Below, piece after piece: positions 1-64,000 of a DNA stretch of 64,000 bases. Numbering within the stretch: position 1 is the first letter of the stretch; the number at the start of each line of letters is the position of its first letter. The translations under genes and the position numbers were made by a program. Origin of the DNA: a bacterium (GTDB taxonomy: Bacteria > Arandabacterota > Arandabacteria > Arandabacterales > Arandabacteraceae); the NCBI GenBank assembly GCA_029933125.1, contig JAOZOU010000004.1, positions 200,879-264,878 on the forward strand, written 5' to 3'. The notes under the pieces are model-generated. The model saw only the letters and a list, made by a program, of their open reading frames with translations. It had not been told where the DNA came from and did not search any database.

Positions 1-10
1 ACCAGCATCG

Positions 11-532
11 GTGGTAAGGCAATGGGCAATAATAATTACAGCTTTTGCCTATGTCCTGGGTGTAGCCAACATTGCTAGGATCAGTCTCCACGCGGTAAGC
101 AAACGCCAGAAGGACTGGCAATATAAAGCCGCCCTTGTGGCTTCCCTAATCATCATGGCTTCAATAGGCATAGGCTTCGGGATAGAAAGTGGAGGTACAT
201 TTGATTGGGCATACCTCAATATGTATGTCCCTATGCAGGCAACCATGTTTTCCCTGCTAGCTTTCTACATTGCATCAGCCGCTTATAGAGCTTTTCGGGC
301 AAGATCACCTGAGGCAACGTTTCTACTTGTAACGGCTGCGATAGTGATGCTTGGGAGGGTTCCTGTTGGGGAGAAAATCTGGAGTGGCTTGCCAAGCTTT
401 ACCGAATGGATAATGGAAGTTCCCAACATGGCTGCCAAGCGAGGCATTATGATTGGTGCAGCGCTCGGCGCTATCTCAACCGGGCTCAAGATGATCCTGG
501 GCCTTGAGCGTTCCTATCTTGGAGGGGACTAG
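11..532 (+). CDS. hypothetical polytopic membrane protein (could start upstream of the window)
   Basis: 173-aa ORF with several hydrophobic helices and no recognisable family motif. First gene of a tightly packed 4-gene block. Confidence 0.4.
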   Translation: MVRQWAIIITAFAYVLGVANIARISLHAVSKRQKDWQYKAALVASLIIMASIGIGFGIESGGTFDWAYLNMYVPMQATMFSLLAFYIASAAYRAFRARSPEATFLLVTAAIVMLGRVPVGEKIWSGLPSFTEWIMEVPNMAAKRGIMIGAALGAISTGLKMILGLERSYLGGD

Positions 533-1376
533 ATTGGCTACCAGGCAGGGCAAGGATATCATTTTCAAGCTTTCTCGCATTGACCGTCGCTGCATCTATA
601 TAGTCATCCTCATCTGCGTGATAGTTCCCTTGGTGACAGGTGTACGGATGGAAATGTCAGTGACATCTCCGGTGCGAACACTCTATGAGGCTATTGAGAA
701 ATTGCAGCCAGGATCTTACGTCTGGCTGGCGGCTGATTACGATCCTGGTTCAATGCCAGAGCTCTTTCCCATGAATGTTGCCATAGTTGAGCATCTCTTT
801 TCAAGAGACATAAAGATTATCTGTGGGGCTCTCTGGGCTCCTGGTCCGCCCCTGGCTCAACGTGTCTTTGATGAGCTGGCTCCCAAGTATGGGAAGGTCT
901 ATGGGGTTGACTATGTCAACCTTGGTTTCAAGGAGGGACGTGAAGCTGTAATGGTCTCACTTGCTGAGGATATGAAGGCAACGTTTCCTCAGGATTTCCT
1001 TAGCACTCCATGGGATAGCATTCCGATGCTTCGGCACATGAGCAATCTAAACGATGTAAAGATGATAATATGCATCTCTGCTGGGTATCCCGGAATAAAA
1101 GAGTGGTTGCAGCAGATATCAACTAGATACAAGATCCCCATTGGGGGAGGGGTTACCGCTGTGAGTGGTCCTGAGATGTACCCTTATATTCAGTCTGGGC
1201 AGCTCGTTGGTCTTCTGGCTGGCATGAAGGGCGCAGCTGAATATGAGCAATTGGTTGGCCATCCTGGTCTTGGTTTGGCTGGTATGGTTGCTCAATCGTA
1301 TGTCCACGTTATGGTCGTCGGTTTTATCATATTTGCGAATATCGTTTTCTTCCTTGAGAAGAGGAGCAAGCGATGA
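504..1376 (+). CDS. hypothetical membrane-anchored protein, N- and C-terminal hydrophobic helices flanking a soluble domain; start uncertain
   Basis: 290-aa ORF with an N-terminal TM segment (IYIVILICVIVPLV) and a C-terminal TM segment (VMVVGFIIFANIVFF). The stop overlaps the next start (ATGA at 1373-1376). Confidence 0.4.
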   Translation: MSVPILEGTRLATRQGKDIIFKLSRIDRRCIYIVILICVIVPLVTGVRMEMSVTSPVRTLYEAIEKLQPGSYVWLAADYDPGSMPELFPMNVAIVEHLFSRDIKIICGALWAPGPPLAQRVFDELAPKYGKVYGVDYVNLGFKEGREAVMVSLAEDMKATFPQDFLSTPWDSIPMLRHMSNLNDVKMIICISAGYPGIKEWLQQISTRYKIPIGGGVTAVSGPEMYPYIQSGQLVGLLAGMKGAAEYEQLVGHPGLGLAGMVAQSYVHVMVVGFIIFANIVFFLEKRSKR

Positions 1377-2143
1377 GGGGATTGAAGTTTTTTGCCATCA
1401 TCGTTGTCGTCGCCCTGGCTGCGATTGCTTTGCGAGGTGGACTGATTTCAAAGGCTGGGCTCGGCACCTGGGTGGCAGCTTTGCTAACGCTTGCCATCTT
1501 TAGCTTCCTATATAAAGACAATCCTATCTATAAACTGGCTGAGCATGTGTTCATAGGAGTGGCGGCTGGCTATTTTGTTGCTCTCGAGTACTGGAATGTT
1601 TTCCTTCCCAATCTCTGGGATCCCCTGAGTGAAGGCCTGCGCCAAAGTGCCCTGAGCCCATTTCCTCACTTTCCCAATATGATTCTACTCATCCCGTTTG
1701 CCCTGGGTATTCTGCTTTTTACGAGGTTTTTCCCAAAGGTGGCATGGTTGAGCCGATGGTCAATGGCTGCCATGATAGGTTCGTATTCGGGCTTGGCAAT
1801 TATTGGGGCTCTTCAAGGCGACCTTGTAGCTCAGATAAGAGCAAACATGCTTCCACTTTACTCCGAGCAAGCAGCCAGGGCTCTCGAAGGCGGACCATTC
1901 CTCTTCGGAATTCTTGAGCTTGTTCGCAATCCTCTCATCATTGTTGGTCTTCTCGCTACGCTTGTTTACTTCTTTTTCTCAAGAGAACACAGGGGTGGGC
2001 TGGGCATTGCTGCGCGGATTGGCATATGGTTCCTTATGATATCGTTTGGCGCGTCATTTGGGTATACGGTCATGAGCAGGGTATCGCTTCTGATCGGCCG
2101 TCTTCACTTCCTTTTGAGTGACTGGCTGGGGATAATAAGATGA
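1373..2143 (+). CDS. hypothetical polytopic membrane protein
   Basis: 256 aa with at least 6 hydrophobic helices. Overlap-coupled on both sides, at 1373-1376 and 2140-2143. Confidence 0.45.
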   Translation: MRGLKFFAIIVVVALAAIALRGGLISKAGLGTWVAALLTLAIFSFLYKDNPIYKLAEHVFIGVAAGYFVALEYWNVFLPNLWDPLSEGLRQSALSPFPHFPNMILLIPFALGILLFTRFFPKVAWLSRWSMAAMIGSYSGLAIIGALQGDLVAQIRANMLPLYSEQAARALEGGPFLFGILELVRNPLIIVGLLATLVYFFFSREHRGGLGIAARIGIWFLMISFGASFGYTVMSRVSLLIGRLHFLLSDWLGIIR

Positions 2144-2883
2144 AGAGGGGTGTCAAGCTCAAGTTGCTTCCTTACGCTATCTATGATGGTCTCAAAAACA
2201 TGAGGATTGATACCTACCTCCTTGAAATATGTGAAAGCGATCCCCGGTGTGGCTTCCTCAGATTCTACGGATGGGCTCATCCCACACTCTCCCTCGGACG
2301 CTTTGAAAAGACTGAGGTGATCGATGTGGAAAGGGCAGCTGAGGATGGTGTCGATATAGTGAGGCGCCCAACCGGTGGGAGAGTTGTCTTACACGGTGAT
2401 GACCTGACCTATGCAGTTGTTGTCCCCCTCAGGATCGGGACGAGTTTGCAGGAGATCTATGCAGGTATTTCAGAATGCCTCATGAGGGGATTGAGCTTGC
2501 TGGGTCTCGACCTGACTTTCGAAAAAGGCAGGTTGGCAAGAACCGATCTTCGAATCAAACCATGTTTCGCATCTGCAGCCAGATATGAGATTACCTGGCA
2601 GGGCAAGAAACTTGTAGGAAGCGCTCAGCGTGTTGGGAAGCAAGCTGTACTGCAGCATGGGAGCATTCCCATTGGAAGGGGATATCTCAAGGTTATTGAC
2701 TATATGAGATGCGATGACAGAGCTCGCTTGAGGCTGAGGAAGCAAATGGAGAAAAGCACCTGTTGTCTCAAGGGAATAGCACCAAACGAGTTTACTGCTG
2801 CTCAGGTTTCGAGCTTTATCCTGGAAACCTTCAGGGAGGTTTTTGATATTTTGCAGCCTATTTCGTTAGAGGGCAAAGTTTGA
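2140..2883 (+). CDS. lipoate-protein ligase / octanoyltransferase family protein (BPL/LPL catalytic domain, LipM/LplA-N-like)
   Basis: Contains the RRPTGGRVVLHGDDLTY motif (the RRxTGGxAVxH signature of the LipB/LplA family) plus a conserved Lys region (KKLVGSAQR). Length is 247 aa. Confidence 0.65.
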   Translation: MKRGVKLKLLPYAIYDGLKNMRIDTYLLEICESDPRCGFLRFYGWAHPTLSLGRFEKTEVIDVERAAEDGVDIVRRPTGGRVVLHGDDLTYAVVVPLRIGTSLQEIYAGISECLMRGLSLLGLDLTFEKGRLARTDLRIKPCFASAARYEITWQGKKLVGSAQRVGKQAVLQHGSIPIGRGYLKVIDYMRCDDRARLRLRKQMEKSTCCLKGIAPNEFTAAQVSSFILETFREVFDILQPISLEGKV

Positions 2884-2942
2884 GACAGAAGTGAGTAGAA
2901 TTTCCGAAGTCGGGAACAGAATTCACGAAAGGACAAAAGCAC

Positions 2943-2970
2943 TTGACACTGTGTTTCTCGCTTTTATATA
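2943..2970 (+). promoter_or_regulatory. sigma-70-like promoter TTGACA-N16-TATATA upstream of TBDT module 1
   Basis: TTGACA at 2943-2948 and TATATA at 2965-2970, about 65 nt upstream of ATG 3036. Confidence 0.4.
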
Positions 2971-3035
2971 GTATCTGCGAAAAGATAACCAAAATCGAGA
3001 CCCGATGAAGTCAGCGCAGCCCTGGAGGGGTCATT

Positions 3036-5738
3036 ATGTCTGCCTTGATTAGGATCAGCTTTGTACTTGCCCTTGTTTTGCTTTTTGCAGTCACCTCTGT
3101 GTTTGGCCAGGAGGTCGGAAGGATTGAAGGAACTGTGGTGGCTGCTAAGGATGGGAAACCCTTAGCCTATGCTAATGTGCTTCTTGTTGGTACGGGCATG
3201 GGGACATTTGCTAAGCAAAACGGAACTTTTACGCTTGAGAATGTTCCTGCAGGAACGTATACCGTCAAGGTCATGATGATGGGTTACGCTGCTCAGACAA
3301 GGGAGAACGTTGTTGTCAAGCCAGGGGAGACCACGCGGCTTAGATTTGAGCTCAAAGAGACTGTTGTGATGGAAGTGCCTGTTGTTGAAGTGGAAGCTGA
3401 AAGACCGATGGTTGATACCGAGCGAACCCAAACGAAGCGAACCATCGATACCAAGGAAGTCGCTGTGCGCTCGATCAATACAGTTGAGGATGCTATTGCA
3501 ACCCAGGCTGGAGTCGTTCTTGAACAGGGCGAGATCCATATTCGAGGTGGAAGATCTGGTGAAGTCAAGCAGTTTGTCGACGGTATTCAGATCAGTGATC
3601 CTTTCGTCGGCGCCAACTCGATGGAGCTCAGCCTTGCATCGCTTTCAGAGATAGAAGTTCTTTCGGGTGGCTTTGATGCTGAATATGGCAATGTCCAGTC
3701 CGGTGTTATCAATCTCAAGACGAGAGAGGGTGGAACGAGATATTCGGGTCTTGTTAAGTATATGACTGATGACTATGGAGCACCTGATAAGACCTATTTC
3801 AACTACGATGATTTAGCAATCGGCTTTGGGGGACCTCTGATTACAACCAATCTGAGATTTTTTGCCTCTGGCGAGGTTATGTTTACTGACACCTACCTTA
3901 AGACTCTTGAACCCAGGCAGCAAAAGGAGCTTTGGGGATTCATCAAGTTCCGTGAACGTCAGAGCAATAGCTACTCAGGTCAATGCAAGGTTACCTACTT
4001 CTTCACACCGACGAAAAAGCTCTCCTTGGAGTATCTCACCTCGGGTGAGAAGTTTGATTTTTATCATCATGCATTCAGTCGTGTTGGTTATTGGTCAGAA
4101 GCCCACAGACACTGGTGGTTTGAACCGCTTGATTCAACCTATAGCCTTTACATAGCACCTGCCCACACACCTGATATTACAAATGAACATAACAGTGTTA
4201 AGCTTGTCTGGAGACACACAATAAGCCCATCCGCATTTTACACGATGCGCCTCGGAAGATACGTCGCACTTCATAAAGAGGTTGTCCTTGGCAAGAAACC
4301 CTATGAATATGTGACCCCGAACTTCAACGATCGAGTTGATCCCGAAAACCGCTACTATGTTGTGCAGGGCGATTATCCAATCTGGCAGCGCTATCATACG
4401 ACGATGTACACAGGCAAAGGCGATATGACCATTACCAAGGGTACGACTCATCAGATAAAGTTTGGTGCAGAGTCACACGCCTATCGCCTCGAGATGATGG
4501 ATTTGCGTTATCCCTCCCTCGATAACCCCCTTGGTGTATTCACTGATATATACAAGTTCCATTGCTGGGACCTGTCAGCCTTCATTCAGGATCGCATAAG
4601 GTTTGAGGGTATGAACTTGAGGGTGGGCCTAAGATTTGACCTTTTCGACCCTGGTAAGGATGCTGTCGAAGCCTATAATAGATTCGTGGTATCGACAGGT
4701 TTTAAGCCCAAGCCAGCCTCCTTCTTCAAGCGAATTGAGTGGCAGATAAGTCCGCGCTTTGGGGTTTCCTATCCTATTTCAGAAAGAGACGCCCTTTACT
4801 TCAATTATGGGAGATTCTACCAGATTCCAAGGCTCGAGGTTCTTTACCAGTTCCTGGGTCGAACCGAGCAGGGACTGCTTCCTTTCGGTAATCCCCTCAT
4901 GGATGCTGAGACAACAATAATGTATGAAGTTGGCATTCAACATCAATTCACTCCAACGATTGTTGGTGATATTGCCCTGTTCTATAAGGACATCTTTGGA
5001 CTTACGGGCACTGAGGCAGCCGATCTAACTGAGGATTCTGACTTTATTCAGACCTATGGTCCGACCGCCACACCTGTTGTCTTTGTCAACCTTGACTATG
5101 GATCGGTGAGAGGCATTGAATTCAAACTCAGCAAACGTTTCAGCCATCATTTCCAGGGCAGTCTAACTTATACTTTTTCCAAGGCTACTGGCTCGAGCTC
5201 TAACGAGCTCCAGGGTGCCAATGTTGTGAGTGGGGCAATGGATCGAGCTCCGATAACTGAGCTGCCCCTTGATTGGGATAGAAATCATGTCATATCTGCA
5301 AATCTATATATAAGTGAGCCCGGGCTTTGGGGTTGCAACATTGACTGGAGCTATTCGTCAGGAGCACCCTATACGCCAATGTTGCCGAGGGAGCGTGAGG
5401 TCAGGGCTTCATTGATAAATTCAAGGCGGCTTCCTTCACGGAGCACGGTCAATGTGAAGGCCGACAAGCGTTACAAGATTGCTGGCCAGGAAGTTTCCCT
5501 CTTCCTCGAAGGCAGAAACATACTGAACCGCAAGAACATCGCTACGCTTGATCCAGGAGATTGGCCGGGTGGGGATGGCAACTACGCCGCGTATTATACA
5601 AGGGAGGGTAGGTTTGGTGGAGCTTATGACTTGGGTGAGCTGCTCGGGCTTACGGAGGTGATTTACATTCCTTTGAACGATCCACGAGTCTACTCGCCGC
5701 CTCGCAACTTCAGGGTTGGCATATCATTCGACTGGTAA
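3036..5738 (+). CDS. TonB-dependent outer-membrane transporter with N-terminal carboxypeptidase-regulatory-like domain (module copy 1)
   Basis: Has a signal peptide, a CarbopepD_reg-like beta-sandwich (GTVVAAKDGKPLAYANVLLVGTG...GTYTVKVMMMGY), a plug domain (IHIRGGRSGEV...SGVINLKTREG) and a C-terminus ending in an aromatic residue (GISFDW). An SD (GGAGGGG) precedes the ATG. Paralogous to 22808-25411. Confidence 0.8.
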   Translation: MSALIRISFVLALVLLFAVTSVFGQEVGRIEGTVVAAKDGKPLAYANVLLVGTGMGTFAKQNGTFTLENVPAGTYTVKVMMMGYAAQTRENVVVKPGETTRLRFELKETVVMEVPVVEVEAERPMVDTERTQTKRTIDTKEVAVRSINTVEDAIATQAGVVLEQGEIHIRGGRSGEVKQFVDGIQISDPFVGANSMELSLASLSEIEVLSGGFDAEYGNVQSGVINLKTREGGTRYSGLVKYMTDDYGAPDKTYFNYDDLAIGFGGPLITTNLRFFASGEVMFTDTYLKTLEPRQQKELWGFIKFRERQSNSYSGQCKVTYFFTPTKKLSLEYLTSGEKFDFYHHAFSRVGYWSEAHRHWWFEPLDSTYSLYIAPAHTPDITNEHNSVKLVWRHTISPSAFYTMRLGRYVALHKEVVLGKKPYEYVTPNFNDRVDPENRYYVVQGDYPIWQRYHTTMYTGKGDMTITKGTTHQIKFGAESHAYRLEMMDLRYPSLDNPLGVFTDIYKFHCWDLSAFIQDRIRFEGMNLRVGLRFDLFDPGKDAVEAYNRFVVSTGFKPKPASFFKRIEWQISPRFGVSYPISERDALYFNYGRFYQIPRLEVLYQFLGRTEQGLLPFGNPLMDAETTIMYEVGIQHQFTPTIVGDIALFYKDIFGLTGTEAADLTEDSDFIQTYGPTATPVVFVNLDYGSVRGIEFKLSKRFSHHFQGSLTYTFSKATGSSSNELQGANVVSGAMDRAPITELPLDWDRNHVISANLYISEPGLWGCNIDWSYSSGAPYTPMLPREREVRASLINSRRLPSRSTVNVKADKRYKIAGQEVSLFLEGRNILNRKNIATLDPGDWPGGDGNYAAYYTREGRFGGAYDLGELLGLTEVIYIPLNDPRVYSPPRNFRVGISFDW

Positions 5739-5761
5739 AGACCGTTAGGGAGGGTCGAAGA

Positions 5762-7900
5762 ATGGCAAGGGGAAGGTTGTGTTGCTCCGCAGCACTTATT
5801 GGCATTGTGGTCGTCCTGATTTTTGGGACTCTTTTGGAAGGTGAGACCTCAGCACATAACGAAGATTTCGGATTTCCACAGGTCTATCCTGATCCCTCTG
5901 ACCGTGTAGTGAAGTTCTTAGGCAAGTATCATAATCTCAACAATCTTTTGCTACATGTCTCCAACATGGGTTTCTTTGGTGATTGGAACTCCGATCCGAC
6001 TTCGCCATCGGCTGAATGGCCGGCCGGAAGCGGTATAGAGTATCTCTTTGCTGCAGGGCTTTGGGTTGGTGGAGTCGTCTATGACGAGTTCAACCGACCC
6101 GATACACTGGTAAGTGCTGCGGTTTATCAGCTCGAGTACTATCCCAAACCCGATGCCCGTGACGTGATCTACAAGACTGCTGAGAATGAACCGGGGGGCA
6201 GTAGAATTGGGGATGGTGCCGACGATGACGACGACAATCTGGTTGATGAAGATTGGCTTGACGGCTATGACAATGACGGAGATGGATTCATTGATGAGGA
6301 TTTTGCGGCAATCTCACAGCAGATGTACACGTGTACATTTTATGACACGACCACACTGATGAATGCCAACAGAACCGAGGATTTCCACAAGCCGCTCAAT
6401 TTACGTGTTAGACAGGAAAGTTATGCCTGGGGAGGTGAGGCTGCTAAGGATTTCATAGGCGTCGAATACAAGGTCACAAACATTGGGGACTCGACGATTT
6501 ATCAGGCATATGTGGCTTTCATGGTGGATGCCGACATAGGACCCGTTCGCCAGGTTCCGACCTCTTACACAGATGACATGGCCGCCTTCATTGATACGAC
6601 CGTCAAAAAATTTGAACTTAATCTCGATACTGGCAAGATAGAACCGAATGACTATGATCTAACTATTGGTTACATGTACGACTATCCAGGGGGAGACGAT
6701 GGTGATGTTCCAGGCTATATAGGCGTCATGTTTCTTGGTCACACGGTTGATGAAACAGGTAGGCTTGCGCCTCAGCGCGTTGAGATTCACATGTTCAGAA
6801 GCTGGTCAAGTGGTGAAGAGGATCCTCAGGATGACAAGGAACGCTACCGTTACATGCGGGGTAATTCCGATTTTGAGCAAACGATCGATCCGCCGACCAC
6901 AAAGCCTCAAGATTACCGATTCCTTGTTTCAGCTGGTCCCTTTGCGAGGATTCCGCCAGGAAGCACTCTTGTCTTCCAAGTCGCCTTCGTGTGCGGCCAT
7001 CCTTTTGATGACTTTATCGACAATGCTGCGTATGCTCAGAAGATCTACAATGGACGGGTGATTGACGACATACTATACCACTGGGTCGGGTCCAGTCCGC
7101 CTCCGCCGCCGAATCAGATGGTTATACCTAGTGATGGGAAGGTGATCATTGAATGGGATGACTACTCCGAGAGGGTACCCGATCCTCTTGAAGGGTGCTT
7201 TGACTTTGCTGGCTACCGAATCTGGCGAGCAGATGGGTGGAGGCATGAAAGTGAGGTGCCTACGGAGAATCAGTGGAAGCTTATAGCCCACTATGACCTG
7301 GACGATCTGCCGGCAATCGATACAGGCCTCGAGGGAGTTGGCAAGTATCGCTATATAGATTCCGTGGGTGTCCATAACGGGCTCCCCTATTGGTATGCTG
7401 TCACCGCCTTTGATGATGGTCGGGCATTCAGGTTCGTCGTTGATCCGGAGACAGATAGGATGGATTCGATACCGTTCTATGGGAGCTATGCCCAGGCACA
7501 GAAACTCGTATACCCAAGAGCTGAACCTGCTAGAAGAATGGGAAAAGTCCGAATTGTACCCAATCCCTATCCATGGAATCCGAGCAATCCCACGATCCCA
7601 GACGACCTCAGGGAGTCACATCGGGCAATTGGCGACATGGTTGAGTACGAAGGTGATCCCTCAGGGCGAAGGGTGACTTTCGTTGGCCTGCCTCGCAAGT
7701 CGATGGTGAGAGTGTATACCTTGGCTGGCGACCTTGTCTGGAGCAAGTATTTTGAGGGGCCGAATGATCCGATTACAGGTGCACCACCTCAGTGGAATCT
7801 GGTATCAAGAAACAACCAGGAGATTGTTAGCGGAATCTACATTGTCCATGTAGAATCACCTTACGGGTCTGAAATAACAAAGTTCGTTGTCGTCAGATAG
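5762..7900 (+). CDS. secreted acidic protein with Fn3-like domain and T9SS C-terminal sorting domain (module copy 1 cargo)
   Basis: Has a signal peptide and Asp-rich EF-hand/dockerin-like loops (DGADDDDDNLVDEDWLDGYDNDGDGFIDEDF). A poly-Pro linker (SSPPPPPNQ) is followed by an Fn3-like segment (YRIWRADGW...YWYAVTAFDDG). The C-terminal about 90 aa match the Por_Secre_tail pattern (RIVPNPYPW...VRVYTLAGDLV...GIYIVHVES...KFVVVR). A strong SD precedes the ATG. Confidence 0.7.
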   Translation: MARGRLCCSAALIGIVVVLIFGTLLEGETSAHNEDFGFPQVYPDPSDRVVKFLGKYHNLNNLLLHVSNMGFFGDWNSDPTSPSAEWPAGSGIEYLFAAGLWVGGVVYDEFNRPDTLVSAAVYQLEYYPKPDARDVIYKTAENEPGGSRIGDGADDDDDNLVDEDWLDGYDNDGDGFIDEDFAAISQQMYTCTFYDTTTLMNANRTEDFHKPLNLRVRQESYAWGGEAAKDFIGVEYKVTNIGDSTIYQAYVAFMVDADIGPVRQVPTSYTDDMAAFIDTTVKKFELNLDTGKIEPNDYDLTIGYMYDYPGGDDGDVPGYIGVMFLGHTVDETGRLAPQRVEIHMFRSWSSGEEDPQDDKERYRYMRGNSDFEQTIDPPTTKPQDYRFLVSAGPFARIPPGSTLVFQVAFVCGHPFDDFIDNAAYAQKIYNGRVIDDILYHWVGSSPPPPPNQMVIPSDGKVIIEWDDYSERVPDPLEGCFDFAGYRIWRADGWRHESEVPTENQWKLIAHYDLDDLPAIDTGLEGVGKYRYIDSVGVHNGLPYWYAVTAFDDGRAFRFVVDPETDRMDSIPFYGSYAQAQKLVYPRAEPARRMGKVRIVPNPYPWNPSNPTIPDDLRESHRAIGDMVEYEGDPSGRRVTFVGLPRKSMVRVYTLAGDLVWSKYFEGPNDPITGAPPQWNLVSRNNQEIVSGIYIVHVESPYGSEITKFVVVR

Positions 7901-7926
7901 GATAATTGAGGAAGGAGGATTTCGAG

Positions 7927-8904
7927 TTGAAAACTAAGATTGGATTAGCGCTTGCATTGATCCTGCTTGTTTCAAGCCTTGTCTGGTCGGCTGAGATCTT
8001 TGAGAAGGTTGGTACGGTTGGTGCCCAATTTCTCAAGATTGGGGTTGGTGCTCGTGGCGTTGGAATGGGTGAGGCATTTGTTGCCATGGATGGCGATGCC
8101 ACGTGCACGTACTGGAATCCAGCTGGCATAGCAAATATTGAAGGAAGTCAGTTTTCTCTGAGCCATGCTTCATGGCCTGCGGAGATGAGTCATGAGTTCG
8201 CTGCCTATGTTTTCTCCTACAAGTTTATACCAGGAGTGCTCGGGCTGAGTGCGGTGGTTCTCCAGATGGATCCAATGCCTGAGACGACAGAATATCGTCA
8301 GCAAGGCACTGGTTATTCCTTCGATGCCGGTAGTATGGCCTTTGGTCTGACGTATGCAAGGATGCTAACTGACCGTTTCTCTTTTGGTGCAACTTTGAAG
8401 TGGATACACGAAGGGTTGGCGGACTTCAGTGGCGAGACTTTTGCAGTTGATCTTGGGAGCATCTACAACACAGGCTTCAGGGACATAAAAATCGGCATGG
8501 CATTCGTAAACATGGGATCAGGCTATACTTTCTTCGAGGGAGGCAAGGAAAGTCCGATGCCTGTGATGTTTAAGGTAGGTGGATCAATGCCTCTGTTGAA
8601 CACCAGTGACCATAGGTTGATTGGGGCCGTGGAATTCAATCATCCACCGGATGGTGCCGAGCGGGTGAATGCTGGTGCTGAATACGTATTCCAGCGTTTT
8701 GGGCCTAACTTTGAAATAGCCTTGAGAGGTGGCTATCGCTTCAACCGTGATGAAGAGGGTATTACAGCAGGTTTTGGCATAAAGTTCCCATTTGTCAGAA
8801 TTGGCCTTGTCAACAAGCCCTCGATATGGAGAGTTGACTATTGCTATTCTGACATGGGCTTGCTCGAGAGCTCCCATAAGATCTCTCTGAGCGCTTCGTA
8901 TTAA
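7927..8904 (+). CDS. PorV/PorQ-family (FadL-like) outer-membrane beta-barrel protein, dedicated paralog (module copy 1)
   Basis: Signal peptide followed by the family-typical motif GTVGAQFLKIGVGARGVGMGEAFVAMDGDATCTYWNPAGIA. Length is about 330 aa and the protein ends in an aromatic-rich beta-barrel terminus (LSASY). Start re-called at TTG 7927, which has the SD GAGGAAGGAGGA 7 nt upstream. The ORF-track start at 7906 lies inside that SD. Confidence 0.6.
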   Translation: MKTKIGLALALILLVSSLVWSAEIFEKVGTVGAQFLKIGVGARGVGMGEAFVAMDGDATCTYWNPAGIANIEGSQFSLSHASWPAEMSHEFAAYVFSYKFIPGVLGLSAVVLQMDPMPETTEYRQQGTGYSFDAGSMAFGLTYARMLTDRFSFGATLKWIHEGLADFSGETFAVDLGSIYNTGFRDIKIGMAFVNMGSGYTFFEGGKESPMPVMFKVGGSMPLLNTSDHRLIGAVEFNHPPDGAERVNAGAEYVFQRFGPNFEIALRGGYRFNRDEEGITAGFGIKFPFVRIGLVNKPSIWRVDYCYSDMGLLESSHKISLSASY

Positions 8905-8905
8905 A

Positions 8906-10474
8906 ATGCGGTACTCGAGGCAAACTCAAGGGGTAGCAAGTGGTTTGCTACCCCTGATTGCTATTCCTCTCTTCCTGCCGTTGTCCGCCCTGTATGCCCA
9001 GACATGGGCTGAGTATGGTGACGTGCCAGTAAGCAGTAGCGGTGATCTCACCTTCTATGCCGATATTGCTAGCTACTATGATGGGGCAGAGAATCTCGAA
9101 GAAATCTACTTTCTGATAGCGAATGATCAGGTAAAATTTCTCGAAGATGCACATGGATACAAAGGGAGGCTCAGACTTTCAGTTGACCTACTCAATGACG
9201 ACGGTAGTGTTGCTGGAAAGGCTGAAAATGAAGTCACGGTTTATGCTTCGAGCTCGGAGGAAGCTCTCGACCGCAGCGTAGTCCAGGTTCTTCAAACACA
9301 GATTCATGTTCCGCCCGGTCGTTACGTTGCGAAGATGGAGATTGAAGATCTCAATGCTGTGAAAAAAGCCCTTATTCCATACATTCTTAAGCGACATAAG
9401 AAGGGTAGGGTTGAAGTCCTGATAGACTCACCCGATTTCAAAGCCAAGGGAATCGCACTAAGCGACATAGAGTTTGCAAGGGGACTTCGTAGGACTAGCA
9501 AGGGGCAGTTCCAGAAATCGGGATTAGAGATCATTCCAAACCCTCCTCGGCGCTATGGGCTCTTGCTTCCAGAGCTCGCCATCTACTTCGAGGTTTATGA
9601 TTTTGATCAGGAGGTTTCCGATTCGGTCACCGCAACCTACAGGATAGTGAATAGGACAGGTGCAGAGATATATAAGCAGCAGAAGCTTTTGCGGGTAAGA
9701 GGAGAGCGCACACCGAGTACCGCTCTGTTTGATATTACATCCTTGAGTGCGGGTAGCTATCTTCTCGTTGTCAGCCTTGATCTTGCAGGGAGAAGCGTCA
9801 GCAGTCAGCGGAAGTTTGACGTGGCCTGGTCACCGCTGTCCTGGGGAAGGTACGAAACTGAGATGATAGGAGACGTGGAATACATCCTCACAGAGAAAGA
9901 GATGGAGGAGTTTGAATCACTCTCCCCTGGGGGGAGGGAAAGATATCTCGAGGAGTTCTGGCGCAGGCTTGACCCCACACCTGGTACTGCTGAGAATGAG
10001 GCGAGAACGGAGCATTATCGAAGAGTCGTCTATGCCGACAAACACTTTGGGACGAGCACCAAGCGTGGAGCCCTCTCCGATAGAGGGAGGCTCTACATTA
10101 AGTACGGTCCACCCGATGATATCCAGAGTTTCTATTCTGACATGGATTTTGTTAAAGGCAGACGCCACATCGAAGGTGCTGAGTCGCCAGTACCGACCGA
10201 TCCCTTCACTCGCGTGGGAATAAAGGCTGGTTCGGGTGAGCCTGGTGGATGGCAACAGGCCGGCTCATCTGCAGATGTCCATGGAGATCAAATTGGTGGC
10301 ATGACAGTTCATGGCAAAGCGTATGAGATATGGACATATGAAGGCGCTGGCAAGCCGATTCGGCGTCTTTCAAAGCGGATTGCTAAGAGTCCTGTGATGC
10401 AATTTATCCTGGTTGATGAGAAAGGAATAGGCGATTACAGGCTTGTCTATAGCACCGAGCAACAGGAATACTAA
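8906..10474 (+). CDS. GWxTD-domain protein, secreted (copy 1)
   Basis: Signal peptide plus a C-terminal region (EEFWRRLDPTPGTAENEARTEHYRRVVYADKHFG...RGRLYIKYGPPDDIQ) that matches the GWxTD-domain pattern. Paralogous to 18630-19886, which carries the exact GWRTD motif. Starts 2 nt after the PorV-like stop. Confidence 0.55.
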   Translation: MRYSRQTQGVASGLLPLIAIPLFLPLSALYAQTWAEYGDVPVSSSGDLTFYADIASYYDGAENLEEIYFLIANDQVKFLEDAHGYKGRLRLSVDLLNDDGSVAGKAENEVTVYASSSEEALDRSVVQVLQTQIHVPPGRYVAKMEIEDLNAVKKALIPYILKRHKKGRVEVLIDSPDFKAKGIALSDIEFARGLRRTSKGQFQKSGLEIIPNPPRRYGLLLPELAIYFEVYDFDQEVSDSVTATYRIVNRTGAEIYKQQKLLRVRGERTPSTALFDITSLSAGSYLLVVSLDLAGRSVSSQRKFDVAWSPLSWGRYETEMIGDVEYILTEKEMEEFESLSPGGRERYLEEFWRRLDPTPGTAENEARTEHYRRVVYADKHFGTSTKRGALSDRGRLYIKYGPPDDIQSFYSDMDFVKGRRHIEGAESPVPTDPFTRVGIKAGSGEPGGWQQAGSSADVHGDQIGGMTVHGKAYEIWTYEGAGKPIRRLSKRIAKSPVMQFILVDEKGIGDYRLVYSTEQQEY

Positions 10475-10481
10475 AAAAGGG

Positions 10482-10510
10482 TTGACAAGGTTGGGTGGGG
10501 ATATTATGGT
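10482..10510 (+). promoter_or_regulatory. possible promoter TTGACA-N17-TATGGT upstream of exbB
   Basis: TTGACA at 10482-10487 and TATGGT at 10505-10510, with a 105-nt leader to ATG 10616. Confidence 0.3.
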
Positions 10511-10615
10511 TTATGCGATCAATCACATGGTCGTTTGATCGGGTGCTTACCGATCGACGGCCTATTAATGTGGTTAGGACAGACTAGGGATAACTTCCAC
10601 AAGGAGAAGGGTAGA

Positions 10616-11449
10616 ATGAATCGCATGAGGCTCTGGCTCTTTTTGCTCACAGTTGCTGCAGGTCTTGTTTTTGCTTTGGCTTGTCATGCTCAGGAGCAGG
10701 CTACAACCGAGCAGGCAGCCACTGATACCTCCATTGCGGCGATGTTGAAATCCCTCGAGGCACCCCCAGAAGAAGCTCAAGCTGCTGAAGAGGGATTCGT
10801 AGCCAGGATACGCAAGAGCGGACTGGTGACCCTTTTCTTAAAAGGTGGAATCTTCATGTATTTCCTCTTGGGCACATCCATTGTTGGTGTGGCTGTTATC
10901 ATAGAGCGTGCGATTACACTGAGTCGCGCTAGGACTGACGTGCGGAAGCTGATGAAGCGAGTGCTTGATGCCCTTCATTCAAAGGGAGTTGAGGCAGCTG
11001 CCCACGAGTGTGAGAGAACCCGGGGACCGATTGCGGCGATCCTTCATGCTGGTCTTAAGCGTGCAGAGCGAGGAACGGAGGCTGTTGAGCGAGCAATTGA
11101 GACTGCCGGTACGATTGAAACCTCTTTCCTCGAACGGGGTCTTATCTGGTTGGCAACAGTTGCAACGATTGCCCCACTCTTAGGCTTCCTCGGAACAGTT
11201 TCAGGAATGATTCGAGCCTTCAACGCGATTGCTGAGGCTGAACAGGTCAATGCCAAGCTTGTTGCATCGGGTATCTCAGAGGCTCTTATCACAACCGCTA
11301 CTGGGCTTTTGATAGCTATTCCTGTTCAAGCATTTCATAATTTCTTTGTTTCTCAGATAGATCGTTTTATAATAGAGATGGAGGAGTCAACAGCAGATCT
11401 AATAGATACGCTGATCATGCTTGGCGCTGTAAAGGAAACCCAAGACTAA
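10616..11449 (+). CDS. exbB: MotA/TolQ/ExbB proton-channel protein with N-terminal periplasmic extension
   Basis: Signal peptide and periplasmic extension, then MotA_ExbB TM helices (GGIFMYFLLGTSIVGVAVIIERAITL...LATVATIAPLLGFLGTVSGMIRAF). Start moved from ORF-track 10535 (TTG) to ATG 10616, which has SD AAGGAGAAGG upstream. Confidence 0.8.
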   Translation: MNRMRLWLFLLTVAAGLVFALACHAQEQATTEQAATDTSIAAMLKSLEAPPEEAQAAEEGFVARIRKSGLVTLFLKGGIFMYFLLGTSIVGVAVIIERAITLSRARTDVRKLMKRVLDALHSKGVEAAAHECERTRGPIAAILHAGLKRAERGTEAVERAIETAGTIETSFLERGLIWLATVATIAPLLGFLGTVSGMIRAFNAIAEAEQVNAKLVASGISEALITTATGLLIAIPVQAFHNFFVSQIDRFIIEMEESTADLIDTLIMLGAVKETQD

Positions 11450-11463
11450 AGGGGTGAGCGACA

Positions 11464-11871
11464 GTGAAATTCGGACGAAGAGCCAAGGTTTCGGATGAGA
11501 TACCAAATGCATCGCTCTCCGATATAGCATTCTTACTCCTCATATTCTTCATGGTGAGCACAGTCTTTGCAATTGAGGAAGGGCTTCTGCTTCAGCTGCC
11601 AAGCAAAGAAGGTGTTGTTAAGAAGATTGCTCGTAAGAACATAATGCGCATCTCGATTTATGCTGATGGCAACATAACCGTTGATGATCAGCCAGTTACC
11701 TTGGATCAGATAAGGCAAAAAGTTGAGCAAGCTCAGGTGGAGAATCCTAAGATCGTCTTTGTTGTTGAGACTTCACCCGAAGCCAGATATGGTCAGATGG
11801 TGGATGTTCTCGATGAACTTAAATTAGCTAAAGCTACAAGGGTTTCACTAAAGCGGCTTGAGGAAAAGTGA
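11464..11871 (+). CDS. exbD: biopolymer transport protein ExbD/TolR
   Basis: 135 aa with an N-terminal TM segment (DIAFLLLIFFMVSTVF) and the ExbD periplasmic fold pattern. Confidence 0.8.
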   Translation: MKFGRRAKVSDEIPNASLSDIAFLLLIFFMVSTVFAIEEGLLLQLPSKEGVVKKIARKNIMRISIYADGNITVDDQPVTLDQIRQKVEQAQVENPKIVFVVETSPEARYGQMVDVLDELKLAKATRVSLKRLEEK

Positions 11872-11880
11872 AGGTAGGCT

Positions 11881-12300
11881 ATGGCTAGGTTTCAGAAGAA
11901 GATCCGTGCCGAGAGTAAGATTCCGACCTCTTCAATGGCGGATATCGCCTTCTTGCTCCTTATCTTCTTTATGGTTACAACAGTTCTTAAGCTTGAGGAA
12001 GGACTCCCCATAGCATTGCCGAAAGCGGAGGCAGCTGAGGATATTCCCCGAGAGAACGTGATTCACATATGGGTTGACCGCACGGGCAAGATCTCGATAA
12101 ATGACATGATAGTCAAGACCGGTGCTGTTGAGGGGATCGTTTCTCAGAGATTGAGGTCAAATCCTGGAATAATAGTTGCCTTCTACACGGATGAAAATGC
12201 CCCCTATGGAGTAATGGATGACATAATGGAGCAGCTTAAGAGGGCAAGTGCGGTCAGGGTATCCTTTGCATCCAAGAAGGAGAAGCTTCGCTTAAGATAG
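11881..12300 (+). CDS. exbD: biopolymer transport protein ExbD/TolR (second copy)
   Basis: 139 aa, paralog of the preceding gene (MADIAFLLLIFFMVTTVL...). Confidence 0.8.
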   Translation: MARFQKKIRAESKIPTSSMADIAFLLLIFFMVTTVLKLEEGLPIALPKAEAAEDIPRENVIHIWVDRTGKISINDMIVKTGAVEGIVSQRLRSNPGIIVAFYTDENAPYGVMDDIMEQLKRASAVRVSFASKKEKLRLR

Positions 12301-12307
12301 GAGATGA

Positions 12308-12925
12308 GTGTCAGTGACAGCTTATGCTGAACTCAAAGCGAAATATCCCAAGTATCTTGAAATTGGATTCCTGCTTGCGATTGTGATCCATGCAGTTGCT
12401 TTCGCTTTCTGGCCGGAGTATGTGCCTTCGGTCTATAAGCTCAGGGAGGAGAAATTTGAAGTTGTCGATATTCCACCCGAGATAGAGATACCCCCACCAC
12501 CTGAGGAGATAGCCAGACCAGAGGTCGCTGTCGAGATCGAGGCAAGTGATGAGGCAAGTGAGGAGGAGACCATTGCGCCGACGATGTTCGACGCCGAGAA
12601 TCTACCACCTGCTCCTCCACCTCCACCACCTGAACCTGAGATGTTTTTTGCGTTCGATACCTATCCGCAGGTGATTCATGCAGCTAAGCCTAAGTATCCT
12701 GAACTGGCTCGCAAGGCCGAGGTCGAAGGTACTGTTGTGGTGATGGTTACTATTGATGAAACCGGCAAGGTCATAAATGCGTGGATTGCCCAGTCCGATG
12801 CCCCGATCCTCAATGATGCTGCTATTGAAGCAGCCTATAAGTTCAAGTTTACGCCCGCTAAGCAGCGCGATGTGCCTGTGAAGGCAACCATTAGTATTCC
12901 ATTTAGATTTTCGCTTACCGAGTAG
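12308..12925 (+). CDS. tonB: energy transducer TonB
   Basis: N-terminal TM anchor, a Pro/Glu-rich spacer (PPEIEIPPPPEE...PPAPPPPPPEPE), and a C-terminal TonB domain (AKPKYPELARKAEVEGTVVVMVTIDETGKV...). Confidence 0.75.
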   Translation: MSVTAYAELKAKYPKYLEIGFLLAIVIHAVAFAFWPEYVPSVYKLREEKFEVVDIPPEIEIPPPPEEIARPEVAVEIEASDEASEEETIAPTMFDAENLPPAPPPPPPEPEMFFAFDTYPQVIHAAKPKYPELARKAEVEGTVVVMVTIDETGKVINAWIAQSDAPILNDAAIEAAYKFKFTPAKQRDVPVKATISIPFRFSLTE

Positions 12926-12956
12926 GTGCACTCCTATTACACCTTCAAGTCTTGTA

Positions 12957-13010
12957 AGTTGCCCTCCTTCGTGGTATAGGTACGTTGAGGCATTCTAAAG
13001 GAGGGCAACT
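12957..13010 (+). promoter_or_regulatory. perfect 13-bp inverted repeat (AGTTGCCCTCCTT / AAGGAGGGCAACT) sequestering the SD and abutting the start codon of the downstream gene
   Basis: Arms at 12957-12969 and 12998-13010 with a 28-nt loop. The 3' arm is the AAGGAGG Shine-Dalgarno sequence and ends 1 nt before ATG 13011. Confidence 0.5.
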
Positions 13011-13697
13011 ATGAACGGTTTGGGCAATCTCACATCGATATTCTTCAATCCTGAGAAGGTGGCAACATCTGTTGCTGAGAAACCTCGTTGGCTGCCTGCT
13101 TTTGTTATCTTTCTAGTCGTTATGGCGCTTGTCGGCTATGGCAGCTACAACTATGCCATAGATACCCAGTATGGGGTGGCGGCTAAGGTTGGGGAAGGTG
13201 GGAAATCCCAGGAGGTTTATATGGCATTTCTTAAGTCACCCGCCATTCGTATAATCTCAAGCATAGTTCAGGGTATCTCGATGTTTGTAACGTTTGTCCT
13301 CATTCCAGCTGCCTTGCTCAACTCCATTGCTTCTATCGTGGGGACCCCGGTTGGCTTTAAGAGGATGCTTGCCTATATGTCCCATGTTGGTCTCATAATT
13401 GCCGCCGGTCAAATTGTTCGATTTCTCCTGATTATGGCAAAGCACACCCCCGACGTCAGATTGAGCCCTGCCGCATTCTTCCCTAATCTCGCATTGTTTT
13501 CCCCCATGATGACTTTTCTCTCATCCTTTGACATCTTCTCGATATGGGCTTTGATAGCAGTTGTCGTCGGTTACAAGGAATTGGCGAAAATGAAGATGAG
13601 TAAAGCCGTGCTTGTGGTTGTAAGCCTTTGGCTGATAGGAGTTGGTATCCTGGTTGGCCTTGTCGTGTTAAGGGGTTTGTTTGTTCGTAAAGTATAG
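13011..13697 (+). CDS. hypothetical polytopic membrane protein (Yip1-like topology)
   Basis: 228 aa with about 5 TM helices. Its SD and start are buried in a 13-bp perfect hairpin (12957-13010). Confidence 0.4.
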   Translation: MNGLGNLTSIFFNPEKVATSVAEKPRWLPAFVIFLVVMALVGYGSYNYAIDTQYGVAAKVGEGGKSQEVYMAFLKSPAIRIISSIVQGISMFVTFVLIPAALLNSIASIVGTPVGFKRMLAYMSHVGLIIAAGQIVRFLLIMAKHTPDVRLSPAAFFPNLALFSPMMTFLSSFDIFSIWALIAVVVGYKELAKMKMSKAVLVVVSLWLIGVGILVGLVVLRGLFVRKV

Positions 13698-13711
13698 GAA
13701 GGGGGAAGGGC

Positions 13712-15034
13712 ATGAAGCTAAGTAGCCGTCGCCTCGTATTTGGCTTGGGTTCGCTGTTAATCTGGACCTGTTTTTGCAGTCCCAGCCATGCATCCGTCGA
13801 TACATTGCACATCAATCTCGACGAGTGTGTAAGGCTTGCTCTCACCGTCAATACGGAGGTCGTTAAGGCACGCTACCAGCTCAAGCAAGCCTCCAGCTAT
13901 GTTCTAACTTCTGCGTCACAATTGCTTCCAACACTCGGTTTTCAATCGACCCATTCAAAGTATGAAGAGTCCTTTCTGCGTCAGGTTGGCGATCGTGTAA
14001 TAGTTACTGACGAGAGCTATACAGCTTCGCTTGCCCTATATGAATCCTTCACAATTGGTGGTATCATGGGAACACTGGAATCCATGGAGGCACGTCAGGC
14101 ATCGTCACATAATCTCCGCAAGGTGAGGCAGGAAATTGCCTATCTTGCTCGTGAGAAATATCTCAGCGTTCTAAGAGCGAAGCATCTTCTCGAGGTAAGG
14201 GAGGATGCGCTTGATCTCAGTAAGCGTCGTCTGGAGAAGGCTAAAGCTATGCTTGATGTTGGTTCTGGAGTTCGCTTAGATGTCTTAAGAGCTCAAGTTC
14301 AGGTAAGTAACGATCAGATGGATGTTATTGCGGCGAGAAATGCTTTGCGTCTGGCTGAGGCCGGTCTCAGGCATTTCCTGAAGCTTGATCCTCAACTTGT
14401 TCTCGACCTTGAAGATGTAAGTGAAACTCGAGATCTTGATATTGAGCTTGAAGAAGCTCTTAGGGAGGCTTCAAGCAACCGTGCTGATATCCATTCAGCT
14501 GAGGCGAATCTTCGAGCAGCTTCACGCCAGGTGTGGAGGGAGCGCGGGGGTTGGTTTCCCTCGCTTACATTCAGATGGTCAGACAGATACACAGGGAACA
14601 AGTTTCCAGAAAGAGTTTCCACTCTTTCTGATGATGCCAAGTGGAGCTGGGATCTTACAGCCTCCATCAATCTCTTCGATGGTTTCTACACTTTCAGTCG
14701 AGTGCGAAATGCAAAGGCTGCAAGGGAGATCGCCAGACAGGAGCTTGATCAATTCATGAGGGATGCGGCTTTAGAAGTAAGGCAGGCCTATTATGATATG
14801 GAGGAGGCGAGAGAGCGGCTTGATGTTAGCCGCAAGACAGTTCAGCTTGCCCAAGAGGAGCTTAAGTTGGCTGAGGAGAGCTACAGGCTTGGCACTGCTA
14901 CCATGCTAGAACTGATTGATGCTCAGGTCTCCTTGAGTCAGGCTAAGGTGGCCCATGTCGAGGCTGTCTACGACTATATTCTGTCGCAGGCAAAGCTCCT
15001 CAAGGCAATCGGGAAGGACGGGGTCGAAGGATGA
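13712..15034 (+). CDS. TolC-family outer-membrane efflux protein
   Basis: Signal peptide, 440 aa, duplicated coiled-coil/beta-barrel OEP architecture. Precedes an HlyD-type adaptor, overlapping it by 4 nt. Confidence 0.75.
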   Translation: MKLSSRRLVFGLGSLLIWTCFCSPSHASVDTLHINLDECVRLALTVNTEVVKARYQLKQASSYVLTSASQLLPTLGFQSTHSKYEESFLRQVGDRVIVTDESYTASLALYESFTIGGIMGTLESMEARQASSHNLRKVRQEIAYLAREKYLSVLRAKHLLEVREDALDLSKRRLEKAKAMLDVGSGVRLDVLRAQVQVSNDQMDVIAARNALRLAEAGLRHFLKLDPQLVLDLEDVSETRDLDIELEEALREASSNRADIHSAEANLRAASRQVWRERGGWFPSLTFRWSDRYTGNKFPERVSTLSDDAKWSWDLTASINLFDGFYTFSRVRNAKAAREIARQELDQFMRDAALEVRQAYYDMEEARERLDVSRKTVQLAQEELKLAEESYRLGTATMLELIDAQVSLSQAKVAHVEAVYDYILSQAKLLKAIGKDGVEG

Positions 15035-16215
15035 GCAAGAAAAAACTCATTTTAATTTTGGGTGCTGTTGCGGGAATAGGTGCGATTGTTGTAGCTAACC
15101 TGCGGCTTTCATATGAGCCAAGTGTTGGGGTTGAGGTAACGAAGGTTGGGCGGGGCAAAGTTGTCGAGAAGGTTTCAGGTCCAGGAGTTGTGCAAGCTGT
15201 CTCCTCTGTCAAAATTAGCTCTTCTGTCATGGGGAGAATTGTCACACTCATGGTCAAGGAGGGAGACCACGTTGAGAAGGGGGATACCCTCCTTATGATT
15301 GAATCATCACAATATCGAGCACGCCTTGAACAGGCTCAGGCTGCCTTCAAGGCTGCTCTTGCTAGGCTTGAGCTTGCGAGAGCCAGGCTTGGTGAGGCCA
15401 AAGATGACCTCGAAAGGGAGTCAAAGCTGGCTGAGGCTAATCTTGTCTCCTCCAGAGAAGTCGAGAGAGCTAGAACAGCTTTTGCTGTCGCGAAGGCTGA
15501 GTTCGATGCAGCTGAACATGCAGCTCGAGAGGCCGAAGCATCTCTTGAGGCTGCACGGGACGATCTTGAGAAGACAGTCATCACATCGCCCATATCTGGC
15601 ACTGTGACAAGTCTCAATGTGGAGCAGGGTGAGATAGTCATCACCGGTACAATGAACAATCCTGGAACAGTCATAATGACTATAAGCAAGCTTGATACCA
15701 TGGAGGTAAGGGCTGAGATCGACGAAACCGACATCACAAAGGTTGCTCCTGGTCAGATAGCTGAGATAAGCGTAGATGCTTTTGCTGACACATTGCTAAG
15801 GGGTGTGGTCTCAAGTGTAGGCAGCTCAGCTCGCTCAACAGCCTCATCTGGTCAAAGAGCAGCCTTCGAGGTCAGAGTTAGAATCCTTGAGAATTTAGCC
15901 GGGCTGAGGCCTGGTATGACTACAACTGTCGATATAATTACGGCAAGCGAAGACAGTGCTACCTATGTTCCTCTCCAGGCACTTGTATTGAGGGATATTA
16001 AGACGGATGACGGGAAGATACAAAAGGAGGGCATATTCATCGTTGATAATGGCCGAAGCAAGTTTTTGCCAGTCACAACGGGAATTTCAGATGATCTTCA
16101 CATTGCGATTCTTGATAGCTTAAGTGAGGACACAGATGTGATCGTGGGACCCTTCAGAATACTTCGAGATCTCGAGGATAGCACCAAGGTCAAGATTATC
16201 AGGCGAAGGCAATGA
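15031..16215 (+). CDS. HlyD-family periplasmic adaptor (membrane fusion protein)
   Basis: N-terminal TM segment, a long Ala/Glu/Arg coiled coil, and biotinyl-lipoyl-like and beta-barrel segments (ITSPISGTVTSLNVEQGEIV). Confidence 0.75.
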   Translation: MSKKKLILILGAVAGIGAIVVANLRLSYEPSVGVEVTKVGRGKVVEKVSGPGVVQAVSSVKISSSVMGRIVTLMVKEGDHVEKGDTLLMIESSQYRARLEQAQAAFKAALARLELARARLGEAKDDLERESKLAEANLVSSREVERARTAFAVAKAEFDAAEHAAREAEASLEAARDDLEKTVITSPISGTVTSLNVEQGEIVITGTMNNPGTVIMTISKLDTMEVRAEIDETDITKVAPGQIAEISVDAFADTLLRGVVSSVGSSARSTASSGQRAAFEVRVRILENLAGLRPGMTTTVDIITASEDSATYVPLQALVLRDIKTDDGKIQKEGIFIVDNGRSKFLPVTTGISDDLHIAILDSLSEDTDVIVGPFRILRDLEDSTKVKIIRRRQ

Positions 16216-17432
16216 CTTTCGTAGATCTGCTCCGCATTTCCTCAACTTCTCTGCTCAGGCACAAGCTACGATCAGCCCTTACTATCCTTGGCATAGTGAT
16301 AGGAATACTTTCGGTTTCCTCTATCACAGCAATTGTGCGCGGAATAGACAGCTATGTAGCCAGTATCCTAGGAGCTCTTGGCTCTCAGGGTTTCCTAGTT
16401 ACCAAGATAGGCATTCCAAAGAGTGAACAGGACTATTTCAAAGCCCTGAGACGTAGGGAGCTTGAGCCCGAGATGGCTGAAATCATAAAGTCGAGGTGCC
16501 CATCAGTTGCCTATGCAAGCCCAGTGCTCAGAGCAAGCGCCGAGGTAAAGGTCGGAAAGCGAAGTTCTAAGGGCGTCACCATCGAGGGAACCAACTCTGA
16601 CATTCAGTATATGACGGATGCGGAGCTTGAGGATGGACGCTACTTCAATGAGTACGAGACTCAGCATGGCAGAAACGTATGTATTCTTGGACACGATGTT
16701 AGTGAGAAGCTATTCGCTGGCAGAAGTGCCATAGGTGGGCACATTTACATAAGGGGGCATCGTTTCACAGTTATCGGGTTGCACAGCGGCATGGGTACCT
16801 TTTTTGGCATCTCGAGAGATTCATTCCTAAGAATTCCGTATACCACATTTCGCAGGATTTTTGGAAAACCGATTGGAACTGAGATTTCGGTGAAGAGCCT
16901 TGAGCCTGAGCTCACAGATCAGGCAGTTGAGGAAACACGGGCGGTTTTGCGTAGGCTCAGGAAACTACGGCCCGACGAGGAAGATGACTTCGGGATTCTG
17001 ACCTCTGAGATGTTGATGCGGATGTGGAGAACTATCTCAACCAACATATTCATAGTCACGATTGGAGTTGGGAGCATAGCATTGCTTGTGGGCGGAATTG
17101 GTATCATGAATATCATGTTTGTTTCCGTCAAGGAACGCACAATGGAGATAGGTTTGAGGAAAGCTACAGGAGCTAGGCGAAAGGATATCGTGTTTCAATT
17201 TCTGACAGAATCGATTCTGCTTTGTTTGGGCGGTGGTTTTCTCGGTATCTTGCTTGGAGCTATGGGTGCCAAAGCGCTTGCCTGGAAGACCAACATTCCT
17301 GTCGCAGTTGAATGGTGGGCTATACTTCTAGGATTGGGCGTTGCGGTCGCTGTGGGGATCTTCTTCGGAGTATATCCTGCGGTAAGAGCTGCGTCACTTG
17401 CACCATACGATGCCCTGAGGTATGAGAAGTGA
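16212..17432 (+). CDS. ABC transporter permease, FtsX/MacB-like (no ATPase domain)
   Basis: 406 aa with an N-terminal TM segment, a MacB-type periplasmic domain, and a C-terminal FtsX 3-TM bundle (ALLVGGIGIMNIMFVSVKERTMEIGLRKATGA). Confidence 0.75.
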   Translation: MTFVDLLRISSTSLLRHKLRSALTILGIVIGILSVSSITAIVRGIDSYVASILGALGSQGFLVTKIGIPKSEQDYFKALRRRELEPEMAEIIKSRCPSVAYASPVLRASAEVKVGKRSSKGVTIEGTNSDIQYMTDAELEDGRYFNEYETQHGRNVCILGHDVSEKLFAGRSAIGGHIYIRGHRFTVIGLHSGMGTFFGISRDSFLRIPYTTFRRIFGKPIGTEISVKSLEPELTDQAVEETRAVLRRLRKLRPDEEDDFGILTSEMLMRMWRTISTNIFIVTIGVGSIALLVGGIGIMNIMFVSVKERTMEIGLRKATGARRKDIVFQFLTESILLCLGGGFLGILLGAMGAKALAWKTNIPVAVEWWAILLGLGVAVAVGIFFGVYPAVRAASLAPYDALRYEK

Positions 17433-18637
17433 AATGGGTCGGTGAAACGGTAAGGGTTGCAATATCTTCGCTACTTGCGAACAGACTTAGAACACTCCTT
17501 ACGGTTATTGGAGTGATAATCGGTATTGGAACGATAATTGCCATGTTGGCTCTCATTAACGGTATCAATAGATCTGTCCTGACCGAGTTTGAAAGACTTG
17601 GACCAAATGTGATCTTTATAACACTAGAAGAACCAGGATTGCGTGTAGGTTTTTCTGCGGTCAGGAGGAAACGCATAACCTATCGCGAGGTTGAGCAGTT
17701 AAGGCGGAGATGTGATTCTATTGATAAGATGTCGATCATTTCCCAGCAGCGGTCGGTCGTCAGCTATCGTGGAAGAGACAATGTTGTGACCCTTCTGGGC
17801 GTGCAGGCTGATTATGATGAAGTTGCAGCCCTGAGGCTTGCTGAAGGGAGATTCTTCAATGAGGTTGAGGAAAAGGGGTTGAGAAGGTGTGTCTTGGGTG
17901 CTGAGGTTGCCAAGAATTTCTTTGGAAAGGCATCACCACTTGGTAAATTCGTCGAAATAGGGGGACAGCGCTTCAGGATAATTGGAGTCCTGCAAGAGTC
18001 TGGTGTGGTTATGGGAACCAGGTACGATGATGCTGTCTTCATTCCCTATCCCTGGACTAGGGCGATGTTTGGAGAGCGCAGGGATAACTACGTTATGTTG
18101 CTTCCTAATCATGACGTCAATCCCGATGATGCTGTTGAGCATATAAGACTCACACTGCGTTCGATAAGGAAAATACCGCGTGGCTCTGATGACACATTTG
18201 CGATTTCTACTCAGCAGGGAATGCTCGAGACATATAACAAGTTGACAGGTTCAATATACTGGGTTATGAGAATAGTGGCATCAATTGCTCTTCTGGTTAG
18301 TGGTATAGGTATAATGAACATTATGCTGGTCAGTGTGATGGAGAGAACTCGTGAGATAGGTCTGCGTAAGGCTATAGGTGCGAATCGTGCTACTATCGCA
18401 GTCCAATTCCTCATTGAGGCTGTGATTTTGACGAGTATAGGTGGAATTGCTGGAATAGGTTTCGGCTACCTGGTTCGCCTGCTCGTTGGCACTTTGACAC
18501 CCCTACCTGCGAGTGTTCCTCTCTGGGCAATACCGTTTGCTCTCGGGATTTGCTGTGGTATTGGCATCTTTTTTGGACTCTATCCTGCGTTGAGGGCTTC
18601 CGCCCTTGATCCAGTCAAGGCTTTGAGATATGAATGA
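17429..18637 (+). CDS. ABC transporter permease, FtsX/MacB-like (paralog)
   Basis: 402 aa, same architecture (ALLVSGIGIMNIMLVSVMERTREIGLRKAIGA). Confidence 0.75.
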   Translation: MKWVGETVRVAISSLLANRLRTLLTVIGVIIGIGTIIAMLALINGINRSVLTEFERLGPNVIFITLEEPGLRVGFSAVRRKRITYREVEQLRRRCDSIDKMSIISQQRSVVSYRGRDNVVTLLGVQADYDEVAALRLAEGRFFNEVEEKGLRRCVLGAEVAKNFFGKASPLGKFVEIGGQRFRIIGVLQESGVVMGTRYDDAVFIPYPWTRAMFGERRDNYVMLLPNHDVNPDDAVEHIRLTLRSIRKIPRGSDDTFAISTQQGMLETYNKLTGSIYWVMRIVASIALLVSGIGIMNIMLVSVMERTREIGLRKAIGANRATIAVQFLIEAVILTSIGGIAGIGFGYLVRLLVGTLTPLPASVPLWAIPFALGICCGIGIFFGLYPALRASALDPVKALRYE

Positions 18638-19886
18638 CAAACTCTACAGGGTGCCTGTCTTTTTGATAGCGATCTTTCTATGCTCAACGAGTCTTGCTCA
18701 GATAACCTACCTGCCTGCATGCTCATCGCTAACCCCCTTCTTTTGTGTAGATGCGGCATACTTTGTGGAAGATGGTAACTGTGTGGTTGAGACCTTCTTT
18801 GAGATCTGTAACGAAGGTCTGCAGTTCGTCAAAACCGATGGAGGCTTCAAGGGGCAGGTGGATGTCTCTGTTGTCATCATGGATGATAAGGATCGTCAGG
18901 TGGCTGGCGATACATATCGCCTTAGATTGTATGCTTCCAAGTATGACGAGACAACATCGGTGGATTCCTGTCGAACCAAGGTATTGAGACTTAAGGTGAG
19001 GCCTGGGAAGTTTAGGCTGATCGTTAAAGCGTATGATAACGACTCGAGGGCTAAAAGCGTTATCGAGGGACTCTTGACAGTGCCTGACATGGACAGCCTT
19101 CCTACCCTGAGTGATCTCGTCCTTTTGAAGCCAAGTGAACATCCTGGTGGAAAACGTTGGGGCAATTATGTTCCCGCGGTTAGGAGGAAACTCAATGTAA
19201 GCGAGGAAAAAACTGCTCTCTATTATGAGGTGTATTGTCATGACTACGGGGATTCGCTTACCCTGAGGCAGACAATATCAGATAAGAATGGCAAAGCGCT
19301 TGTCAGGCATGAAAAGCATATCTTCGGAGCGGGCAAGGTCGTCGAGCTTTCAGATCTGGGGGTGGATTCGCTCTCCAACGGACATTATGAGCTCGAAGTG
19401 GTCTTGGCAAGAAGCGATGGCTCAGTTGTGTGTAAGCGGCAAAAGGAATTCGAAGTTTTCTCAGAAGCCTTCTACTTCGACAGGGATGTTGAGGGTGCGG
19501 TCGCACTTTTAACATATATAGCGAGCGGCAGCTTCATAGACGCCTTTGAGAAGGCAGATGCTGAGGAACGTAAGCGGCTCTGGGAGGAGTTCTGGCGGGA
19601 AAAAGATCCCACTCCGCAGACTCCTAAAAACGAATTCTATGAGGAGCACGTGCGCAGATTTAGTTACGCGAATCAGCACTTTGCCACTTCGATGACCGAG
19701 GGTTGGAGGACAGATCGTGGTAGAATCTACATAATCTATGGTGAGCCCGATGAAATCGAAAAGTATCCAGGCGAAGTTAGACGTAAGCCGATGGAGGTTT
19801 GGTACTATTACAGTCGCGGCAAGCGGTTCATTTTCGTAGATGAGACCGGTTTTGGTGACTATGTCCTCGTTGGTCAATATCGCTAA
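18630..19886 (+). CDS. GWxTD-domain protein, secreted (copy 2)
   Basis: Signal peptide. C-terminal EEFWREKDPTPQTPKNEFYEEHVRRFSYANQHF...GWRTDRGRIYIIYGEPDEIE carries the literal GWxTD motif. Overlaps the preceding permease stop by 8 nt. Confidence 0.6.
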   Translation: MNDKLYRVPVFLIAIFLCSTSLAQITYLPACSSLTPFFCVDAAYFVEDGNCVVETFFEICNEGLQFVKTDGGFKGQVDVSVVIMDDKDRQVAGDTYRLRLYASKYDETTSVDSCRTKVLRLKVRPGKFRLIVKAYDNDSRAKSVIEGLLTVPDMDSLPTLSDLVLLKPSEHPGGKRWGNYVPAVRRKLNVSEEKTALYYEVYCHDYGDSLTLRQTISDKNGKALVRHEKHIFGAGKVVELSDLGVDSLSNGHYELEVVLARSDGSVVCKRQKEFEVFSEAFYFDRDVEGAVALLTYIASGSFIDAFEKADAEERKRLWEEFWREKDPTPQTPKNEFYEEHVRRFSYANQHFATSMTEGWRTDRGRIYIIYGEPDEIEKYPGEVRRKPMEVWYYYSRGKRFIFVDETGFGDYVLVGQYR

Positions 19887-20655
19887 GGATTGCTACTCCC
19901 AATCGTATGTTCGCCTTCCCGTTGCGAGTCTGAGAGCAAAGCCAAACAGACAGGCTGAGCTGATTTCTCAGGAGGTGGTAGGAAGAAGGGTAGAGATTCT
20001 CAGGTGCAGAGGCGATTGGCTAAAATGTCGCTTGAGGGATGGTTATCTTGGATGGCTACCCAGAAGGGCTGTTGCGGTGGATCCCGATTTTATGGCAAGC
20101 CACTTTGTAGTCTCACGCTTTGTTCGTATGCGATCCACTTGCGGAAAGGTGATACTGCCCCTTGGAAGTGTAGTAAAGGCGAAAAGATCGGGAAAATCCT
20201 ATGAGATCTACCTTCCCGGAGGTCAGGTTGGATTTATGGAAGCGGGCAAGCTCAGGTCACTTAGATTTCTTCCATTTGATTCCAGCCAGTACAGGAGGCT
20301 AGTTAGGGAAGTTGCTGGAGCTCCTTATCTCTGGGGAGGCAAAACACCTTTCGGATTCGACTGCTCTGGTCTAGTTCAGGTGATTTTTGATCTTATGGGC
20401 GTGATGTTGCCGAGGAACTCACGTGATCAGGCAAGAATTGGAAAGCCTATCGAATCAATCCATAAAGCTCAGGTTCTTGATCTTTTATTCTTCGCACACG
20501 GGGCTAACATCGATCATGTTGCCATCTACCTTGGCGAATTGAGGTTCCTCCATGCATCCGACTGGGTGAAGATTGAGTCATTGAGGGAAGGCGATCCTTG
20601 CTACAGGGGTGACCTGTTGGCCAGCCTAGTTGAGATCAGGAGAACTGTTCTATGA
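19840..20655 (+). CDS. NlpC/P60 (C40) family peptidase with N-terminal SH3-like domain; start may be downstream (e.g. 19861)
   Basis: Catalytic Cys context YLWGGKTPFGFDCSGLVQVIF, followed by a His region (DHVAIYLG). Confidence 0.7.
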   Translation: MRPVLVTMSSLVNIAKDCYSQSYVRLPVASLRAKPNRQAELISQEVVGRRVEILRCRGDWLKCRLRDGYLGWLPRRAVAVDPDFMASHFVVSRFVRMRSTCGKVILPLGSVVKAKRSGKSYEIYLPGGQVGFMEAGKLRSLRFLPFDSSQYRRLVREVAGAPYLWGGKTPFGFDCSGLVQVIFDLMGVMLPRNSRDQARIGKPIESIHKAQVLDLLFFAHGANIDHVAIYLGELRFLHASDWVKIESLREGDPCYRGDLLASLVEIRRTVL

Positions 20656-21689
20656 TCGAATTTCGTCGGGCAGCGATTCTTGCTGAAGGTAGTTTTGGAA
20701 TCCTTACATCCAAAACTGCAGTCTGTCTGGTAAGGTACGTGCCTGATAAGGTCTGCTGCATTATTGATAGCAGCAAACGGGGAAAGCTCGTCGAAGATAT
20801 TCTGGGCTTTGGAGGTGCTATTCCCATCGTTGGGTCAATTGAAGAGGCAATGGAACTGTCTCCTGATACTTTGCTTATTGGTATAGCTCCCAGGGGTGGT
20901 CTCTTGCCAGAGGAGTGGCGCCAGATCATCCTAAGGGCAATCGCCTTCCGGTTGAACATCATAAGTGGACTTCACACCATGCTTACGGAAGATCCCGAAA
21001 TCAGGGAGGCAGCGAGGGGGAAAGGAGTCAGCATTTGGGACATAAGAAAGCCGATAATTCCTGACGGTGTATTGACAGGCAGGCTAGCCAAAAGGGATGG
21101 ACGAGTGATTCTTACCGTCGGATCAGACTCACGAACTGGCAAGATGACCGTTGGCTACGAACTTGTGAAGTACCTCGAGCTCAAAGGTATCAAGGCCGCG
21201 TTTGTTCCAACTGGCCAGACAGGTATCCTCTTGGGAGGCAATGGATATGTTATTGATAGGATTGCCGGTGATTTCATGTCGAGGGTTGTTGAAGATCTCA
21301 CTTATGAAGCTCTCAAGACTGCGGATGTGGTTGTTGTTGAGGGACAGGGTTCTCTTGTTCATCCCGCCTATTCCGGAGTCGCCTTATCCATAATACATGG
21401 GTGCTATCCCGACGCCATGATTTTGTGCCATCAGCCTACACGGAAACACATAGAGGGTTATGGAGTTGAGATACCGCCTCTTGAAGACCTCATCACCCTG
21501 CACGAGACTATTGCGCGACCTGTGTTTGAATCCAAGGTTATTGCGATTGCCGTCAACACCTTTGATCTAACCGAAGTCGAAGCTCTTCACACAATAGAGA
21601 CGATTCATTCCCAAACTCGACTCCCAACGGATGATGTAATTCGCTGGGGTTGGCAGAAGCTCTCTGCAGCCGTGGAGGCGATATTATGA
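20652..21689 (+). CDS. DUF1611-domain protein (partner of dipeptide epimerases)
   Basis: 345 aa with Rossmann-like N-terminal and P-loop-like C-terminal halves. Classic overlap (ATGA) with the downstream Ala-Glu epimerase. Confidence 0.65.
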   Translation: MIEFRRAAILAEGSFGILTSKTAVCLVRYVPDKVCCIIDSSKRGKLVEDILGFGGAIPIVGSIEEAMELSPDTLLIGIAPRGGLLPEEWRQIILRAIAFRLNIISGLHTMLTEDPEIREAARGKGVSIWDIRKPIIPDGVLTGRLAKRDGRVILTVGSDSRTGKMTVGYELVKYLELKGIKAAFVPTGQTGILLGGNGYVIDRIAGDFMSRVVEDLTYEALKTADVVVVEGQGSLVHPAYSGVALSIIHGCYPDAMILCHQPTRKHIEGYGVEIPPLEDLITLHETIARPVFESKVIAIAVNTFDLTEVEALHTIETIHSQTRLPTDDVIRWGWQKLSAAVEAIL

Positions 21690-22699
21690 GAATTGAGGGA
21701 AAGATATATGACTTGGTTCTTGAAGTTCCCTTTGCCATCGCAAGGAATACCACATCCAGGCATTCGATCTGCATCGCTGAAATTCAATTTGAAGGCTTTG
21801 TTGGCTATGGAGAGGCTTCTCCATCAGGCTACTACGGCGATAGTACTGAGAAGGCAATGCTTGCTATCAATGGAGCAGGTAAGCTTCTTGAGGATCCATT
21901 TGCCATGGAGAAGATAAGCCGTGCCTTATTAGAGAATTTCCCGGATAGTCCGTCTGGGAGAGCTGCAATAGAGATTGCCCTTTATGATCTCCTTGGTAAG
22001 GTTACCAATCAACCCGTGTACAGGCTTTTGGGACTGGCAGGTATGGATCCGCCCATGACGTCGTATACTGTTGGCGTAGAAGATGTGGCTATAGCGGAGC
22101 GGCGTCTGGAGGTCCTGCGGCAGTACCCAATTCTCAAGGTGAAGCTGGGTTTTGGAGATGAGCTGCGCCTGCTTGAGCTTTTAAGCAGCGAGACCAATGC
22201 AAGGTTGAGGGCCGATGCCAACGAGGGCTGGCAACTCGATGAAGCGATAGAGAAAATAAACTCCTATGGCGAACGCTTTAATATCGAGTTCTTCGAACAG
22301 CCCTTACCCAAGAACCAAAGGGAGAACTATCGAAAGCTCAAGCGTGAAACCCGCGCAACGATAATTGTTGACGAAAGCGTCGTGACACCAAGCGATATTC
22401 TCGAGTGGGCAGATATAGTTGATGGAATCAACATAAAGCTCATGAAATGTGGAGGTATAGCACAGGCACTCAAGATGATATGGACAGCAAAATCAGCAGG
22501 TCTCAAGGTCATGCTTGGTTGTATGATTGAAAGTTCTGTGGGCATAACAGCGGCGGCTCATTTAGCTCCTCTTGTAGAGTATTGCGATCTCGATGGCAAT
22601 CTTCTCATCACAAATGATCCCTTCACAGGCGTCAAAGCTGTTCGAGGCATCCTAGGCCTTCCTACGAGCCCCGGTTTGGGTGTGAAACCAACCATCTAA
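21686..22699 (+). CDS. dipeptide (L-Ala-D/L-Glu) epimerase, enolase superfamily
   Basis: Enolase-superfamily pattern (KVKLGF...KLMKCGGI...MIESSVG). Start set to ATG 21686, which overlaps the DUF1611 stop. Confidence 0.75.
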   Translation: MRIEGKIYDLVLEVPFAIARNTTSRHSICIAEIQFEGFVGYGEASPSGYYGDSTEKAMLAINGAGKLLEDPFAMEKISRALLENFPDSPSGRAAIEIALYDLLGKVTNQPVYRLLGLAGMDPPMTSYTVGVEDVAIAERRLEVLRQYPILKVKLGFGDELRLLELLSSETNARLRADANEGWQLDEAIEKINSYGERFNIEFFEQPLPKNQRENYRKLKRETRATIIVDESVVTPSDILEWADIVDGINIKLMKCGGIAQALKMIWTAKSAGLKVMLGCMIESSVGITAAAHLAPLVEYCDLDGNLLITNDPFTGVKAVRGILGLPTSPGLGVKPTI

Positions 22700-22807
22700 C
22701 AGGTCCCGACGTGTAAATTCTGCTAAAGAATGCAAACCCTCGGTCGATAGACACCTAGGAAACGTCAGTCAAGAGGTCCTGTATCTTTGTTGGAGGAGAG
22801 GTGTAAC

Positions 22808-25411
22808 ATGCGAAAACTTACTCCTATCTTTATGGTCGTATTGTGGCTCGCTTTCGCCTGTGGTCTCCAAGCGGGAACAACAGGGAAGATCGCAGGTATG
22901 GTAATTGATGCCGAAACCGGTGAGCCCCTCACTGCGGTAAACGTCACTGTCGAAGGTACGCATCTAGGTGGAATCAGCAACCTCGAAGGGCTTTATCACA
23001 TCGTAAATGTTCCACCTGGTACCTATTCAGTCAAGGCTTCAATGATGGGCTATCAGCCTCTTGTGGTTGATGGAGTTGTTGTCAATGCTGATTTCACAAC
23101 AACAGTTGATTTCCAGCTTGACCCCACAGTACTCGAGGTTGTTCCCGAAATTGTGGTTACAGCTGAGAGGCCGATGATAAGAAAAGACATGACTTCATCA
23201 ATCAGCGTGGTTGAGCATGATGAAATATCCATGCTTCCCATTGAGTCGCCCTTCGACATAGTCAGCTTCCAGGCAGGTGCTGCGCTTGATCGCAGGGGTA
23301 TCCATATCCGTGGAGGACGTGAGACTGAGATATCCTATGCCATCAACGGGGCGACAATTCTTGATCCTATTTTCTCGAGAGCTTCTGCGAGCTATGACGA
23401 ATCTGCAATTCAAGAAATGGTCATCCTGAGTGGGGGATTCACTCCAGAGTATGGAAATGCTCAATCAGGTATAGTGAATGTCATCACCAAAGAGGGTGGA
23501 CCGACTTTCAAGGGAGAAGTTGAAAAGCAATTCTATCTTCCTCTTGAGACCCTTTGGCAGGCTGCTGACGATGCGAAGAAGTATGACACGGGTTACAATA
23601 CAACCAAGCTTACCCTCAGCGGTCCAACCCCTTGGACAGATAAGCTGAGGTATTTCATCTCAGGTGAAACTTCCAAGTGGGACGATTGGGATCCCCATGT
23701 CTATGTTCTCCCCAATCAAGGTCGTGATCTCGATCAGGTCATCTGGAAGGTTACAGGCTTCCCTGGCCACAATGTCAAGCTCTTCAGTGAGGGACTTTTC
23801 TACTACACCAAGTTCAGGGTTTGGGATGCTCAGCGCCAGAAGATACCCGAGACCTTCCTTCAGTATAAGAGAAAAACACTTGTCAATCTCGTTGGCATGA
23901 GCCATATGGTAAGCCCGAGTACATATTATGATGTCTCCCTGTCGAGGTTTTCCACTTCCTATCATGTTGCTCAGCCAGGCAAGTGGTATGATATGAGCAA
24001 ATCCCAGGAGTGGAACACCACTCCTGCCGAGGAAGGCGGTGGTGGCTTAGATCTTCAGCCAGAATATGATGAGGACAACTTCATCGTAGCTGGAGATAAT
24101 CCCCTCTTTCATGACTCACAATCCACTGTTTATGGTTTCAGGGCAAGCCTTACAAGCCAGGTGAATGAACACCATCAACTCAAGGTCGGTGGTGAGGTTG
24201 ATCTCTACGACTCACGTCATCAGGAGGTCTATGCTCCAGCAGGTAACATCTACAGGAACGACTACAGGGTAACTCCAAGGTACTATGTTGGCTATCTACA
24301 GGATAAGATTGAGTACAGCGGGCTCATTGTAAACACAGGTCTTAGGCTGGATGTTTTTGATCCCAACTTTAAGTATCCTTCGGATCCAATCTATCCCTGG
24401 GATCCTTCAATACAGGTCCCTGGACCCGAGTGTGGAGGTCCGGACAATACCGAGCCTCCTCTTTGGAAGCTTAAAGACGCATCTGTTAAACTTCAGGTTA
24501 GCCCGCGTCTTGGTATTTCTCACCCTGTCTCCGAGAGAACCGTGCTTCACTTCACCTATGGCCACTACTTCCAGGTTCCGGCTTTCCGCTATCTGTACAC
24601 CAATACCAAGTACGACATGGGCGGGCATTGGCCGCTCATAGGTAACCCCAATCTTAAGCCGGAAAGAACCGTTTCCTACGAGGTTGGGCTTGAGCATCTG
24701 ATTGCTGAGGACCTCATGATAGACCTTACAGGTTTCTACAAGGACATTTATGATCTCATCTCAACTGTTGTGATAAATGATAGTCGTGATTCCGATACCC
24801 CACCCGATGCAACCGAGTACACAACCTACCGTAATACAGACTGGGGCAATGCGAGAGGCTTCGAGGTCACACTTCAGAAGAAGTTCAGAGAGGACTGGAT
24901 GGGAAGGCTCATCTATACTTTCATGGTTGCAAAGGGTAGAAGCTCGGATGTTCTCGAGGGCTACAGAAATCGCTTTGAGGGGAATGTACCACCTTCCAAG
25001 GAATATTATCTGGATTGGGATAGAAGGCACAATATAGTTGTCGACCTGGGCTACGGCAGGCGCGACAACTGGTCAGTGAATGTTCTCGTCAAATATGCCT
25101 CAGGTTCACCATATACTCCTGTTGAAAATACCAGGTCCGCTCAACCCGAGCAGAATACCGCAAGATTCCCTTCAACGTCCGTGGTCAATCTCAAGCTCTC
25201 CAAGGATTTCAATCTCTTTAACATGAGGGAGCAGGTTTTCCTGCAGGTTGAAAATCTCTTCAACAAGCGCAACCTTGTTGCCTTCGATGATGACAATACC
25301 GATCTGATGCGTCACCTGAGACTAACCGGTGAATATACCGGACCTTTCAATGATGTAACTGTCTATGGAGCACCGAGAGAGATAAAAGGAGGCATTAGAG
25401 TGCAGTTTTAG
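22808..25411 (+). CDS. TonB-dependent outer-membrane transporter with CarbopepD_reg-like N-domain (module copy 2)
   Basis: Paralog of 3036-5738. Signal peptide, GKIAGMVIDAETGEPL...GTYSVKASMMGY, plug (IHIRGGRETEI...SGIVNVITKEG), and a C-terminus ending in an aromatic residue (GIRVQF). Start moved to ATG 22808, which has SD GGAGGAGAGG upstream. Confidence 0.8.
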   Translation: MRKLTPIFMVVLWLAFACGLQAGTTGKIAGMVIDAETGEPLTAVNVTVEGTHLGGISNLEGLYHIVNVPPGTYSVKASMMGYQPLVVDGVVVNADFTTTVDFQLDPTVLEVVPEIVVTAERPMIRKDMTSSISVVEHDEISMLPIESPFDIVSFQAGAALDRRGIHIRGGRETEISYAINGATILDPIFSRASASYDESAIQEMVILSGGFTPEYGNAQSGIVNVITKEGGPTFKGEVEKQFYLPLETLWQAADDAKKYDTGYNTTKLTLSGPTPWTDKLRYFISGETSKWDDWDPHVYVLPNQGRDLDQVIWKVTGFPGHNVKLFSEGLFYYTKFRVWDAQRQKIPETFLQYKRKTLVNLVGMSHMVSPSTYYDVSLSRFSTSYHVAQPGKWYDMSKSQEWNTTPAEEGGGGLDLQPEYDEDNFIVAGDNPLFHDSQSTVYGFRASLTSQVNEHHQLKVGGEVDLYDSRHQEVYAPAGNIYRNDYRVTPRYYVGYLQDKIEYSGLIVNTGLRLDVFDPNFKYPSDPIYPWDPSIQVPGPECGGPDNTEPPLWKLKDASVKLQVSPRLGISHPVSERTVLHFTYGHYFQVPAFRYLYTNTKYDMGGHWPLIGNPNLKPERTVSYEVGLEHLIAEDLMIDLTGFYKDIYDLISTVVINDSRDSDTPPDATEYTTYRNTDWGNARGFEVTLQKKFREDWMGRLIYTFMVAKGRSSDVLEGYRNRFEGNVPPSKEYYLDWDRRHNIVVDLGYGRRDNWSVNVLVKYASGSPYTPVENTRSAQPEQNTARFPSTSVVNLKLSKDFNLFNMREQVFLQVENLFNKRNLVAFDDDNTDLMRHLRLTGEYTGPFNDVTVYGAPREIKGGIRVQF

Positions 25412-25426
25412 GACTGGAGGTTGGAA

Positions 25427-27313
25427 ATGAGAGCAATATGTGCCTATTTGATTATTATCTCAGTGCTGAGTGTTTCGACAACTGCCTTAGCCTGGGATGC
25501 GGACGCAGTCTCTAAGTTTGGCCCCCCGACATCGCAAAACCGCGAACGCGCCCTTGCCGCCGCTCCCTGTATTTCAGCTACTTCGAGATACACCATAGGT
25601 GACCTTTGGTTTCCCCAGATCTACACAGTTGGCTTGTGCCTCTACACGGGTTACTATCCTGGGTCATCTAATAACATGCAGATTTTTCAGACGGGCCCAT
25701 GGATGGGGGGCTATGCCGAGGATGGCGGAGGTGAACCCTGGACAGCGATCGGAACATTCGATCAGCTTGACTTCCTCATGTATGACAGCATCTGCAGCGG
25801 ATTCAATGTCTCAGAACCAGGGCAGAGCTCTGTCGATGTGGAAAGCACCTTCGATACTGCCTATTCACCACGCGATCTTGGCGTGGTTGTCACTCTTCGC
25901 TACATGATGTGGGACGATCCGAGGCTTGACGACTGTATCGTCATAAAGGCTGGAATTAAGTTCAGAAAGGCTATTGAGGATTTCTGGTTTGGATGGATGT
26001 CTGACTGTGACATCGGCAACAATGATTTGCCTGACTACTACTACGATGATCTCGTTGGCTATGATGAGACGAGAGGCGTTGCCTACATGTATGACGATGA
26101 CGGTGACCCAGCAATTGCTACAGATGCTAAGAGCAAATTGCTTTCCTCGGCACATGTCGGACAGGTTCTTCTGTCCGCACCGCCTCCCGGTGGAAGCATA
26201 CATGTGCCACCTGCAACCAATGTTTCCTGGGAGACATTTGCATGGTGGGACTGGAATAATGATGTGACAGGTGATGCGGCTGCCTACGAAAGAATGTGCC
26301 GGGGAACGATTAGCCCATATCCGCCCGAGGTACCCTTCGATTACAGGATGATGACCGCTGTTGGTCCTTACGATGTCGAAGCCGGTGATTCAGCAACATT
26401 CTACATCGCACTCGTTTTTGGAGAAGGTCTCGATGCCGAATACTGGGCACGCCGGAGCAAGATAGGTGGCGAGGTTTCCGACATGGGCTCACTGATCGAG
26501 CATGTTGAGAACATCAAAGATTTCTTTGCCTCCGGTCTTGTACTTGCTGATCCGGCGCCTCATCCGCCGATTCTTGAGGATCCACGCCTCAACGGAAGAA
26601 AGGCGACCCTGAGCTGGGAATCGGTTTCTGAAGAGGATGACGACTTCGCAGGCTACAGAGTGTATCGAAGCCTTGTCTCGAATGTTGGGCCTTGGGATCT
26701 TCTCGCTGACTTTGCTGGTAGACCTTTTGTTCACACCTATGAAGATACACTAAGAATTGGATTCCCAACTTTCTACCTTGTCACAGCATATGATTTGGGT
26801 GGAAACGAATCCAATAAGGGCAGTGCTGTAACAAAGACCCTCGGAGGAATCTATGCTACCACTGTGCCTTCAGACTATGAGGGTGACTGTGAAAGTCTTT
26901 GCGAGGATCAGTGCCAGGATTGTCAGGAATGCTATGATCAATGCCTTGAGAAATGTATGCAGGCAAAGCGAGCAGCAGCCCTTGACAAAATCCTGGTAGC
27001 ACCTAACCCCTACAGAGGAAGCGCAGATTGGGAAAGGCTTGATTACGAGGGGCGTATTGCGTTCTACAATCTCCCCAGGCGTTGCACAATTTATATCTAC
27101 ACGATAACTGGTGAACTCGTTGACGTCGTATATCACAACATGCCTGGTGATGATACACCCGATCCTGAGGAAAGTGAAACAGGTGGTGAAAGGTGGGACA
27201 TGATTACCTCAAATGGGCAATCGATTGCCAGTGGCATATACATCTATCGAGTTACAAGTCCAGAATATGGTGAGAAAATCGGTAAGTTTGCGGTCATAAG
27301 AGGTGAACGCTAA
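25427..27313 (+). CDS. secreted acidic protein with Fn3-like domain, Cys-rich segment and T9SS C-terminal sorting domain (module copy 2 cargo)
   Basis: Signal peptide and shared motifs with 5762-7900 (DCDIG/DADIG, YMYDDDGD/YMYDYPGGDDGD). Fn3-like segment (GYRVYRS...FYLVTAYDLGGNES), Cys cluster CESLCEDQCQDCQECYDQCLEKC, and CTD (LVAPNPYRG...TIYIYTITGELV...GIYIYRVTS...KFAVIRGER). Confidence 0.7.
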   Translation: MRAICAYLIIISVLSVSTTALAWDADAVSKFGPPTSQNRERALAAAPCISATSRYTIGDLWFPQIYTVGLCLYTGYYPGSSNNMQIFQTGPWMGGYAEDGGGEPWTAIGTFDQLDFLMYDSICSGFNVSEPGQSSVDVESTFDTAYSPRDLGVVVTLRYMMWDDPRLDDCIVIKAGIKFRKAIEDFWFGWMSDCDIGNNDLPDYYYDDLVGYDETRGVAYMYDDDGDPAIATDAKSKLLSSAHVGQVLLSAPPPGGSIHVPPATNVSWETFAWWDWNNDVTGDAAAYERMCRGTISPYPPEVPFDYRMMTAVGPYDVEAGDSATFYIALVFGEGLDAEYWARRSKIGGEVSDMGSLIEHVENIKDFFASGLVLADPAPHPPILEDPRLNGRKATLSWESVSEEDDDFAGYRVYRSLVSNVGPWDLLADFAGRPFVHTYEDTLRIGFPTFYLVTAYDLGGNESNKGSAVTKTLGGIYATTVPSDYEGDCESLCEDQCQDCQECYDQCLEKCMQAKRAAALDKILVAPNPYRGSADWERLDYEGRIAFYNLPRRCTIYIYTITGELVDVVYHNMPGDDTPDPEESETGGERWDMITSNGQSIASGIYIYRVTSPEYGEKIGKFAVIRGER

Positions 27314-27334
27314 TCTCGGTTAGGAGGTTGGATC

Positions 27335-28318
27335 ATGAGACTTAAGCTTGTTCTGGGCGCAGTCCTGATTTTGATTTTGGCGACATGCGTCTTCGGGATG
27401 CAGAACAAGGTTGGCACAGCCGGCGCGCTCTTTCTCAAGATTGGCATGGATGTCAGAGCGGCTGCAATGGGAGAGGCAAGTGGAGCACTTGTTGGAGACG
27501 CCTCGTGTGCATTTGGTAATCCCGCTGGCCTTGCAGGTATTGCCACTAAACAGATATTCATCACCGACACCGAATGGATTGCTGATATAAGGCTTCTTGG
27601 GGGAGCTTATGCCTTTCCTTTTGGCCTCTCAAGTGTGATTGCTTTGAGCGGCGTTTGTGTTGACTACGGTTCGATGCCTATGGTTAGAGAGGCTGAGGCT
27701 GACGCTGTGGTTGAGACCTTCAATCCCAAAGATATTGCTGTCGGGATCTCCTATGCCAGAAGATGGACAAATCGCCTTCTTGTCGGAGGTTCGGCCAAAT
27801 ACATCGATCAGGCTATAGCTGATTATCACTCCCGGGGCATTGCCTTTGACTTCGGCACCATCTACTACACTGGTTTCAGAACGTTAAGACTTGCCATGTC
27901 CACAAGCAACTTTGGACCTGATATGAAGTTTGATGGGACCTACATTGACAAGTATTACATCGGGACAGCATATGTGGAAACGCAGAAGGAATTCGGTACC
28001 TACGATCTTCCGCTAAACTTCAGGATTGCCCTTGCATACGATTTCGATATATCGTCTGGCTCAAAAGTCACAGTTGCTCTTGACGCAACTCATCCTAACG
28101 ACTATTCGGAAAGATTGCACTTTGGGGCTGAATATTCCTGGGATGGAACATTCTTCCTGAGAAGTGGATACACTGTCAATGCTGAGGAGATGGGCTTCTC
28201 CGCCGGCTGTGGTGCGAAGATTTCCACATCCATGGGCGCTGCAAGCTTCGATTACGCCTACACTGATTTCGGAGTCTTCGATGGTGTCCATCACTTTGCT
28301 TTAGGGATTTGCTTCTAA
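27335..28318 (+). CDS. PorV/PorQ-family outer-membrane beta-barrel protein, dedicated paralog (module copy 2)
   Basis: Signal peptide plus GTAGALFLKIGMDVRAAAMGEASGALVGDASCAFGNPAGLAGI. About 327 aa with a C-terminal aromatic residue (LGICF). SD TAGGAGG upstream. Confidence 0.6.
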   Translation: MRLKLVLGAVLILILATCVFGMQNKVGTAGALFLKIGMDVRAAAMGEASGALVGDASCAFGNPAGLAGIATKQIFITDTEWIADIRLLGGAYAFPFGLSSVIALSGVCVDYGSMPMVREAEADAVVETFNPKDIAVGISYARRWTNRLLVGGSAKYIDQAIADYHSRGIAFDFGTIYYTGFRTLRLAMSTSNFGPDMKFDGTYIDKYYIGTAYVETQKEFGTYDLPLNFRIALAYDFDISSGSKVTVALDATHPNDYSERLHFGAEYSWDGTFFLRSGYTVNAEEMGFSAGCGAKISTSMGAASFDYAYTDFGVFDGVHHFALGICF

Positions 28319-28321
28319 CGG

Positions 28322-28360
28322 TGTGGGGCGTCTCACAGGGGCGCCCCACAAATTCTCTCC
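28322..28360 (+). terminator. putative intrinsic terminator after module 2 (stem TGTGGGGCG / CGCCCCACA)
   Basis: 9-bp GC-rich stem, extendable, followed by a weak T-containing tail (AAATTCTCTCC). Located 4 nt after the PorV-like stop. Confidence 0.4.
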
Positions 28361-28426
28361 CACCGCTTAACTCTCGTGCTTGACTCGCTTGCTGTAGTAT
28401 GGTAGTAGTCTCGAGAGGAGGGGTTT

Positions 28427-28891
28427 ATGTATGTTTTGAGGCACGGGCAGAATCCACTCTATCAGGCTGTCAGACTTGGTCTGCCGAATCTATGCTATAC
28501 CTGTGGCATATGTGTTGGGGATTGCCCTGCTGCGCGTTTCTCTGATGACTTCAATCCACGTCAGATATTCCTGAGAGTATCCCTTGGTATTGCTGATGGC
28601 CTCATTGCGGAACAATCCCCAATCTGGAAGTGCACAACTTGCTACACATGTGCTGAAAGATGTCCTGCTGGAGTCAAGCCTGTTGAGGTCATCATTGCCC
28701 TGAGGAATATGTGCTTCCAGGAGGGTATCGTTCCTCATCAGGTAAGCAAGATCCACCAGGCGGTTGTTACAAAGGGGATTGTAAGTGCCCTAACTGAAAC
28801 CATTTTGAGGCGTCGCCGAGAGTTAGGCTTACCTGAGGTTAGTGAAGACTTAGGCGCTATAGTAAAGAGTGTGATCGGTGAGGATGGTTGA
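28427..28891 (+). CDS. heterodisulfide reductase subunit C-like 2x[4Fe-4S] protein
   Basis: Two CxxCxxCxxxCP clusters (CYTCGICVGDCP, CTTCYTCAERCP). 154 aa. Confidence 0.7.
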   Translation: MYVLRHGQNPLYQAVRLGLPNLCYTCGICVGDCPAARFSDDFNPRQIFLRVSLGIADGLIAEQSPIWKCTTCYTCAERCPAGVKPVEVIIALRNMCFQEGIVPHQVSKIHQAVVTKGIVSALTETILRRRRELGLPEVSEDLGAIVKSVIGEDG

Positions 28892-29735
28892 AAAGAGATA
28901 CAAGTTCTTTCCGGGATGCCTTGCACGTGTCAAGCTGCCTCACATTGAGAAGTCAGTAAGGACAGTGCTCGAAGCAGTTAGGGTCGAGCTGGTTGATGTT
29001 AATGAGTTCACGTGCTGTCCGGACCCCGTTGTCTTTAGATCTGCATCAAGGCTAGAGTGGTTGCTTCTTGCAGGTCATAACCTCTCACTCGACGGGGGGG
29101 ATCCGATTTTGACCCTGTGCCCTGGGTGCGCATCATCCCTGGCTGAGGCCTCCTTTGTTTTGAAAAATGAGATGGAAACAGCACGTCGTGTCACAGAAGC
29201 TCTTAAGTTGAACCATGAATTCATAATCCCACAGGTGAGTCATTTCTTGAAAGTACTCGCTGGCGAGGAAATCCTTGAGAGCATAAAGGGGATGGTTAAG
29301 CGCGATCTAAGTGGTTTGAGGGTTGCAACCCATTATGGCTGCCATCTTGTGAGACCGTCTTTTGCTGTTGGTTTTGACGATCCTGAAAAGCCAAAATCAC
29401 TCGATGACGTAGTTGCTGCAACTGGTGCTATGGTGGTAGAATACGAGGACAAGATGCTTTGCTGTGGGCGTCCTGCAATAGACGAAGAGACTTCAAGAGC
29501 GATCCTGGAACACAAGTTGGAATGTCTTAGGGATGCGAGCTGTGACATCCTTGTGGTTGCCTGCCCATTCTGCTTTGAGCAATTTGACCTTGGGCAAGTA
29601 GTTCTTGCAAGAAAGAAGGGCAGGGATTACAATCTACCTATTCTCTATGTAAGCCAGCTCATAGAAATTGGAATGGGTATGAGTGGAGAAGCGAGCTGGA
29701 AATACCATCGCATTAAACCTCATAAATTACTTTAA
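28878..29735 (+). CDS. heterodisulfide reductase subunit B-like protein (two CCG domains)
   Basis: Two CCG-domain Cys patterns (EFTCCPDP...CPGC and MLCCGRP...CPFC). 285 aa. Overlaps the HdrC-like stop. Confidence 0.7.
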   Translation: MRMVEKRYKFFPGCLARVKLPHIEKSVRTVLEAVRVELVDVNEFTCCPDPVVFRSASRLEWLLLAGHNLSLDGGDPILTLCPGCASSLAEASFVLKNEMETARRVTEALKLNHEFIIPQVSHFLKVLAGEEILESIKGMVKRDLSGLRVATHYGCHLVRPSFAVGFDDPEKPKSLDDVVAATGAMVVEYEDKMLCCGRPAIDEETSRAILEHKLECLRDASCDILVVACPFCFEQFDLGQVVLARKKGRDYNLPILYVSQLIEIGMGMSGEASWKYHRIKPHKLL

Positions 29736-29740
29736 GTACC

Positions 29741-31123
29741 ATGGATAACCGCCCTGATTTATTGGTAATTGGAGGAGGCGTTGGGGGCTACATCGCAGCC
29801 CTGAGGGCAGCTTCTTCTGGCATGCGTGTGGCTCTCGTTGAGCGCGATCTCGTCGGTGGCACATGTCTCAACGTTGGATGCATTCCGACAAAAGCTCTCC
29901 TTGAGAGTGCAAGAATCCTGCGGCTGAGTCAGCGAGCGGGTGACTTTGGTATAGCTTTGGGCAAGCCAGCCTTTGATGTGTCAGAAGCTGTGGGACGCTC
30001 GAGAAGAATCGTGGAAACGCTACGCAAGGGGGTTGAGAGTCTTCTCAGGGCTAGGAAGGTTGAGATTGTGCGTGGAAATGCCAGGCTTAGGGATAGCAGA
30101 AGGGTGGAGGTGGAGAGTGGGACTACAACCAGTGAGATCGAAGCACATTATATTGTGATAGCCACAGGCTCATCCTGGATCAGCATTCCGGGCATCGAGC
30201 CAGATGGCATACGTGTGATAACCAGTGACCATGCTCTTTTCCCTGATGAGATTCCCGCCTCGATGGTGATTGTTGGCGCTGGAGCCGTAGGATGTGAATT
30301 TGCTGAGATCTATTCAGCATTTGGGACCAAGGTCACCTTGATAGAGATGATGGGGAGTATTCTGCCTGGGGAAGATAAGGAACTTGCTCGCAGGCTTGAG
30401 ACAGCCCTTAAGCGCAAAGGCATAGAAGTGCTGACATCAACCAAGGTTAGGCGTATTGCCGGAAATTCCAGAGGCTTGGTTGTTGAAACAGAAAATGGGA
30501 GAGGTATCGAGGCAACGAAGGTGCTTCTGGCTGTTGGACGAAAATCCAATGTGGATGGGATTGGTCTTGAGGAGGCAGGTGTTGATTTCAGTGCTAAAGG
30601 GATAGCAGTGGATAGCACCATGAAGACAAACGTTGACGGCATTTTTGCAATCGGTGATGTTACGGGGCGATACATGCTAGCTCATGTTGCAATGAATCAG
30701 GCAATGGTTGCCATAGAAAATATGCTCGGACGTCATTCATCTTTCAACTATGAGAGGGTTCCCCGTTGTGTTTATACAGAGCCGGAATACGCTGCTGTTG
30801 GCAAGACTGAGGAAATGGCTAGGCAGGAAGGAGCGAGTGTGGAAGTTAAGCGAGTTCGTCTGGGGCGGATCGGCAGGGCGCTTACACTGGGAGAGACCTT
30901 CGGGCTTGCAAAGATCGTGATAGACTCTGCCGAAAAAAGACTCTTAGGATTACAGATACTTGCGCCCCATGCTTCGGAGTTCATAACCGAGGCGACTCTT
31001 GCTCTGGGCAATGAACTTGGACTGAGGGCGCTTGGAGAATCAATTCATCCTCATCCAACACTTTCGGAGATTGTCTGGGAGAGTGCACTTTTAGCCCTTG
31101 GAAAGGCGATACATGCTGATTGA
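29741..31123 (+). CDS. lpdA: dihydrolipoyl (dihydrolipoamide) dehydrogenase, E3 flavoprotein disulfide reductase
   Basis: FAD-binding GGGVGGY, redox-active disulfide GGTCLNVGCIPTK, a second NAD-binding GxGxxG (VGAGAVGCEFAE), and a C-terminal His-Pro interface motif (HPHPT). Confidence 0.85.
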   Translation: MDNRPDLLVIGGGVGGYIAALRAASSGMRVALVERDLVGGTCLNVGCIPTKALLESARILRLSQRAGDFGIALGKPAFDVSEAVGRSRRIVETLRKGVESLLRARKVEIVRGNARLRDSRRVEVESGTTTSEIEAHYIVIATGSSWISIPGIEPDGIRVITSDHALFPDEIPASMVIVGAGAVGCEFAEIYSAFGTKVTLIEMMGSILPGEDKELARRLETALKRKGIEVLTSTKVRRIAGNSRGLVVETENGRGIEATKVLLAVGRKSNVDGIGLEEAGVDFSAKGIAVDSTMKTNVDGIFAIGDVTGRYMLAHVAMNQAMVAIENMLGRHSSFNYERVPRCVYTEPEYAAVGKTEEMARQEGASVEVKRVRLGRIGRALTLGETFGLAKIVIDSAEKRLLGLQILAPHASEFITEATLALGNELGLRALGESIHPHPTLSEIVWESALLALGKAIHAD

Positions 31124-31185
31124 GATTGACTCAGTCAGAGGGAAAGTGGTAGAAGTGTCGAAAGTCACTGTGGGGTGTTGCAATC

Positions 31186-31797
31186 TTGGGTGAGATAAAC
31201 AGGCTTTACAAGGCAGATCAATCGAAGGTGATTGATGGGGTATGTGCTGGTTTTGCAGAGTTCATTGGTATTGATGCTTTCTGGGTGAGGGTGGGCTGGG
31301 CTCTGCTTACCCTGCTCGGTGGTATCGGGATAGTGGCTTATCTGCTTGCGATGTATCTTTTTCCCCGAAAGCAGAATGAGGGTAGCTCGTCTGTGAAAGC
31401 CGAAGGCCATCCAAGGATGGCAATAGGTGGTGTCATTCTCCTCGCTGTCGGTGTGCTTATTCTCCTGAGGCTCTTTGGAATTGTTCACTATGATTTCTGG
31501 GCCGCATGGGATATTGCTTGGTCAATTCTCTGGCCACTTTCTCTCATAGGTGGTGGAGCAATTCTTTTGCTCTCATACTGGCGGCAGAGTCGAGAGGGTG
31601 ATATGAAGCTCCAAAGGAGCCTAGATGACAAGAGGATATTGGGTGTCTGCGGGGCTCTTGGAAGGTTCTACAAAATCGATCCTAATGTTGTAAGATTCAT
31701 TTTTGCTCTTGCGATAATTCTATCGCGAGGCATCGCACTTATCGTCTATGTAACAATGGTAATTCTCATACCCCATGAGGCACGGGAAGCGAAGTGA
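31186..31797 (+). CDS. PspC-domain membrane protein (two PspC domains)
   Basis: KVIDGVCAGFAEFIGIDAFWVRVGWALLTLLG and KRILGVCGALGRFYKIDPNVVRFIFALAIILS are both PspC-domain signatures. TTG start. Confidence 0.6.
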   Translation: MGEINRLYKADQSKVIDGVCAGFAEFIGIDAFWVRVGWALLTLLGGIGIVAYLLAMYLFPRKQNEGSSSVKAEGHPRMAIGGVILLAVGVLILLRLFGIVHYDFWAAWDIAWSILWPLSLIGGGAILLLSYWRQSREGDMKLQRSLDDKRILGVCGALGRFYKIDPNVVRFIFALAIILSRGIALIVYVTMVILIPHEAREAK

Positions 31798-31819
31798 CTT
31801 GGGTTTACGCCAACCTCTC

Positions 31820-32332
31820 CTAGAAGCAGTTCTTGACTTTCAGTGCTGCTACGTACTCACTCTCGTTTAAGAGTTTCACATCGAGCCTCATCTGTGGGCG
31901 GATCCGCACGTGCTCAGTGCATGGACTGAAAATCTTGGCTTTATGCGCTGCTGAGCTTTCCTTGAGTACCACATACTTTGGCAGAAGGTTATCCCTGGAT
32001 GGGATGAACCAGACAACAACAGTCTCATCGGCTTCCATGTTTACGGGAAGACGCAGCTCGTAAGAGCCAGCTTCAGTGCTCGTTGTTGACTGTATAAGCC
32101 TACCATCTGCAAAGAGCTTAACGATGACCCCGGGCAGAGGCTTTCCGGATGAATCAGTGACTTCACCGGCTATCATTTGCTCGGGAAATGGCAGGGGAGA
32201 ACCTGTATCGATATTTCGAATGTCTTTCGACTGTGGCTTTTGCTCCCCTGGAGCGGTGGAAGGCTCAGCCGCATAAGCAGCCACACCGAAAATCAGTAAG
32301 CCCACGACAATTAGCATGAGATACTTTCCCAA
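31820..32332 (-). CDS. hypothetical secreted protein with carboxypeptidase-regulatory-like beta-sandwich
   Basis: Signal peptide, then GEVTDSSGKPLPGVIVKLFADGRL...GSYELRLP. Strong SD (GGAGGG) and a TTGACA-N17-TATTTT promoter upstream on the - strand. Confidence 0.45.
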   Translation of the reverse strand: MGKYLMLIVVGLLIFGVAAYAAEPSTAPGEQKPQSKDIRNIDTGSPLPFPEQMIAGEVTDSSGKPLPGVIVKLFADGRLIQSTTSTEAGSYELRLPVNMEADETVVVWFIPSRDNLLPKYVVLKESSAAHKAKIFSPCTEHVRIRPQMRLDVKLLNESEYVAALKVKNCF

Positions 32333-32359
32333 GGTAATCCCTCCTTTCTTTTCAAGAGC

Positions 32360-32388
32360 AAAATACCAAAGACTCTAAGAAGTGTCAA
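32360..32388 (-). promoter_or_regulatory. sigma-70-like promoter (TTGACA-N17-TATTTT on - strand) for the 31820-32332 gene
   Basis: Reverse complement of 32383-32388 is TTGACA and of 32360-32365 is TATTTT. SD GGAGGG precedes TTG 32332. Confidence 0.4.
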
Positions 32389-32397
32389 CTGCCATGC

Positions 32398-32426
32398 TTG
32401 CCTTTATGGGTGTCTATTGTTATCTT
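32398..32426 (+). promoter_or_regulatory. possible promoter TTGCCT-N17-TATCTT for the FmdB-family gene
   Basis: Divergent from the promoter above. About 25 nt upstream of ATG 32452. Confidence 0.3.
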
Positions 32427-32451
32427 TTGACACCACGAGGAGGTAACGGAA

Positions 32452-32688
32452 ATGCCAACCTATGATTATGAGTGCAGCGTTTGTGGTAAGAGAATTGCAG
32501 TTGAGCAGAGTATCAATGATAAGCCTCTCAAGAAGTGCCCTAGGTGCGGAGGGAAACTTGAAAAGCTCTTGCCTCAGACCGTCAATCTCATCTTCCGTGG
32601 TTCGGGCTTCTATGTAACCGATTATAAGCACTCTGACAATTCACGAAAGCCAAAGACTGGTGATAAGGCTAAGGAGGAGGACAAATAG
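32452..32688 (+). CDS. FmdB-family zinc-ribbon protein
   Basis: MPTYDYECSVCGKRI...CPRCGG is the classic TIGR02605 CxxC...CxxC pattern. 78 aa. Confidence 0.7.
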   Translation: MPTYDYECSVCGKRIAVEQSINDKPLKKCPRCGGKLEKLLPQTVNLIFRGSGFYVTDYKHSDNSRKPKTGDKAKEEDK

Positions 32689-32694
32689 AAGTCT

Positions 32695-33138
32695 TTACTT
32701 CGCCCAATATTTCTTGGCTATCTCAGCAAGGATACGCTCTATCTGCTGCTTCACCTTAGCTTCAGCGCTCGGCTCGAAAAATGCCTTTTCTACCCTGCCA
32801 AGGCTGTCCTTCTTGACATAGCGCAATGACTTTAAGGCTTCCATGGGGATGAGAATATCCTTTGAGACACGTACCTCAAGAGGTGTTCCATCACAGCGTG
32901 TCTTGGGATTGTTGTATGGATTCATTCCCATTGCCCAACCATGAGCAAGCATACCACAAAATGCGACCCGTAGCTTTTGCCAGTCTTTCTTGGTAACACT
33001 TTTGAGCTCGCTCGCTAGCTTGGCTACCACCCCATCAACAACAGCAGCAGCTCTACGTGCCGTGGATTCATCAAGTGATATCTTTGCAAGGTTGACAAAC
33101 ATGTGGCTTATTATCTTATGGGTATCCGACATCTTCAT
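32695..33138 (-). CDS. hypothetical cytoplasmic protein
   Basis: 147-aa ORF with an intergenic promoter region upstream. No recognisable motif. Confidence 0.35.
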   Translation of the reverse strand: MKMSDTHKIISHMFVNLAKISLDESTARRAAAVVDGVVAKLASELKSVTKKDWQKLRVAFCGMLAHGWAMGMNPYNNPKTRCDGTPLEVRVSKDILIPMEALKSLRYVKKDSLGRVEKAFFEPSAEAKVKQQIERILAEIAKKYWAK

Positions 33139-33300
33139 CTACCTCTCGAAGTCAAGTATGTCCTTTTCAAACACTTAATCGGCAAGATTAAGCAAGTCAT
33201 TGAGCAAAATCACATTGACACGGCCTATCCTTTGTTGAACAATATGATGACAAGCGTTTGGCCTGTGTCAAGTAATTTACCATATTCACGGAGCAATTGA

Positions 33301-33951
33301 ATGGTGCAAAAAAGCATTTTCGTGGTCTTTCTCATCGGTGCGATATCGGTTTCTTACTGCCTTGCCAAGGAGGCGGTCCCGACGAATCTCGAGCTTGTTG
33401 AGATGGCAGCGAGACAGGCTGTTGACTCGATTACCATCGGCGGCGCAAGAATGTCTAATCCGCGGCTCTATGTGGAGATGCAGTCTGCTGGTGAAGCATC
33501 CTGGTTGCTTGATAATCTCTTGAAGGAAAAGCTTCTCAACCTGGGTTGGCAGGTTGTAAGCGGACAGGCTCAATCCGGAGCCAGAAGTGACACAACAAGC
33601 GAAGGTTACAAACTCAATGTTCAGGTTATCGAACTTGGACTTCATTACGGGAAAGTGTGGCGCCGCTACTTGCTTGCAGGCAAGATGGTTGAGCGTATCG
33701 CAAGAGTCGCTCTGTACTATGAGCTCATTGACGGAATGTCAGGTGAGGTTCTGGAAGCCTCCAATTCGAAGGCTGAGGTTAGGGATGTTGTTCCTGCGTC
33801 GCTTCTTGGAACCCTTGCTGAAACAAAGTATGGTTTTGCCAAGCCTGAGCTTCAAAAGACAACCTGGGATCGCTATCTTGAAGGCGGGCTTGTACTTACT
33901 ATAATAGGAGTGCTGGTCTATCTATTCTATTCGAACAAGACGGCTTCATAG
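33301..33951 (+). CDS. hypothetical exported protein with C-terminal membrane anchor
   Basis: Signal peptide (FVVFLIGAISVSYCLA) and a C-terminal TM segment (GGLVLTIIGVLVYLFY). Sits immediately upstream of bamD. Confidence 0.4.
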   Translation: MVQKSIFVVFLIGAISVSYCLAKEAVPTNLELVEMAARQAVDSITIGGARMSNPRLYVEMQSAGEASWLLDNLLKEKLLNLGWQVVSGQAQSGARSDTTSEGYKLNVQVIELGLHYGKVWRRYLLAGKMVERIARVALYYELIDGMSGEVLEASNSKAEVRDVVPASLLGTLAETKYGFAKPELQKTTWDRYLEGGLVLTIIGVLVYLFYSNKTAS

Positions 33952-33970
33952 ATCTTCGATTGGAGCAGCA

Positions 33971-34723
33971 ATGCGTCAAAGTGTTCTGATTGTTGTCAGT
34001 CTTCTGCTCTCGCTAGGAGCCTGTGCTCGCCAGGTACGGGAAGCAATGTACCCGGAGGATCGCCTTGCCCTGGCTGAACGCCTGAGATCGGAGGGGAAGT
34101 GCCTCAAGGCAATTCCTGAGTATGAAAAGCTCCTCTCTGAATTTCCTGCTCAGCAAATCGCCGAAAAAGCCCAGTTCAACCTCGCCCAATGTCATAAGGA
34201 CCTTAAGGAGTATGATCTTGCTGTTTCAGGCTTTGAGGACTTCATTGACACCTATCCAACAAGTCCCCTCGTTGACGATGCAATGTACATGATTGCAATG
34301 TGTTACCTCGAGCAATCTCCTATAGCCGAACGTGACCAGACGATGACACGCAAGGCACTTGATGAACTCAATCTCATTCTACGAGAGTATCCAGATACGG
34401 ATCTCAAGGATAAGGTTGAAAAAGCGATTGCTAAGTGTCGCTCGAAGCTTGCGAAGAAGGAGTACCTTAACGGGAGACTTTACTTGGGGCTTGGTTACTA
34501 TAAGTCAGCAATCATCTATTTTGATAGTGTTCTTCATGATTATCCGGATACACCGTGGGTAGGTCCTGCTTTGCTAGGCAAAGGTATGGCACTTGCTGCT
34601 CAGGGTAAGACTGATGAGGCACGAGCTGTATTCGAGGAAATAATAGATCGCTTTCCCTCAACCCGTATTGCTGAGGATGCTTCAAGGCACCTTCATCAGC
34701 TCGGAGGTGAAAAAAAGATCTGA
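33971..34723 (+). CDS. bamD: outer-membrane protein assembly factor BamD-like TPR lipoprotein
   Basis: Lipobox (LLLSLGAC) and TPR-like repeats (FNLAQCHKDLKEYDLAVSGFEDFIDTYPTSPLVDDAMYMIAMCY). Confidence 0.6.
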   Translation: MRQSVLIVVSLLLSLGACARQVREAMYPEDRLALAERLRSEGKCLKAIPEYEKLLSEFPAQQIAEKAQFNLAQCHKDLKEYDLAVSGFEDFIDTYPTSPLVDDAMYMIAMCYLEQSPIAERDQTMTRKALDELNLILREYPDTDLKDKVEKAIAKCRSKLAKKEYLNGRLYLGLGYYKSAIIYFDSVLHDYPDTPWVGPALLGKGMALAAQGKTDEARAVFEEIIDRFPSTRIAEDASRHLHQLGGEKKI

Positions 34724-35334
34724 CAGGTGGCCTTCACAGGATAAGCAATCTTAAGCGGATTGGGATCTTCGGTGGAACCTTTGACCCTGTCCACCTCGGG
34801 CATCTTGTCTGCGCTGAACAAGTGAGAGAAAGTATTGGACTTGATGCTGTAGTTTTCATTCCCTGCGCCGTTCCTCCTCATAAGCCAGGTTATACCCCAG
34901 TAGCATCCTCGCACCGTCTGGCGATGCTTGAGCTTGCGCTTGAGGACAATCCTAGCTTTTTGCTTTCGGATATCGAGATACAACGTGGAGGTATCTCTTA
35001 TACCGTCGATACCCTGACCCAGCTTCGCAGAGATCTTGGAAACGATCGCGAGATTTGGCTCATTCTTGGACTTGATTCTTATCTTGAAATGCCAAGCTGG
35101 AAGCAACCTGACAAGATTGTCTCTCAGTGCAATCTTGCTATTGCGCGCAGGCCTGGCTATGCCATTCCTTCCGCTGTGAGCTCTAAGGCTAAAGTCAGGT
35201 TTGTCGAGATAACAGGAATAGAGATTTCTTCAAGCGAGATCCGGAGCAGGATGGCACAGGGCAAGAGCATCAGATATCTTGTTCCTCATAAAGTCGAAGC
35301 CTATATTCAGAAGCATGGCATATACAAGGGGTGA
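34720..35334 (+). CDS. nadD: nicotinate-nucleotide adenylyltransferase; N-terminus requires a non-canonical start (CTG 34720 or similar)
   Basis: RIGIFGGTFDPVHLGHL is the (H/T)xGH nucleotidyltransferase motif, with SYTVDTL later in the protein. The in-frame stop at 34708-34710 leaves no ATG/GTG/TTG upstream of the motif. The ORF-track start at GTG 34822 would delete it. Confidence 0.6.
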   Translation: MTGGLHRISNLKRIGIFGGTFDPVHLGHLVCAEQVRESIGLDAVVFIPCAVPPHKPGYTPVASSHRLAMLELALEDNPSFLLSDIEIQRGGISYTVDTLTQLRRDLGNDREIWLILGLDSYLEMPSWKQPDKIVSQCNLAIARRPGYAIPSAVSSKAKVRFVEITGIEISSSEIRSRMAQGKSIRYLVPHKVEAYIQKHGIYKG

Positions 35335-35355
35335 TCACATACGACTATCTTCGAG

Positions 35356-35384
35356 TTGACGATTAACTTTGAATGTGCTAACTT
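35356..35384 (+). promoter_or_regulatory. sigma-70-like promoter TTGACG-N17-TAACTT upstream of korDABG
   Basis: Sits in the 93-nt gap after nadD. The 44-nt leader includes GAGGGAG before ATG 35428. Confidence 0.4.
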
Positions 35385-35427
35385 ACATAGGTTTGATACT
35401 TTACAACGTGATTGAGGGAGATGAAAC

Positions 35428-35631
35428 ATGCCTGATGTAAAGGTGAATAAAGAGCGTTGCAAAGGTTGTGAGCTTTGTATAGTTTTCTGTCCCAAGCATT
35501 CGCTCGAGCTCTCAGCGAAGTTCAATTCAAAGGGCTACCATTACCCTGAATTTAGCCATCCTGACACATGTACGGGGTGCGCTATCTGCGGGCGAATGTG
35601 TCCAGAGGTTGCCCTGGAGATTTACAAATAG
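35428..35631 (+). CDS. korD: 2-oxoacid:ferredoxin oxidoreductase delta subunit (2x[4Fe-4S] ferredoxin)
   Basis: CKGCELCIVFCP and CTGCAICGRMCP. 67 aa. Confidence 0.7.
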   Translation: MPDVKVNKERCKGCELCIVFCPKHSLELSAKFNSKGYHYPEFSHPDTCTGCAICGRMCPEVALEIYK

Positions 35632-35647
35632 GAAAGGTAGGCGAGTA

Positions 35648-36745
35648 ATGGCTCAAGAGCGTTCACTCATGAAAGGAAATGAAGCAATCGGTGAAGCCGC
35701 TATTAGAGCTGGTTGCCGCTTCTATGCAGGTTATCCTATAACCCCTCAAAATGAGCTTACCGAGTATATGTCAAGGCGGATGCCTGAAGTGGGTGGCACC
35801 TTTATCCAATCTGAAAGTGAGTTGGCCGCTATCAATATGGTTTATGGTGCAGCCGCTGCCGGGGCGCGTGCCATGACTTCTTCTTCAGGTCCGGGCATAA
35901 GTCTCAAACAAGAAGGTATTTCCTACCTCTGCGGTGCTGAATTGCCATGTTTCTATGCCAACATAGTGAGGGGCGGGCCTGGGCTTGGCAATATCGCTCC
36001 AGCACAGTCCGATTATTTTCAGGCGACTAGGGGCGGTGGGCATGGAGACTATCGCGTGATAGTTCTTGGTCCCAGCACTGTTCAGGAGCTTGTTGACCTA
36101 ACCATGCTTGGTTTTGAGCTGGCAGATCGCTACCGAAATCCAGCGATGATTCTAGGAGATGGTATCCTTGGTCAGATGATGGAACCTGTGGTGATGAGTG
36201 ATGCCATCGAATATGATGCTTCCCCAAAGAAGGAGTGGGCTTTAGGTAGCTCCGAAGGTAGATCCAAGCATCTTATAACCTCGGTCAGACTGGCACCTGG
36301 AACACTTGAGAAGCACAACATGCACCTTCTTGAAAAATACCGCAAAGTAGAAGAAGATGAAGTACGCTACGAACTCTACGAAGTTGATGATGCTGATGTT
36401 GTGCTTGTTGCTTATGGCACTGCAGCACGGGTTGCTAAGGCGGCTGTTGCAATGTCGAGACAGAATGGTGGTATCAAGCTTGGTCTTGTAAGGCCCATAA
36501 CCCTCTGGCCATTCCCAAAGACTGTAATCTCCGACATTGCAAAGGATAAGCCTGACATATTGGTTGTTGAGATGAGTCTGGGACAAATGTATGAAGATGT
36601 TCTCCTGAGTGTCTGTGGCAAAGCCAAGGTTTCGCTGTTAGCCCATACTGGTGGTGGACTGCCTTCTGAGGCGGAAATAGTGGAAACAGCAAAGCGAGCG
36701 AAGTCTTCTAATGAAGCAATAGAGGTGTATCCATCGGTTGATTAG
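35648..36745 (+). CDS. korA: 2-oxoacid:ferredoxin oxidoreductase alpha subunit
   Basis: KorA/PorA/VorA-like. ATG 35648 lies after the ferredoxin stop. Confidence 0.8.
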   Translation: MAQERSLMKGNEAIGEAAIRAGCRFYAGYPITPQNELTEYMSRRMPEVGGTFIQSESELAAINMVYGAAAAGARAMTSSSGPGISLKQEGISYLCGAELPCFYANIVRGGPGLGNIAPAQSDYFQATRGGGHGDYRVIVLGPSTVQELVDLTMLGFELADRYRNPAMILGDGILGQMMEPVVMSDAIEYDASPKKEWALGSSEGRSKHLITSVRLAPGTLEKHNMHLLEKYRKVEEDEVRYELYEVDDADVVLVAYGTAARVAKAAVAMSRQNGGIKLGLVRPITLWPFPKTVISDIAKDKPDILVVEMSLGQMYEDVLLSVCGKAKVSLLAHTGGGLPSEAEIVETAKRAKSSNEAIEVYPSVD

Positions 36746-37524
36746 TGCTGGAGGTGAAAGTTTTGAAAAAGATTTTTGGAAAGCCTGAGAGCCTGAGCGA
36801 CAAACAGTTTACCTACTGTCCAGGGTGTGGTCATAGCCTCATTCATAGACTTACAGCAGAGGTTATCGATGAGCTTGGGATCATGCCGAGATGCATAGGG
36901 GTTGCCTCAGTAGGTTGTTCTGTTTTCGCTGATGAGTATTTTAATTTTGACTTCATCCAGGCTGCCCACGGGAGGGCACCAGCTGTTGCAACCGGCATTA
37001 AGCGGGTAGCTCCCGAATGTGTTGTCTTTACCCATCAGGGGGACGGTGATCTCGCCTCGATAGGGACAGCCGAGATCATTCACAGTGCTAATCGTGGTGA
37101 GAAGATCACTGTAATTTTTGTTAACAATGCAATCTATGGGATGACAGGTGGGCAGATGGCTCCTACAACCCTTGTTGGCATGAAGACGACGACATCGCCT
37201 CTTGGGCGTAGACCTGAGACAGCTGGCTATCCCATAAGGGTATGCGAGTTGCTGAAAGGCTTTGATGGAGTAGCCTATCTTGAAAGAACTGCGGTAAATA
37301 ACCCTGCAAACGTCATGAAGACTAAGCGAGCTCTTAAGAGAGCTTTTGAAACCCAGCTCGAAGGATTGGGTTTTTCCCTTGTTGAGATTCTATCCCAGTG
37401 TCCAACTGGCTGGGGGATGCTTCCCAAGGATGCTGTAGAATGGGTCGATAAGAATATGAAGCCATACTTTGCTCTCGGTGTTTTCAAGGACATAAGGGCT
37501 GAGGAGCCTCAGCACGTAACATGA
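36745..37524 (+). CDS. korB: 2-oxoacid:ferredoxin oxidoreductase beta subunit (TPP-binding); start uncertain (36745 GTG or 36766 TTG)
   Basis: CPGCGH Cys motif and the TPP-binding GDGD...NN pattern (HQGDGDLASIGTAEIIHSANRGEKITVIFVNNAIYGMTGGQ). Confidence 0.8.
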   Translation: MLEVKVLKKIFGKPESLSDKQFTYCPGCGHSLIHRLTAEVIDELGIMPRCIGVASVGCSVFADEYFNFDFIQAAHGRAPAVATGIKRVAPECVVFTHQGDGDLASIGTAEIIHSANRGEKITVIFVNNAIYGMTGGQMAPTTLVGMKTTTSPLGRRPETAGYPIRVCELLKGFDGVAYLERTAVNNPANVMKTKRALKRAFETQLEGLGFSLVEILSQCPTGWGMLPKDAVEWVDKNMKPYFALGVFKDIRAEEPQHVT

Positions 37525-37540
37525 AAGAGAGGGGGCTTCG

Positions 37541-38077
37541 ATGACAACGAAGTTGATAATGGCTGGCTTTGGTGGACAAGGGGTTGTCCTCATGGGTACG
37601 CTGCTCTCGTACTCAGCGATGGTCCAGGGAAAGCACACGACGTTCTTCCCCTCATACGGTGCTGAGATGCGAGGCGGGACAGCCAATTGCTCAGTAATAG
37701 TTTCCGATGAAGAGATCCCTTCCCCTGTTGTTAGCGTACCGGATTGCGTCGTGGCCATGAATATAGCGTCTCTGGGTAAGTTTGAGGGTAGGGTGAGGGA
37801 GGGTGGTGTGATATTTATCAACTCATCACTGGTTGACAAGCATGTTTCACGCAAGGACGTCGAGGAAGTACGAGTGCCAGCCAATGAGATAGCTGAGGAG
37901 TTAGGAGCCTCAAGGGCTGCTAACATGGTCATGCTCGGAGCTGTAATAAAGAAGACCCGTGCAGTTGAACTGCAGTCAGCAATCAACAGCCTTGAGAAAG
38001 TACTCTCGGAAAGAGCCATGGCTTATCTCGACGTAAACAAGAAGGCTCTCGAACGCGGTTTCAACGAGATACCATAG
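37541..38077 (+). CDS. korG: 2-oxoacid:ferredoxin oxidoreductase gamma subunit
   Basis: MTTKLIMAGFGGQGVVLMGTLL...GAEMRGG is a typical gamma subunit. Confidence 0.75.
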   Translation: MTTKLIMAGFGGQGVVLMGTLLSYSAMVQGKHTTFFPSYGAEMRGGTANCSVIVSDEEIPSPVVSVPDCVVAMNIASLGKFEGRVREGGVIFINSSLVDKHVSRKDVEEVRVPANEIAEELGASRAANMVMLGAVIKKTRAVELQSAINSLEKVLSERAMAYLDVNKKALERGFNEIP

Positions 38078-38120
38078 CTTCTGTTCCCGTAAATTTTTTC
38101 CATCCTCTTACGGCGGAGAT

Positions 38121-40607
38121 TTGGATTTGCGCTGTCTGATGTCCTTAGATTACTCGGAACTCATCCACGAGGTTAGAAAACCCGGCAGATACGGTGGCAA
38201 TTGCCTTAACTTCCCGACAAAGCTTGAGGGTAAGATAAAATTCCTGCTTTGTTTCCCTGATGTCTTTGAAATAGGCATATCGAACCTTGGCCTGCGCATT
38301 CTCTATCATGTGGTTAACAGGCAACCTGATCTCCTTGCAGACCTGGCTTTTGCTCCCTGGATGGATATGGAAGCCTACATGCGCTCAAGGAAGATCTGTC
38401 TTTACGGTCTTGGAACCCATCTTCCTGCGAAACAATTCGACATAGTCGGCTTCTCGCTTCAGCATGAGCTCCACTATACCAATGTGCTGACCATGCTTGA
38501 CCTTTCGGGCATTCCTCTTGGGGCTCGAGAAAGAGGAGAACAGGATCCAATCGTTATAGCTGGTGGTCCCTGTGCCTTTAATCCTGAACCCATGGCTAAG
38601 TTCATAGACGCCTTTGTCATTGGCGATGGTGAGGCTGCGATTGTTGAGATTGGCGAGATGCTCAAAGATGCGAAATCCGCATCGAAAAAGCGAGGCGAGG
38701 TGCTTGAGGAGCTTGGCTCCCTGAAAGGTATCTATGTGCCTCAGGTGGTCATATCTAAAAGTGGTCAGATGATTTCAAGAAGGACTGAGAGTCTGCGGGA
38801 TGCGGACTTTCCAATCCCGCCGATAGTTTCAGTTTTTCCAGCTGTCCACGACAGGTTAACTCTTGAGATTATGAGGGGCTGCACTCATGGCTGTCGCTTC
38901 TGCTCCGCCGGTATGGTGACGAGGCCTGTAAGAGTGCGTTCCGTTGAGAGTGTCGTGAGACTTGCTGAGGCCGGAATCGATGCCAGTGGTTGGGAGGAAA
39001 TATCCCTCATATCGCTTTCCTCATCTGACTATCCTGGCATTGGTGATCTGGTCAAAAGATTGAATATGGCACTCGGTGAGCGCAGGGTGAGTATCTCTTT
39101 GCCATCGATGAGACCGGGAACCTTCACTGAGGAGATGGCTGAGCTTATCAGTACTACAAAGCGGACAGGCCTAACCTTTGCTCCCGAGACAGGTAGCGAC
39201 CATCTTAGGCGTCGCATAAACAAGATGATTGATGAGGATGAGCTTCTTGCAAGTGTGGAGACCGCTTTTAGAAGCGGCTGGGACGGCATCAAACTCTACT
39301 TCATGATCGGGCTTCCTGGCGAAACCTACTCCGATATCGATGGACTCATAAAAATGGTTAGATCAGTTGAGGCTATTTGCCGGTTCTATGGACAACGCAA
39401 GCACATAACGGTATCTATTTCACCTTTCGTACCTCGCCCACAAACACCCTTCCAGTGGGAGCCTCAACAGCCACCTGAGGAGATACTGGCGCGTATCCGC
39501 TACATAAGAAAGAACTTGCCTGGCAGGAGAATAAAGGTCAAATGGAGAGATCCCTTTATGGCTCATCTTGAAGGTCTCCTTGCTAGAGGTGATCGCCTCT
39601 ACGCAGACGCCATCCTTGCCGCCTGGCGATCGGGATCGCGTTTTGAAAGCTGGTCTGATCGATTTGATTTTAACCTCTGGCTATGTGCTTTCAAATCTTT
39701 GGGGATAGATCTTGAAAGAGCGTTTGTGAGGAGGGAAATCGATGAGCCTCTGCCCTGGGATCATATTGATGCTGGAGTAACACGTTCCTTCCTCAAGGCT
39801 GAAGCCAGAAGAGCTGACGCAGGTGAGACAACTCCCGACTGTCGAATAGGTGGTTGTACGGATTGTGGAGCCTGTGAGGGTGAGATGCTCACCGAGAAGC
39901 CTAAGGCGGCTGAATCCACCATAATCAAGTATGTGTTGCGAGCTAAGCCCCAAAGGGAAGAATTGAAGATGAGGCTCAGGGTGAAGTATGCGAAGCGGGA
40001 GGAGATGTTGCTCGCTTCCCATCTTGATATAGCCAGAGCCATACAACGTGCTCTACGCAGGGCAAAGATGCCTCTTTGCTATTCAGAGGGTTTCAGTCCC
40101 CATCCCAGGGTTGCCTTTGGTCCACCTTTGCCACTCGGCTGTCTCGGAGAGGGCGAATACTTCGATGTAATTCTCAACAGGGTACCTCCGAGGGAGTGGA
40201 TAGAGCAGGTTAACTCAGGGCTTCCCAAGGGACTTGTTGTGCTCGAGGGCGGGATGGTTAGATTGAGATCCGAGTCGCTCATTGACCTCATAAACGCAGC
40301 AACATATGCAATTGAGATAACCTGTGAGCCAGGTGAGGCCGCTGAGCAAGTTGCGTCCCATCTAACAAAGAGTCTTAAGGGTACAGAGTGGGTCATTTCC
40401 CTAGATGTGACGAGGCACACAAAGGGGTTGAAAGTCACTCTGGCGGCGCGGCTTTCCAGAGGTGGAAAGAGCCCTGAGAAAAGGCTGGATGAACTCTTAA
40501 AAACCAAAGGTTATTGCTATAGAATAACAAGGACTGGTTTGTATGTTGAAGTTGATGGTAAGCTCACCTCAGTCTTGAGGCTAGCTTCGGTAGAGGAGCA
40601 GAAGTGA
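38121..40607 (+). CDS. B12-binding-like radical SAM protein (TIGR03960 type) fused to DUF2344 (TIGR03936 type)
   Basis: Radical-SAM CxxxCxxC (CTHGCRFC), 828 aa, C-terminal DUF2344-like region. Sits immediately upstream of and overlapping rng, the conserved pairing. Confidence 0.7.
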   Translation: MDLRCLMSLDYSELIHEVRKPGRYGGNCLNFPTKLEGKIKFLLCFPDVFEIGISNLGLRILYHVVNRQPDLLADLAFAPWMDMEAYMRSRKICLYGLGTHLPAKQFDIVGFSLQHELHYTNVLTMLDLSGIPLGARERGEQDPIVIAGGPCAFNPEPMAKFIDAFVIGDGEAAIVEIGEMLKDAKSASKKRGEVLEELGSLKGIYVPQVVISKSGQMISRRTESLRDADFPIPPIVSVFPAVHDRLTLEIMRGCTHGCRFCSAGMVTRPVRVRSVESVVRLAEAGIDASGWEEISLISLSSSDYPGIGDLVKRLNMALGERRVSISLPSMRPGTFTEEMAELISTTKRTGLTFAPETGSDHLRRRINKMIDEDELLASVETAFRSGWDGIKLYFMIGLPGETYSDIDGLIKMVRSVEAICRFYGQRKHITVSISPFVPRPQTPFQWEPQQPPEEILARIRYIRKNLPGRRIKVKWRDPFMAHLEGLLARGDRLYADAILAAWRSGSRFESWSDRFDFNLWLCAFKSLGIDLERAFVRREIDEPLPWDHIDAGVTRSFLKAEARRADAGETTPDCRIGGCTDCGACEGEMLTEKPKAAESTIIKYVLRAKPQREELKMRLRVKYAKREEMLLASHLDIARAIQRALRRAKMPLCYSEGFSPHPRVAFGPPLPLGCLGEGEYFDVILNRVPPREWIEQVNSGLPKGLVVLEGGMVRLRSESLIDLINAATYAIEITCEPGEAAEQVASHLTKSLKGTEWVISLDVTRHTKGLKVTLAARLSRGGKSPEKRLDELLKTKGYCYRITRTGLYVEVDGKLTSVLRLASVEEQK

Positions 40608-42148
40608 GAAAGGAAATCATAATAAATGTTGAGCCCTTTGAAACACGTATCGGGATAAAAGAAGACGGCCAGCTGGTCGAATACATGGTCGAGCGAGCAG
40701 GAGATAAACTTGCAGTTGGCGATATTTACAAGGCTCGTGTCACTGCTGTCTTGCCAGGCATGCAAGCTGCTTTCCTTGATATTGGCTATGAGCGAAGTGC
40801 TTTCCTTCATGTCTCTGACTTGACTGTCGATATTGGTGAGTATGAGAAAATCGAGGACAGGTTGAGTGGCGATGATGTGATCTTTACCTCTATTGCCTCG
40901 AAGGAAAAGGAGATCCAGATTGAAAATGTCCTTGCGAAAGGTGACGAAATCCTTGTCCAGGTCACCAAGGAACCGATAGGTACCAAAGGTCCCCGGGTAA
41001 GCACACAGCTTTCGCTGCCAGGCCGTTATGTTGTTCTTATGCCTAAAGCCGATCTTGTCGGTGTCTCGAGACGAATTGAAGCGCGCGAAGAGCGGCATCG
41101 TCTCAAGGAGATCATAGCACCCCTTAAACCAAAAGGCATGGGAGTGATTGTTCGGACAGCTGGTGAGGGAATGGATAAGAGACACTTTGAGGCTGACATA
41201 AAGTTCCTTACCAGGCTGTGGAAAAAGCTAGCCAAGAAGGCTGAGAAGGCGAAAGCTCCGAGCCTCATATATAAGGACATGGAGATCATAACACGCCTTG
41301 TAAGGGATGTGTTCACTGAAGATGTGACTGCGGTAGTAATAGATTCCAAGAAGGAATATCGCGAGATCCTCTCCTATCTGCGATCCTTTGCACCTGAGCT
41401 CCGCTCGCGGGTACATCTTTACAAGGAGGATACACCCATCTTCGATGCCTACGAAATAGAGAAAGAGACCGAGAAAATCCTAAACCGTATAGTACCACTC
41501 AAAAAGGGTGGATTCATATCAATTGACCACACTGAGGCTCTCGTTGCTATTGATGTTAACACAGGTAGATACCGAGGAGCTAGGGATCAGGAGGAGACAG
41601 CTCTGAGAACCAACCTTCAGGCTGCTAGGGAAATTGCTAGGCAGTTGCGCCTGCGTGATCTCGGAGGGATCATAGTAATCGACTTCATAGACATGGAGCT
41701 TGAAGAGAATCGCAAGAAAGTTCTCGATGAGCTGCGCATGGGCCTCAAAAGGGATAGGTCACGAACAAAGGCACTAAAGGTCAGCGAAATGGGACTTGTT
41801 GAGATGACCCGCCAGCGGGTTCGCCCAAGCCTTGGCCAGCTTCTGAGTGAAACTTGTCCGACGTGTGGTGGATCCGGAAGGGTTCTCTCTCTCGAATCCA
41901 TTGAGATGCGTCTCGAGAGATCGCTTAAGCGCATGAGAAGCAGGACGAACGAGAAGAGGATCCAGCTCTATCTCAATCCTGAATTTGCCTTCCGCATGCT
42001 TTCCGAAAGCGCCAGGCGGATAATTCATCTTGAAAAACGTTTTAAGCTGGAGATCGATGTCAAGGATGATCCCAACCTTCGAAGAGAGGAATTTGTTGTG
42101 CGCTCCTCACGCACCGGCGAAGATCTCACATACCTCCTTGAACCCTAA
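40604..42148 (+). CDS. rng: ribonuclease G/E family endoribonuclease
   Basis: N-terminal S1 domain, DNase-I-like catalytic core (GGIIVIDFIDME), and Zn-link CPTCGGSG. Confidence 0.8.
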   Translation: MRKEIIINVEPFETRIGIKEDGQLVEYMVERAGDKLAVGDIYKARVTAVLPGMQAAFLDIGYERSAFLHVSDLTVDIGEYEKIEDRLSGDDVIFTSIASKEKEIQIENVLAKGDEILVQVTKEPIGTKGPRVSTQLSLPGRYVVLMPKADLVGVSRRIEAREERHRLKEIIAPLKPKGMGVIVRTAGEGMDKRHFEADIKFLTRLWKKLAKKAEKAKAPSLIYKDMEIITRLVRDVFTEDVTAVVIDSKKEYREILSYLRSFAPELRSRVHLYKEDTPIFDAYEIEKETEKILNRIVPLKKGGFISIDHTEALVAIDVNTGRYRGARDQEETALRTNLQAAREIARQLRLRDLGGIIVIDFIDMELEENRKKVLDELRMGLKRDRSRTKALKVSEMGLVEMTRQRVRPSLGQLLSETCPTCGGSGRVLSLESIEMRLERSLKRMRSRTNEKRIQLYLNPEFAFRMLSESARRIIHLEKRFKLEIDVKDDPNLRREEFVVRSSRTGEDLTYLLEP

Positions 42149-42163
42149 AGCAGAGATTAAGTG

Positions 42164-42192
42164 TTGACACAGGCAGTTGCGTGTGTTAGATA
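42164..42192 (+). promoter_or_regulatory. sigma-70-like promoter TTGACA-N17-TAGATA upstream of rplU-rpmA
   Basis: Exact -35 hexamer and 17-nt spacer, about 28 nt upstream of ATG 42221. Confidence 0.5.
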
Positions 42193-42220
42193 AATTGGGA
42201 ATTGCGCGAGGTGATCCTAT

Positions 42221-42532
42221 ATGTATGCGATTATAGATGTTGGTGGCAGACAGATCAAAGTTGAGCCTGATCAGAATGTGCGCGTACCCAGGCTCGAGGC
42301 TGAAGTAGGCTCAGAGGTAACCTTCGATAGAGTCTATCTCGTCAAGTCAGATGGTGATGTCAGAATAGGCGAACCCCTTGTTGATGGGGCGAAAGTTGTT
42401 GGTGAGGTTGTAGCCCACGGCAGAGGAGAGAAGATAGTCGTCTATAAGTATAAGAGGCGCAAGTATTATAGACGGAAACGCGGACATAGGCAGGCTTATA
42501 CGGAGGTTCGCATTACCAATATTACGGGTTGA
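42221..42532 (+). CDS. rplU: 50S ribosomal protein L21
   Basis: MYAIIDVGGRQIKVEP... Confidence 0.9.
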   Translation: MYAIIDVGGRQIKVEPDQNVRVPRLEAEVGSEVTFDRVYLVKSDGDVRIGEPLVDGAKVVGEVVAHGRGEKIVVYKYKRRKYYRRKRGHRQAYTEVRITNITG

Positions 42533-42547
42533 GGGGGTTAGGTTCCA

Positions 42548-42799
42548 ATGGCACATAAGAAAGGTGTCGGAAGCTCAAGAAACGGACGCGACAGCAATGC
42601 ACAAAGACTCGGGGTCAAGCGCTTCGGAGGCCAATTCGTGACAGCTGGATCAATCATAGTCAGGCAAAGGGGAACAAAGTTTCTCCCAGGTCTCAATGTC
42701 GGTATGGGCAAAGACAATACCCTCTTCGCTTTGGTCAGTGGACGTGTGGCTTTCGAAAGGCACGGAAGAGATAAGAAGCGGGTCAGTGTTTACGCATAG
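42548..42799 (+). CDS. rpmA: 50S ribosomal protein L27
   Basis: [28 protein letters not shown]... Confidence 0.9.
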
Positions 42800-42887
42800 A
42801 AGTCCCGCTTAGTCCGATTCCAAGTCCTTTTTGGCGGTTCTGTTCTGCTTCTTCATTCTGGTGTGCTTCTTCGCAGGAGGTGGCAAC

Positions 42888-43541
42888 ATGAAGATCAAGT
42901 GGTTAGGCCATTCTGCGTTCTTGCTCACCTCGGAGAGTGGCGTGAGGATTCTCACGGACCCCTATGAGAGCGGTGGCTACGAAGGCAAGGTTGGCTACAA
43001 GCCGATAAAGGAAAAGGTTGACATCGTAACTGCTAGTCATTCCCATGAGGATCACTACTACCTTGAAGATCTACCTGAAGGCTATGAATGCATAACAGAT
43101 CCAGGAAAACATGAGGTCAAGGGTGTAGTGATCACTGGTATCAAAACTTACCACGATACCAGTGGTGGTAAGGAGAGAGGTCGTAACATCGTCTTCGTGA
43201 TCGAAGTTGATGGTATTCGGGTCTGTCATCTCGGTGATCTAGGACATACCCTTTCGGAGGAAAACCTCAGCCAGATTGGGAAAGTGGATGTGCTTCTCTT
43301 ACCTGTTGGCGGTTTTTATACAATTGGTCCCAAAGAGGCTCTATCTGTGATGAAGGCTATTTCGCCTGCCATTACAATTCCAATGCATTTTAAGACCGAG
43401 GTTCTTGAATTTCCTATAAAACCCGTAGAGGATTTTCTTTCGATGGCTGGAGACTACGAACGCCCAGGTAGTTCAGAAATAGAAATCAAACCGGAAGATC
43501 TCAAAGGTGGACGCATCATAGTGCTCGAGCATGCCCTGTAA
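42888..43541 (+). CDS. MBL-fold metallo-hydrolase
   Basis: HxHxDH motif (ASHSHEDH). ATG 42888 has SD GCAGGAGG upstream. Confidence 0.65.
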   Translation: MKIKWLGHSAFLLTSESGVRILTDPYESGGYEGKVGYKPIKEKVDIVTASHSHEDHYYLEDLPEGYECITDPGKHEVKGVVITGIKTYHDTSGGKERGRNIVFVIEVDGIRVCHLGDLGHTLSEENLSQIGKVDVLLLPVGGFYTIGPKEALSVMKAISPAITIPMHFKTEVLEFPIKPVEDFLSMAGDYERPGSSEIEIKPEDLKGGRIIVLEHAL

Positions 43542-43567
43542 ACCCATGTTGCCCTGAGGAGGAACTG

Positions 43568-44410
43568 ATGAGGCAGGTCAACGTTGATGAAATAAGACAA
43601 GCCGTTAAGAATCTGTCCATAACAACGAACTGCGTCCTCGGAGATGCAGAGATCGAATATATCAAGAAGATGCTGGCAATTGAAGAATCTCCTACAGGTC
43701 AGGAAATCCTCAAGATGGTTCTTGAGAATGCACGGATTGCGCGTGAGGAGATGTTACCGATATGCCAGGACACGGGCTTTGCGGTTGTCTTTCTCGAGAT
43801 AGGGCAGGATGTTTGCTTCATTGGCGGTGACCTCAATGAAGCCATAACCCAGGGCGTAAGAGAAGGCTATGAGGAGGGGTATCTTCGCAAATCAATACTT
43901 TCTGATCCGATTAAGAGGATTAATACGGGAGACAATACACCACCCGTTGTGCACCTCAAGATCGTTCCAGGAGATAAAGTCAAGATTGTCTTTGCTCCCA
44001 AGGGTGGAGGAAGCGAGAACATGAGTGGTGTTGCTATGCTCAAGCCTGCTGATGGAATCGAGGGCGTGAAGACTTTTGTAATTGAGAAAGTCGAGTCGGC
44101 AGGCGGAAATCCGTGTCCACCTATAGTTGTTGGTGTTGGAATTGGTGGGACCTTTGAGTATTGTGCTTTCATGGCCAAGAAGGCACTGCTAAGACCTCTT
44201 GGTGAAAGGCATCCTGACCCCTTCTATGCAGCTCTCGAGGAGGAGCTGCTTGAGAAAATAAATTCAACAGGGGTTGGGCCTCAGGGCTTGGGAGGCAGGG
44301 TGACTGCACTTGATGTGCATGTCGAGGTCTACCCTTGTCACATTGCTTCGCTTCCAGTTGCAGTGAATCTAAATTGTCATGCCACGCGCCATGGCGAAAT
44401 AGTCATATAG
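43568..44410 (+). CDS. Fe-S hydro-lyase (class I fumarate hydratase / tartrate dehydratase) alpha subunit
   Basis: FumA/TtdA-type catalytic N-domain with Cys ligands (CQDTG...). Confidence 0.75.
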   Translation: MRQVNVDEIRQAVKNLSITTNCVLGDAEIEYIKKMLAIEESPTGQEILKMVLENARIAREEMLPICQDTGFAVVFLEIGQDVCFIGGDLNEAITQGVREGYEEGYLRKSILSDPIKRINTGDNTPPVVHLKIVPGDKVKIVFAPKGGGSENMSGVAMLKPADGIEGVKTFVIEKVESAGGNPCPPIVVGVGIGGTFEYCAFMAKKALLRPLGERHPDPFYAALEEELLEKINSTGVGPQGLGGRVTALDVHVEVYPCHIASLPVAVNLNCHATRHGEIVI

Positions 44411-44419
44411 GGGGATACG

Positions 44420-44980
44420 ATGGGAGATACCAGAAAAATTGAAACGCCTCTCAGTGATGAGGTTGTGAGATCGCTTGCGATGGGGGAGAAGGTTCTTATA
44501 AACGGCATCATCTATTCAGCAAGGGATGCTGCCCATAAAAGGCTTGTCGAGCTTATTGAGCGTGGCGAGGAGCTCCCTTTTGACGTCAACGGCCAGGCGA
44601 TCTACTATGTCGGTCCAACACCTGCGAAGCCTGGCTTTGCAGTGGGTTCGGCTGGACCGACCACTTCATATAGGATGGATCCATATGCACCTTTGCTGAT
44701 AGAAAAGGGCCTTAAGGGAATGATTGGCAAGGGCGGGCGATCAGAAACTGTTAAGGAAGCTATGAAGAAGTATGGGGCAGTCTACTTTGCTGCCGTTGGC
44801 GGAGCTGGTGCTCTGATTTCAAAATCCATAGTCAGTGCTGAAGTAATTGCTTACCCTGAGCTCGGAGCCGAAGCAATAAGGAGGATGGAGGTCAAGGACT
44901 TTCCGGTGATCGTGGCAATCGATGCCCAGGGCAATGACCTTTATCAAAAGGGTAGGGAGGCTTACGCATTAGGTGCCTGA
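44420..44980 (+). CDS. Fe-S hydro-lyase (class I fumarate hydratase / tartrate dehydratase) beta subunit
   Basis: FumB/TtdB-type C-terminal domain. 186 aa. Confidence 0.75.
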   Translation: MGDTRKIETPLSDEVVRSLAMGEKVLINGIIYSARDAAHKRLVELIERGEELPFDVNGQAIYYVGPTPAKPGFAVGSAGPTTSYRMDPYAPLLIEKGLKGMIGKGGRSETVKEAMKKYGAVYFAAVGGAGALISKSIVSAEVIAYPELGAEAIRRMEVKDFPVIVAIDAQGNDLYQKGREAYALGA

Positions 44981-45740
44981 TGCGATAGGCATAATTGGCG
45001 TGATTCCAGCCAGGTATGGGTCGAGGCGCTTCCCTGGTAAGCCCCTTGCGAGGATAGCTGGGAAACCCATGATTCAGCATGTCTATGAGCGCGCTCTGCG
45101 TTCCCGCCTTCTTTCCGATGTGATCGTTGCCACCGATGATAGAAGAATCCTGAGCGTTGTCGAAGGCTTCGGTGGCAGGGCTCTTATGACATCTCGGGAT
45201 CACCCAACAGGTAGTGATAGGGTTGCTGAAGTCGCATCAAGAGTTGAAGGCGCATTCTATGTCAACATCCAGGGAGATGAGCCTCTTATCGATCCCGGTG
45301 CCATAGATAAGTGTGCAAGTCTGCTGCGTGAAGGGCATGCAATGTCTACGCTTATGGTGAGGATAACGACTTGGGATGATGTTTTTGATCCAAACATCGT
45401 TAAGGTGGTGACCTCAAGTGAGGGAAAAGCCATCTACTTCTCACGTTCGCCGATTCCCTATGTCCCCGGAGATGTTCGATCACAGGCGAAAGCAAGCCCA
45501 GATGGTTATTTTCGCCATGTTGGTATCTATGGTTACACAGCGGAGGTTCTTGATTCCCTGCATGGGGCTGGTCAGTGCTGGCTGGAGGTGGCGGAGTCCC
45601 TTGAGCAGCTTCGGGCTCTGTGGCTAGGTATTCCGATTGCCGTGGCCGAGGTGGAATCTGCAGGTCCCTGTGTTGATCTTCCAGAGGACATTGCAAAGGT
45701 CGAAGCGATAATAGGTATGGACGGCAAGACCAATGGCTAA
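44973..45740 (+). CDS. kdsB: 3-deoxy-manno-octulosonate cytidylyltransferase (CMP-Kdo synthetase)
   Basis: [18 protein letters not shown]... Confidence 0.85.
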
Positions 45741-47370
45741 ATATGTTTTCGTGACTGGGGGTGTGGTTTCTTCCCTTGGAAAGGGAATCGCTTCGGCGTC
45801 CCTTGGTATGTTACTCAAAAGACGTGGGTTGGGAGTTACTATACAGAAATTCGACCCCTATCTCAATGTTGATCCTGGGACCATGAGCCCCTTCCAACAT
45901 GGCGAGGTTTTTGTAACTGATGATGGTGCTGAGACCGATCTTGATCTGGGTCACTATGAACGCTTTCTGGATGAGAATCTCACCAAAGATCATAATGTAA
46001 CCGCTGGTCAGATTTACGATGCTATCATCAATCGTGAAAGAAGAGGAGACTACCTTGGGCGTACGGTTCAGGTGATTCCGCATGTCACAGATGAGATCAA
46101 ATCACGCATAACCAAGGTTGGTGAAAAACCTGGTATAGATGTTTGTATAAGTGAGATAGGGGGCACGGTTGGGGATATAGAGAGCTTGCCATTTCTCGAA
46201 TCAATCAGGCAGATGAGGCTCGATCTTGGCCGGAATAATACGGTATTCGTTCATCTTACGCTTGTGCCATATATCGAGGCTGCGAGGGAGCTCAAGACTA
46301 AACCGACCCAGCATAGCGTGAAAGAGCTCAGAGAGATAGGTATTCAACCTGACATATTGCTGTGTCGCACACGTAATCGGCTTACGCCAGAGGCGCGTGA
46401 CAAGATCGCCTTGTTTTGCAATGTCAGGAGGGAGGCAGTAATAGAAGCGAGAGATGTGGATTGTGTCTATGAAGTTCCTCTTGTCTTCCATGAGGGGGGG
46501 CTGGATGGACTGGTTGTCGCTATGCTGAGGCTTTCAAGCCCTGAACCTGATCTGTCAGACTGGATCGAACTCGTTGAAAGGGCGAAGAACCCGGGAGGGA
46601 GCGTGCGGGTTGCAATTGTTGGTAAATACGTGCATCTCATTGATGCATATAAAAGCATAAATGAAGCATTCGTTCATGCAGGGATTGAAAATGATGTTGG
46701 AGTTGAAGTCGAGTGGGTCGATTCTGAAAGGGTTAACCGATCGAGTGCCACTGAATTGTTACGCGACTACGATGGAATCCTTATCCCAGGAGGATTTGGC
46801 GAACGAGGTACAGAAGGGAAGTTCGAGGCGGTGAGATTTGCCAGAGAGAACAAACGGCCCTTCCTTGGAATATGTCTTGGAATGCAATGTGCTGTAATTG
46901 AGTTTGCTAGAAATGTCTGCGGGCTCGAGGGTGCTAACAGCTCGGAGTTCGATTCGACGACTCCCTATCCTGTAATAGATCTTATCCCTGAACAAAGGGA
47001 GGTACTTTGGAAGGGTGGGACAATGAGGCTTGGTGCGTATCCATGTCGTCTGCTTCCTGGCACACTTGCTCATAGCGTCTATCGCACTGATCTTATAAGT
47101 GAGCGTCATCGCCACAGATACGAGTATAACAACCTCTTTCGAGAGCTGATGCAGGAGAAGGGATTGGTCATAAGCGGGGTGTCTCCTGATGGTAATCTTG
47201 TTGAGATAATTGAGCTCAAAGAGCATCCATGGTTCCTGGGATGTCAATTTCATCCTGAACTCAAGTCGCGTCCTGGCAGGGCGCACCCCCTTTTCCGTGA
47301 ATTCGTCAGGGCTGCCAAGGAATTTCGGTTTCGTGGAAGAACACTTGTTGAAGGGGATCTGAAACAATGA
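45733..47370 (+). CDS. pyrG: CTP synthase
   Basis: [18 protein letters not shown]... with a C-terminal glutamine amidotransferase domain (GICLGMQ). Confidence 0.9.
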
Positions 47371-48200
47371 GTATCAATGTCGTGAGGGTTGGTGATATCG
47401 GGGTTGGAGGGGGCAAGTTCACGATTATTGCAGGACCTTGTGTTATTGAAGACCTTAAGACCTGCTTGACAACCGCATCGGTAATTAAAGAACTTACAAT
47501 GAAGTATGGTTTCAACTATATCTTTAAGTCTTCTTATGAGAAGGATAACAGGTCAAGCGTTGAAGCATATGCTGGACCGGGTATTGAGGATGGGCTGTCA
47601 ATGCTGGAAGAGGTCAAGAAAACTGTTGGAGTGCCGGTTCTCTCTGATGTCCACTGCAGCCAGCAGGTGCCTCAGGCTGCTAAGATACTGGATGTGATAC
47701 AGATTCCTGCCTATCTCAGCCAGCAAACCAGACTAGCGGTAACAGTTGGAAAAACTGGCAAACCTGTCAATGTCAAGAAGGGGCAGTTTGTTGCACCTGA
47801 GGATATGAAAGCTGTTGTTTCAAAAATAAGAAGCACGGGCAACACTGAGATTATACTTACCGAACGGGGTAGCTGCTTTGGTTATAGAAGGCTTGTGGTT
47901 GATATGCGCTCATTTCCCATAATGAGATCGCTTGGATGTCCCGTGATATTTGATGTGACTCATGCTATAAGAATCTATGGTTATCCGAGTAGCGATCCTA
48001 AGGGAGGGGAGCCTGAGTTTATCAGGTGTCTGGCGCGTGCTGCTGTTGCTTGCGGAGTTGATGGTCTTTTCTTTGAGACTCATCCCAATGTTGCCAAAGC
48101 AAAATGTGATGCTGCTAGTATGTTACCCTTGAAAGACGCTGAGAATCTCCTTGCTGAAGTTGCAGCAATAAACAAGGTTGTGAGGGATCTAAAGGCCTGA
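47367..48200 (+). CDS. kdsA: 2-dehydro-3-deoxyphosphooctonate aldolase (Kdo-8-P synthase)
   Basis: DAHP/KDO8P synthase fold motifs ([12 protein letters not shown]...IPAYL...DVTH). Gene context also supports the call. Confidence 0.8.
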
Positions 48201-48207
48201 AACTGCT

Positions 48208-48738
48208 ATGAAACCTATCAAAATGTTTGGCATGGATGTCGATGGGGTTCTGACGGATGGCGGGATCTATTACGGAGATGGACAACTTGAGATCAAGCGC
48301 TTCCACGTTCAGGACGGCATGGGAATAACTCTGCTTCGAAAAGCTGGCATAATCCCATTTGTGATTACGGCAAGGAGGAGTGTTGCAACTGAAAGGCGTG
48401 CACGTGAGCTTAACATTCGTGAAACCTTTCAGGGGGTCAGGGACAAGCTCGAATGTCTTGAGAGGCTCATACGAAGATACGGCTTTTCCTCTGAGGAAAT
48501 TGCCTACATCGGCGATGACCTTTCGGATCTGGAGATTCTTAAGCGAGTTGGCTTGCCACTTGCAGTTGCCAATGCTGTTGAGGAAGTGCGCAACATAGCC
48601 CATTATGTTACAAAGCGAAGTGGGGGCAATGGTGCGGTTCGGGAGGCTTGTGAATATGTGCTCAACCACAATGGGATCGGCAGACCATTTTCCGTCCTCC
48701 TCAAGAACGAGCACAGCAAAGAGGTGAGCAATGGCTGA
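48208..48738 (+). CDS. kdsC: Kdo-8-phosphate phosphatase (HAD family)
   Basis: MDVDGVLTDGGIYY...GDDLSD. Confidence 0.75.
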   Translation: MKPIKMFGMDVDGVLTDGGIYYGDGQLEIKRFHVQDGMGITLLRKAGIIPFVITARRSVATERRARELNIRETFQGVRDKLECLERLIRRYGFSSEEIAYIGDDLSDLEILKRVGLPLAVANAVEEVRNIAHYVTKRSGGNGAVREACEYVLNHNGIGRPFSVLLKNEHSKEVSNG

Positions 48739-49765
48739 GGCTGGAAGGGCTGCCAACTTCGACAAAGAGGGCGACGTACTTGTCGTTGAGACAGCTCGCA
48801 ATGTAGTGCGCATCGAGGCAAGCGAGATCGCCAGGCTTGAGGAGAGGATAGGCGACGAATTCGTTGGAGCGGTAAGAGCAATAGTTGAGTGCATTGAGAG
48901 AGGCGGCAAGGTCATCGTTACAGGAATAGGAAAGAGTGGTCTGGTTGGCAAGAAGCTGGCTGCGACGATGAACAGCACAGGTACAACTGCCTTCTTCATG
49001 CATCCTGTTGAAGCTGTCCATGGCGATCTTGGTATGGTATGTGCGAGGGATGTTGTGATTGCCATCTCTAAGAGTGGACGCAGCGAGGAGCTTGCTGCAC
49101 TCCTGCCCACCTTCAAGCGCCTCGGCAACAGAATTGTTGCAATCACAGGCAATGTCTCATCTGAACTGGCAAAGGAAAGCGATTTTGTTCTCGATGTTGC
49201 CGTCCGCCAGGAAGCATGTCCATATGACCTTGCGCCGACTGCATCGACATCATGTGCTGTAGCGATGGCAGATGCCCTCGCTATTGCAATCTTCGTTGTG
49301 AGAGGTCTCAAACCTGAGGATTTTGCCTTCCATCACCCAGGAGGTTCACTTGGCAAGCGTTTGCTGCTCAAGGTCAAGGACATAATGCACACGGGCCAGG
49401 AGATACCGCTCGTGAAAGAGAATGCCACCATGCGTGAGGCTCTCATGGAAATCATAGAGAAACGACTTGGTGTTACGGGTGTGGTAAATGATGAGGGGAA
49501 ACTGGTGGGAATAATAACTGATGGTGATATAAAACGCATCCTCATGGGTCATCCCGATGTCAAAGATATAAGAGAGATAAGGGTTGGCAATGTGATGACG
49601 CCCAATCCTCGCACAATAGAAGCAGATGCACTTGTGGCAAGGGCAATTCAGAAGATGGAAGAAGATCCCCACCGCCTTATTACCTGCCTGATGATTGTGG
49701 ACGATGAAGGCTATCCTATGGGGATAATTCACATGCATGACTGCCTTCGTACAGGAATCGCCTAG
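48731..49765 (+). CDS. kdsD: arabinose-5-phosphate isomerase (SIS + tandem CBS)
   Basis: SIS domain (VTGIGKSGLVGKKLAATMNSTG) plus two CBS domains. Confidence 0.8.
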   Translation: MAEAGRAANFDKEGDVLVVETARNVVRIEASEIARLEERIGDEFVGAVRAIVECIERGGKVIVTGIGKSGLVGKKLAATMNSTGTTAFFMHPVEAVHGDLGMVCARDVVIAISKSGRSEELAALLPTFKRLGNRIVAITGNVSSELAKESDFVLDVAVRQEACPYDLAPTASTSCAVAMADALAIAIFVVRGLKPEDFAFHHPGGSLGKRLLLKVKDIMHTGQEIPLVKENATMREALMEIIEKRLGVTGVVNDEGKLVGIITDGDIKRILMGHPDVKDIREIRVGNVMTPNPRTIEADALVARAIQKMEEDPHRLITCLMIVDDEGYPMGIIHMHDCLRTGIA

Positions 49766-49768
49766 AAT

Positions 49769-49784
49769 TGGCATAGTATATGCT
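49769..49784 (+). promoter_or_regulatory. sigma-54-like -24/-12 element TGGCAT-N5-ATGCT (GG-N10-GC spacing)
   Basis: GG at 49770-49771 and GC at 49782-49783. Matches TGGCAC-N5-TTGCW at 9 of 11 positions. rpoN lies in the downstream operon. Confidence 0.25.
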
Positions 49785-49812
49785 TGACAGCCTCTCACCG
49801 CGGCAATAACAT
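49784..49812 (+). promoter_or_regulatory. sigma-70-like promoter TTGACA-N17-TAACAT upstream of lpxL-lptC-lptB-rpoN
   Basis: Located in the 62-nt gap after kdsD. Overlaps a sigma-54-like motif (below). Confidence 0.45.
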
Positions 49813-49863
49813 CAAAGTGGTTGCACATTGAAGCTGACATCTCGCGAAGGCGATCACGAAGTG

Positions 49864-50769
49864 ATGAAGCGACCCTGGGTAAGATGGCTGCGGAGGCTTA
49901 TCGCATACGCTTTTGTCAAATCAGTGACTAAGATAGGTGAGATTCTGCCTGCTAGGATCGGCAGACGGCTCTATGTCAGCCTCGGTAGAGCTTCCTACTA
50001 TCTCCTGCCGAACTCGCGGCGCATAGCTCTTGCAAACTTAAGGGTTGCCTTCGGAGAGCATGCTGCCGATAAAGAGATAAGGGCAATAGCCAAGGCAACC
50101 TTCGCAAATCTCGGAAGATTTGCCTACGATATAGTTCAGGCTCGTCATCGGGGTCCGGAATGGGTTAAGCACCTAGCTACAGTTCGGGGGAAGCACAATC
50201 TTGATGAAGCACTTGCAAGAGGTAAGGGTGTAATAGCACTGACGGGGCACGTTGGAAATTGGGAATTGCTTGCAGCCTACTTCTCAATGATCGGCTACCC
50301 AATCAATGTGCTCGCAACCTCTCTTAAGGACTCAAAGCTTAACGACCTTCTCGTAAAAATGCGGACGGATGTTGGGGTTAGAGTACTCGATAGGTCAAAG
50401 GGATTGATACAGGCTTTCAGATGCCTCAAGCGTGGGGAGGTCCTTGGTGTACTCATAGATCAGGACACCTCTGTCGAGAGTGTTCTTGTCGATTTCCTGG
50501 GAACACCAGCAAAGACAGCTGTTGGTGCAGTGAAGCTTGCCTCGCGCACAGGTGCAGCAATCGTGCCTCTTGCGATGACATTGAACGACAGCGGTCACTA
50601 TGAAATCGACATCAAGGAGGCTCTGAAGATTGGTGGGAGGGATGAAACCCTCCGTGAGGATGTGGAACTTTGCTCAAAGGCTATTGAGGATTTCATCAGG
50701 CGGAAGCCTTCGCAGTGGGTCTGGATGCACAAACGATGGAAATCTGTACTTGGCGAAATATATCAATAG
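49864..50769 (+). CDS. lipid A biosynthesis lauroyl/myristoyl acyltransferase family (LpxL/HtrB-like)
   Basis: Lysophospholipid acyltransferase HX4D-type motif (TGHVGNWE). Start moved to ATG 49864, downstream of the predicted promoter. Confidence 0.6.
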   Translation: MKRPWVRWLRRLIAYAFVKSVTKIGEILPARIGRRLYVSLGRASYYLLPNSRRIALANLRVAFGEHAADKEIRAIAKATFANLGRFAYDIVQARHRGPEWVKHLATVRGKHNLDEALARGKGVIALTGHVGNWELLAAYFSMIGYPINVLATSLKDSKLNDLLVKMRTDVGVRVLDRSKGLIQAFRCLKRGEVLGVLIDQDTSVESVLVDFLGTPAKTAVGAVKLASRTGAAIVPLAMTLNDSGHYEIDIKEALKIGGRDETLREDVELCSKAIEDFIRRKPSQWVWMHKRWKSVLGEIYQ

Positions 50770-51311
50770 TCCTGAGACTCCTTTGCTTATCCTCTTTGAT
50801 TCTCGGTGCTTGTTCAAAGGAGCAGGAGGAGCAGGGGATTAGCGGAAAGACTCGAATGATACCAGATCAGATAATCACCGATTTTGAGATAACGGAGACA
50901 GCCTCTGGCAGAAGGGATTGGACCATGCATGCTGATAGTGCCTATCTCTATGAACGGCGAAACCTCTTGGAGGCTAAGTCGATAGAGGTTACATTCTATG
51001 ATGAGAAGGGTGAAGTGCGATCGGTGCTTCAAGCGAATTATGGCAAGCTTAACCGGAGTACTGACGATATGGAAGCAAGGGGGAATGTCATTGTTACGAG
51101 CAAGGATGGTGTCAAACTTGAGACACCGAGTCTGACCTGGCTCAACAAGCAGAGAAAGATAGTTTCAGACGATACGGTCAAAGTGACACGCGAACACGAT
51201 ATCTTGACAGGCTGGGGGTTCAGAGGTGATCCCGATCTTGGCACCTTCAAGATCCTTCGCAACATGAAAGCAACCATCAGAGGCGATGCAACTCAAGAGA
51301 CGAAACAATGA
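50736..51311 (+). CDS. lptC: LPS export protein LptC-like
   Basis: N-terminal anchor/lipobox (LILGAC), OstA-like beta-jellyroll size (about 190 aa). Immediately upstream of lptB. Overlaps the lpxL-like gene. Confidence 0.5.
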
Positions 51312-52039
51312 AATCCAGTGTGCTTTGTACCGATAATCTAGTCAAGGTGTATCGAGGTCGAAGGGTGGTCGACGGTGTTTCGCTAGAGGTTAGGCAGGGT
51401 GAGATCGTTGGCTTGCTTGGGCAAAACGGGGCTGGTAAGACAACCACTTTCTATATGATAATGGGTCTTGTGAGACCTGAGAGTGGTCGCATCTTTCTTG
51501 ACGGGAGGGATGTGACGGAGCTACCCATGCATCTTAGAGCGAGGATGGGCTTAGGCTATCTTTCTCAGGAACCATCGGTATTTAGGAAGCTTTCCGTTGA
51601 GGACAATGTGAAGGCAATCCTTGAAACCCTCGGTCTTACCAAGGATGAGATTGAATCAGAGCTTAGGCGGCTCCTCAGTGAGCTGGGAATCGAACATCTG
51701 CGTAAGTCAAAAGCCTATATGCTCTCAGGTGGGGAGCGCAGAAGGCTTGAGATTGCGCGCGCTCTCGTGACCAAACCGAGATTCATGCTGCTTGATGAGC
51801 CGTTTTCTGGAATTGACCCAATCGCTGTCCAGGATATTCAGTCAATTGTTGCCGGACTGAGGGAAAAGGGACTTGGGCTTTTGATAACCGACCACAATGT
51901 GAGGGAGACACTCTCGATAACCGACCGCTCTTATGTCATGGCGGAAGGCAGAATACTTGTCTCAGGTAAACCAGAGGAGCTTGCTAGCAACCCACTTGCT
52001 CGTGAGGTTTATCTTGGTGAGCGCTTTACGTTAGGATAG
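51308..52039 (+). CDS. lptB: LPS export ABC transporter ATP-binding protein
   Basis: Walker A (GQNGAGKTT), signature ([15 protein letters not shown]), Walker B ([10 protein letters not shown]). Confidence 0.85.
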
Positions 52040-52063
52040 ATACCTGACAACGGAGGACGATCT

Positions 52064-53479
52064 ATGGAGATCCGACAGGACATGAGGCAGCAGCAGCGTC
52101 AGGAGATGCGCCTTGTAATGACACCCAAGCTCCAGCAGGCAATCAAGCTTCTTCAGGTTCCTGCCCTAGAGCTCCAACAGATTCTCAAACATGAGCTCAT
52201 CACCAATCCCATGTTGGAAGAGGCTGATGAGGAAGAAAGTGAGATTCAAGAAGTCCAAGAGGCTGAGAGTGGTGATGAAGGTGAATTCAAGGCTTCAGAG
52301 GTTGAGATCGACTGGGATCGCTACCTTAAAGACGGATTTGAGATGGGGGGAAGGGCTACAGGTGAGGTGGAGGAACAGGAAGAGACCCTTGAAAGAGTTC
52401 CTGTAGCTAAGCCGAGTTTTGAAGAGTATCTGACTTCTCAGCTCAGACTTGCCACGAGTGACGAAGACAAGATAAGAATTGGTGAGTTCATTATTGGAAG
52501 TCTTGATTCAAATGGCTATCTGACCATTAGTCCTGAGGATATAGCCAGGGCGCTTGGGGTTGAGGTGGAAAAAGTGGAAGAGGTGCTTGCGATAATAAGA
52601 ACGTTTGATCCTCCTGGTATTGCTGCCCGTGATCTCAGGGAATGCCTTCTTATCCAGCTTGAGCAGGCTAGTCTTGCGGACGGCCTTGCCTACATGCTGG
52701 TGAGAGATCATCTTGATGATCTCCTTAAGAAGCGTTACGGTGAGATAGCGCGCAAACTCAAGAGGAGTGTAAAGGAAATTCAGAAGGCTGCGGATGTCAT
52801 TGGTCGCTTTGACCCAAGGCCAGGTGCAAGATACTCTCAAGAGGAACCCCGCTACATTGTCCCCGACCTTATTGTTGAGAAGGTTGATGGCGATTACATC
52901 GTTGACATAAATGACAGGAATGTACCTCGCCTCAGAATCAATCGTGCCTACCGTGACATCCTCTCGAACGCCAAGTCACGCAGCAAGGAAGAACATGATT
53001 ATGTTATTGATAAGCTCAACTCAGCTAGGTGGTTGCTTAATACCATTGAGCAAAGACGCCAGACGATGCTAAAAGTAATGCAGGCAATTCTTGAGGCACA
53101 GCGTGATTTCTTTGATAAGGGTGTCGAACACCTCAAGCCGCTGACCTTGCAGGAGATAGCGGAGCGAGTTGGTATACACGAGTCGACAGTTAGTCGTGTA
53201 ACGAGCAACAAGTATGTTCAAACCCCGCGAGGTGTTTTTGAGCTCAAGTTCTTCTTCTCGACAGGACTTAAGACCGATGACGGAGATGTTGCCTCATCGA
53301 GGCATATAAAGATACGAATAGCCGAGATGATTGAGAAAGAAGATAAGCACCATCCCCTCAGCGATCAGGAGATTGCAAGGAGATTGAAGCAAGAGGGCTT
53401 TCTGGTGGCTCGGCGAACTGTTGCCAAGTACCGGGATCAGCTTGGGATCTTGCCGGCTCGCATGAGGAAAGAATACTAG
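52064..53479 (+). CDS. rpoN: RNA polymerase sigma-54 factor
   Basis: N-terminal Gln-rich region (QQQRQEMRLVMTPKLQQAIKLLQ), acidic linker, and the RpoN box (ARRTVAKYR). Confidence 0.85.
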   Translation: MEIRQDMRQQQRQEMRLVMTPKLQQAIKLLQVPALELQQILKHELITNPMLEEADEEESEIQEVQEAESGDEGEFKASEVEIDWDRYLKDGFEMGGRATGEVEEQEETLERVPVAKPSFEEYLTSQLRLATSDEDKIRIGEFIIGSLDSNGYLTISPEDIARALGVEVEKVEEVLAIIRTFDPPGIAARDLRECLLIQLEQASLADGLAYMLVRDHLDDLLKKRYGEIARKLKRSVKEIQKAADVIGRFDPRPGARYSQEEPRYIVPDLIVEKVDGDYIVDINDRNVPRLRINRAYRDILSNAKSRSKEEHDYVIDKLNSARWLLNTIEQRRQTMLKVMQAILEAQRDFFDKGVEHLKPLTLQEIAERVGIHESTVSRVTSNKYVQTPRGVFELKFFFSTGLKTDDGDVASSRHIKIRIAEMIEKEDKHHPLSDQEIARRLKQEGFLVARRTVAKYRDQLGILPARMRKEY

Positions 53480-53493
53480 TAACAGGAGGGCAC

Positions 53494-54363
53494 TTGGCAA
53501 GAAGGTTACCTTCCTGGCTTAAAACAGATCTTCCAGACGCTCGCTCGCTTGCGCGTATCAGGCAAGCAGTGGAAGAGGGCGGTCTCAATACGATTTGCTA
53601 CGAGGCGAGATGCCCGAACAAGGCTGAGTGTTTTCGTGAGAATTCGGTTACGTTCCTCATACTTGGAAGACATTGTACGCGTGCGTGCCGCTTCTGCAAT
53701 GTCCAAACTTGCCAACCCGAGCCTGTGGAGCCGGATGAGCCAACCAAGCTTCTCGAAGCGTGCTTCAGCCTTGGACTGGACTATGTGATAATAACATCGG
53801 TTTCGAGAGATGATCTATCCGATTATGGATCATCCCATTTCGCCAGGTGCGTTACAACCTTGCGGCCATATGTCGGGGCCATTGAATTGCTTACTCCTGA
53901 TTTTATGGGTAGATTTGGACTGGTGGATGAAATGATCGAAGCTGGCACTGACGTTTTTGGTCATAACATTGAAACGGTTGAGCGACTCTATCCGTTTGTG
54001 CGGGATAGAGCTAGCTACAAACGCTCGCTTGGTCTGCTGGAATATGTAAAATCTCACTTTTCAAACATCATTACCAAGAGTGGGCTACTCCTTGGTCTTG
54101 GCGAAAACCTGGAGGAGGTGAGGTGCACACTGAAACAGATGCATGAAGCCGGCTGCGACATAGTAACAATTGGTCAATACATGCAACCTTCGAGGCTTCA
54201 TGTTCCAGTTAGCGACTACTTTGCCCCGAGCATCTTTGATGAACTCAGGGTGTTCGCAGAAGAACTTGGAATGATCGCGATTTGTGGACCCAAGGTTCGT
54301 AGCTCCTTTCGTGCAAGAGCAGCATACGATGCCGTGAAATCAAGGAGGTCCAAATGCGAATAG
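53494..54363 (+). CDS. lipA: lipoyl synthase
   Basis: Auxiliary cluster CYEARCPNKAEC plus radical SAM CTRACRFC. Confidence 0.85.
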   Translation: MARRLPSWLKTDLPDARSLARIRQAVEEGGLNTICYEARCPNKAECFRENSVTFLILGRHCTRACRFCNVQTCQPEPVEPDEPTKLLEACFSLGLDYVIITSVSRDDLSDYGSSHFARCVTTLRPYVGAIELLTPDFMGRFGLVDEMIEAGTDVFGHNIETVERLYPFVRDRASYKRSLGLLEYVKSHFSNIITKSGLLLGLGENLEEVRCTLKQMHEAGCDIVTIGQYMQPSRLHVPVSDYFAPSIFDELRVFAEELGMIAICGPKVRSSFRARAAYDAVKSRRSKCE

Positions 54364-54722
54364 AGATCACCTCGAAATCATATGATCTGACGGATGGAAT
54401 GCGTCAGCACATCGAGAAAAAGCTCCTCAAGTTGAAGCACTACTTCGATAGTGTTTTAGATTGCCATGTATTCCTGAGGGTTGAACGTTTCATGTACAAA
54501 TTTGAGATTACCTTGCATGGAAATGGCTTTGATCTTTTTGCAGAAGCCCAGTCCGGAGATCTACATGCGGCATTCGATAGCGCTGCTGAGAAGATGGAAA
54601 GACAGGTTAGGAAACTCAAGGACAAGATCAGAAGGCGTAGAAATCGCCGCCCAGGGAGGATGGTCGCTGGGGAATCTCCTGGTGAAGAGGTGGCAGAAGA
54701 GGTTGAGGGAAAGGGAGCATGA
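54354..54722 (+). CDS. hpf: ribosome hibernation-promoting factor (HPF/RaiA family)
   Basis: MRIEITSKSYDLTDGMRQHIEKKL... and an rpoN-linked position. Confidence 0.75.
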   Translation: MRIEITSKSYDLTDGMRQHIEKKLLKLKHYFDSVLDCHVFLRVERFMYKFEITLHGNGFDLFAEAQSGDLHAAFDSAAEKMERQVRKLKDKIRRRRNRRPGRMVAGESPGEEVAEEVEGKGA

Positions 54723-55690
54723 AAGCAAAACAAATTCCGCTTTCCCAGATCATAAATGACTGTGGAGATTTCCTTCATCTTAGGGCGTTGAATGAGATAA
54801 GGGGCTCTGACCCCAACATTGAGAGAAGTGATATTGGGATACCGTCACTCAGCATGGTTGGTTTGGGACCCCCTCCACCAAGAGGTCAGATCCAGTTACT
54901 GGGGAAACAAGAATTGACTTACCTCGAGGGACTGTCGCTTGAGGACTGTACCAAAGCCGTCGAGAACATTAGCAAGCTCGATGTTCCCTGCGTGATCCTT
55001 ACCTCTGCAGAGAAGCTTTCTGGCAAACTGGTGGATGTTTTTTCAGCAAGTCCCGCACCTGTCATGACAAGTGATCTCTCAATGAGTCAGGTATTCCAGT
55101 ATTTGAGCAGCTATCTTGAGGTTGAGCTTGCACCTGAGACAACCATCAACGGGACTCTCGTGGATGTCTACGGCGTAGGAATTCTCTTACGGGGTCCCAG
55201 TGGAATAGGTAAAAGCGAATGTGCACTTGATCTTGTAGAACGAGGGCACCGGCTTGTGGCGGATGATGCTGTGAAGACAATTGGCAAGCCACCGGGTATC
55301 CTGATAGGTCGCAGTGTTGCTCCTTTGCAGAACTACGTGGAGGTAAGGGGGATCGGGCTCATCGACATAGGAAGCATCTACGGCATAAGGGCCTTGCGCA
55401 GGCAGAAGCGTATTGAGATTGAGGTCAATCTTACTCCCTGGGACGAAACTAAGCTCCAGGATAGATCGGGCTTGGAGACAAGAAAAGCCGAGATACTTGG
55501 CATAAGCATACCTTCAGTCGCTGTGCCGCTTGTACCCGGGAAGAGCATCAGCGTTATTGTCGAAGTCATTGCCCTGAGTCATACTTTGAAGTCATATGGC
55601 TATGATGCGACCGCTGAGCTCGACAGAAGGTGGCTTGAGCGCATCAAGACAAAGGCACGCACAAGCTTCGAACCCAGGGATACTGAATGA
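54719..55690 (+). CDS. hprK: HPr kinase/phosphorylase
   Basis: P-loop GVGILLRGPSGIGKSECALDLVERGHRLVADD. Confidence 0.8.
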   Translation: MKAKQIPLSQIINDCGDFLHLRALNEIRGSDPNIERSDIGIPSLSMVGLGPPPPRGQIQLLGKQELTYLEGLSLEDCTKAVENISKLDVPCVILTSAEKLSGKLVDVFSASPAPVMTSDLSMSQVFQYLSSYLEVELAPETTINGTLVDVYGVGILLRGPSGIGKSECALDLVERGHRLVADDAVKTIGKPPGILIGRSVAPLQNYVEVRGIGLIDIGSIYGIRALRRQKRIEIEVNLTPWDETKLQDRSGLETRKAEILGISIPSVAVPLVPGKSISVIVEVIALSHTLKSYGYDATAELDRRWLERIKTKARTSFEPRDTE

Positions 55691-55742
55691 TTCATCAACC
55701 GCTTGTTGAGGTGTATGGAGCTTTCTTGTTTTGGGTTTGTAT

Positions 55743-56012
55743 ATGATCGAACGTGATGTCAAGATTATAAACAAGCTTGGGTTGCATCTGAGAGCAGCCG
55801 CTGCTCTGGTGCAAACAGCTTCCGGGTTCGCATCAGACATTCATCTCCGCAAGGACGATATGGAAGTCGACGCCAAAAGCATAATGGGCGTGCTGGGTCT
55901 TGAGGCGGGCCAGGGTACTCACCTTAAGGTGATTGCAAGCGGAAGCGATGAGGAAGATGCTGTAAGGGCAATTGTTGGTCTGATTGAAGCAAAGTTCAAT
56001 GAGGAGGAATAG
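55743..56012 (+). CDS. ptsH: phosphocarrier protein HPr
   Basis: Active His (GLHLRAAA) and regulatory Ser (AKSIMGVLGL). Confidence 0.8.
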   Translation: MIERDVKIINKLGLHLRAAAALVQTASGFASDIHLRKDDMEVDAKSIMGVLGLEAGQGTHLKVIASGSDEEDAVRAIVGLIEAKFNEEE

Positions 56013-56016
56013 GACT

Positions 56017-57780
56017 TTGCCCGGAGACAGGGATGAGGTTGTTCTGAGTGGTATAGCTGCGTCCCCAGGTTTAGCGATGGGAAAAGCAATAGTCTTTGCC
56101 AAGCGGGACGTTCGTGTTCCTTTCAGAAGAATACAGGCTGGTGAGGTCGAGGTCGAAATTGATAGGCTGAAGAGAGCGATCGCCGAGTCAAAGCGTCAAC
56201 TTGGCGAGATCAGGGATAAGGTCGCAAGTGAGATGGGAGAATCCTATGCACGCATCTTTGATGCTCACATGATGATCCTTGAGGACAGTCGTACCTTCCA
56301 AGAGGTGGAAAGCAAAATAAGGGATGGCTATAACGCTGAATTTGCCTTCAATTCTGTATTTCTTAGGCATGAGAAGGATCTGTGGGAAAAGGGAGATGTC
56401 TATATAAGGGATCGCGCCGGCGATATAAGAGATGTTCGCAAGCGTGTTCTTTCTGTGCTTTCAGGCACAAGGAGAGTATCTCAGGAACTTTCCGATCTCC
56501 AGACAGATGTAATTGTCATTGCTCATGATCTTTCACCTGCCGATACTGCTCAGATGCGCAAGGAGAAGGTCTTGGCTTTTGCAACCGACATCGGGGGGAG
56601 AACATCCCACACTGCAATAATGGCGAGATCGCTCGAGATCCCGGCAGTTGTCGGTTTGCAGAATGTCAGCTCGCGGGTAAGCGATGGCGACTCGGTGATT
56701 GTGGATGGCAACAGAGGTAAGGTCATAATCTCACCAGCCCCTGAGACACAGGAGCGCTACAGGCTGGAGTCCAGGCGTTATGCAAGCTTCACCCGCGGTT
56801 TGCTGAAATTTAGAGACTTGCCTGCTGTTACGATTGACGGGCATACAATAATGCTATCCGCTAACATAGAGTCCCACGAGGAGGTTGGATCTGTCATCGA
56901 GCACGGAGCTCAGGGTATTGGGCTCTATCGGACTGAATTTATCTATATTGGACGTGAGGGCCTTCCAACTGAGGATGAGCAATATGAGATTTATAAATCC
57001 GTCGCAGAGGCTGTCAAGCCAGAGCCTGTGATCATCAGGACGATGGACCTTGGTGGTGATAAGTTCCTTTCGGCCTTCGAGAGCCCCAAAGAGATGAACC
57101 CGTACCTTGGTTGGAGAGGGATAAGATTCTGCCTTGCCCGCAAAGACATATTCCAGACGCAGCTTCGGGCGATACTGCGAGCTAGTGCAGTTGGCAATGT
57201 AAAGATCATGTATCCCATGATTTCAGGTCTGGATGAACTCATTGAAGCCAACAAAGTGCTTGATGAGGTCAAGGATCAACTCAAAGCTGAGGGAGTTGAA
57301 TTTGACGCTGATTGCGAAGTTGGAATTATGGTTGAAACACCTTCAGCTGTCGTAATTGCTGACGAACTAGCCCGTCATGTAAGATTCTTCAGCATAGGTT
57401 CAAATGACTTGATCCAGTATACCCTGGCCGCTGACAGAGGTAATGAGAAGGTTGCCTACCTTTATGAACCGCTCCATCCTTCTGTTCTAAGATTGATCAA
57501 ACAGACTATAGATGTTGCAAAACGATCAGGGATATGGGTTGGGCTTTGCGGTGAGATGTCGAGCGACCTCGTCTGTGCCTTCATCCTGCTTGGAATGGGT
57601 ATTGATGAGTTGAGCGCCAGCCCCTACGTTGTTCCCGCGGTCAAGGAGATGGTGCGATCTGTATACTTCAGCGATGCCAAAAGAGTAGCAGAATTCGCCC
57701 TTAAGACAACGGATCCAGCCAAGGTGCGTCAGGCGGCTATGGAAAACATCGGCAAGGAATTTCCAGAGCTGCTCCTCTGA
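56017..57780 (+). CDS. ptsI: phosphoenolpyruvate-protein phosphotransferase (Enzyme I)
   Basis: GGRTSHTAIMARSLEIPAVVG and a C-terminal PEP-utilising domain. TTG 56017 is preferred because SD GAGGAGG lies 9 nt upstream. ATG 55999 is the alternative. Confidence 0.8.
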   Translation: MPGDRDEVVLSGIAASPGLAMGKAIVFAKRDVRVPFRRIQAGEVEVEIDRLKRAIAESKRQLGEIRDKVASEMGESYARIFDAHMMILEDSRTFQEVESKIRDGYNAEFAFNSVFLRHEKDLWEKGDVYIRDRAGDIRDVRKRVLSVLSGTRRVSQELSDLQTDVIVIAHDLSPADTAQMRKEKVLAFATDIGGRTSHTAIMARSLEIPAVVGLQNVSSRVSDGDSVIVDGNRGKVIISPAPETQERYRLESRRYASFTRGLLKFRDLPAVTIDGHTIMLSANIESHEEVGSVIEHGAQGIGLYRTEFIYIGREGLPTEDEQYEIYKSVAEAVKPEPVIIRTMDLGGDKFLSAFESPKEMNPYLGWRGIRFCLARKDIFQTQLRAILRASAVGNVKIMYPMISGLDELIEANKVLDEVKDQLKAEGVEFDADCEVGIMVETPSAVVIADELARHVRFFSIGSNDLIQYTLAADRGNEKVAYLYEPLHPSVLRLIKQTIDVAKRSGIWVGLCGEMSSDLVCAFILLGMGIDELSASPYVVPAVKEMVRSVYFSDAKRVAEFALKTTDPAKVRQAAMENIGKEFPELLL

Positions 57781-57906
57781 AGCCACCTTTGGTGGGCTAA
57801 GTATCTCCTTGCCTCTTTGCGTTAGAGCTTGCCTTGAGGAGTTTTTTGGCTATTATATCAATGATTCGCTTTCTCGGGATTGGGCCATTCTAAACAAGGA
57901 GATTGA

Positions 57907-58881
57907 GTGAGAGCTGTCATTCCTGTTGCCGGAGAAGGCACCCGGCTACGTCCACACACCCATACTACGCCCAAGCCACTTCTGAGGGTGGCTGGCAAGC
58001 CCATACTCGGGCACATTCTTGATGATATAGTCCAGCTCGATATCGGTGAGGTCATCCTTGTTGTCGGATATAGAGGCGAGGATATCGTTGAATATGTAAA
58101 GTCTAACTACGATCTCAAGGTTGATGTCGTCGAACAAACTGAACGCCTTGGACTCGGTCATGCTGTCTTCCTTAGCAAAGAATACGTTTATGGTGATCCC
58201 GTCTTCATAATGCTTGGTGATACGATCTTCAAAGGTGACCTTAAGGAAATGATTGCTGCCAGCGGAAATGTGATCGGTGTGAAGAGAGTCTCAGAACCAA
58301 AGCGATTTGGGATCGTCGAAGTTGTGGGTGGTAAAATAGTGAACCTGGTTGAGAAGCCTGACTCACCCAAATCAAATCTTGCCGTGGCCGGGGTTTATGC
58401 CATCTACGATTCACGCGCTCTCTTTGATGCTCTCGAGGAGCTTATCAGCATTGGATACAGGACAAAAGGTGAGTTTCAGCTGACAGATGCTCTCAATAAA
58501 ATGATACAAATGGGTATTGAGATAAAGGCATTTGAAGTTGAAGGCTGGTATGATTGTGGGAAGCCTGAGACGCTGCTCGAGACCAATCGAGCCCTTCTTG
58601 AAGCATCATCTCCTAAGACGAGCATTCCTGGGAGCATTGTGATAGATCCAGTCTTCATCGCTGAGGATGCTCAGGTACTATCCTCAATCGTTGGTCCATA
58701 CGTTTCGATAGCTGGCGGTTCAGTTGTGAGGAAATCAATAGTGAGGAATTCGATAATAGGGGAGAAAGCCGTTGTTGAAGACGCCCTTCTTGAATCGTCC
58801 CTTATAGGAGACAATGCGATTGTGAGGGGTATGTTCAAACGTCTGAACGTCGGTGACTCTTCGCAGATTGATTTTAGTTAG
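57907..58881 (+). CDS. sugar-1-phosphate nucleotidyltransferase with C-terminal left-handed beta-helix
   Basis: [26 protein letters not shown] is a G1P thymidylyl/guanylyltransferase-type motif. GTG start with SD AAGGAG. Confidence 0.7.
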
Positions 58882-58886
58882 GGAGG

Positions 58887-60035
58887 TTGAGAATGACCAA
58901 GCAGAAGCATCTTTTTACTTCAGAATCGGTTACCGAAGGTCATCCCGACAAGATTGCTGATCAGATTTCAGATGCAATACTTGATGAAATCATGGCTCAG
59001 GATCCCGATGGTAGAGTCGCCTGTGAGACAATGGTAACGACCGGTCTGGCTTTTGTTGCAGGTGAGATAACAACTAGCTGTTATGTTGATATACCGTCTA
59101 TTGTCCGCCGTGTGATAAGAGAGATCGGATATGTTGACGCCTCTTTCGGCTTCGACTACAAGACTTGTGCAATTCTGACATCAATCGACGAACAATCTCC
59201 AGATATAGCCCTTGGGGTTAACAAGGAAGGTGCAGGTGACCAGGGTATGATGTTTGGCTATGCAAGGAGAGAGACCCCGGAACTCATGCCTCTACCGATT
59301 ATGCTCGCCCATAAACTCGCTCGAAAGTTGGCTGAAGTCCGTAAGAACAAAGAGATTGATTATCTGAGACCAGATGGAAAGACACAGGTTACTGTCGAAT
59401 ATGAGAACGGTGAACCAATTGGTGTAAAGGCTATTGTTGTGGCTGCCCAGCACGAGCCTGACGTTAGTGCTAAACAGATTGAGGAAGATATAATCGAGAA
59501 GGTGATCAAACATGTGGTTCCAGCAGATCTTATTGGAGATGACATAAAGTACTACATAAATGCGACGGGTAAATTCGTCATCGGCGGGCCTCAGGGTGAT
59601 TGCGGTCTTACAGGTAGAAAAATCATTGTTGATACCTACGGGGGCGTTGGGAGCCACGGTGGGGGTTGCATGTCGGGTAAGGATCCTACGAAGGTCGACA
59701 GATCGGGTTCCTATATGGCTCGTTATGTGGCTAAGAATGTTGTTGCTGCAGGTCTTGCAGATGAGTGTGAGGTGCAGGTTGCATATGCAATTGGTGTGGA
59801 CAGGCCAGTATCGATAATGATCGATACGCACGGAACCGGTGTTGTGCCTGATGAACAGCTGGTCAAGGTTGTAACGAAGAATTTTGATTTCCGTCCGAGG
59901 GCAATTATCGAGACACTGAAGCTTCGGCGTCCAATCTATCGGAGAACAGCAGCTTATGGGCACTTTGGCCGAGAAGAAGAAGGTTTCACCTGGGAAATCA
60001 CTGATCGCGTTGAGGATCTAAAGAGATCTGTCTGA
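58887..60035 (+). CDS. metK: S-adenosylmethionine synthetase
   Basis: [24 protein letters not shown]..., GGGAFSGKD-type motif (GGGCMSGKD). Confidence 0.9.
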
Positions 60036-60045
60036 GGGGGTAGAG

Positions 60046-61302
60046 ATGGAATACGACGTTCGGGACAAGTCTTTGGCACCGAAAGGGAAGCTGCGCATTC
60101 AATGGGCAGAAGGCAATATGCCTGTGCTCAGCATGATTGCACAGAGATTCAGGAAGGAACGTCCTCTAGATGGCGTAAAAATATCGGCATGCCTCCACGT
60201 TACTACTGAGACCGCAAATCTGATGAGAACTCTTAAGGCTGGAGGTGCTGAGGTGCGCCTGTGCGCCTCCAATCCTTTGAGTACTCAAGACGACGTTGCC
60301 GCATCACTTGTTGTAGATCATGGCATAAGTGTTTTCGCAAAACGTGGGATTGATTCGTCAGGCTACTATGAGCACATAAGGGCTGCTCTGAGTTTCTCTC
60401 CAAACATCACTATGGACGACGGAGCGGATCTCGTCTCCACTCTCCATTCTGAGATGAAGAATATGATCGCCGGCGTAATCGGGGGAACCGAGGAGACGAC
60501 AACGGGGGTCATAAGGCTCAGAAGTATGGCAAGGGAAGGGGCTCTTAGCTACCCCATCATCGCGGTAAATGATGCTATGACAAAGCATCTCTTTGATAAT
60601 AGATACGGCACAGGACAAAGCACCATAGATGGCATATTAAGAGCGACAAATGCTCTCCTTGCTGGTTCAAAGGTTGTGATAGCTGGATATGGTTGGTGTG
60701 GTAGGGGGCTTGCCGCGAGAGCTCGTGGAATGGGGGCGAATGTGATAGTTACAGAGGTTGATCCTCTCAAGGCGCTAGAAGCTGTTATGGAGGGTTTCAC
60801 AGTTCTACCGATGGATGAAGCTGCCCGCATTGGTGATATTTTCATAACAGTTACTGGCAACACTTCAGTGATTCGCCGCGAGCATTTTGAGACCATGAAG
60901 GATGGAGCAATAGTTGCTAATTCAGGCCATTTCAATGTCGAAATCGACCTTGATGAACTTGAGAAGATGAAGAAGTCAAAGCAGGTTGTAAGAGACAATG
61001 TTGAGGAATATGTGGTCGATGGCGGCAGGAGAATAAGGGTGCTGGGCGAGGGAAGGCTGATAAATCTGGCTGCCGCAGAGGGGCATCCAGCCACTGTAAT
61101 GGATATGAGCTTTGCAAATCAGGCTTTGTGCATCGAGCATCTCGTAAAGGCCGGTAGGCATATGAAACCAGGTGTTTATGGTGTTCCTGAGGAAATCGAC
61201 AGCAGCGTGGCAAGTCTGAAGCTTAAGGCTCTTGGGGTCAAAATCGATACTCTGACTGAGAAGCAGCGCAAATACCTGGCATCCTGGAAGGCAGGAACCT
61301 AA
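60046..61302 (+). CDS. ahcY: adenosylhomocysteinase
   Basis: NAD-binding [11 protein letters not shown], 418 aa. Confidence 0.9.
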
Positions 61303-62387
61303 TGCTTCTCAGCCCGCAATATGAGGGCAATTCCGCAAGCGGCAAACACGAAATTACCCAGCCAGGCTGCTATGAAGGATGGCAGTAAAGCATGGTCTCC
61401 GAGGGTCTGGCCAACCCGAATGAAGCCATAATAGATGAAAGTAATGGCCAGACCCAATCCCACTCCGATAGCGATGCCTCCCCTTCTCAGACGTGCTGAT
61501 AGGGGGGCACCGATCAGGATGACGACGAGATTGGTGAAGGGAAAAGCAAGTTTCATGTTAAGACCTACCCGGTAGCGGGTCGGATCACCTCCGCTTTCTT
61601 CTATACGTCTGACAAGTCGTCTGAGCTCGCGGTAACTCATCTCCTCTGGTTTTCTTTGTTCGCGAACTATATCACTCGGATTATCTCGTAGGTTTGCGAA
61701 AGTACCCTCAGGGATGTAAGCCTCCCTTTTGACTTCGCCATTCTCATCGAACCATCGTACCCAGGCATCAACAAAAACCCATACAGAATCTTTCCATATG
61801 GCTTTCTTGGCATTGAGACGATAGATGAGTTCTTCGCCTGCTGTCTTCTCGACGACGACTTCGTTCATGGTTTTCCTGTAAGTGTCAAACTCAGGAGTGA
61901 AGTAGAAAACCCCTGATTCACCTCTGTAGCTGATATTGATTTTCTTGTGAGGCTGCCTGCGTACCTTGGGCTTTTTAATCTCCGTCGCTTTTATCTTTCT
62001 CACGGTTGAATTGGTTTCAGGTTCAACGAGCTCACCAAGAGCGAGTGAGACCAGGCTTGCTATAAGGCCAACGGCGACGAGGGGCACAACGGTTCTAAGA
62101 AACCTTATCCCGGATGCCCGCATGGCTACCAGCTCGCTATGCCTAGCCATCTGTCCCACTGTAAAAAGGCATGCTATAAGCGTAGCGATGGGGAGGGTAA
62201 GATTAAAAATGTATGGAACCTGGTACGCATAGTATTTTAGAACTGTCAGGATATGGACATCGTTGTCCACAAAATCATCCACATTCTCAACCATGTCCAG
62301 GCTTATAAAGACAACGAGGAAGGCGATGCTTCCAATGCATATCGTTTTGGCTGTCTCTCTCATCATGTACCTATCAAGGATTCTCAC
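61299..62387 (-). CDS. lptG: LPS export permease, LptF/LptG (YjgP/YjgQ) family
   Basis: 362 aa with a 3+3 TM organisation and a periplasmic beta-jellyroll. Confidence 0.7.
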
Positions 62388-63748
62388 TTAAGAAGGCTCC
62401 TTAGCCATTTGGTAAGCCGGGCTGGTACGAAGGGCAGCTCCTTATTGGCACGTATAAACAAATAGATACCAACAGCACCCAAAACAATGTTTGCTGCCCA
62501 CATCGAAAGTGAAGGCAGTACGTAGCCTCTATCAGCAAGTTTCTCACCGGCTGTCAAGAAGGCATAGTAGATAGCAAAGAAACCTGAACTGATGACCATG
62601 CCAGCACCTGCGCCACCTTCCTTTGCCCTAACCGCAATTGGCACACCGAGCAAAACGAAGACAACGCAGGCAAAGGAGATTGCAATTTTCTTATGCACCT
62701 CAACCGATAGGGATCTTATCTTACGTCTATAAGAATTTGCCTGATCTCTCAAAGTTTTGAGTCTATCGGTTGCGTGTTCAAGAGTGCTCGCAAGACTTCC
62801 TGTTGCAACACCCAGAGAATCAGATGTGACAAGCCTATCTCTAATGGCTGCGGCTTCTGTCACAGATTCACTTACGGTGCTGGCTACTTCATCTTCAACC
62901 GCATACAGTTTTGTTTTGTATTTTTCGATTTCGTGCATAAGGCCACCGATGCTAAGCTCACGGTCACCCCTGTACTTCCTGTCAACCTTGACAAGCTTAC
63001 TACCAGCTTCTGGTATGTTGAGAGTATGCTCAGTAAATTTCACCCGAAGATACCTTCGAGGATCCTTGGGATCGACGTCATGGATTTCCCCATCATAGAG
63101 TTTTATTACGAGTGTTGTGCCATCAGCTGCGTAGTATATCTCGCCATGGTCAGCCCTTATTGTCTGTGCTGGTTTGCCTTCGACAAGCTTAGAGATTGTT
63201 ACACCTTCTATCTTCCTGCCCCTGGCTTTTTGCACAAGTATGCTATATCCCTTTATGTCGTTCATGAAAATGCCATCCCTGAGTTGAAGGGCAGGCTTTT
63301 TCTTGTGTATAGCTATTAGCAGGTTTGCTAATCTATGGTTGGTCTCGGGAACTACATAGTTGTGAACTGGTATCATGGCGAGGGAAAGCGCAAATGAGGC
63401 GATTATCAGAGGCTTGGCGATTTGCGTAAGGCTTAGACCCGCGGTTCTCATTGCCACAATCTCATTGTCAGATCCCAGTCGCATGAAGGATATTAGAACT
63501 GCTATCAGTACGGCCATAGGAACAGCCATGACAACCATCCAGCCAAGGCTTAAGACGAGTAGCTCAATGGAAGTTGTGATAGGTACCCCTTTGCCTATCA
63601 AGGTCTCGAGGTTCTTGTAGAGGAAATTAAGGATAAGTATGAAAATGACAACGAACATTCCAAAGAGGAAAGGCGGAATCTGTTCTTTGAGCACATACTT
63701 ATGGAGTGTCTTCATCAGTACACCAGCGTATCCCAAAGTGGTCACCAT
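62384..63748 (-). CDS. lptF: LPS export permease, LptF/LptG (YjgP/YjgQ) family
   Basis: 454 aa, overlap-coupled to the downstream paralog. Confidence 0.7.
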   Translation of the reverse strand: MVTTLGYAGVLMKTLHKYVLKEQIPPFLFGMFVVIFILILNFLYKNLETLIGKGVPITTSIELLVLSLGWMVVMAVPMAVLIAVLISFMRLGSDNEIVAMRTAGLSLTQIAKPLIIASFALSLAMIPVHNYVVPETNHRLANLLIAIHKKKPALQLRDGIFMNDIKGYSILVQKARGRKIEGVTISKLVEGKPAQTIRADHGEIYYAADGTTLVIKLYDGEIHDVDPKDPRRYLRVKFTEHTLNIPEAGSKLVKVDRKYRGDRELSIGGLMHEIEKYKTKLYAVEDEVASTVSESVTEAAAIRDRLVTSDSLGVATGSLASTLEHATDRLKTLRDQANSYRRKIRSLSVEVHKKIAISFACVVFVLLGVPIAVRAKEGGAGAGMVISSGFFAIYYAFLTAGEKLADRGYVLPSLSMWAANIVLGAVGIYLFIRANKELPFVPARLTKWLRSLLK

Positions 63749-63859
63749 CTATCGTGCCAGGTGCCAAGTTATTATATGCATTCTCAAAGAGCAAGTGCAC
63801 TTTTATTTTAGTATATTCAAGGGGTTTGAGCGATTGTGAGGAATGTTGAAGAAACTGGC

Positions 63860-64000
63860 ATGGAAATTGCGGACAAACCCCCACGGGGAATGCTCTGCCG
63901 GAGTGCGTCTGTGAGGCATAAAGCGTGTTCAAGAATAGTTCTGGGGTGGCTGTTTCTCTTTGTCCCGATCTTTGCCGTAGGGGCTTGGGCCCGGGATGTT
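63860..64000 (+). CDS. partial ORF (5' end only) encoding a signal peptide; runs off the window
   Basis: In-frame MLCRSASVRHKACSRIVLGWLFLFVPIFAVGAWA-RD has n/h/c-region signal peptide character. Divergent from lptF. Confidence 0.25.
   Translation, partial: MEIADKPPRGMLCRSASVRHKACSRIVLGWLFLFVPIFAVGAWARDV

Follow-up and report, generated by a model that had tools for sequence, protein, structure and literature searches.

The closest analogue in gene logic of the locus presented here is the T11SS (Slam/DUF560) co-receptor locus, nearer than SusC/SusD, with TbpA-TbpB-Slam1 and HrpA-HrpB-HrpC with TonB as examples (PMC8406197). It combines a TonB-dependent transporter (TBDT), a cargo with a C-terminal β-domain targeting signal, a dedicated barrel and Ton genes, as our locus does. 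The N-terminal part of the cargo binds the ligand, and the cargo serves as co-receptor or scavenger of the TBDT, which by analogy may also apply here. However, the parts are unrelated: the barrel here belongs to the PorV/PorQ family and not to DUF560 with TPR repeats, a T9SS-like Ig sandwich takes the place of the 8-strand TbpBBD barrel as targeting domain, and our locus comes from the FCB group while the T11SS loci come from Proteobacteria.

It is also important to compare the locus with SusC/SusD (RagA/RagB), whose logic the first-pass annotation had proposed for it. In both, a TBDT with a CarboxypepD_reg-type extension is encoded directly 5' of a surface-exposed partner (predicted in our case), the partner has a carbohydrate-binding-type fold, and paralogous modules occur within one genome. 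However, the TBDT was rejected as a SusC/RagA member, with 24 and 60 bits vs. the model's cut-off of 368, while its partner is not SusD-like, carries a C-terminal domain (CTD), and is followed by a third gene for a PorV/PorQ-family barrel.

PorQ and PorV anchor PorZ and PorU, respectively, at the cell surface (PMC8545088). By analogy, the PorV/PorQ-family barrel described here may likewise hold a surface protein by a retained CTD, and this CTD matches the C-termini of PorZ and PorU best. The proteins are not orthologues, every equivalog cut-off being missed; a supersandwich is found instead of β-propellers or a sortase, and the genes form an operon with a TBDT. A cargo with its own adjacent barrel is already known from type B CTD proteins, which adjoin cognate PorP/SprF-like shuttle or anchor barrels, for example SprB-SprF (PMC12618676, PMC9143113). 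As there, a dedicated barrel gene lies directly 3' of the cargo gene, and specific CTD-barrel pairs may set the final location. However, the CTD here is type A-like, the barrel belongs to the PorV/PorQ and not the PorP/SprF family, and the TBDT/Ton link is absent from that system. The Oar-PopC system of Myxococcus xanthus (PMC6434023) shares a TBDT with CarboxypepD_reg and a TonB box, a cognate Ton system and a tie to a specific protein, but PopC lacks a CTD, and its gene does not lie next to oar together with a barrel gene. The combination of TBDT, CTD cargo and PorV-family barrel had been called unrecognised, and no description of it was found in the searchable literature.

Layout of the two trios

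The window (the whole 64-kb stretch of DNA that was analysed) contains two transporter-cargo-barrel trios, and the coordinates first assigned to them agree with the ORF calls and domain profiles. The features of trio 1 are as follows.

2943..2972, + strand, best sigma-70-like promoter match, within the 152-nt gap 5' of TBDT1 (TTGACA-18-TATAGT, 11/12 positions)
3036..5738, + strand, TBDT1, 900 aa (ORF and domain profiles)
5762..7900, + strand, cargo 1, 712 aa, pI 4.47 (ORF, profiles, fold search)
7927..8904, + strand, barrel 1, 325 aa (ORF, NF033709; start at ATG, ORF opens at TTG 7906)
8906..10474, + strand, GWxTD-domain protein 1, 522 aa (ORF, TIGR04514)
10482..10510, + strand, second-best promoter-like match, in the gap 5' of exbB (TTGACA-17-TATGGT, 10/12 positions)
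10535..11449, + strand, ExbB, MotA/TolQ/ExbB proton channel (PF01618, 113 bits)
11464..11871, + strand, ExbD copy 1 (PF02472, 85 bits)
11881..12300, + strand, ExbD copy 2 (PF02472, 85 bits)
12308..12925, + strand, TonB, C-terminal domain (PF03544, 70 bits)

The trio and the GWxTD gene show operon-like packing on one strand, with spacings of 23, 26 and 1 nt in the ORF calls; only the last differs from the first-pass annotation, which had 2 nt. All four operon products have a signal-peptide-like N-terminus in the sequences as read directly. The promoter match 5' of TBDT1 has the top score within the 18 kb scanned; since promoter-like matches in total do not exceed those in shuffles, it is suggestive by position only. 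GWxTD protein 1 (TIGR04514, 94 bits, cut-off 28) consists of a signal peptide, two Ig-like β-sandwiches and a C-terminal GWxTD domain. The profiles also agree with the earlier reading that exbB-exbD-exbD-tonB follows this gene. Of the two copies in the window, Ton genes lie beside trio 1 only, and they are not nearby in many metagenome trios either (9/32).

The second trio has the same domain content.

22808..25411, + strand, TBDT2, 867 aa, architecture like TBDT1; TonB box EIVVTAERPMI at residues 114-124, nt 23147-23179 (profiles, BLASTP)
25421..27313, + strand, cargo 2, about 628 aa from ATG 25427, pI 4.29 (profiles, BLASTP)
27335..28318, + strand, barrel 2, 327 aa, PorV/PorQ family (NF033709)

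Every member of one trio is similar to its counterpart by BLASTP, as had been claimed. The transporters share 32% identity (E 1e-116) and the cargos 25% over about 520 columns (E 2e-21), in an alignment that takes in the MVDADIG/MSDCDIG, YMYD..GD, Fn3 and CTD stretches. The barrels share 32% identity (E 6e-53) and a common N-terminus, G(A)xFLKIG..R..GMGEA..D..C..NPAG. This paralogy is far beyond chance and, judged from the sequences, the three genes were duplicated as a set within the genome.

Domain content of transporter, cargo and barrel

TBDT1 consists of a signal peptide, a CarboxypepD_reg N-terminal extension (69 bits), a plug (34 bits) and a 22-strand-type barrel (TonB_dep_Rec_b-barrel, 96 bits); the profile search also matched PF25183. 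A TonB-box-like segment, VVEVEAERPMV, is found at residues 116-126 (nt 3381-3413), and this segment and the plug motifs are conserved in 48 TBDT homologues.

Cargo 1 has a signal peptide, a galactose-mutarotase-like β-supersandwich (residues ~50-445), an Fn3-like domain (~450-585) and a T9SS-like CTD, which begins with VRIVPNPY at residue 596 (nt 7547). Two invariant acidic loops, DxDxDx[LF][VI]DED[WF], lie at residues 154-181 (nt 6221-6304), and both cargos are acidic, as first described. The cargo family is large and has no Pfam model. Cargo 2 has a divergent supersandwich (family N-domain profile, E 2.8e-11) and an Fn3-like domain, contains a Cys-rich stretch, CESLCEDQCQDCQECYDQCLEKC, at nt 26888-26956, and has its CTD from nt 26990 on, with 95 bits on the family's CTD profile. 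A TPR fold, a SusD Pfam match, a lipobox and PorZ-type β-propellers are all absent from the cargo. According to the fold search, the supersandwich is a carbohydrate-binding-type fold, in keeping with a capture role. It also occurs in enzymes (mutarotases, lyases, GH174), so the cargo could be catalytic and not a binder.

The CTD had been assigned to the T9SS type. TIGR04183 is matched by 18 of 28 family members, but cargo 1 reaches 17.3 bits against a cut-off of 23, which makes this a sub-threshold call, and cargo 2 gives no match at E ≤ 0.01. The C-terminus of PorZ is matched by 17 of the 28 members and that of PorU by 11, and the profile search finds both in cargo 2. Foldseek with the cargo CTD retrieves PorU (E 1.3e-5) and PorZ (E 1.5e-4), and the top NCBIfam match is the PorZ C-terminus (20 bits vs. 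an equivalog cut-off of 260). These matches are confined to a CTD of roughly 70 residues, similar on this evidence to the CTDs that PorZ and PorU retain. Related loci contain type A CTD proteins above threshold (PF18962, 32.6 bits; TIGR04183, 30.8 bits), indicating that these lineages do use the sorting signal. No SprA, PorU or PorKLMN was seen within the annotated part of the window. SprA is reported FCB-wide, with the exception of Chlorobiota (PMC12611786), and together with the type A CTD proteins this suggests that the standard export route probably exists.

Barrel 1 matches the PorV/PorQ family model NF033709 with 190 bits (cut-off 90), PorQ with 90 and PorV with 79 bits, each under its equivalog cut-off, and PF19572 with 35.6 bits. 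The corresponding values for barrel 2 are 191 (NF033709), 106 (PorQ) and 66 bits (PorV). PorQ thus scores above PorV for both, at 90-106 bits against an equivalog cut-off of 220, while NF033709 is exceeded about twofold (190-197 bits) when the barrel of a further locus, L147, is included. The only PDB sequence match of barrel 1 is 6h3i_F, the PorV of F. johnsoniae.

Conservation of the gene order

The trio order is strongly conserved, in close and distant genomes alike, across several little-studied phyla related to Bacteroidota. GTDB species representatives were scanned around the cargo gene: the TBDT lies 5' and the barrel 3' of it in about 40 of the roughly 70 loci that could be evaluated, and in most of these GWxTD-ExbB-ExbD-ExbD-TonB comes next. 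They come from Eisenbacteria, Krumholzibacteriota, Fibrobacterota (Fibrobacteraceae), Effluviviaceae and related MAGs; in one locus, L002, independent gene calls gave an identical order. The conserved unit has the GWxTD gene as its fourth member, located 3' of the barrel in 25 of the 42 loci that could be evaluated. The trio 1 locus has the appearance of one conserved core locus, a pattern that suits a housekeeping as well as a nutrient-specific role. The synteny also takes in an LplA/LipB-like gene and small membrane proteins upstream of this module, and Yip1, TolC, MacB-like genes and a second GWxTD gene downstream.

A barrel-centred scan of metagenome contigs gave 64 barrel loci, and the barrel adjoins a cargo or a TBDT in 63. 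A cargo-family CTD protein lies directly 5' of the barrel in 55, and a TBDT with no cargo between in 8. All 19 cargos with enough upstream DNA on these contigs are linked to a TBDT. Many metagenome loci have the trio without the genes that surround it here, and it is found across phyla at 25-45% identity. Many cargo-family paralogues occur per genome, and about 29 members in the GTDB species representatives stand alone, without TBDT or barrel. The cargo had been read as a partner of the TBDT; the linkage agrees with this, but the standalone members indicate that the family is not exclusively such a partner and does not need a cis-encoded TBDT.

Proposed role and alternative explanations

Considering the domain identities, the paralogy, the packing and the conserved gene order, we tentatively propose that the trio forms an importer driven by TonB, with a surface co-receptor that docks by its CTD on a dedicated PorQ-like barrel, a reading we hold to be quite possible although short of probable. 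The trio would then be an outer-membrane nutrient-capture unit, in which the TBDT acts as a TonB-gated importer, energised in trio 1 by the ExbB-ExbD-ExbD-TonB set encoded just downstream. We infer that the acidic cargo is exported by Sec and reaches the surface, where ligand capture would fall to its supersandwich, which is probably loaded with Ca2+ and most likely binds glycans, with the Fn3-like domain as a spacer keeping it off the membrane. The CTD would be a handle, first for export and then for non-covalent retention on the adjacent-encoded barrel, on the model of PorZ on PorQ and PorU on PorV. The barrel would position its cognate co-receptor beside the TBDT, in a role like that of SusD on SusC or TbpB/HrpC beside TbpA/HrpA, with a barrel-bound CTD and not a lipid as tether.

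An alternative is Oar-like export, in which the Ton-powered TBDT moves the CTD protein outward and the barrel receives and holds it, as a self-contained secretion and display device. The TBDT has the architecture of M. xanthus Oar, PF25183 included, and Oar is tied to a cognate 'Oar-related' Ton system, required for PopC secretion (PMC6434023); TBDT, cargo and Ton genes are co-conserved, and TBDT and barrel stay adjacent even where the cargo gene is absent. However, the standalone members carry the same CTD with no adjacent TBDT and require another export route, for which the standard one is probable. Ton genes are missing from the vicinity of trio 2 and of many metagenome trios, characterised TBDTs are nearly all importers, and the authors of the T11SS work argue for a role of TonB in uptake and not in export (PMC8406197). 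Export is thus unlikely.

We also consider it improbable that cargo and barrel are a local counterpart of PorZ-PorQ, with a glycan-binding surface protein on a PorQ-like barrel, serving the sorting or anchoring of further CTD proteins as a housekeeping function with TBDT and Ton genes as mere neighbours. The PorZ and PorU matches, the higher PorQ scores and the conservation of the trio 1 locus across phyla are consistent with it, and PorZ has a glycan ligand, the A-LPS mannan (PMC8545088). However, the matches span the CTD only and fall far under the equivalog cut-offs, the cargo has no β-propellers, and the complete TBDT linkage, the three-gene duplication and the many paralogues per genome would be left unexplained.

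It is very unlikely that the barrel is a FadL-type channel through which a hydrophobic or amphipathic substrate diffuses laterally, working with the TBDT while the CTD protein is co-encoded incidentally. PorV is a member of the FadL superfamily, weak Toluene_X matches exist, one source labels a homologue 'long-subunit fatty acid transport protein', and 8 loci have TBDT and barrel without cargo. However, Toluene_X is under its cut-off of 29.7 in all cases tested (16 bits in the window, 27.4 bits for the L147 barrel), NF033709 is well exceeded, the sole PDB match is PorV, and in 55 of 64 cases the barrel comes directly after a protein with this specific CTD. The generic FadL candidate was rejected, and the earlier placement of the barrels in the PorV/PorQ family and not with FadL/OmpP1 stands. 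Adjacency inherited with a conserved chromosomal region, the proteins not acting together, has similarly little probability: conservation reaches past the module, but the trio was duplicated as a unit into a different neighbourhood of the same genome, recurs elsewhere without the flanking genes, and has intergenic gaps of just 1-26 nt.

One of the loci with TBDT and barrel but no cargo gene has a lipoprotein gene next to the barrel, on its 3' side.

The duplicated trio and its gene order in other genomes

The genes of the first module are closely packed, with intergenic gaps of 23, 26 and 1 nt, and a second set is found further along the window. The features are listed below by their window positions.

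Features of the two modules (first four lines from the ORF table)
3036-5738, + strand, TBDT1, TonB-dependent transporter
5762-7900, + strand, cargo 1, acidic secreted protein with a C-terminal domain (CTD)
7906/7927-8904, + strand, barrel 1, PorV/PorQ-family protein
8906-10474, + strand, GWxTD protein 1
22808-28318, trio 2 (TBDT2, cargo 2 and barrel 2), same domain content as trio 1

The first-pass annotation had reported a trio of transporter, cargo and barrel present twice, and this is borne out by the ORF table, by domain scans and by member-by-member paralogy. The two transporters have 32% identity (E 1e-116), the two barrels 32% identity (E 6e-53), and the cargos match each other with E 2e-21. 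The motifs cited in that annotation are seen in the alignments of the paralogous pairs, and both cargos are indeed acidic, with pI values of 4.5 (cargo 1) and 4.3 (cargo 2). Only two ORFs in the window carry a cargo-type CTD, and only two are barrels of the PorV/PorQ trio type.

The best promoter-like site of the region, located by consensus matching only, precedes trio 1. The total counts in the promoter and terminator scans were not above those of shuffled sequences, and from the promoter scan no more than the location of the two top sites is used, with caution. At 8929-8955, 25 nt past the stop of barrel 1, the first few codons of the GWxTD ORF contain an inverted repeat whose 12-bp stem pairs perfectly around a 3-nt loop (AGGGGTAGCAAG-TGG-TTTGCTACCCCT). 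This hairpin could act as a partial terminator, or as an element for mRNA processing or stability, that determines the expression ratio of the trio to the GWxTD protein. The + strand carries nearly all of the long ORFs, and the cumulative GC skew climbs monotonically over the 64 kb, indicating that the window lies inside a single replichore with strongly co-oriented genes.

Gene order was compared by a cargo-centred scan, in which the cargo profile was searched against one genome per GTDB species. Flanking ORFs were taken as stop-to-stop frames and classified using phmmer with the window proteins as queries, a procedure that distant TBDTs or cargos may escape. A TBDT upstream and a barrel downstream were found in about 40 of about 70 evaluable cargo loci (36 clean and 4 with the TBDT hidden by a read-through frame), and the majority of these then run GWxTD-ExbB-ExbD-ExbD-TonB. 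The same gene order is present in a closed 4.7-Mb genome with 46% identity (L002), as given by independent gene calls and precomputed Pfam labels. About 29 cargo homologues are solitary, for example L001, which is a second copy in that same genome. The nearest loci (63-73% identity) come from MAGs labelled Candidatus Eisenbacteria or unclassified "bacterium", and the farther ones are labelled Gemmatimonadota, Krumholzibacteriota, Chitinivibrionia, Fibrobacteraceae and Effluviviaceae. Judging by these labels, the window most likely stems from a MAG of the Eisenbacteria lineage in the FCB group. Divergent versions of the module that resemble trio 2 are also found (L143, L154 and L156).

A barrel-centred scan of metagenome contigs gave a protein with a cargo-family CTD directly upstream in 55 of 64 evaluable barrels, a TBDT directly upstream without a cargo in 8, and neither in 1; the loci were picked by similarity to the queries, and such fractions apply to the trio subfamily, not to all PorV-like barrels. 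Wherever 4.5 kb or more of DNA precedes the cargo (19 cases), a TBDT is present upstream. The barrel is followed by GWxTD in 25 of 42 loci, and ExbB is found downstream in 9 of 32. These counts indicate that the trio is the conserved core, and that GWxTD and the Ton genes belong to a "primary" version of the module. The divergence of TBDT, cargo and barrel is correlated (Spearman 0.79-0.94), but this is not taken as a sign of co-evolution, since a common phylogeny would by itself give such a correlation.

Family assignment of the encoded proteins

On sequence models, the parts of the module belong to the TBDT and PorV/PorQ families and, marginally, to the type A CTD family. The product of TBDT1 consists of CarboxypepD_reg, Plug and TonB_dep_Rec_b-barrel domains; in the transporters, a signal peptide precedes the CarboxypepD_reg-type extension. 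TBDT1 scores 33.8 bits for the Plug (PF07715, cut-off 23.9) and 95.9 bits for the barrel (PF00593, cut-off 27), and TBDT2 scores 118 bits for the PF00593 barrel and 21.3 bits for the Plug, slightly under the cut-off of 23.9. A TonB-box-like segment is read as VVEVEAERPMV in TBDT1 and EIVVTAERPMI in TBDT2 (consensus EVVVEAERPMV), and EVVVEAERP and the plug motifs are kept across 48 TBDT homologues. The transporters are assigned to the TBDT class, which is defined by a Plug and a 22-strand barrel over the Pfam cut-offs together with a TonB box. They are not members of the SusC/RagA family: the TIGR04056 scores are 24 bits (TBDT1) and 60 bits (TBDT2) against a cut-off of 368, and the match is confined to the N-terminal extension and the plug region. 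The four products next to GWxTD protein 1 are ExbB, ExbD, ExbD and TonB. They correspond to the parts of a Ton energising complex, with 113 bits for ExbB (PF01618), 85 and 85 bits for ExbD (PF02472) and 70 bits for the TonB C-terminal domain (PF03544).

Both barrels belong to the PorV/PorQ family, with NF033709 scores of 190.3 (barrel 1) and 191.3 bits (barrel 2), about twofold over the cut-off of 90, and PF19572 scores of 35.6 and 36.2 bits against 27. The name "PorV/PorQ family protein" is already given by NCBI to such barrels in Eisenbacteria MAGs. The individual equivalogs are not reached: NF033710 (PorV) gives 78.9 and 65.8 bits for barrels 1 and 2 against 250, NF033711 (PorQ) gives 90.1 and 106.4 bits against 220, and the PorV2 cut-off is also missed. 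For both barrels the PorQ model scores higher than the PorV model. Their sole match among PDB sequences is F. johnsoniae PorV (6h3i_F, E 2e-6). The FadL/OmpP1/TodX model (Toluene_X, PF03349) gives 16 bits for barrel 1 against a cut-off of 29.7 and no match for barrel 2. A generic FadL reading of the barrels is rejected on these model scores and on the PorV-only PDB match.

The main body of the cargo matches no Pfam or NCBIfam family, the cargo profile has no match to PDB sequences at E <= 1, and the only Pfam hit in nine distant family members is an apparent fusion artefact. The family is large: at E <= 1e-30 it comprises at least 983 representative clusters, and at E <= 1e-10 the number is 4347. 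Among the weaker matches, the alignment is often limited to the Fn3 and CTD region. Members of the family, for whose supersandwich domain there is no Pfam model, are often 800-1250 residues long with other C-terminal parts. The cargo is not a SusD/RagB protein: it matches no SusD model of Pfam or NCBIfam, its N-terminus has no standard lipobox, and it is modelled as an all-beta protein with a supersandwich, an Fn3 domain and a CTD. The supersandwich domain contains an insertion of two invariant loops in tandem, both with the pattern DxDxDx[LF][VI]DED[WF] (cargo 1 residues 154-181). Judging from this pattern, they are probably EF-hand or dockerin-like Ca2+ sites.

The cargo chain ends with an Fn3-like domain followed by a C-terminal beta-sandwich of about 115 residues. 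The pattern PNPY...G(D/E)LV...SGIY.Y...KF.V.R, as in type IX CTDs, can be read directly in both cargos. The criterion for a T9SS type A CTD is a match at the extreme C-terminus of at least 23 bits to TIGR04183 or at least 27 bits to PF18962. Cargo 1 reaches 17.3 bits with TIGR04183, under the cut-off of 23, and cargo 2 has no match to this model at E <= 0.01. Of 28 members of the cargo family, 18 match TIGR04183 at E <= 0.01; matches to the PorZ C-terminus occur in 17 and to the PorU C-terminus in 11. PorU and PorZ are also retrieved by Foldseek, and NCBI gives one homologue (P0031) the name "T9SS type A sorting domain-containing protein". We call the cargo CTD a divergent T9SS-type CTD, nearest to the retained, anchoring CTDs, because of these family matches, the NCBI name and the Foldseek result.

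Cargo 2 contains a Cys-rich stretch, CESLCEDQCQDCQECYDQCLEKC, at residues 490-512 (26888-26956) between the Fn3-like domain and the CTD, and has 15 Cys residues in total; the stretch is absent from cargo 1. Possible roles are metal binding or a disulphide-rich stalk.

Putative function of the trio

The three secreted or outer-membrane proteins are encoded by genes 23-26 nt apart, duplicated as a set and co-conserved over phylum-level distances. From the family assignments and by analogy with known systems, we tentatively propose that the trio may be a TonB-powered importer with a surface co-receptor tethered to a PorQ-like barrel. The middle protein, the cargo, would be the co-receptor, and its supersandwich would bind the ligand, most likely a glycan, probably in a Ca2+-dependent way. 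Its CTD would serve first as the export signal and then as a non-covalent tether to the cognate PorQ-like barrel, which would place the co-receptor next to the TBDT. The TBDT would then import the ligand, powered by the adjacent Ton complex. A T9SS-dependent SusCD analog for nutrient capture had been put forward as a possibility in the first-pass annotation, and this is a reasonable interpretation.

Precedents for this arrangement exist singly: TBDTs with co-receptors, CTDs held by PorV/PorQ-family barrels, and cargos whose cognate barrel is encoded next to them. TBDTs commonly act with surface co-receptors. In Proteobacteria, the display of these co-receptors is the task of a dedicated barrel, whose gene shares the locus with TonB (PMC8406197). 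PorZ and PorU are surface proteins anchored via the barrels PorQ and PorV (PMC8545088), and type B CTD cargos rely on cognate barrels encoded beside them (PMC12618676, PMC9143113). The module would work like SusCD, yet it is not a member, as the defining models are not reached. The Slam/T11SS co-receptor loci are a closer likeness than SusCD, in gene logic only, and the module is not a member of this class either. Type XI secretion (Slam/DUF560) was rejected, with no Pfam match to DUF560 (PF04575)/TPR or TbpBBD in barrel or cargo. In the literature, including that on T9SS, PorV and TBDTs in Eisenbacteria, Gemmatimonadota and Fibrobacter, we did not find the trio arrangement described, nor its combination in one conserved operon or its spread through non-Bacteroidota FCB phyla.

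No SprA/Sov, PorK/L/M/N (GldKLMN), PorU sortase or machine PorV was found among the approximately 45 proteins scanned in the 64-kb window. SprA-sized ORFs in the 161 loci compared proved to be spurious long frames or, in one case, an AddA/RecB helicase. We found no literature on T9SS in Eisenbacteria; the system is considered possible in further FCB phyla (PMC11285876). Export of the cargo through the TBDT itself, as for Oar, is unlikely. The transporter has the same architecture as the Oar class (CarboxypepD_reg extension, plug with TonB box, and barrel; PMC6434023) and is accompanied by a cognate Ton system. However, trio 2 has no Ton genes, and a TBDT is missing beside the solitary family members, which have the same CTD. 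In addition, ordinary type A CTD proteins are carried by related lineages, so a general export route probably exists, and SprA is reported across the FCB phyla except Chlorobiota (PMC12611786).

Improbable to a similar degree is a housekeeping attachment module of the PorZ/PorQ kind, which agrees with the CTD and PorQ leanings but leaves the TBDT linkage and the paralogy unexplained. We also consider it rather improbable that the module is a self-contained export-and-display device independent of SprA, in which the TBDT (Oar-like) or the 14-strand PorV-like barrel (Slam-like) would export the CTD protein and the barrel would retain it. If this were true, PorV-family barrels and type-IX-style CTDs would first have arisen as TBDT accessories, and the module would represent type IX sorting of the non-Bacteroidota FCB phyla in an ancestral or a parallel form. 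It is very unlikely that the barrel is a FadL-type channel, which is opposed by the model scores and the CTD adjacency, and just as doubtful that the trio is mere synteny without shared function, since it was copied into a different neighbourhood and its order recurs across phyla.

If the trio is an importer with a tethered co-receptor, a barrel-bound sorting domain would be the third means of providing a TBDT with a co-receptor at the surface, the first two being SusD-type lids with a lipid anchor and lipoproteins displayed by Slam. The module would supply a partner and a role outside Bacteroidota for the many PorV/PorQ paralogues annotated automatically in uncultured FCB phyla, and would be the first functional context for a large cargo family without a Pfam model. 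It points to substrate acquisition by Eisenbacteria, Krumholzibacteriota and relatives in soils and sediments, and offers a testable case for the evolution of CTD-barrel specificity in type IX sorting.

Accompanying genes and variant loci

GWxTD protein 1 is a clear member of its family, with a TIGR04514 score of 93.9 bits against a cut-off of 28. A second GWxTD protein is encoded at 18630-19886 (PF20094, 59 bits). In the model of GWxTD protein 1, a pair of Ig-like sandwiches precedes an alpha/beta domain at the C-terminus, and a fold search with it gave generic sandwich matches only. In Acidobacteria homologues (P0228-P0236) the GWxTD domain is fused to Peptidase_M56, a BlaR1-type membrane sensor-protease, and other homologues carry Wzt_C or Por_Secre_tail domains. 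These fusion partners hint at an extracytoplasmic binding or sensing domain.

The section 3' of tonB (13011-19886) contains genes for Yip1, a TolC-like OEP, HlyD, two MacB-like FtsX permeases and the second GWxTD protein. The order Yip1-OEP-ABC-GWxTD is also found 3' of tonB in the approximately 45% identical genome (L002). GWxTD proteins are thus encoded beside the TBDT module as well as beside a tripartite ABC exporter. Trio 2 is followed (28427-31123) by a 4Fe-4S dicluster protein, a CCG-domain protein and a pyridine-nucleotide-disulphide oxidoreductase, with no Ton genes.

In one Eisenbacteria sub-lineage (L012, L017, L018, L034, L040 and L044), two different PorV/PorQ-family barrels occur in tandem after the cargo, at about 12-14.4 kb of each locus; a GWxTD gene is missing, and the Ton genes follow after another 4 kb or so. 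A distant variant, L147, shares only the TBDT and the barrel with the module, apart from an LplA-like gene. Its order (472-16756) is a sigma-54 activator, the LplA-like gene, a 1120-residue TBDT, a PorV/PorQ barrel (197 bits) and an 806-residue protein that has a lipobox (LASC) and lacks known domains; encoded in the vicinity is a subtilase whose T9SS CTD scores above the threshold. In this locus a lipoprotein may replace the CTD cargo.

The lipoate-ligase-like gene of LplA/LipB type, located at 2140-2883 in the window, directly precedes the TBDT in 27 of 54 evaluable loci, the distant variant L147 (3478-4302) included. L012 and L034 have it as well. Its position beside the TBDT may reflect a functional link or old synteny.

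Follow-up and report, generated by a model that had tools for sequence, protein, structure and literature searches.

A supersandwich protein encoded between a TonB-dependent transporter and a PorV-like barrel is a candidate surface subunit with putative Ca2+-binding loops

What does a large, unnamed protein do when its gene lies between those of a TonB-dependent transporter and an outer-membrane barrel? The question arises in a 64,000-nt stretch of bacterial DNA (the window) that encodes such a protein, here called X (Table 1). An earlier note on this DNA had described X as a cargo protein with a calcium-loop-bearing N-domain, a poly-Pro linker, an Fn3 domain and a T9SS C-terminal domain.

Table 1. 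Coordinates of protein X, its parts and the neighboring genes in the window
Feature	Position	Strand	Remarks
TonB-dependent transporter	3036..5738	+	Oar-like: CarboxypepD_reg extension, Plug, 22-strand-type barrel; first gene of cassette 1
Shine-Dalgarno GGGAGGG	5748..5754	+	7 nt before ATG at 5762; read from sequence
Protein X ORF	5762..7900	+	712 aa; uncharacterised family
X signal peptide, probable Sec	5762..5854	+	aa 1-31; inspection by eye and predicted helix
X N-domain	5894..7099	+	aa 45-446; predicted β-supersandwich
Tandem acidic module	6221..6301	+	loop 1 D154-D164 DDDDDNLVDED; loop 2 D170-D180 DNDGDGFIDED
Conserved core Asp cluster	6509..6709	+	Y250, D256-x-D258-x-G260, D271-D272, Y304, D307
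Fn3-like β-sandwich	7100..7531	+	aa 447-590; AlphaFold2 strand pattern and Foldseek
X C-terminal domain	7541..7897	+	aa 594-712; like T9SS type A sorting domains
PorV/PorQ-family outer-membrane barrel	7906..8904	+	5 nt past X stop codon
GWxTD-domain protein	8906..10474	+	522 aa; TIGR04514 7.8e-27, PF20094 3.6e-11; fourth gene of type A cassette
ExbB-ExbD-ExbD-TonB energising set	10535..12925	+	same gene string
ExbB	10535..11449	+	
ExbD	11464..11871	+	
ExbD	11881..12300	+	
TonB	12308..12925	+	
Paralogous cassette 2	22787..28318	+	transporter 22787-25411, X2 25421-27313, PorV/PorQ barrel 27335-28318

The transporter gene ends 23 nt before X begins. Its product has the Oar architecture, as defined in PMC6434023, and its three domains all score above their Pfam cut-offs (PF13620, 3.5e-19; PF07715, 5.4e-8; PF00593, 6.3e-27). 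The barrel downstream of X reaches 190.2 bits against NF033709, which has a cut-off of 90, matches Pfam PorV at 9.8e-9 and resembles the F. johnsoniae PorV structure 6h3i_F (E = 2.5e-6). In the window, the energising set is recognized through MotA_ExbB (9.3e-33) and TonB_C (2.4e-19), with the Pfam matches for ExbD coming from orthologous loci. The remaining annotated genes of the window are housekeeping genes (radical SAM, RNase E/G, CTP synthase, sigma-54 and a PEP-utilising enzyme), and none of its annotated ORFs encodes a T9SS core component (SprA/Sov, PorK/L/M/N or PorU). Literature searches found no paper on 'GWxTD', none on Eisenbacteria together with type IX secretion and nothing relevant on T9SS in Gemmatimonadetes or Fibrobacteres.

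X matched no Pfam family. By eye, its N-terminus has a basic start and a TSA↓H site, and the AlphaFold2 model places a hydrophobic helix at aa 10-30. When X and its paralog X2 were compared with Pfam and NCBIfam, nothing was found for the N-domain, and the sole matches were sub-threshold and lay on the C-terminal domain. Searches with the real sequence of the N-domain, acidic segment, Fn3 region and C-terminal region against Pfam at E ≤ 10 likewise gave nothing. A profile of X had no significant match in the PDB; the top-ranking entry, an engineered double lanthanide-binding tag (3vdz) at E = 1, was set aside as a curiosity that provides no evidence. The family is nevertheless large, with about 9,588 50%-identity cluster representatives at E ≤ 1e-3 and 962 at E ≤ 1e-30.

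With the full-length model, Foldseek returned the FnIII domains of gp130 (E = 5.1e-5) and sDscam (E = 1.4e-4), whereas Pfam fn3 did not match X even at E ≤ 10. What speaks for the Fn3 domain of the earlier note is the strand pattern of the AlphaFold2 model and these Foldseek matches. The supposed poly-Pro linker is part of the same structure: SSPPPPPN (aa 444-451) is nearly invariant, with P447, P449 and P450 invariant, and it opens the Fn3-like domain rather than forming a variable linker.

In the AlphaFold2 model, the C-terminal domain lies at the extreme C-terminus and agrees with the Ig-like β-sandwich (about seven strands) expected of type A sorting domains. Its strands (597-600, 638-641, 647-653, 658-664, 691-699 and 702-710) reach the last residue, and aa 603-634 form a low-confidence insert. 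The domain resembles the PorZ C-terminus of NCBIfam (E = 1.6e-4) and scores 17.3 bits against TIGR04183 (E = 3.4e-3), below the cut-off of 23, with no Pfam match (PF18962 class) even at E ≤ 10. Across the family, 32 of 48 C-terminal domains match TIGR04183 (E ≤ 0.01) and PorZ, 20 of 48 match the PorU C-terminus, and one relative (P0123) passes the TIGR04183 cut-off with 24.6 bits. For X itself, the T9SS C-terminal domain named in the earlier note is a sub-threshold call. An NCBIfam match to 'T9SS-dependent M6-like inactivated metalloprotease', found in 7 of 55 distant members, was rejected as an identity because it is confined to the C-terminal domain (model positions 962-1027 of 1043). In about 1.2 Mb of neighboring DNA, an HMM built from the X domain found 85 X ORFs and just one ORF of another kind. 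Being nearly confined to X ORFs, the domain is a specialised variant and not a generic signal. Other proteins of these genomes bear FlgD_ig-type C-terminal domains.

The position of the gene is conserved. Transporter, X and PorV/Q occur in that order in 51 of the 72 related loci with enough flank on both sides. Considering each side separately, a transporter homolog lies directly upstream of X in 56 of the 77 loci with enough upstream flank, and a PorV/Q homolog directly downstream in 54 of the 78 with enough downstream flank. Following the 51 trios is a GWxTD gene (29 loci), a second PorV/Q barrel (20) or neither (2); in at least 31 related loci GWxTD comes next after PorV/Q, and loci of this type often continue into ExbB-ExbD-ExbD-TonB. 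Genes found between the second PorV/Q and ExbB in type B loci (Y_Y_Y, Big_7) were not accepted as cassette members because they are unrelated and on the opposite strand. The trio order is also seen at 44% identity (locus L005), in a distant subfamily of 777-936 aa from other genomes (L086-L088) and in a paralog family without the acidic module (cassette 2 of the window, L089 and L090, with a variant order in L091). Downstream of the X2 relative, L089 has a 294-aa gene without a Pfam match and L090 has a weak PorV match. X stands alone in 21 of the 72 fully flanked loci, where profile searches of the surroundings also failed to reveal a transporter or PorV/Q gene, so the family is not bound to the cassette. 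The organisms concerned are Eisenbacteria, Krumholzibacteriia and Chitinivibrionia rather than Bacteroidota. The presence of several paralogous cassettes per genome resembles the diversification of uptake loci.

A conserved place in an operon points to a resident surface subunit and not to a freely released cargo. We tentatively propose that X may be the ligand-capturing surface subunit of a TonB-dependent uptake complex, retained by its C-terminal domain on the PorV-like barrel. By analogy, its role would be that of SusD or TbpB, to which it is not homologous. The proposal combines what we computed (domain folds, motif conservation and synteny) with what we infer (that Ca2+ is bound, how X is anchored, which class of ligand it takes and in which direction transport runs). 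After Sec export, X would cross the outer membrane by a route requiring its C-terminal domain, which would remain uncleaved and be held by the PorV/PorQ-like barrel encoded 5 nt downstream, as in the PorZ-PorQ and PorU-PorV pairs. With the Fn3-like domain as a spacer, the N-domain would bind a polymeric substrate, most likely a glycan, and hand it on to the transporter encoded upstream, which would be powered by ExbB-ExbD-ExbD-TonB from the same gene string. The C-terminal domains of PorU and PorZ are retained, bound to PorV and PorQ, and cognate PorV-like barrels may shield such domains from cleavage (PMC10202324). In the Bacteroides BAM, a FadL/PorV-like barrel holds an extracellular subunit, BamG with BamH (PMC12578637).

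Cargo, the label first given to X, is therefore probably the wrong word. We consider it unlikely that X is an ordinary T9SS type A cargo, similar to an adhesin or surface-layer protein, that is released or attached after cleavage of its C-terminal domain and lies near the other genes through co-regulation only. A signal peptide, a β-rich module, an Fn3-like domain and a C-terminal sorting-like domain are the typical layout of such cargo, and the name given by NCBI to one ortholog (P0031) is 'T9SS type A sorting domain-containing protein'. Stand-alone genes are numerous in the family, and among relatives the N-domain is also joined to other C-terminal architectures in proteins of 800-1200 aa. 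However, co-regulation alone explains poorly why a gene order with short gaps has been kept over deep divergence and in paralogous families. Also against this reading, the C-terminal domain is a family-specific variant, shared in the neighboring DNA with a single other ORF.

The N-domain, predicted on its own, gave a confident AlphaFold2 model (pLDDT 86.8, pTM 0.89). A Foldseek search with such a model, as the earlier note had suggested, returned only supersandwich domains: they make up all 28 PDB matches at E ≤ 0.001 and include the N-domains of GH116, GH94 and GH65, YidC P1, Cu amine oxidase and galactose mutarotase. The best match had an E-value of 2.4e-6 and a probability of about 1.0; with TM scores of 0.23-0.44 and identity of at most 12%, these matches show fold class and not function. 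The model places the N-domain in the supersandwich (galactose-mutarotase-like) class, which does not in itself prove homology. As predicted, this fold is of a ligand-binding, non-catalytic type, in keeping with the earlier idea of a non-enzymatic binding domain. X shares its fold class with the GH116, GH94 and GH65 N-domains, YidC P1 and galactose mutarotase, but superimposes on them with large rmsd and has a family-specific acidic insert. Membership in GH116, GH94 or GH65 was rejected: only their non-catalytic sandwich domain is matched, there are no sequence matches and, because the model is almost all β, the (α/α)6 catalytic domain is absent from X.

Could the N-domain nevertheless be catalytic? 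Neither X nor its paralog contains HExxH, as already noted from the sequence, or HxxEH, and no enzyme family of Pfam, NCBIfam or the PDB matches X by sequence or by profile. The two proteins are 25% identical (E = 2e-21) between residues 250-712 of X and 189-627 of the paralog. Within this alignment the paralog's YMYDDDGD, previously placed at the position of the acidic loops, pairs instead with GYMYDYPGGDDGD (aa 303-315) in the conserved core. At the site of the acidic module the paralog family has a clean deletion, and the motif is absent from 70 of its 71 proteins. The core Asp cluster is nearly invariant over 60 sequences, paralogs included, and could serve as another site for a metal or ligand.

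It is distinctly unlikely, in our view, that X acts as an enzyme through a novel active site in the acidic cluster of the supersandwich core (D256, D258, D271, D272, D307, D354, D358, D384 and R386), degrading a polymer, for instance as a lyase or hydrolase, for import of the products by the adjacent transporter. The cluster is kept even in the paralog family that has no Ca2+-loop module, supersandwich enzymes exist, as galactose mutarotase and Cu amine oxidase among the Foldseek matches illustrate, and surface enzymes are commonly paired with transporters in uptake loci. Beyond the absence of an enzyme-family match, however, most of the structural matches are to non-catalytic glycoside hydrolase N-domains without the (α/α)6 partner in X, and Asp clusters in β-sandwich loops are more often structural Ca2+ sites.

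A more far-reaching idea is that the transporter, X, PorV/Q and GWxTD proteins, with ExbBD-TonB in many loci, form an undescribed outer-membrane machine of the non-Bacteroidota phyla of the FCB (Fibrobacterota-Chlorobiota-Bacteroidota) group. X would be displayed on or exported through the TonB-energised barrel and docked to the PorV-like barrel, independent of the classical T9SS translocon. This is quite improbable; if true, it would provide a third route to bipartite surface receptors, besides lipid anchors and A-LPS sortase attachment.

We find it highly improbable that the cassette is an export and display device instead of an importer, with the PorV/Q barrel catching the X C-terminal domain. 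The transporter has the architecture of Oar (CarboxypepD_reg extension, Plug and barrel), which is needed for TonB-dependent secretion of PopC (PMC6434023), and the gene string includes an ExbB-ExbD-ExbD-TonB set of its own. Nor did T9SS core genes happen to be noticed in any retrieved locus. This architecture accounts for 28% of all TonB-dependent transporters and is dominant in Bacteroidetes importers (PMC6434023), and so it is not specific for export. Furthermore, stand-alone X genes carry the same C-terminal domain without a dedicated transporter, a folded 70-kDa protein is too big for a 22-strand barrel, and the FlgD_ig-type C-terminal domains elsewhere in these genomes suggest a general route dependent on such domains.

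If X is a surface subunit of an uptake complex, its acidic insert may help to shape the ligand-binding domain. The string DGADDDDDNLVDEDWLDGYDNDGDGFIDEDF (aa 151-181, nt 6212-6304), where 16 of 32 residues are acidic, is inserted between two strands of the N-domain sandwich. Instead of the one loop recognized earlier, it contains two tandem loops of the Dx[DN]xDG type with a 16-aa period. Loop 2 conforms to the pattern (DNDGDG), and loop 1 reads DDDDDN, with N for G as in 11% of the family. Thirteen module positions, 12 acidic residues and G168, are invariant across an alignment of 48 homologs at 45-79% identity (D154, D155, D156, D158, D162, E163, D164, G168, D172, D174, D178, E179 and D180). 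The double motif at a fixed 16-aa period occurs in 173 of 265 family members. Because the spacing holds in most of the distant relatives, the module is no floppy linker; the disordered Asp linker without conserved spacing that had been allowed for earlier is at odds with these invariant positions and this fixed register.

The motif is also concentrated in the family. Across the ORFs of 85 related loci (1.44 million residues), D.[DN].DG..DE[DE] occurs 134 times, and 129 of these fall within X homologs, a frequency far above chance. Among the 173 double motifs, loop positions 1, 3, 5, 9, 10 and 11 are acidic in 100%, as the selecting pattern demanded, and position 11 of loop 1 is D in 91% and E in 9%. 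The positions left free by the pattern have G at 6 (80-93% of the 173 proteins) and I/V at 8 (61-89%), and position 12 is P, F or W. Evidence independent of the selecting pattern comes from the 13 columns that never vary among the 48 aligned homologs.

In at least 12 unrelated families, Ca2+ is bound by the Dx[DN]xDG motif in a near-identical manner (PMC3123361). We assign the module to this class as a putative Ca2+-binding site, which preserves the earlier reading of DNDGDGFID as a calcium loop, strongly conserved and fixed in its spacing. In the uptake complex, the two loops would bind Ca2+ and stiffen or shape the inserted surface loop of the N-domain.

The loops are, however, of neither the EF-hand nor the dockerin type to which they had been compared, given their lack of flanking helices or a significant Pfam match and their 16-aa period. 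Next to the Ca loops of EF-hand, dockerin, thrombospondin type 3, Excalibur and MopE-type proteins, the X loop reads D-x-[DN]-x-D-G-x-[IV]-D-E-D. It is like the canonical EF-hand loop at positions 1, 3, 5, 6, 8 and 9, but has E10/D11 in place of Glu at position 12, and no helix-loop-helix is formed in either model. Pfam EF-hand models did not match the real sequence and gave E-values of 0.48-2.9 on the family consensus; EF-hand and MopE-type models together reached only E = 0.5-4 on this consensus. Dockerin was rejected on its 22-aa period, the missing helices and the absence of a Pfam match (PF00404), and thrombospondin type 3 or bacterial TSP3 (PF02412/PF18884) because Pfam finds nothing at E ≤ 10 and the module lacks Cys. 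The helix-less tandem loops recall thrombospondin type 3 repeats and the MopE-type motif DGxDNDxDGxxDE, but unlike both of these repeats they are without Cys.

That the block is merely a low-complexity, disordered acidic spacer with no specific metal role is hardly credible: although it is where both AlphaFold2 models (full-length and N-domain alone) are least confident, has no regular secondary structure and is dispensed with by the paralog family, a spacer defined by composition is incompatible with, and largely refuted by, the invariant positions in their 16-aa register, the Gly and the hydrophobic residue kept at positions 6 and 8 of each loop, and the recurrence of the same double module in an unrelated lipoprotein. 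Compact and portable, the tandem 16-residue module is a candidate Ca2+-binding unit missed by all Pfam and NCBIfam models.

To our knowledge, lipoproteins such as SusD, RagB, TbpB and HmuY are the only surface partners for which TonB-dependent uptake is well understood. X represents a large unnamed family in that gene position, with a T9SS-like C-terminal domain and usually followed by a PorV/PorQ-like barrel. Should X prove to be held there, PorV-like barrels would be general anchors of receptor subunits outside Bacteroidota, and the widespread GWxTD family would gain its first functional context. A testable model of nutrient capture would also follow for Eisenbacteria, Krumholzibacteriia and Chitinivibrionia, groups known almost only from metagenomes.

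As in SusC/SusD, RagA/RagB, TbpA/TbpB and HmuR/HmuY, a transporter with a CarboxypepD_reg extension adjoins the gene of a predicted surface-exposed accessory protein, and there are several paralogous cassettes per genome. Unlike SusD, which is α-helical and TPR-like, X is predicted to be all-β (supersandwich plus Fn3-like). It has no SusD match in Pfam or NCBIfam and has in common with SusD only the gene position beside the transporter; with no kinship of sequence or fold to SusD-type partners, the analogy is functional only. Unlike the lipoprotein partners, X is without a lipobox, and its predicted anchor is the C-terminal domain on the PorV/Q-like barrel. The Oar-PopC system of Myxococcus xanthus has the same transporter domains (PF13620, Plug and barrel) and a dedicated Ton system (PMC6434023). 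PopC, however, is a subtilisin-like protease released into the medium, whereas X ends in a sorting-like domain and has a PorV-like barrel encoded beside it. In this it is like PorZ-PorQ and PorU-PorV of the P. gingivalis T9SS attachment complex, in which the partner of a PorV/PorQ-family barrel likewise ends in a type-A-like C-terminal domain, and it is to the PorZ and PorU C-termini that the X C-terminal domain scores best. X has neither the β-propellers of PorZ nor the peptidase domain of PorU and, unlike those pairs, X and its barrel are set among a TonB-dependent transporter, a GWxTD protein and ExbBD-TonB.

X, the 712-residue protein under study, is encoded in a tight gene string that runs from a TonB-dependent transporter through TonB (3036-12925), with a ribosome-binding site (GGGAGGG) 7 nt 5' of its start. 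We refer to the transporter, X and the PorV/Q barrel that follows as the cassette; in type A loci, a GWxTD protein comes next. The PorV/Q neighbor matches the F. johnsoniae PorV structure (E 2.5e-6). Tandem ExbD genes (135 and 139 aa) lie between ExbB and TonB, an arrangement kept in most type A loci. Beyond TonB (13011-19886), the window encodes a Yip1-domain membrane protein, a TolC-like OEP, an HlyD-type adaptor and a MacB/FtsX permease. Yip1 and OEP genes stand behind the cassette in many orthologous loci too. Because a second GWxTD gene follows the OEP gene in some of them, GWxTD proteins are duplicated near the cassette.

Features of the X locus, its paralog and selected related loci (window positions unless a related locus, L, is named)
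Feature	Position	Strand	Remarks
TonB-dependent transporter	3036-5738		CarboxypepD_reg, Plug, barrel
X	5762-7900	+	ORF, 712 aa
PorV/PorQ-family barrel	7906-8904		NF033709, 190 bits
GWxTD protein	8906-10474		
ExbB	10535-11449		
ExbD (first)	11464-11871		
ExbD (second)	11881-12300		
TonB	12308-12925		
MacB/FtsX permease	16212-17432		further ORFs on to 19886
Second cassette	22787-28318		transporter, X2, PorV/Q barrel
Cys-rich acidic insert of X2	26870-26990		aa ~485-520 of X2
Second GWxTD-domain gene	L004 16682-17926; L014 10579-11790		just after OEP gene
Module-bearing lipoprotein and next gene	L001 80-976 and 994-2091; L039 2-634 and 715-1752		

The final ~120 residues of X form a C-terminal domain (CTD) that resembles T9SS type A sorting domains. 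The earlier note had proposed such a domain, and the PorZ C-terminus does match it (E 1.6e-4), but TIGR04183 scores 17.3 bits, below its cut-off of 23. Across the family, TIGR04183 and PorZ match the CTDs of 32 of 48 members and PorU those of 20, and the NCBI name of one X ortholog is in line with a T9SS type A sorting domain. Across about 1.2 Mb, an HMM of the X CTD matched 85 ORFs of X and a single further ORF, which marks this CTD as a family-specific variant. We rejected a link to an "M6-like inactivated metalloprotease," the match being confined to the CTD.

We compared 85 related loci by gene order; in 72, the flanking sequence on either side sufficed for a judgment, and calls were re-checked with profiles. 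Transporter, X, PorV/Q and GWxTD occur in this order in 29 of the 72, with ExbB-ExbD-ExbD-TonB next in many. A second PorV/Q follows the trio in 20 (type B), neither gene follows it in two, and X stands alone in 21. In type B loci (L021, L024, L026, L027, L031, L032, L036-L038, L040, L043, L046, L047, L049, L050, L058, L061, L065, L067, L070), two tandem PorV/PorQ-family genes replace PorV/Q plus GWxTD, and in most X keeps only one of its two acidic loops, by the regular expression used.

The four-gene order recurs in a distant subfamily of 777-936 aa from other genomes (L086-L088, 3.4-6.5 Mb). There it lacks ExbBD-TonB and is preceded by two conserved proteins of about 460-540 aa with no named function. 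The flanking genes are housekeeping genes: upstream, pgm and the gene for an RF-1/RF-2-type release factor (PCRF/RF-1 domains); downstream, gap, pgk, tpiA and secG. The cassette order is likewise seen around relatives of the paralog family. A remote relative (L091, 1010-8028) departs from it, the order there being shuffled to transporter, PorV-like barrel, NHL-repeat protein and X-like protein, followed by three proteins of 450-670 aa with no named function. That a supersandwich-Fn3-CTD protein, a transporter and a PorV-like barrel remain associated through deep divergence and paralogy argues for a physical complex. It is unlikely, in our judgment, that X is an ordinary T9SS cargo or adhesin whose adjacency to these genes reflects co-regulation only.

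AlphaFold2 modeled full-length X with pLDDT 77 and pTM 0.74, and the N-domain alone (aa 45-446) with 86.8 and 0.89. Foldseek searches of the PDB returned only supersandwich domains, including the non-catalytic N-domains of GH116, GH94 and GH65; other matches were the YidC P1 domain, Cu amine oxidase and galactose mutarotase. The top match had an E of 2.4e-6, with TM at most 0.44 and identity at most 12%; the predicted supersandwich is a fold-class assignment, not enzyme membership. In contrast to GH116, GH94 and GH65, X has no (alpha/alpha)6 domain, and HExxH is absent from X and its paralog alike, as the earlier note had stated. Conserved residues of X include D256, D258, D271, D272, D307, D354, D358, D384 and R386, together with W101, W223 and Y362. 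We consider it quite unlikely that X is an enzyme working through the conserved Asp cluster of its core. An invariant SPPPPPN (aa 445-451) opens the Fn3-like sandwich, for which Foldseek finds FnIII domains but Pfam gives no match. Outward movement of X through an Oar-like transporter has a precedent in PopC secretion, which needs Oar (PMC6434023); for X, we rate it as very unlikely.

The acidic string quoted from the N-domain is present at aa 151-181, with 16 of 32 residues acidic. It comprises two tandem loops, not one, D154-D164 (DDDDDNLVDED) and D170-D180 (DNDGDGFIDED), in a fixed register of 16 residues. Among 48 aligned homologs (45-79% identity), D154, D155, D156, D158, D162, E163, D164, G168, D172, D174, D178, E179 and D180 are invariant. 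Of 120 close relatives, 105 have the double motif, as do 74 of the 145 distant cluster representatives. Positions 1, 3, 5, 9, 10 and 11 are acidic in all 173 double-motif proteins, but the selecting pattern required this; the real signal therefore lies in the unconstrained positions, with Gly at 6 in 80-93% and Ile/Val at 8 in 61-89%. Position 11 of loop 1 is D in 91% and E in 9%. Across the 1.44 million ORF residues of related loci, the pattern for a single loop turns up 134 times, 129 of them within X homologs. The acidic block is real, and its conservation is stronger than the sequence alone could show. This conservation largely excludes a merely disordered acidic spacer, an extremely improbable reading.

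The loops represent the Dx[DN]xDG linear motif; in at least 12 unrelated structural contexts, this motif binds Ca2+ near-identically (PMC3123361). The label EF-hand or dockerin was wrong: neither AlphaFold2 model has helices on either side of the loops, position 12 holds no Glu, and the period is 16 aa versus 22 for dockerin. Pfam found no match for the block in X itself, and on the family consensus only EF-hand and a MopE-type motif at E 0.5-4. In P0102, P0107, P0112 and P0118, all family members, a third loop (DGxDNDxDGxIDE, alignment columns ~515-530) is inserted at another site of the N-domain, near X residue 370, and an extra insert separates loops 1 and 2.

The paralog, X2 (630 aa, 25421-27313), is genuine but distant (25% identity, E 2e-21) and aligns with X solely from X residue 250 onward. 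Its YMYDDDGD, once taken as equivalent to the acidic loop, aligns instead with X 303-315 (GYMYDYPGGDDGD), part of the conserved core. At the site of the module, the paralog family shows a clean deletion, and 70 of 71 members lack the motif, which makes the module a branch-specific insertion. It is also portable: a 298-aa lipoprotein unrelated to X (lipobox LTAGC, Asp-rich) ends in the same double module of 16-aa period (GDNDGDGRVDEECLNGIDDDLDGLTDEDSRLAGC), and in both genomes (L001, L039) a PorV/PorQ-like barrel gene directly follows. Between its Fn3-like domain and CTD, X2 carries a Cys-rich acidic insert (DYEGDCESLCEDQCQDCQECYDQCLEKCMQAKR) that may form either a disulfide-stapled helical hairpin or a metal site. 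The JGI label "ferredoxin" on one X2 ortholog (P0277) probably reflects only the Cys pattern of this insert.

X falls outside every Pfam family. When 1.84 billion cluster representatives were searched with a profile, 9,588 passed E<=1e-3 and 962 passed E<=1e-30; in many of these proteins, the N-domain is fused to other C-terminal architectures. Where a source is named, it is Candidatus Eisenbacteria or Eiseniibacteriota (often labelled Gemmatimonadota), Krumholzibacteriia or Chitinivibrionia; X-family proteins are annotated as hypothetical throughout.

We tentatively propose that X may be the subunit of a TonB-dependent uptake complex that captures ligand at the surface, anchored through its CTD on the PorV/Q barrel encoded next to it. 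The CTDs of PorU and PorZ are retained and keep the two proteins bound to PorV and PorQ, and cognate PorV-like barrels may shield such CTDs from cleavage (PMC10202324). BamG, a FadL/PorV-like barrel, holds extracellular BamH in the Bacteroides BAM (PMC12578637). The CTD of X would be retained and would anchor X on its barrel, the supersandwich would bind the ligand, probably a glycan, and the tandem loops would be Ca2+-dependent stabilisers; we infer both their Ca2+ binding and the export route of X. That the cassette is a genuinely new outer-membrane machine strikes us as decidedly improbable. The system is best described as a bipartite TonB-dependent receptor whose surface partner would be held by a PorV-like barrel, in which X would work like SusD and TbpB while belonging to neither family.

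Follow-up and report, generated by a model that had tools for sequence, protein, structure and literature searches.

The PorV/PorQ-type barrels encoded at positions 7927–8904 and 27335–28318 (both + strand) of the 64-kb window (i.e., the whole stretch of DNA analyzed) each correspond to the third gene of a trio that also encodes a TonB-dependent receptor and a CTD-tailed, putatively surface-located protein. The original prediction had correctly placed both barrels and had paired each with a neighboring type IX secretion system (T9SS) cargo. That pairing was borne out insofar as the barrels are gene-linked to, and have diversified together with, CTD-tailed proteins; the actual unit is, however, the trio, the receptor having been overlooked. 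It is proposed, with a probability of roughly one in two, that the trio serves as a SusCD-like uptake module lacking SusD, in which the surface protein would be tethered to its dedicated barrel by a retained CTD.

Organization of the two cassettes

Examination of the window revealed the whole trio to be present twice, with the two receptors sharing 32% identity, the two middle proteins 25% and the two barrels 32% (E 6e-53). Across the window, each component is found in exactly two copies and no additional, unlinked barrel is seen.

Receptor 1 (900 aa; 3036–5738, + strand) comprises a signal peptide, a CarboxypepD_reg domain, the TonB-box-like sequence VVEVEAER, a plug, a 22-strand-type barrel and a C-terminal W. 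Receptor 2 (22787–25411, + strand) spans 874 aa when read from the start of the ORF, with the ATG at 22808 being the probable start codon, and contains the TonB-box-like sequence EIVVTAER, placed, as in receptor 1, ahead of the plug. When compared to Pfam models, receptors 1 and 2 scored 95.9 and 117.6 bits against the TonB_dep_Rec_b-barrel domain (PF00593) and 48 and 41 bits against OMP_b-brl_4 (cutoff 30), while the Plug domain (PF07715) was matched at 33.8 bits, above the cutoff, by receptor 1 and at 21.3 bits, just under the cutoff of 23.9, by receptor 2; CarboxypepD_reg was matched by receptor 1 at 69.4 bits. The SusC/RagA model TIGR04056 returned 24 and 60 bits, limited to the N-terminal region, as compared to a cutoff of 368.25.

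Middle protein 1 (712 aa; 5762–7900, + strand) begins with a signal peptide, followed by a large beta-sandwich (residues ~55–445) with an acidic DxDxDG-rich stretch, an Fn3-like region (~450–585) and a CTD-like tail (~595–712). Middle protein 2 (25421–27313, + strand), of 628 aa when counted from the probable ATG at 25427, as in the database gene model P0241, presents the same architecture, with a Cys/acid-rich linker being added ahead of the tail. In both cassettes, 21–26 nt separate the gene for this secreted protein of 630–712 aa from the start of the barrel gene.

Barrel 1 (325 aa) includes a signal peptide, the hatch motif KVGTxGAxFLKIG...R...MG, the sequence WNPAG, 14 strands and a C-terminal Y, while barrel 2 (327 aa) ends in F and is preceded by the Shine-Dalgarno sequence GGAGG ahead of its ATG. 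The TTG at 7927, originally put forward as the start codon of barrel 1, is supported, since GGAAGGAGGA precedes it at 7909–7918 and since the database gene model P0121 is of exactly 325 aa (i.e., 7927–8904), as are some 25 near homologues.

The flanks of the two cassettes differ. In the gap 5' of receptor 1 lies a promoter-like site (TTGACA-18-TATAGT, 11/12; 2943–2972, + strand), the best consensus match of the region yet suggestive only: in the promoter/terminator scan, total site counts were at the level expected from shuffled sequence, such that only the two best intergenic matches were retained, the other being found at 10482–10510, ahead of exbB. The fourth gene of cassette 1 encodes a GWxTD-domain protein (522 aa, with a signal peptide; 8906–10474, + strand; 43.6 bits against PF20094 and 93.9 bits against TIGR04514). 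Further 3', exbB (10535–11449), exbD (11464–11871), a second exbD (11881–12300) and tonB (12308–12925) form a block on the + strand spanning 10535–12925. The second GWxTD-domain protein (418 aa; 18630–19886, + strand) is encoded three genes 5' of cassette 2, not 3' of the barrel as in cassette 1, and genes for an NlpC/P60+SH3 peptidase, a DUF1611 protein and an MR_MLE-family epimerase (19840–22699, + strand) lie directly upstream of that cassette. These last neighbors offer a possible hint that the substrate could be cell-wall peptides. No T9SS core genes (SprA/Sov, PorK/L/M/N, PorU) were detected within the 64-kb window.

Assignment of the barrels to the PorV/PorQ family

As had originally been suggested, profile HMMs were used to discriminate between candidate barrel families. 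Barrels 1 and 2 scored 190.2 and 191.3 bits against NCBIfam NF033709, the subfamily-level PorV/PorQ model (cutoff 90), with alignments spanning profile positions 2–324 of 326, and 35.5 and 36.2 bits against the Pfam PorV model PF19572 (cutoff 27). Scores against the equivalog models fell below the respective cutoffs in each case, with values of 78.8 and 65.8 bits for PorV (NF033710; cutoff 250), 90.0 and 106.4 bits for PorQ (NF033711; cutoff 220; full-length alignment for barrel 2) and 78.3 and 53.9 bits for PorV2 (NF052325; cutoff 325). Against the PorP/SprF model TIGR03519, barrel 2 reached 13.4 bits as compared to a cutoff of 90.55 and barrel 1 gave no match, and identification of the barrels as PorP/SprF was dropped on account of this sub-cutoff score. 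Likewise, the FadL/OmpP1/TodX model PF03349 (Toluene_X) returned 15.9 bits for barrel 1 (cutoff 29.7) and no match for barrel 2. The barrels are, as such, members of the PorV/PorQ family, yet by family cutoffs are none of PorV, PorQ, PorV2, PorP/SprF or FadL. Because PorV/PorQ-family annotations also exist in spirochaetes, not known to possess a T9SS (Pfam UPF0164 being a near-match), membership in this family does not in itself imply a role in the T9SS.

The AF2 model of the barrel (pLDDT 81.5) presents 14 strands and an N-terminal hatch. The top fold matches of this model were chains of Flavobacterium johnsoniae PorV (8gl6_F and 6h3i_F; TM 0.69–0.71), and when the barrel family profile was searched against PDB sequences, PorV (6h3i_F) was the sole match (E 9e-21). 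FadL/TodX structures ranked behind PorV (TM 0.53–0.60; 0.53–0.58 for FadL itself), pointing to a kinship between the modeled barrel and FadL that would hold at the level of fold only. Identity with FadL was dropped given both the sub-cutoff HMM scores and the better structural match to PorV. Near-invariant positions (T121, G127 and F132–G135) are found in the long loop of the barrel that joins strand 3 to strand 4 (residues 115–133). In PorV, the corresponding S3–S4 loop extends into SprA, as summarized in a preprint (10.1101/2025.01.03.631275), and the extracellular loops of this carrier protein are where substrate CTDs bind (PMC10994853).

Two other functions can be imagined for such a fold. 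The barrel could act beside the receptor as a channel of the FadL type, letting through some small molecule of hydrophobic or amphipathic nature and having no part in CTD binding, as would fit the FadL superfamily fold, the hatch and the conserved WNPAG (NPA-like) motif, the precomputed Toluene_X matches of some homologues and the name given by JGI to homologue P0211, 'long-subunit fatty acid transport protein'. Nonetheless, with Toluene_X scoring below its cutoff, with PorV clearly being the best match by sequence and by structure, and with the constant company of CTD-tailed proteins left unexplained, this function is considered to be very unlikely. Still harder to credit, indeed extremely improbable, is a role like that of BamG in the Bacteroidota BAM complex, in which the barrel would be an assembly or scaffold factor that helps to insert the receptor or to mount the surface partner without serving as a long-term anchor. 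While a chain of the Porphyromonas gingivalis BAM (9hjm_F) appeared among the fold matches of the barrel, the TM score of 0.47 is much lower than that obtained with PorV, and the presence of a single barrel per cassette suggests a stoichiometric partner and not a general factor.

CTD-like tails of the middle proteins

A Pfam search with middle protein 1 found no family. Its AF2 model (pLDDT 75) was obtained and the N-terminal domain compared to the PDB using Foldseek, revealing no informative relative; likeness to copper amine oxidase or to GH116/GH94 enzymes, in the latter case to their N-terminal beta-sandwich, was set aside, as the similarity (TM 0.24) is too low to name a function. The family defined by this N-terminal domain is nonetheless large, comprising 1606 clusters (50% identity) at E ≤ 1e-3.

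The tails were originally described as type-A-like CTDs; in the window proteins themselves, the match is sub-threshold. Against TIGR04183, the T9SS type A sorting domain (also PF18962), middle protein 1 scored 17.3 bits, below the cutoff of 23, and middle protein 2 gave no match, its tail resembling nothing but the C-terminal regions of PorZ and PorU. At the level of the family, 20 of the 32 middle-family members considered match TIGR04183 at E ≤ 0.01 (best E 1.4e-5). Among the same 32 proteins, the PorZ C-terminus was matched by 19 and the PorU C-terminus by 11; comparison of the CTD of PorU (6za2) with the middle-protein tail gave an E of 0.08. As these matches involve only the C-terminal ~70–110 residues, and as neither a C25 peptidase nor a propeller domain is present, the middle proteins were not taken to be PorU or PorZ. 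Since a CTD profile built from the middle family did not reach E ≤ 1e-3 against the bona fide Por_Secre_tail proteins of two related loci (L057 and L048), the middle-protein tail represents a divergent CTD subtype. It is from a weak CTD match that the middle proteins are taken to be putative T9SS cargo.

Conservation of the trio across genomes

To the extent that flanking sequence allowed, gene order was considered in a synteny survey of 71 related loci, 57 of which offered enough flank for the receptor to be scored. A receptor is encoded upstream of the barrel in 55 of these 57 loci, in at least 10 named lineages, and is the most constant partner of the barrel among the loci surveyed. The receptor-linked loci come from Eisenbacteria, Krumholzibacteriota, KSB1, Calditrichota, Cloacimonadota, Ignavibacteria, Fermentibacteria, Bacteroidota, Gemmatimonadota and Poribacteria MAGs. 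Of the 71 loci, 47 have a gene of the middle family directly upstream of the barrel gene and 21 have a receptor gene there, with Ignavibacteria-type loci passing from receptor to barrel without an intervening middle protein. Such pairing of the barrel with its partners is far beyond chance. Of 70 loci, 28 have a GWxTD gene directly 3' of the barrel gene, the exbB-exbD-exbD-tonB order seen in the window after cassette 1 recurs in L002, L003, L004, L007 and L012, and in L087 both the position of the GWxTD gene and the NlpC/P60-DUF1611-epimerase flank are as in window cassette 2.

The trio is inherited as a unit. In each locus, the receptor, the middle protein and the barrel are all nearest the same window cassette, the three components co-segregating as two ancient lineages, and cassette 2 is retained in three differing genomic contexts. 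These observations bear on the possibility that each barrel shuttles or anchors, within the T9SS, no cargo other than that encoded next to it, with the receptor being functionally unrelated or merely co-regulated. The PorV-like character of the barrel, its CTD-bearing neighbor and the precedent of cognate carriers (PorQ–PorZ, SprF–SprB) all speak for such an arrangement, yet it is held to be unlikely, as it does not account for a receptor so regularly found upstream and, in the 21 loci noted above, abutting the barrel, for the co-divergence of that receptor with both other components or for the movement of the trio between genomic contexts as a single unit.

A strict rule of one private barrel per cargo was also not upheld: loci L018, L077 and L086 encode two middle proteins but one barrel, whereas L028, L032 and L036 encode two barrels but one middle protein. 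Moreover, the premise that only PorP/SprF-type barrels adjoin their cargo overlooks porU and porV, an adjacent gene pair in Bacteroidota genomes. What survives of the notion of a cargo-specific shuttle or anchor rests on the PorV-like fold, gene linkage and the precedent of PorQ–PorZ and PorU–PorV: because the barrels are PorV-like and are linked to and co-diversify with CTD-tailed proteins, a role as cognate carrier or anchor is reasonable.

Among the products of genes flanking the trio loci are Opp-type ABC transporters, NlpC/P60 proteins, peptidases, DUF1611 proteins alongside an epimerase, and a muramoyl-alanine amidase bearing a CTD tag. For the window cassettes, flanking genes hint at peptides or cell-wall peptides as the substrate. 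Many trio loci also encode additional bona fide Por_Secre_tail proteins. In the alginate utilization locus of Rhodothermus marinus, a TonB-dependent receptor, a T9SS type A sorting-domain protein, a PorV/PorQ family protein and a hypothetical protein are encoded, an order presented without comment (PMC9530828, Fig. 2); the xylan locus of the same species (Rmar_1070–1072) probably follows the trio order as well (PMC6987092).

Proposed role of the trio

In the uptake module proposed here, the middle protein, once exported by the Sec pathway, would cross the outer membrane by a CTD route. Its CTD would not be cleaved but would instead remain on the extracellular loops of the cognate barrel, much as the CTD is retained and bound to a PorV/PorQ-family barrel in PorQ–PorZ and PorU–PorV (PMC10947112, PMC10202324), PorP/SprF-type barrels likewise acting as anchors (PMC9143113). 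Thus displayed on the cell surface beside the receptor, the middle protein could catch or present a polymer-derived substrate, although a substrate-binding role for this protein is a guess, and the receptor would then take the substrate in, powered by ExbB-ExbD-TonB. The trio would accordingly be the functional counterpart of SusC/SusD in lineages that employ CTD display in place of the SusD lipoprotein, with the two window cassettes probably being ancient paralogues of differing specificities. Family and fold of the barrels, the layout of domains, the gene order and the joint inheritance of the trio are shown by the data, while surface location, retention of the CTD, its contact with the barrel, association with the receptor, transport direction and substrate are inferences. 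Speaking against this reading are the sub-cutoff CTD scores of the window proteins and the divergence of their tails, the absence of T9SS core genes from the window, the PorV/PorQ-family annotations in spirochaetes, the lack of an informative structural relative for the N-terminal domain of the middle protein and the varying numbers of middle proteins and barrels per locus.

The opposite direction of transport was also considered, namely T9SS-independent export powered by TonB, in which an Oar-like receptor would export the middle protein and the PorV-like barrel would receive its CTD, as a minimal set parallel to SprA, PorV and GldLM. Both receptors exceed the cutoff of OMP_b-brl_4, which we take to be the Oar-type barrel model. 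A plugged 22-strand barrel is, however, ill-suited to the passage of a 70 kDa beta-rich protein. Export of this sort would be in keeping with the exbB-exbD-exbD-tonB genes adjoining cassette 1, with the presence of the trio in Poribacteria and Gemmatimonadota MAGs and with the need for a TonB-dependent transporter in Myxococcus xanthus protein secretion (PMC6434023). By contrast, the Rhodothermus trio lies within polysaccharide utilization loci, where import is needed, the enzymes of this organism bear ordinary Por CTDs, and the further Por_Secre_tail proteins encoded at many loci imply a general CTD pathway. Export by the receptor is as such judged very improbable. A broader version, in which the trio and ExbB-ExbD-TonB form a self-contained, T9SS-independent machine for display and uptake, the protein being exported by the TonB-dependent barrel or else mounted by BAM together with the PorV-like barrel, is quite unlikely.

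Current models of uptake across the Bacteroidota outer membrane center on SusC/SusD pairs, with lipid-anchored partners, while current models of T9SS anchoring center on one shared PorV, with PorQ and PorP/SprF acting in special cases. Were the SusD-free uptake reading to be true, a module of receptor, CTD protein and PorV-like barrel would join the two fields, as a surface capture device that combines a dedicated barrel with a tag for secretion. The module is conserved in the at least 10 named FCB-type lineages listed above, and is also found in polysaccharide loci of a cultivated species, R. marinus. A function would moreover be offered for the Pfam-less middle family and its 1606 clusters, for many genes annotated as 'PorV/PorQ family protein' and for GWxTD proteins. 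Should the T9SS-independent reading prove true instead, recognition of CTDs by PorV would be an older modular principle, only later adopted by the T9SS. Even in a weaker form, a SusD-free 'utilisome' of receptor, CTD protein and PorV-like anchor, shared by lineages of the FCB superphylum, candidate phyla among them, would be new as a described class. In the literature searched, there was no paper treating receptor-linked PorV-like barrels as a class, none mentioning GWxTD and none linking Eisenbacteria to type IX secretion.

Comparison with known systems

The system most akin to the window pairs is the PorQ–PorZ/PorV–PorU attachment complex of the P. gingivalis T9SS, where a 14-strand barrel of the PorV/PorQ family is likewise paired with one CTD protein, whose CTD is there retained and barrel-bound (PMC10947112, PMC10202324), and where the PorZ and PorU C-termini are matched by the tails of the window middle family. 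By contrast, the window barrels score under the equivalog cutoffs for both PorV and PorQ, their partner has neither the peptidase of PorU nor the beta-propeller of PorZ, and each window-type pair is accompanied by a TonB-dependent receptor, several copies being present per genome. The barrel itself is best matched, in sequence and in structure, by PorV of the F. johnsoniae SprA translocon (PDB 6h3i, 8gl6), with which it shares a hatch motif at the N-terminus as well as a long S3–S4 loop. The window barrels are, however, ~40–75 residues shorter than PorV (402 aa), lack an adjacent porU and come as one copy for each of the two cassettes, whereas PorV is a single shuttle used in common.

PorP/SprF proteins (SprF–SprB, PorP–PG1035) are similar in being locus-specific, FadL-like barrels, each presumed to carry and anchor the CTD protein encoded beside it, and in having many paralogues within a genome (PMC9143113). 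They differ in that window barrel 2 scored below the PorP/SprF cutoff (13.4 versus 90.55 bits), in that the window CTD is type-A-like or PorZ-like and not type B, and in that the window barrel has a receptor as partner. M. xanthus Oar, needed for the secretion of PopC, is also a TonB-dependent barrel of the CarboxypepD_reg type with OMP_b-brl_4 matches. To our knowledge, Oar has no PorV-like or CTD partner. Finally, SusC/SusD systems and the window have in common a gene for an accessory protein of the cell surface (putatively so in the window) that comes after the gene for a TonB-dependent transporter of the CarboxypepD_reg type, and the R. marinus trio lies in substrate-specific loci (PMC9530828, PMC6987092); by contrast, the window receptor lies outside SusC/RagA, SusD is absent, the accessory protein bears a Sec signal and a CTD in place of a lipid anchor, and a barrel is added.

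The Barrels Belong to the PorV/PorQ Family

Both barrels (barrel 1, 7927-8904; barrel 2, 27335-28318; each on the + strand) are PorV/PorQ family proteins at the subfamily level, scoring 190.2 and 191.3 bits, respectively, with NF033709 (cutoff, 90 bits) and 35.5 and 36.2 bits with the Pfam PorV model PF19572 (cutoff, 27 bits). These scores, together with the gene positions, bear out the original prediction of two such barrels, each encoded right after a protein with a weakly T9SS-like C-terminal domain (CTD). All narrower identities fell below those families' own thresholds, namely the PorV equivalog NF033710 (78.8 and 65.8 bits; cutoff, 250), the PorQ equivalog NF033711 (90.0 and 106.4 bits; cutoff, 220), the PorV2 equivalog NF052325 (78.3 and 53.9 bits; cutoff, 325), PorP/SprF TIGR03519 (no hit and 13.4 bits; cutoff, 90.55) and FadL/Toluene_X PF03349 (15.9 bits and no hit; cutoff, 29.7). 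Profile HMMs, proposed earlier as the means of discrimination, thus assigned the barrels neither to FadL nor to another unrelated 14-strand family.

When a profile of 25 barrel-family members was compared with all PDB sequences, the sole match was Flavobacterium johnsoniae PorV (6h3i_F; E 9e-21), with the alignment spanning the N-terminal KVGTxGAxFLKIG...R...MG...WNPAG region. The AF2 model of the barrel (pLDDT 81.5) presents 14 strands and an N-terminal hatch, and is best superposed by PorV (8gl6_F and 6h3i_F; TM 0.69-0.71), with FadL, TodX and TbuX superposing less well (TM 0.53-0.60). That the barrels are FadL-type small-molecule channels, a reading with which the shared fold is compatible, is quite unlikely beside this closer fit to PorV. 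A role as a BamG-like assembly factor, conceivable in that BamG is a FadL-like barrel serving as platform for surface proteins (PMC12578637), is very improbable in light of the same comparisons.

Of the ORF/start alternatives of barrel 1 (7906 and 7927), the TTG start at 7927, as originally predicted, is backed by the GGAAGGAGGA that precedes it, by the public gene model P0121 (325 aa), by the uniform length of some 25 close homologues (325 aa) and by the normal signal peptide that results.

The Proteins Encoded Upstream of the Barrels

The proteins encoded before barrels 1 and 2, here termed middle proteins 1 (5762-7900) and 2 (25421/25427-27313), are 630-712 aa long, bear signal peptides and end 21-26 nt before the start of the barrel. 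No domain was found in either upon a Pfam search. The tail of middle protein 1 matched the T9SS type A sorting-domain model TIGR04183 weakly (17.3 bits; cutoff, 23), and the tails of both proteins weakly matched the C-termini of PorZ and PorU. Among 32 members of the family, 20 matched TIGR04183, 19 the PorZ C-terminus and 11 the PorU C-terminus (E<=0.01), while the PorU CTD in the PDB was matched by the family profile at E 0.08. As judged from these sequence comparisons, the T9SS-tail signal appears consistent across the family, though weak in the window pair. The type-A-like character originally ascribed to the CTDs may hold for much of the family; middle protein 1 itself scores below the cutoff.

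The AF2 model of the middle protein (pLDDT 75) comprises a large β-sandwich (residues ~55-445), an Fn3-like domain (~450-585) and the tail (~595-712). A fold search with the first domain returned nothing useful (TM 0.24). This domain (middle protein 1 residues 50-445; window 5909-7096), for which there is no Pfam model, belongs to a family that numbers 1606 clusters (50% identity) at E<=1e-3, or 549 at the stricter E<=1e-10, and is a candidate new domain family. Within it lies a near-invariant acidic stretch, DDDGDG..DED..DNDGDG.IDEDF, that looks like a calcium-binding site. In middle protein 2, a Cys/acid-rich linker (DYEGDCESLCEDQCQDCQECYDQCLEKCMQ; ~residues 485-520, window 26900-27000), missing from middle protein 1, joins the Fn3-like domain to the CTD-like tail; this linker is probably why one homologue (P0252) was called 'ferredoxin' by JGI. 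Some members of the family are not tied to a cassette, since the paralogue P0099 (L001 8001-10163, in a 4.7 Mb genome) is solitary, with receptor and barrel absent within 8 kb.

A TonB-Dependent Receptor Precedes Each Pair

A gene for a TonB-dependent receptor (receptor 1, 3036-5738; receptor 2, 22787-25411), not noted originally, lies 9-23 nt before each pair. Both receptors combine a CarboxypepD_reg domain with a plug and a barrel domain, and bear a TonB-box-like strand (VVEVEAER in receptor 1 and EIVVTAER in receptor 2). The original prediction of a cargo with a private barrel is partly supported, but the unit is wider, comprising receptor, CTD protein and barrel. Identity is 32% between the two receptors, 25% between the middle proteins and 32% between the barrels, so the entire three-gene cassette was duplicated long ago. 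The window contains exactly two copies of each component, with no additional barrel outside the cassettes and no T9SS core gene; the rest of the window holds housekeeping genes. TonB-driven export of the middle protein independent of T9SS, for which Oar provides a precedent in that a TonB-dependent transporter can be required for protein export (PMC6434023), earns little credence.

Cassette 1 is extended by a gene encoding a GWxTD-domain protein (8906-10474), directly after barrel 1, and by exbB, exbD, exbD and tonB (10535-12925). The top promoter-like sites of the region lie in the gaps upstream of the receptor and upstream of exbB. A hairpin with a 12-bp stem (AGGGGTAGCAAG...CTTGCTACCCCT type) is found at 8929-8955, 25 nt past the barrel 1 stop codon, within the opening 50 nt of the GWxTD ORF; the folding energy of its 81-nt context is -27.9 kcal/mol (z = -3.6 vs shuffles). 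According to this folding model, the hairpin could separate expression levels of the barrel and GWxTD genes, or stabilize the upstream mRNA.

Distribution of the Cassette in Related Genomes

By the names given to its homologues, the organism falls among Candidatus Eisenbacteria/Eiseniibacteriota. The order receptor, middle protein, barrel, GWxTD, exbB, exbD, exbD, tonB, Yip1-domain gene and TolC-like (OEP) gene is repeated in other genomes at ~45% identity, and the four-gene core is also found without the TonB genes. Scanning genomes for the barrel profile yielded 80 loci, from Eisenbacteria, Krumholzibacteriota, KSB1, Calditrichota, Cloacimonadota, Ignavibacteria, Fermentibacteria, Stahlbacteria, Bacteroidota, Gemmatimonadota and Poribacteria MAGs; their ORFs were scored with profiles derived from the proteins of the window. 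In 55 of the 57 loci whose upstream sequence reaches 5.5 kb or more, a homologous receptor is encoded there on the same strand. Directly 5' of the barrel, 47 of 71 loci have a middle-family gene and 21 have the receptor gene, with the remaining three appearing to be artefacts of the ORF-overlap and distance criteria; a GWxTD gene lies directly 3' in 28 of 70. In the Ignavibacteria-type variant, where the receptor adjoins the barrel, the surroundings include bona fide Por_Secre_tail proteins, an Fn3 protein and an NHL protein.

The stoichiometry varies among loci: two middle proteins precede one barrel in three loci (L018, L077 and L086), and two tandem barrels follow one middle protein in four (L028, L032, L036 and L042). 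Tandem complete cassettes occur on one strand at L050 535-14946 and L054 164-13711. The three genes of cassette 2 stay together in three distinct genomic contexts, and in six test loci, receptor, middle protein and barrel are each closest to one and the same window cassette, indicating co-inheritance of the trio since the duplication. That the barrel is a private T9SS shuttle and the receptor incidental is unlikely given so regular a receptor.

Genes Flanking the Cassettes

The flanks of the cassettes repeatedly point to nutrient acquisition. In other genomes, they include Opp-type ABC transporters and NlpC/P60 proteins, several peptidases in related loci, and an M24 peptidase and a CTD-tagged N-acetylmuramoyl-L-alanine amidase adjoining the barrel. 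Directly upstream of cassette 2 (19840-22699) are genes for an NlpC/P60+SH3 peptidase, a DUF1611 protein and an MR_MLE-family epimerase, a block also kept in a related locus (L087). The pairing of DUF1611 with an MR_MLE racemase is reminiscent of the DgcN/DgcA D-glutamate pathway, and that of NlpC/P60 with an epimerase of YkfC/YkfB murein-peptide recycling; by this analogy, cell-wall peptides are suggested as the substrate of cassette 2. The amidase encoded directly 3' of the barrel in a Bacteroidetes MAG (L075 8019-9659) has a bona fide Por_Secre_tail and is a further tie of the module to cell-wall breakdown products.

At 13011-19886, the window encodes a YknW-like Yip1 membrane protein, a TolC-like OEP, an HlyD-type adaptor and a pair of MacB/FtsX permeases, and then another GWxTD protein; this block is also found downstream of the TonB genes in further Eisenbacteria, so that GWxTD proteins keep company with two different outer-membrane systems. 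No mention of GWxTD was found in the literature searched.

A Possible Uptake Module and Comparable Systems

We give a probability of roughly one half to the trio being an uptake module. The middle protein would be exported via the CTD route, with an uncleaved CTD keeping it attached to the loops of the barrel from its own cassette, and would act as a capture or lid protein for the adjacent receptor, i.e., as a functional analogue of SusD in lineages whose proteins are displayed by a CTD rather than a lipid anchor. Of this picture, the families, folds, gene order and co-inheritance are shown by the data; location, CTD retention, contacts, direction of transport and substrate are inferred. The long S3-S4 loop of the barrel (residues 115-133), the part of PorV inserted into SprA, offers a hint at the sequence level that fits such tethering and uptake, containing residues near-invariant among orthologues (T121, G127 and F132-G135) and being strongly divergent between barrels 1 and 2. 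The S7-S8 loop is also strongly divergent, with a ~17-residue insertion in barrel 2.

Public annotation already gives these genes the label 'PorV/PorQ family protein', and one published figure displays their order; no paper recognizing or explaining a receptor-linked module was found in the literature searched. The label is also carried by a spirochaete protein, so that the family name alone is no proof of a T9SS role. The gene order of the window recurs in the Rhodothermus marinus alginate utilization locus, where genes for a TonB-dependent receptor (2805 nt), a T9SS type A sorting-domain protein (2181 nt), a PorV/PorQ family protein (1056 nt) and a hypothetical protein (1398 nt) lie among alginate lyase and KDG-pathway genes, with the paper silent on the four (PMC9530828). 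Their sizes resemble those of the window genes (2703, 2139, 978 and 1569 nt). The xylan locus of the same organism contains Rmar_1070 (receptor), Rmar_1071 (hypothetical, with a Por CTD) and Rmar_1072 (hypothetical) (PMC6987092). Judging from annotation and size, these genes would be homologous to those considered here.

Elsewhere, type-B cargos are anchored by PorP/SprF barrels (PMC9143113), extracellular loops of PorV inside SprA bind substrate CTDs (PMC10994853), and PorZ and PorU retain their CTDs and remain on PorQ and PorV (PMC10947112). For specific substrates, 'cognate PorV-like β-barrels' have been proposed in a review (PMC10202324). The anchoring role of the window barrels is probably like that of PorQ and PorV; unlike these, however, the window barrels are tied to a non-SusC TonB-dependent receptor.
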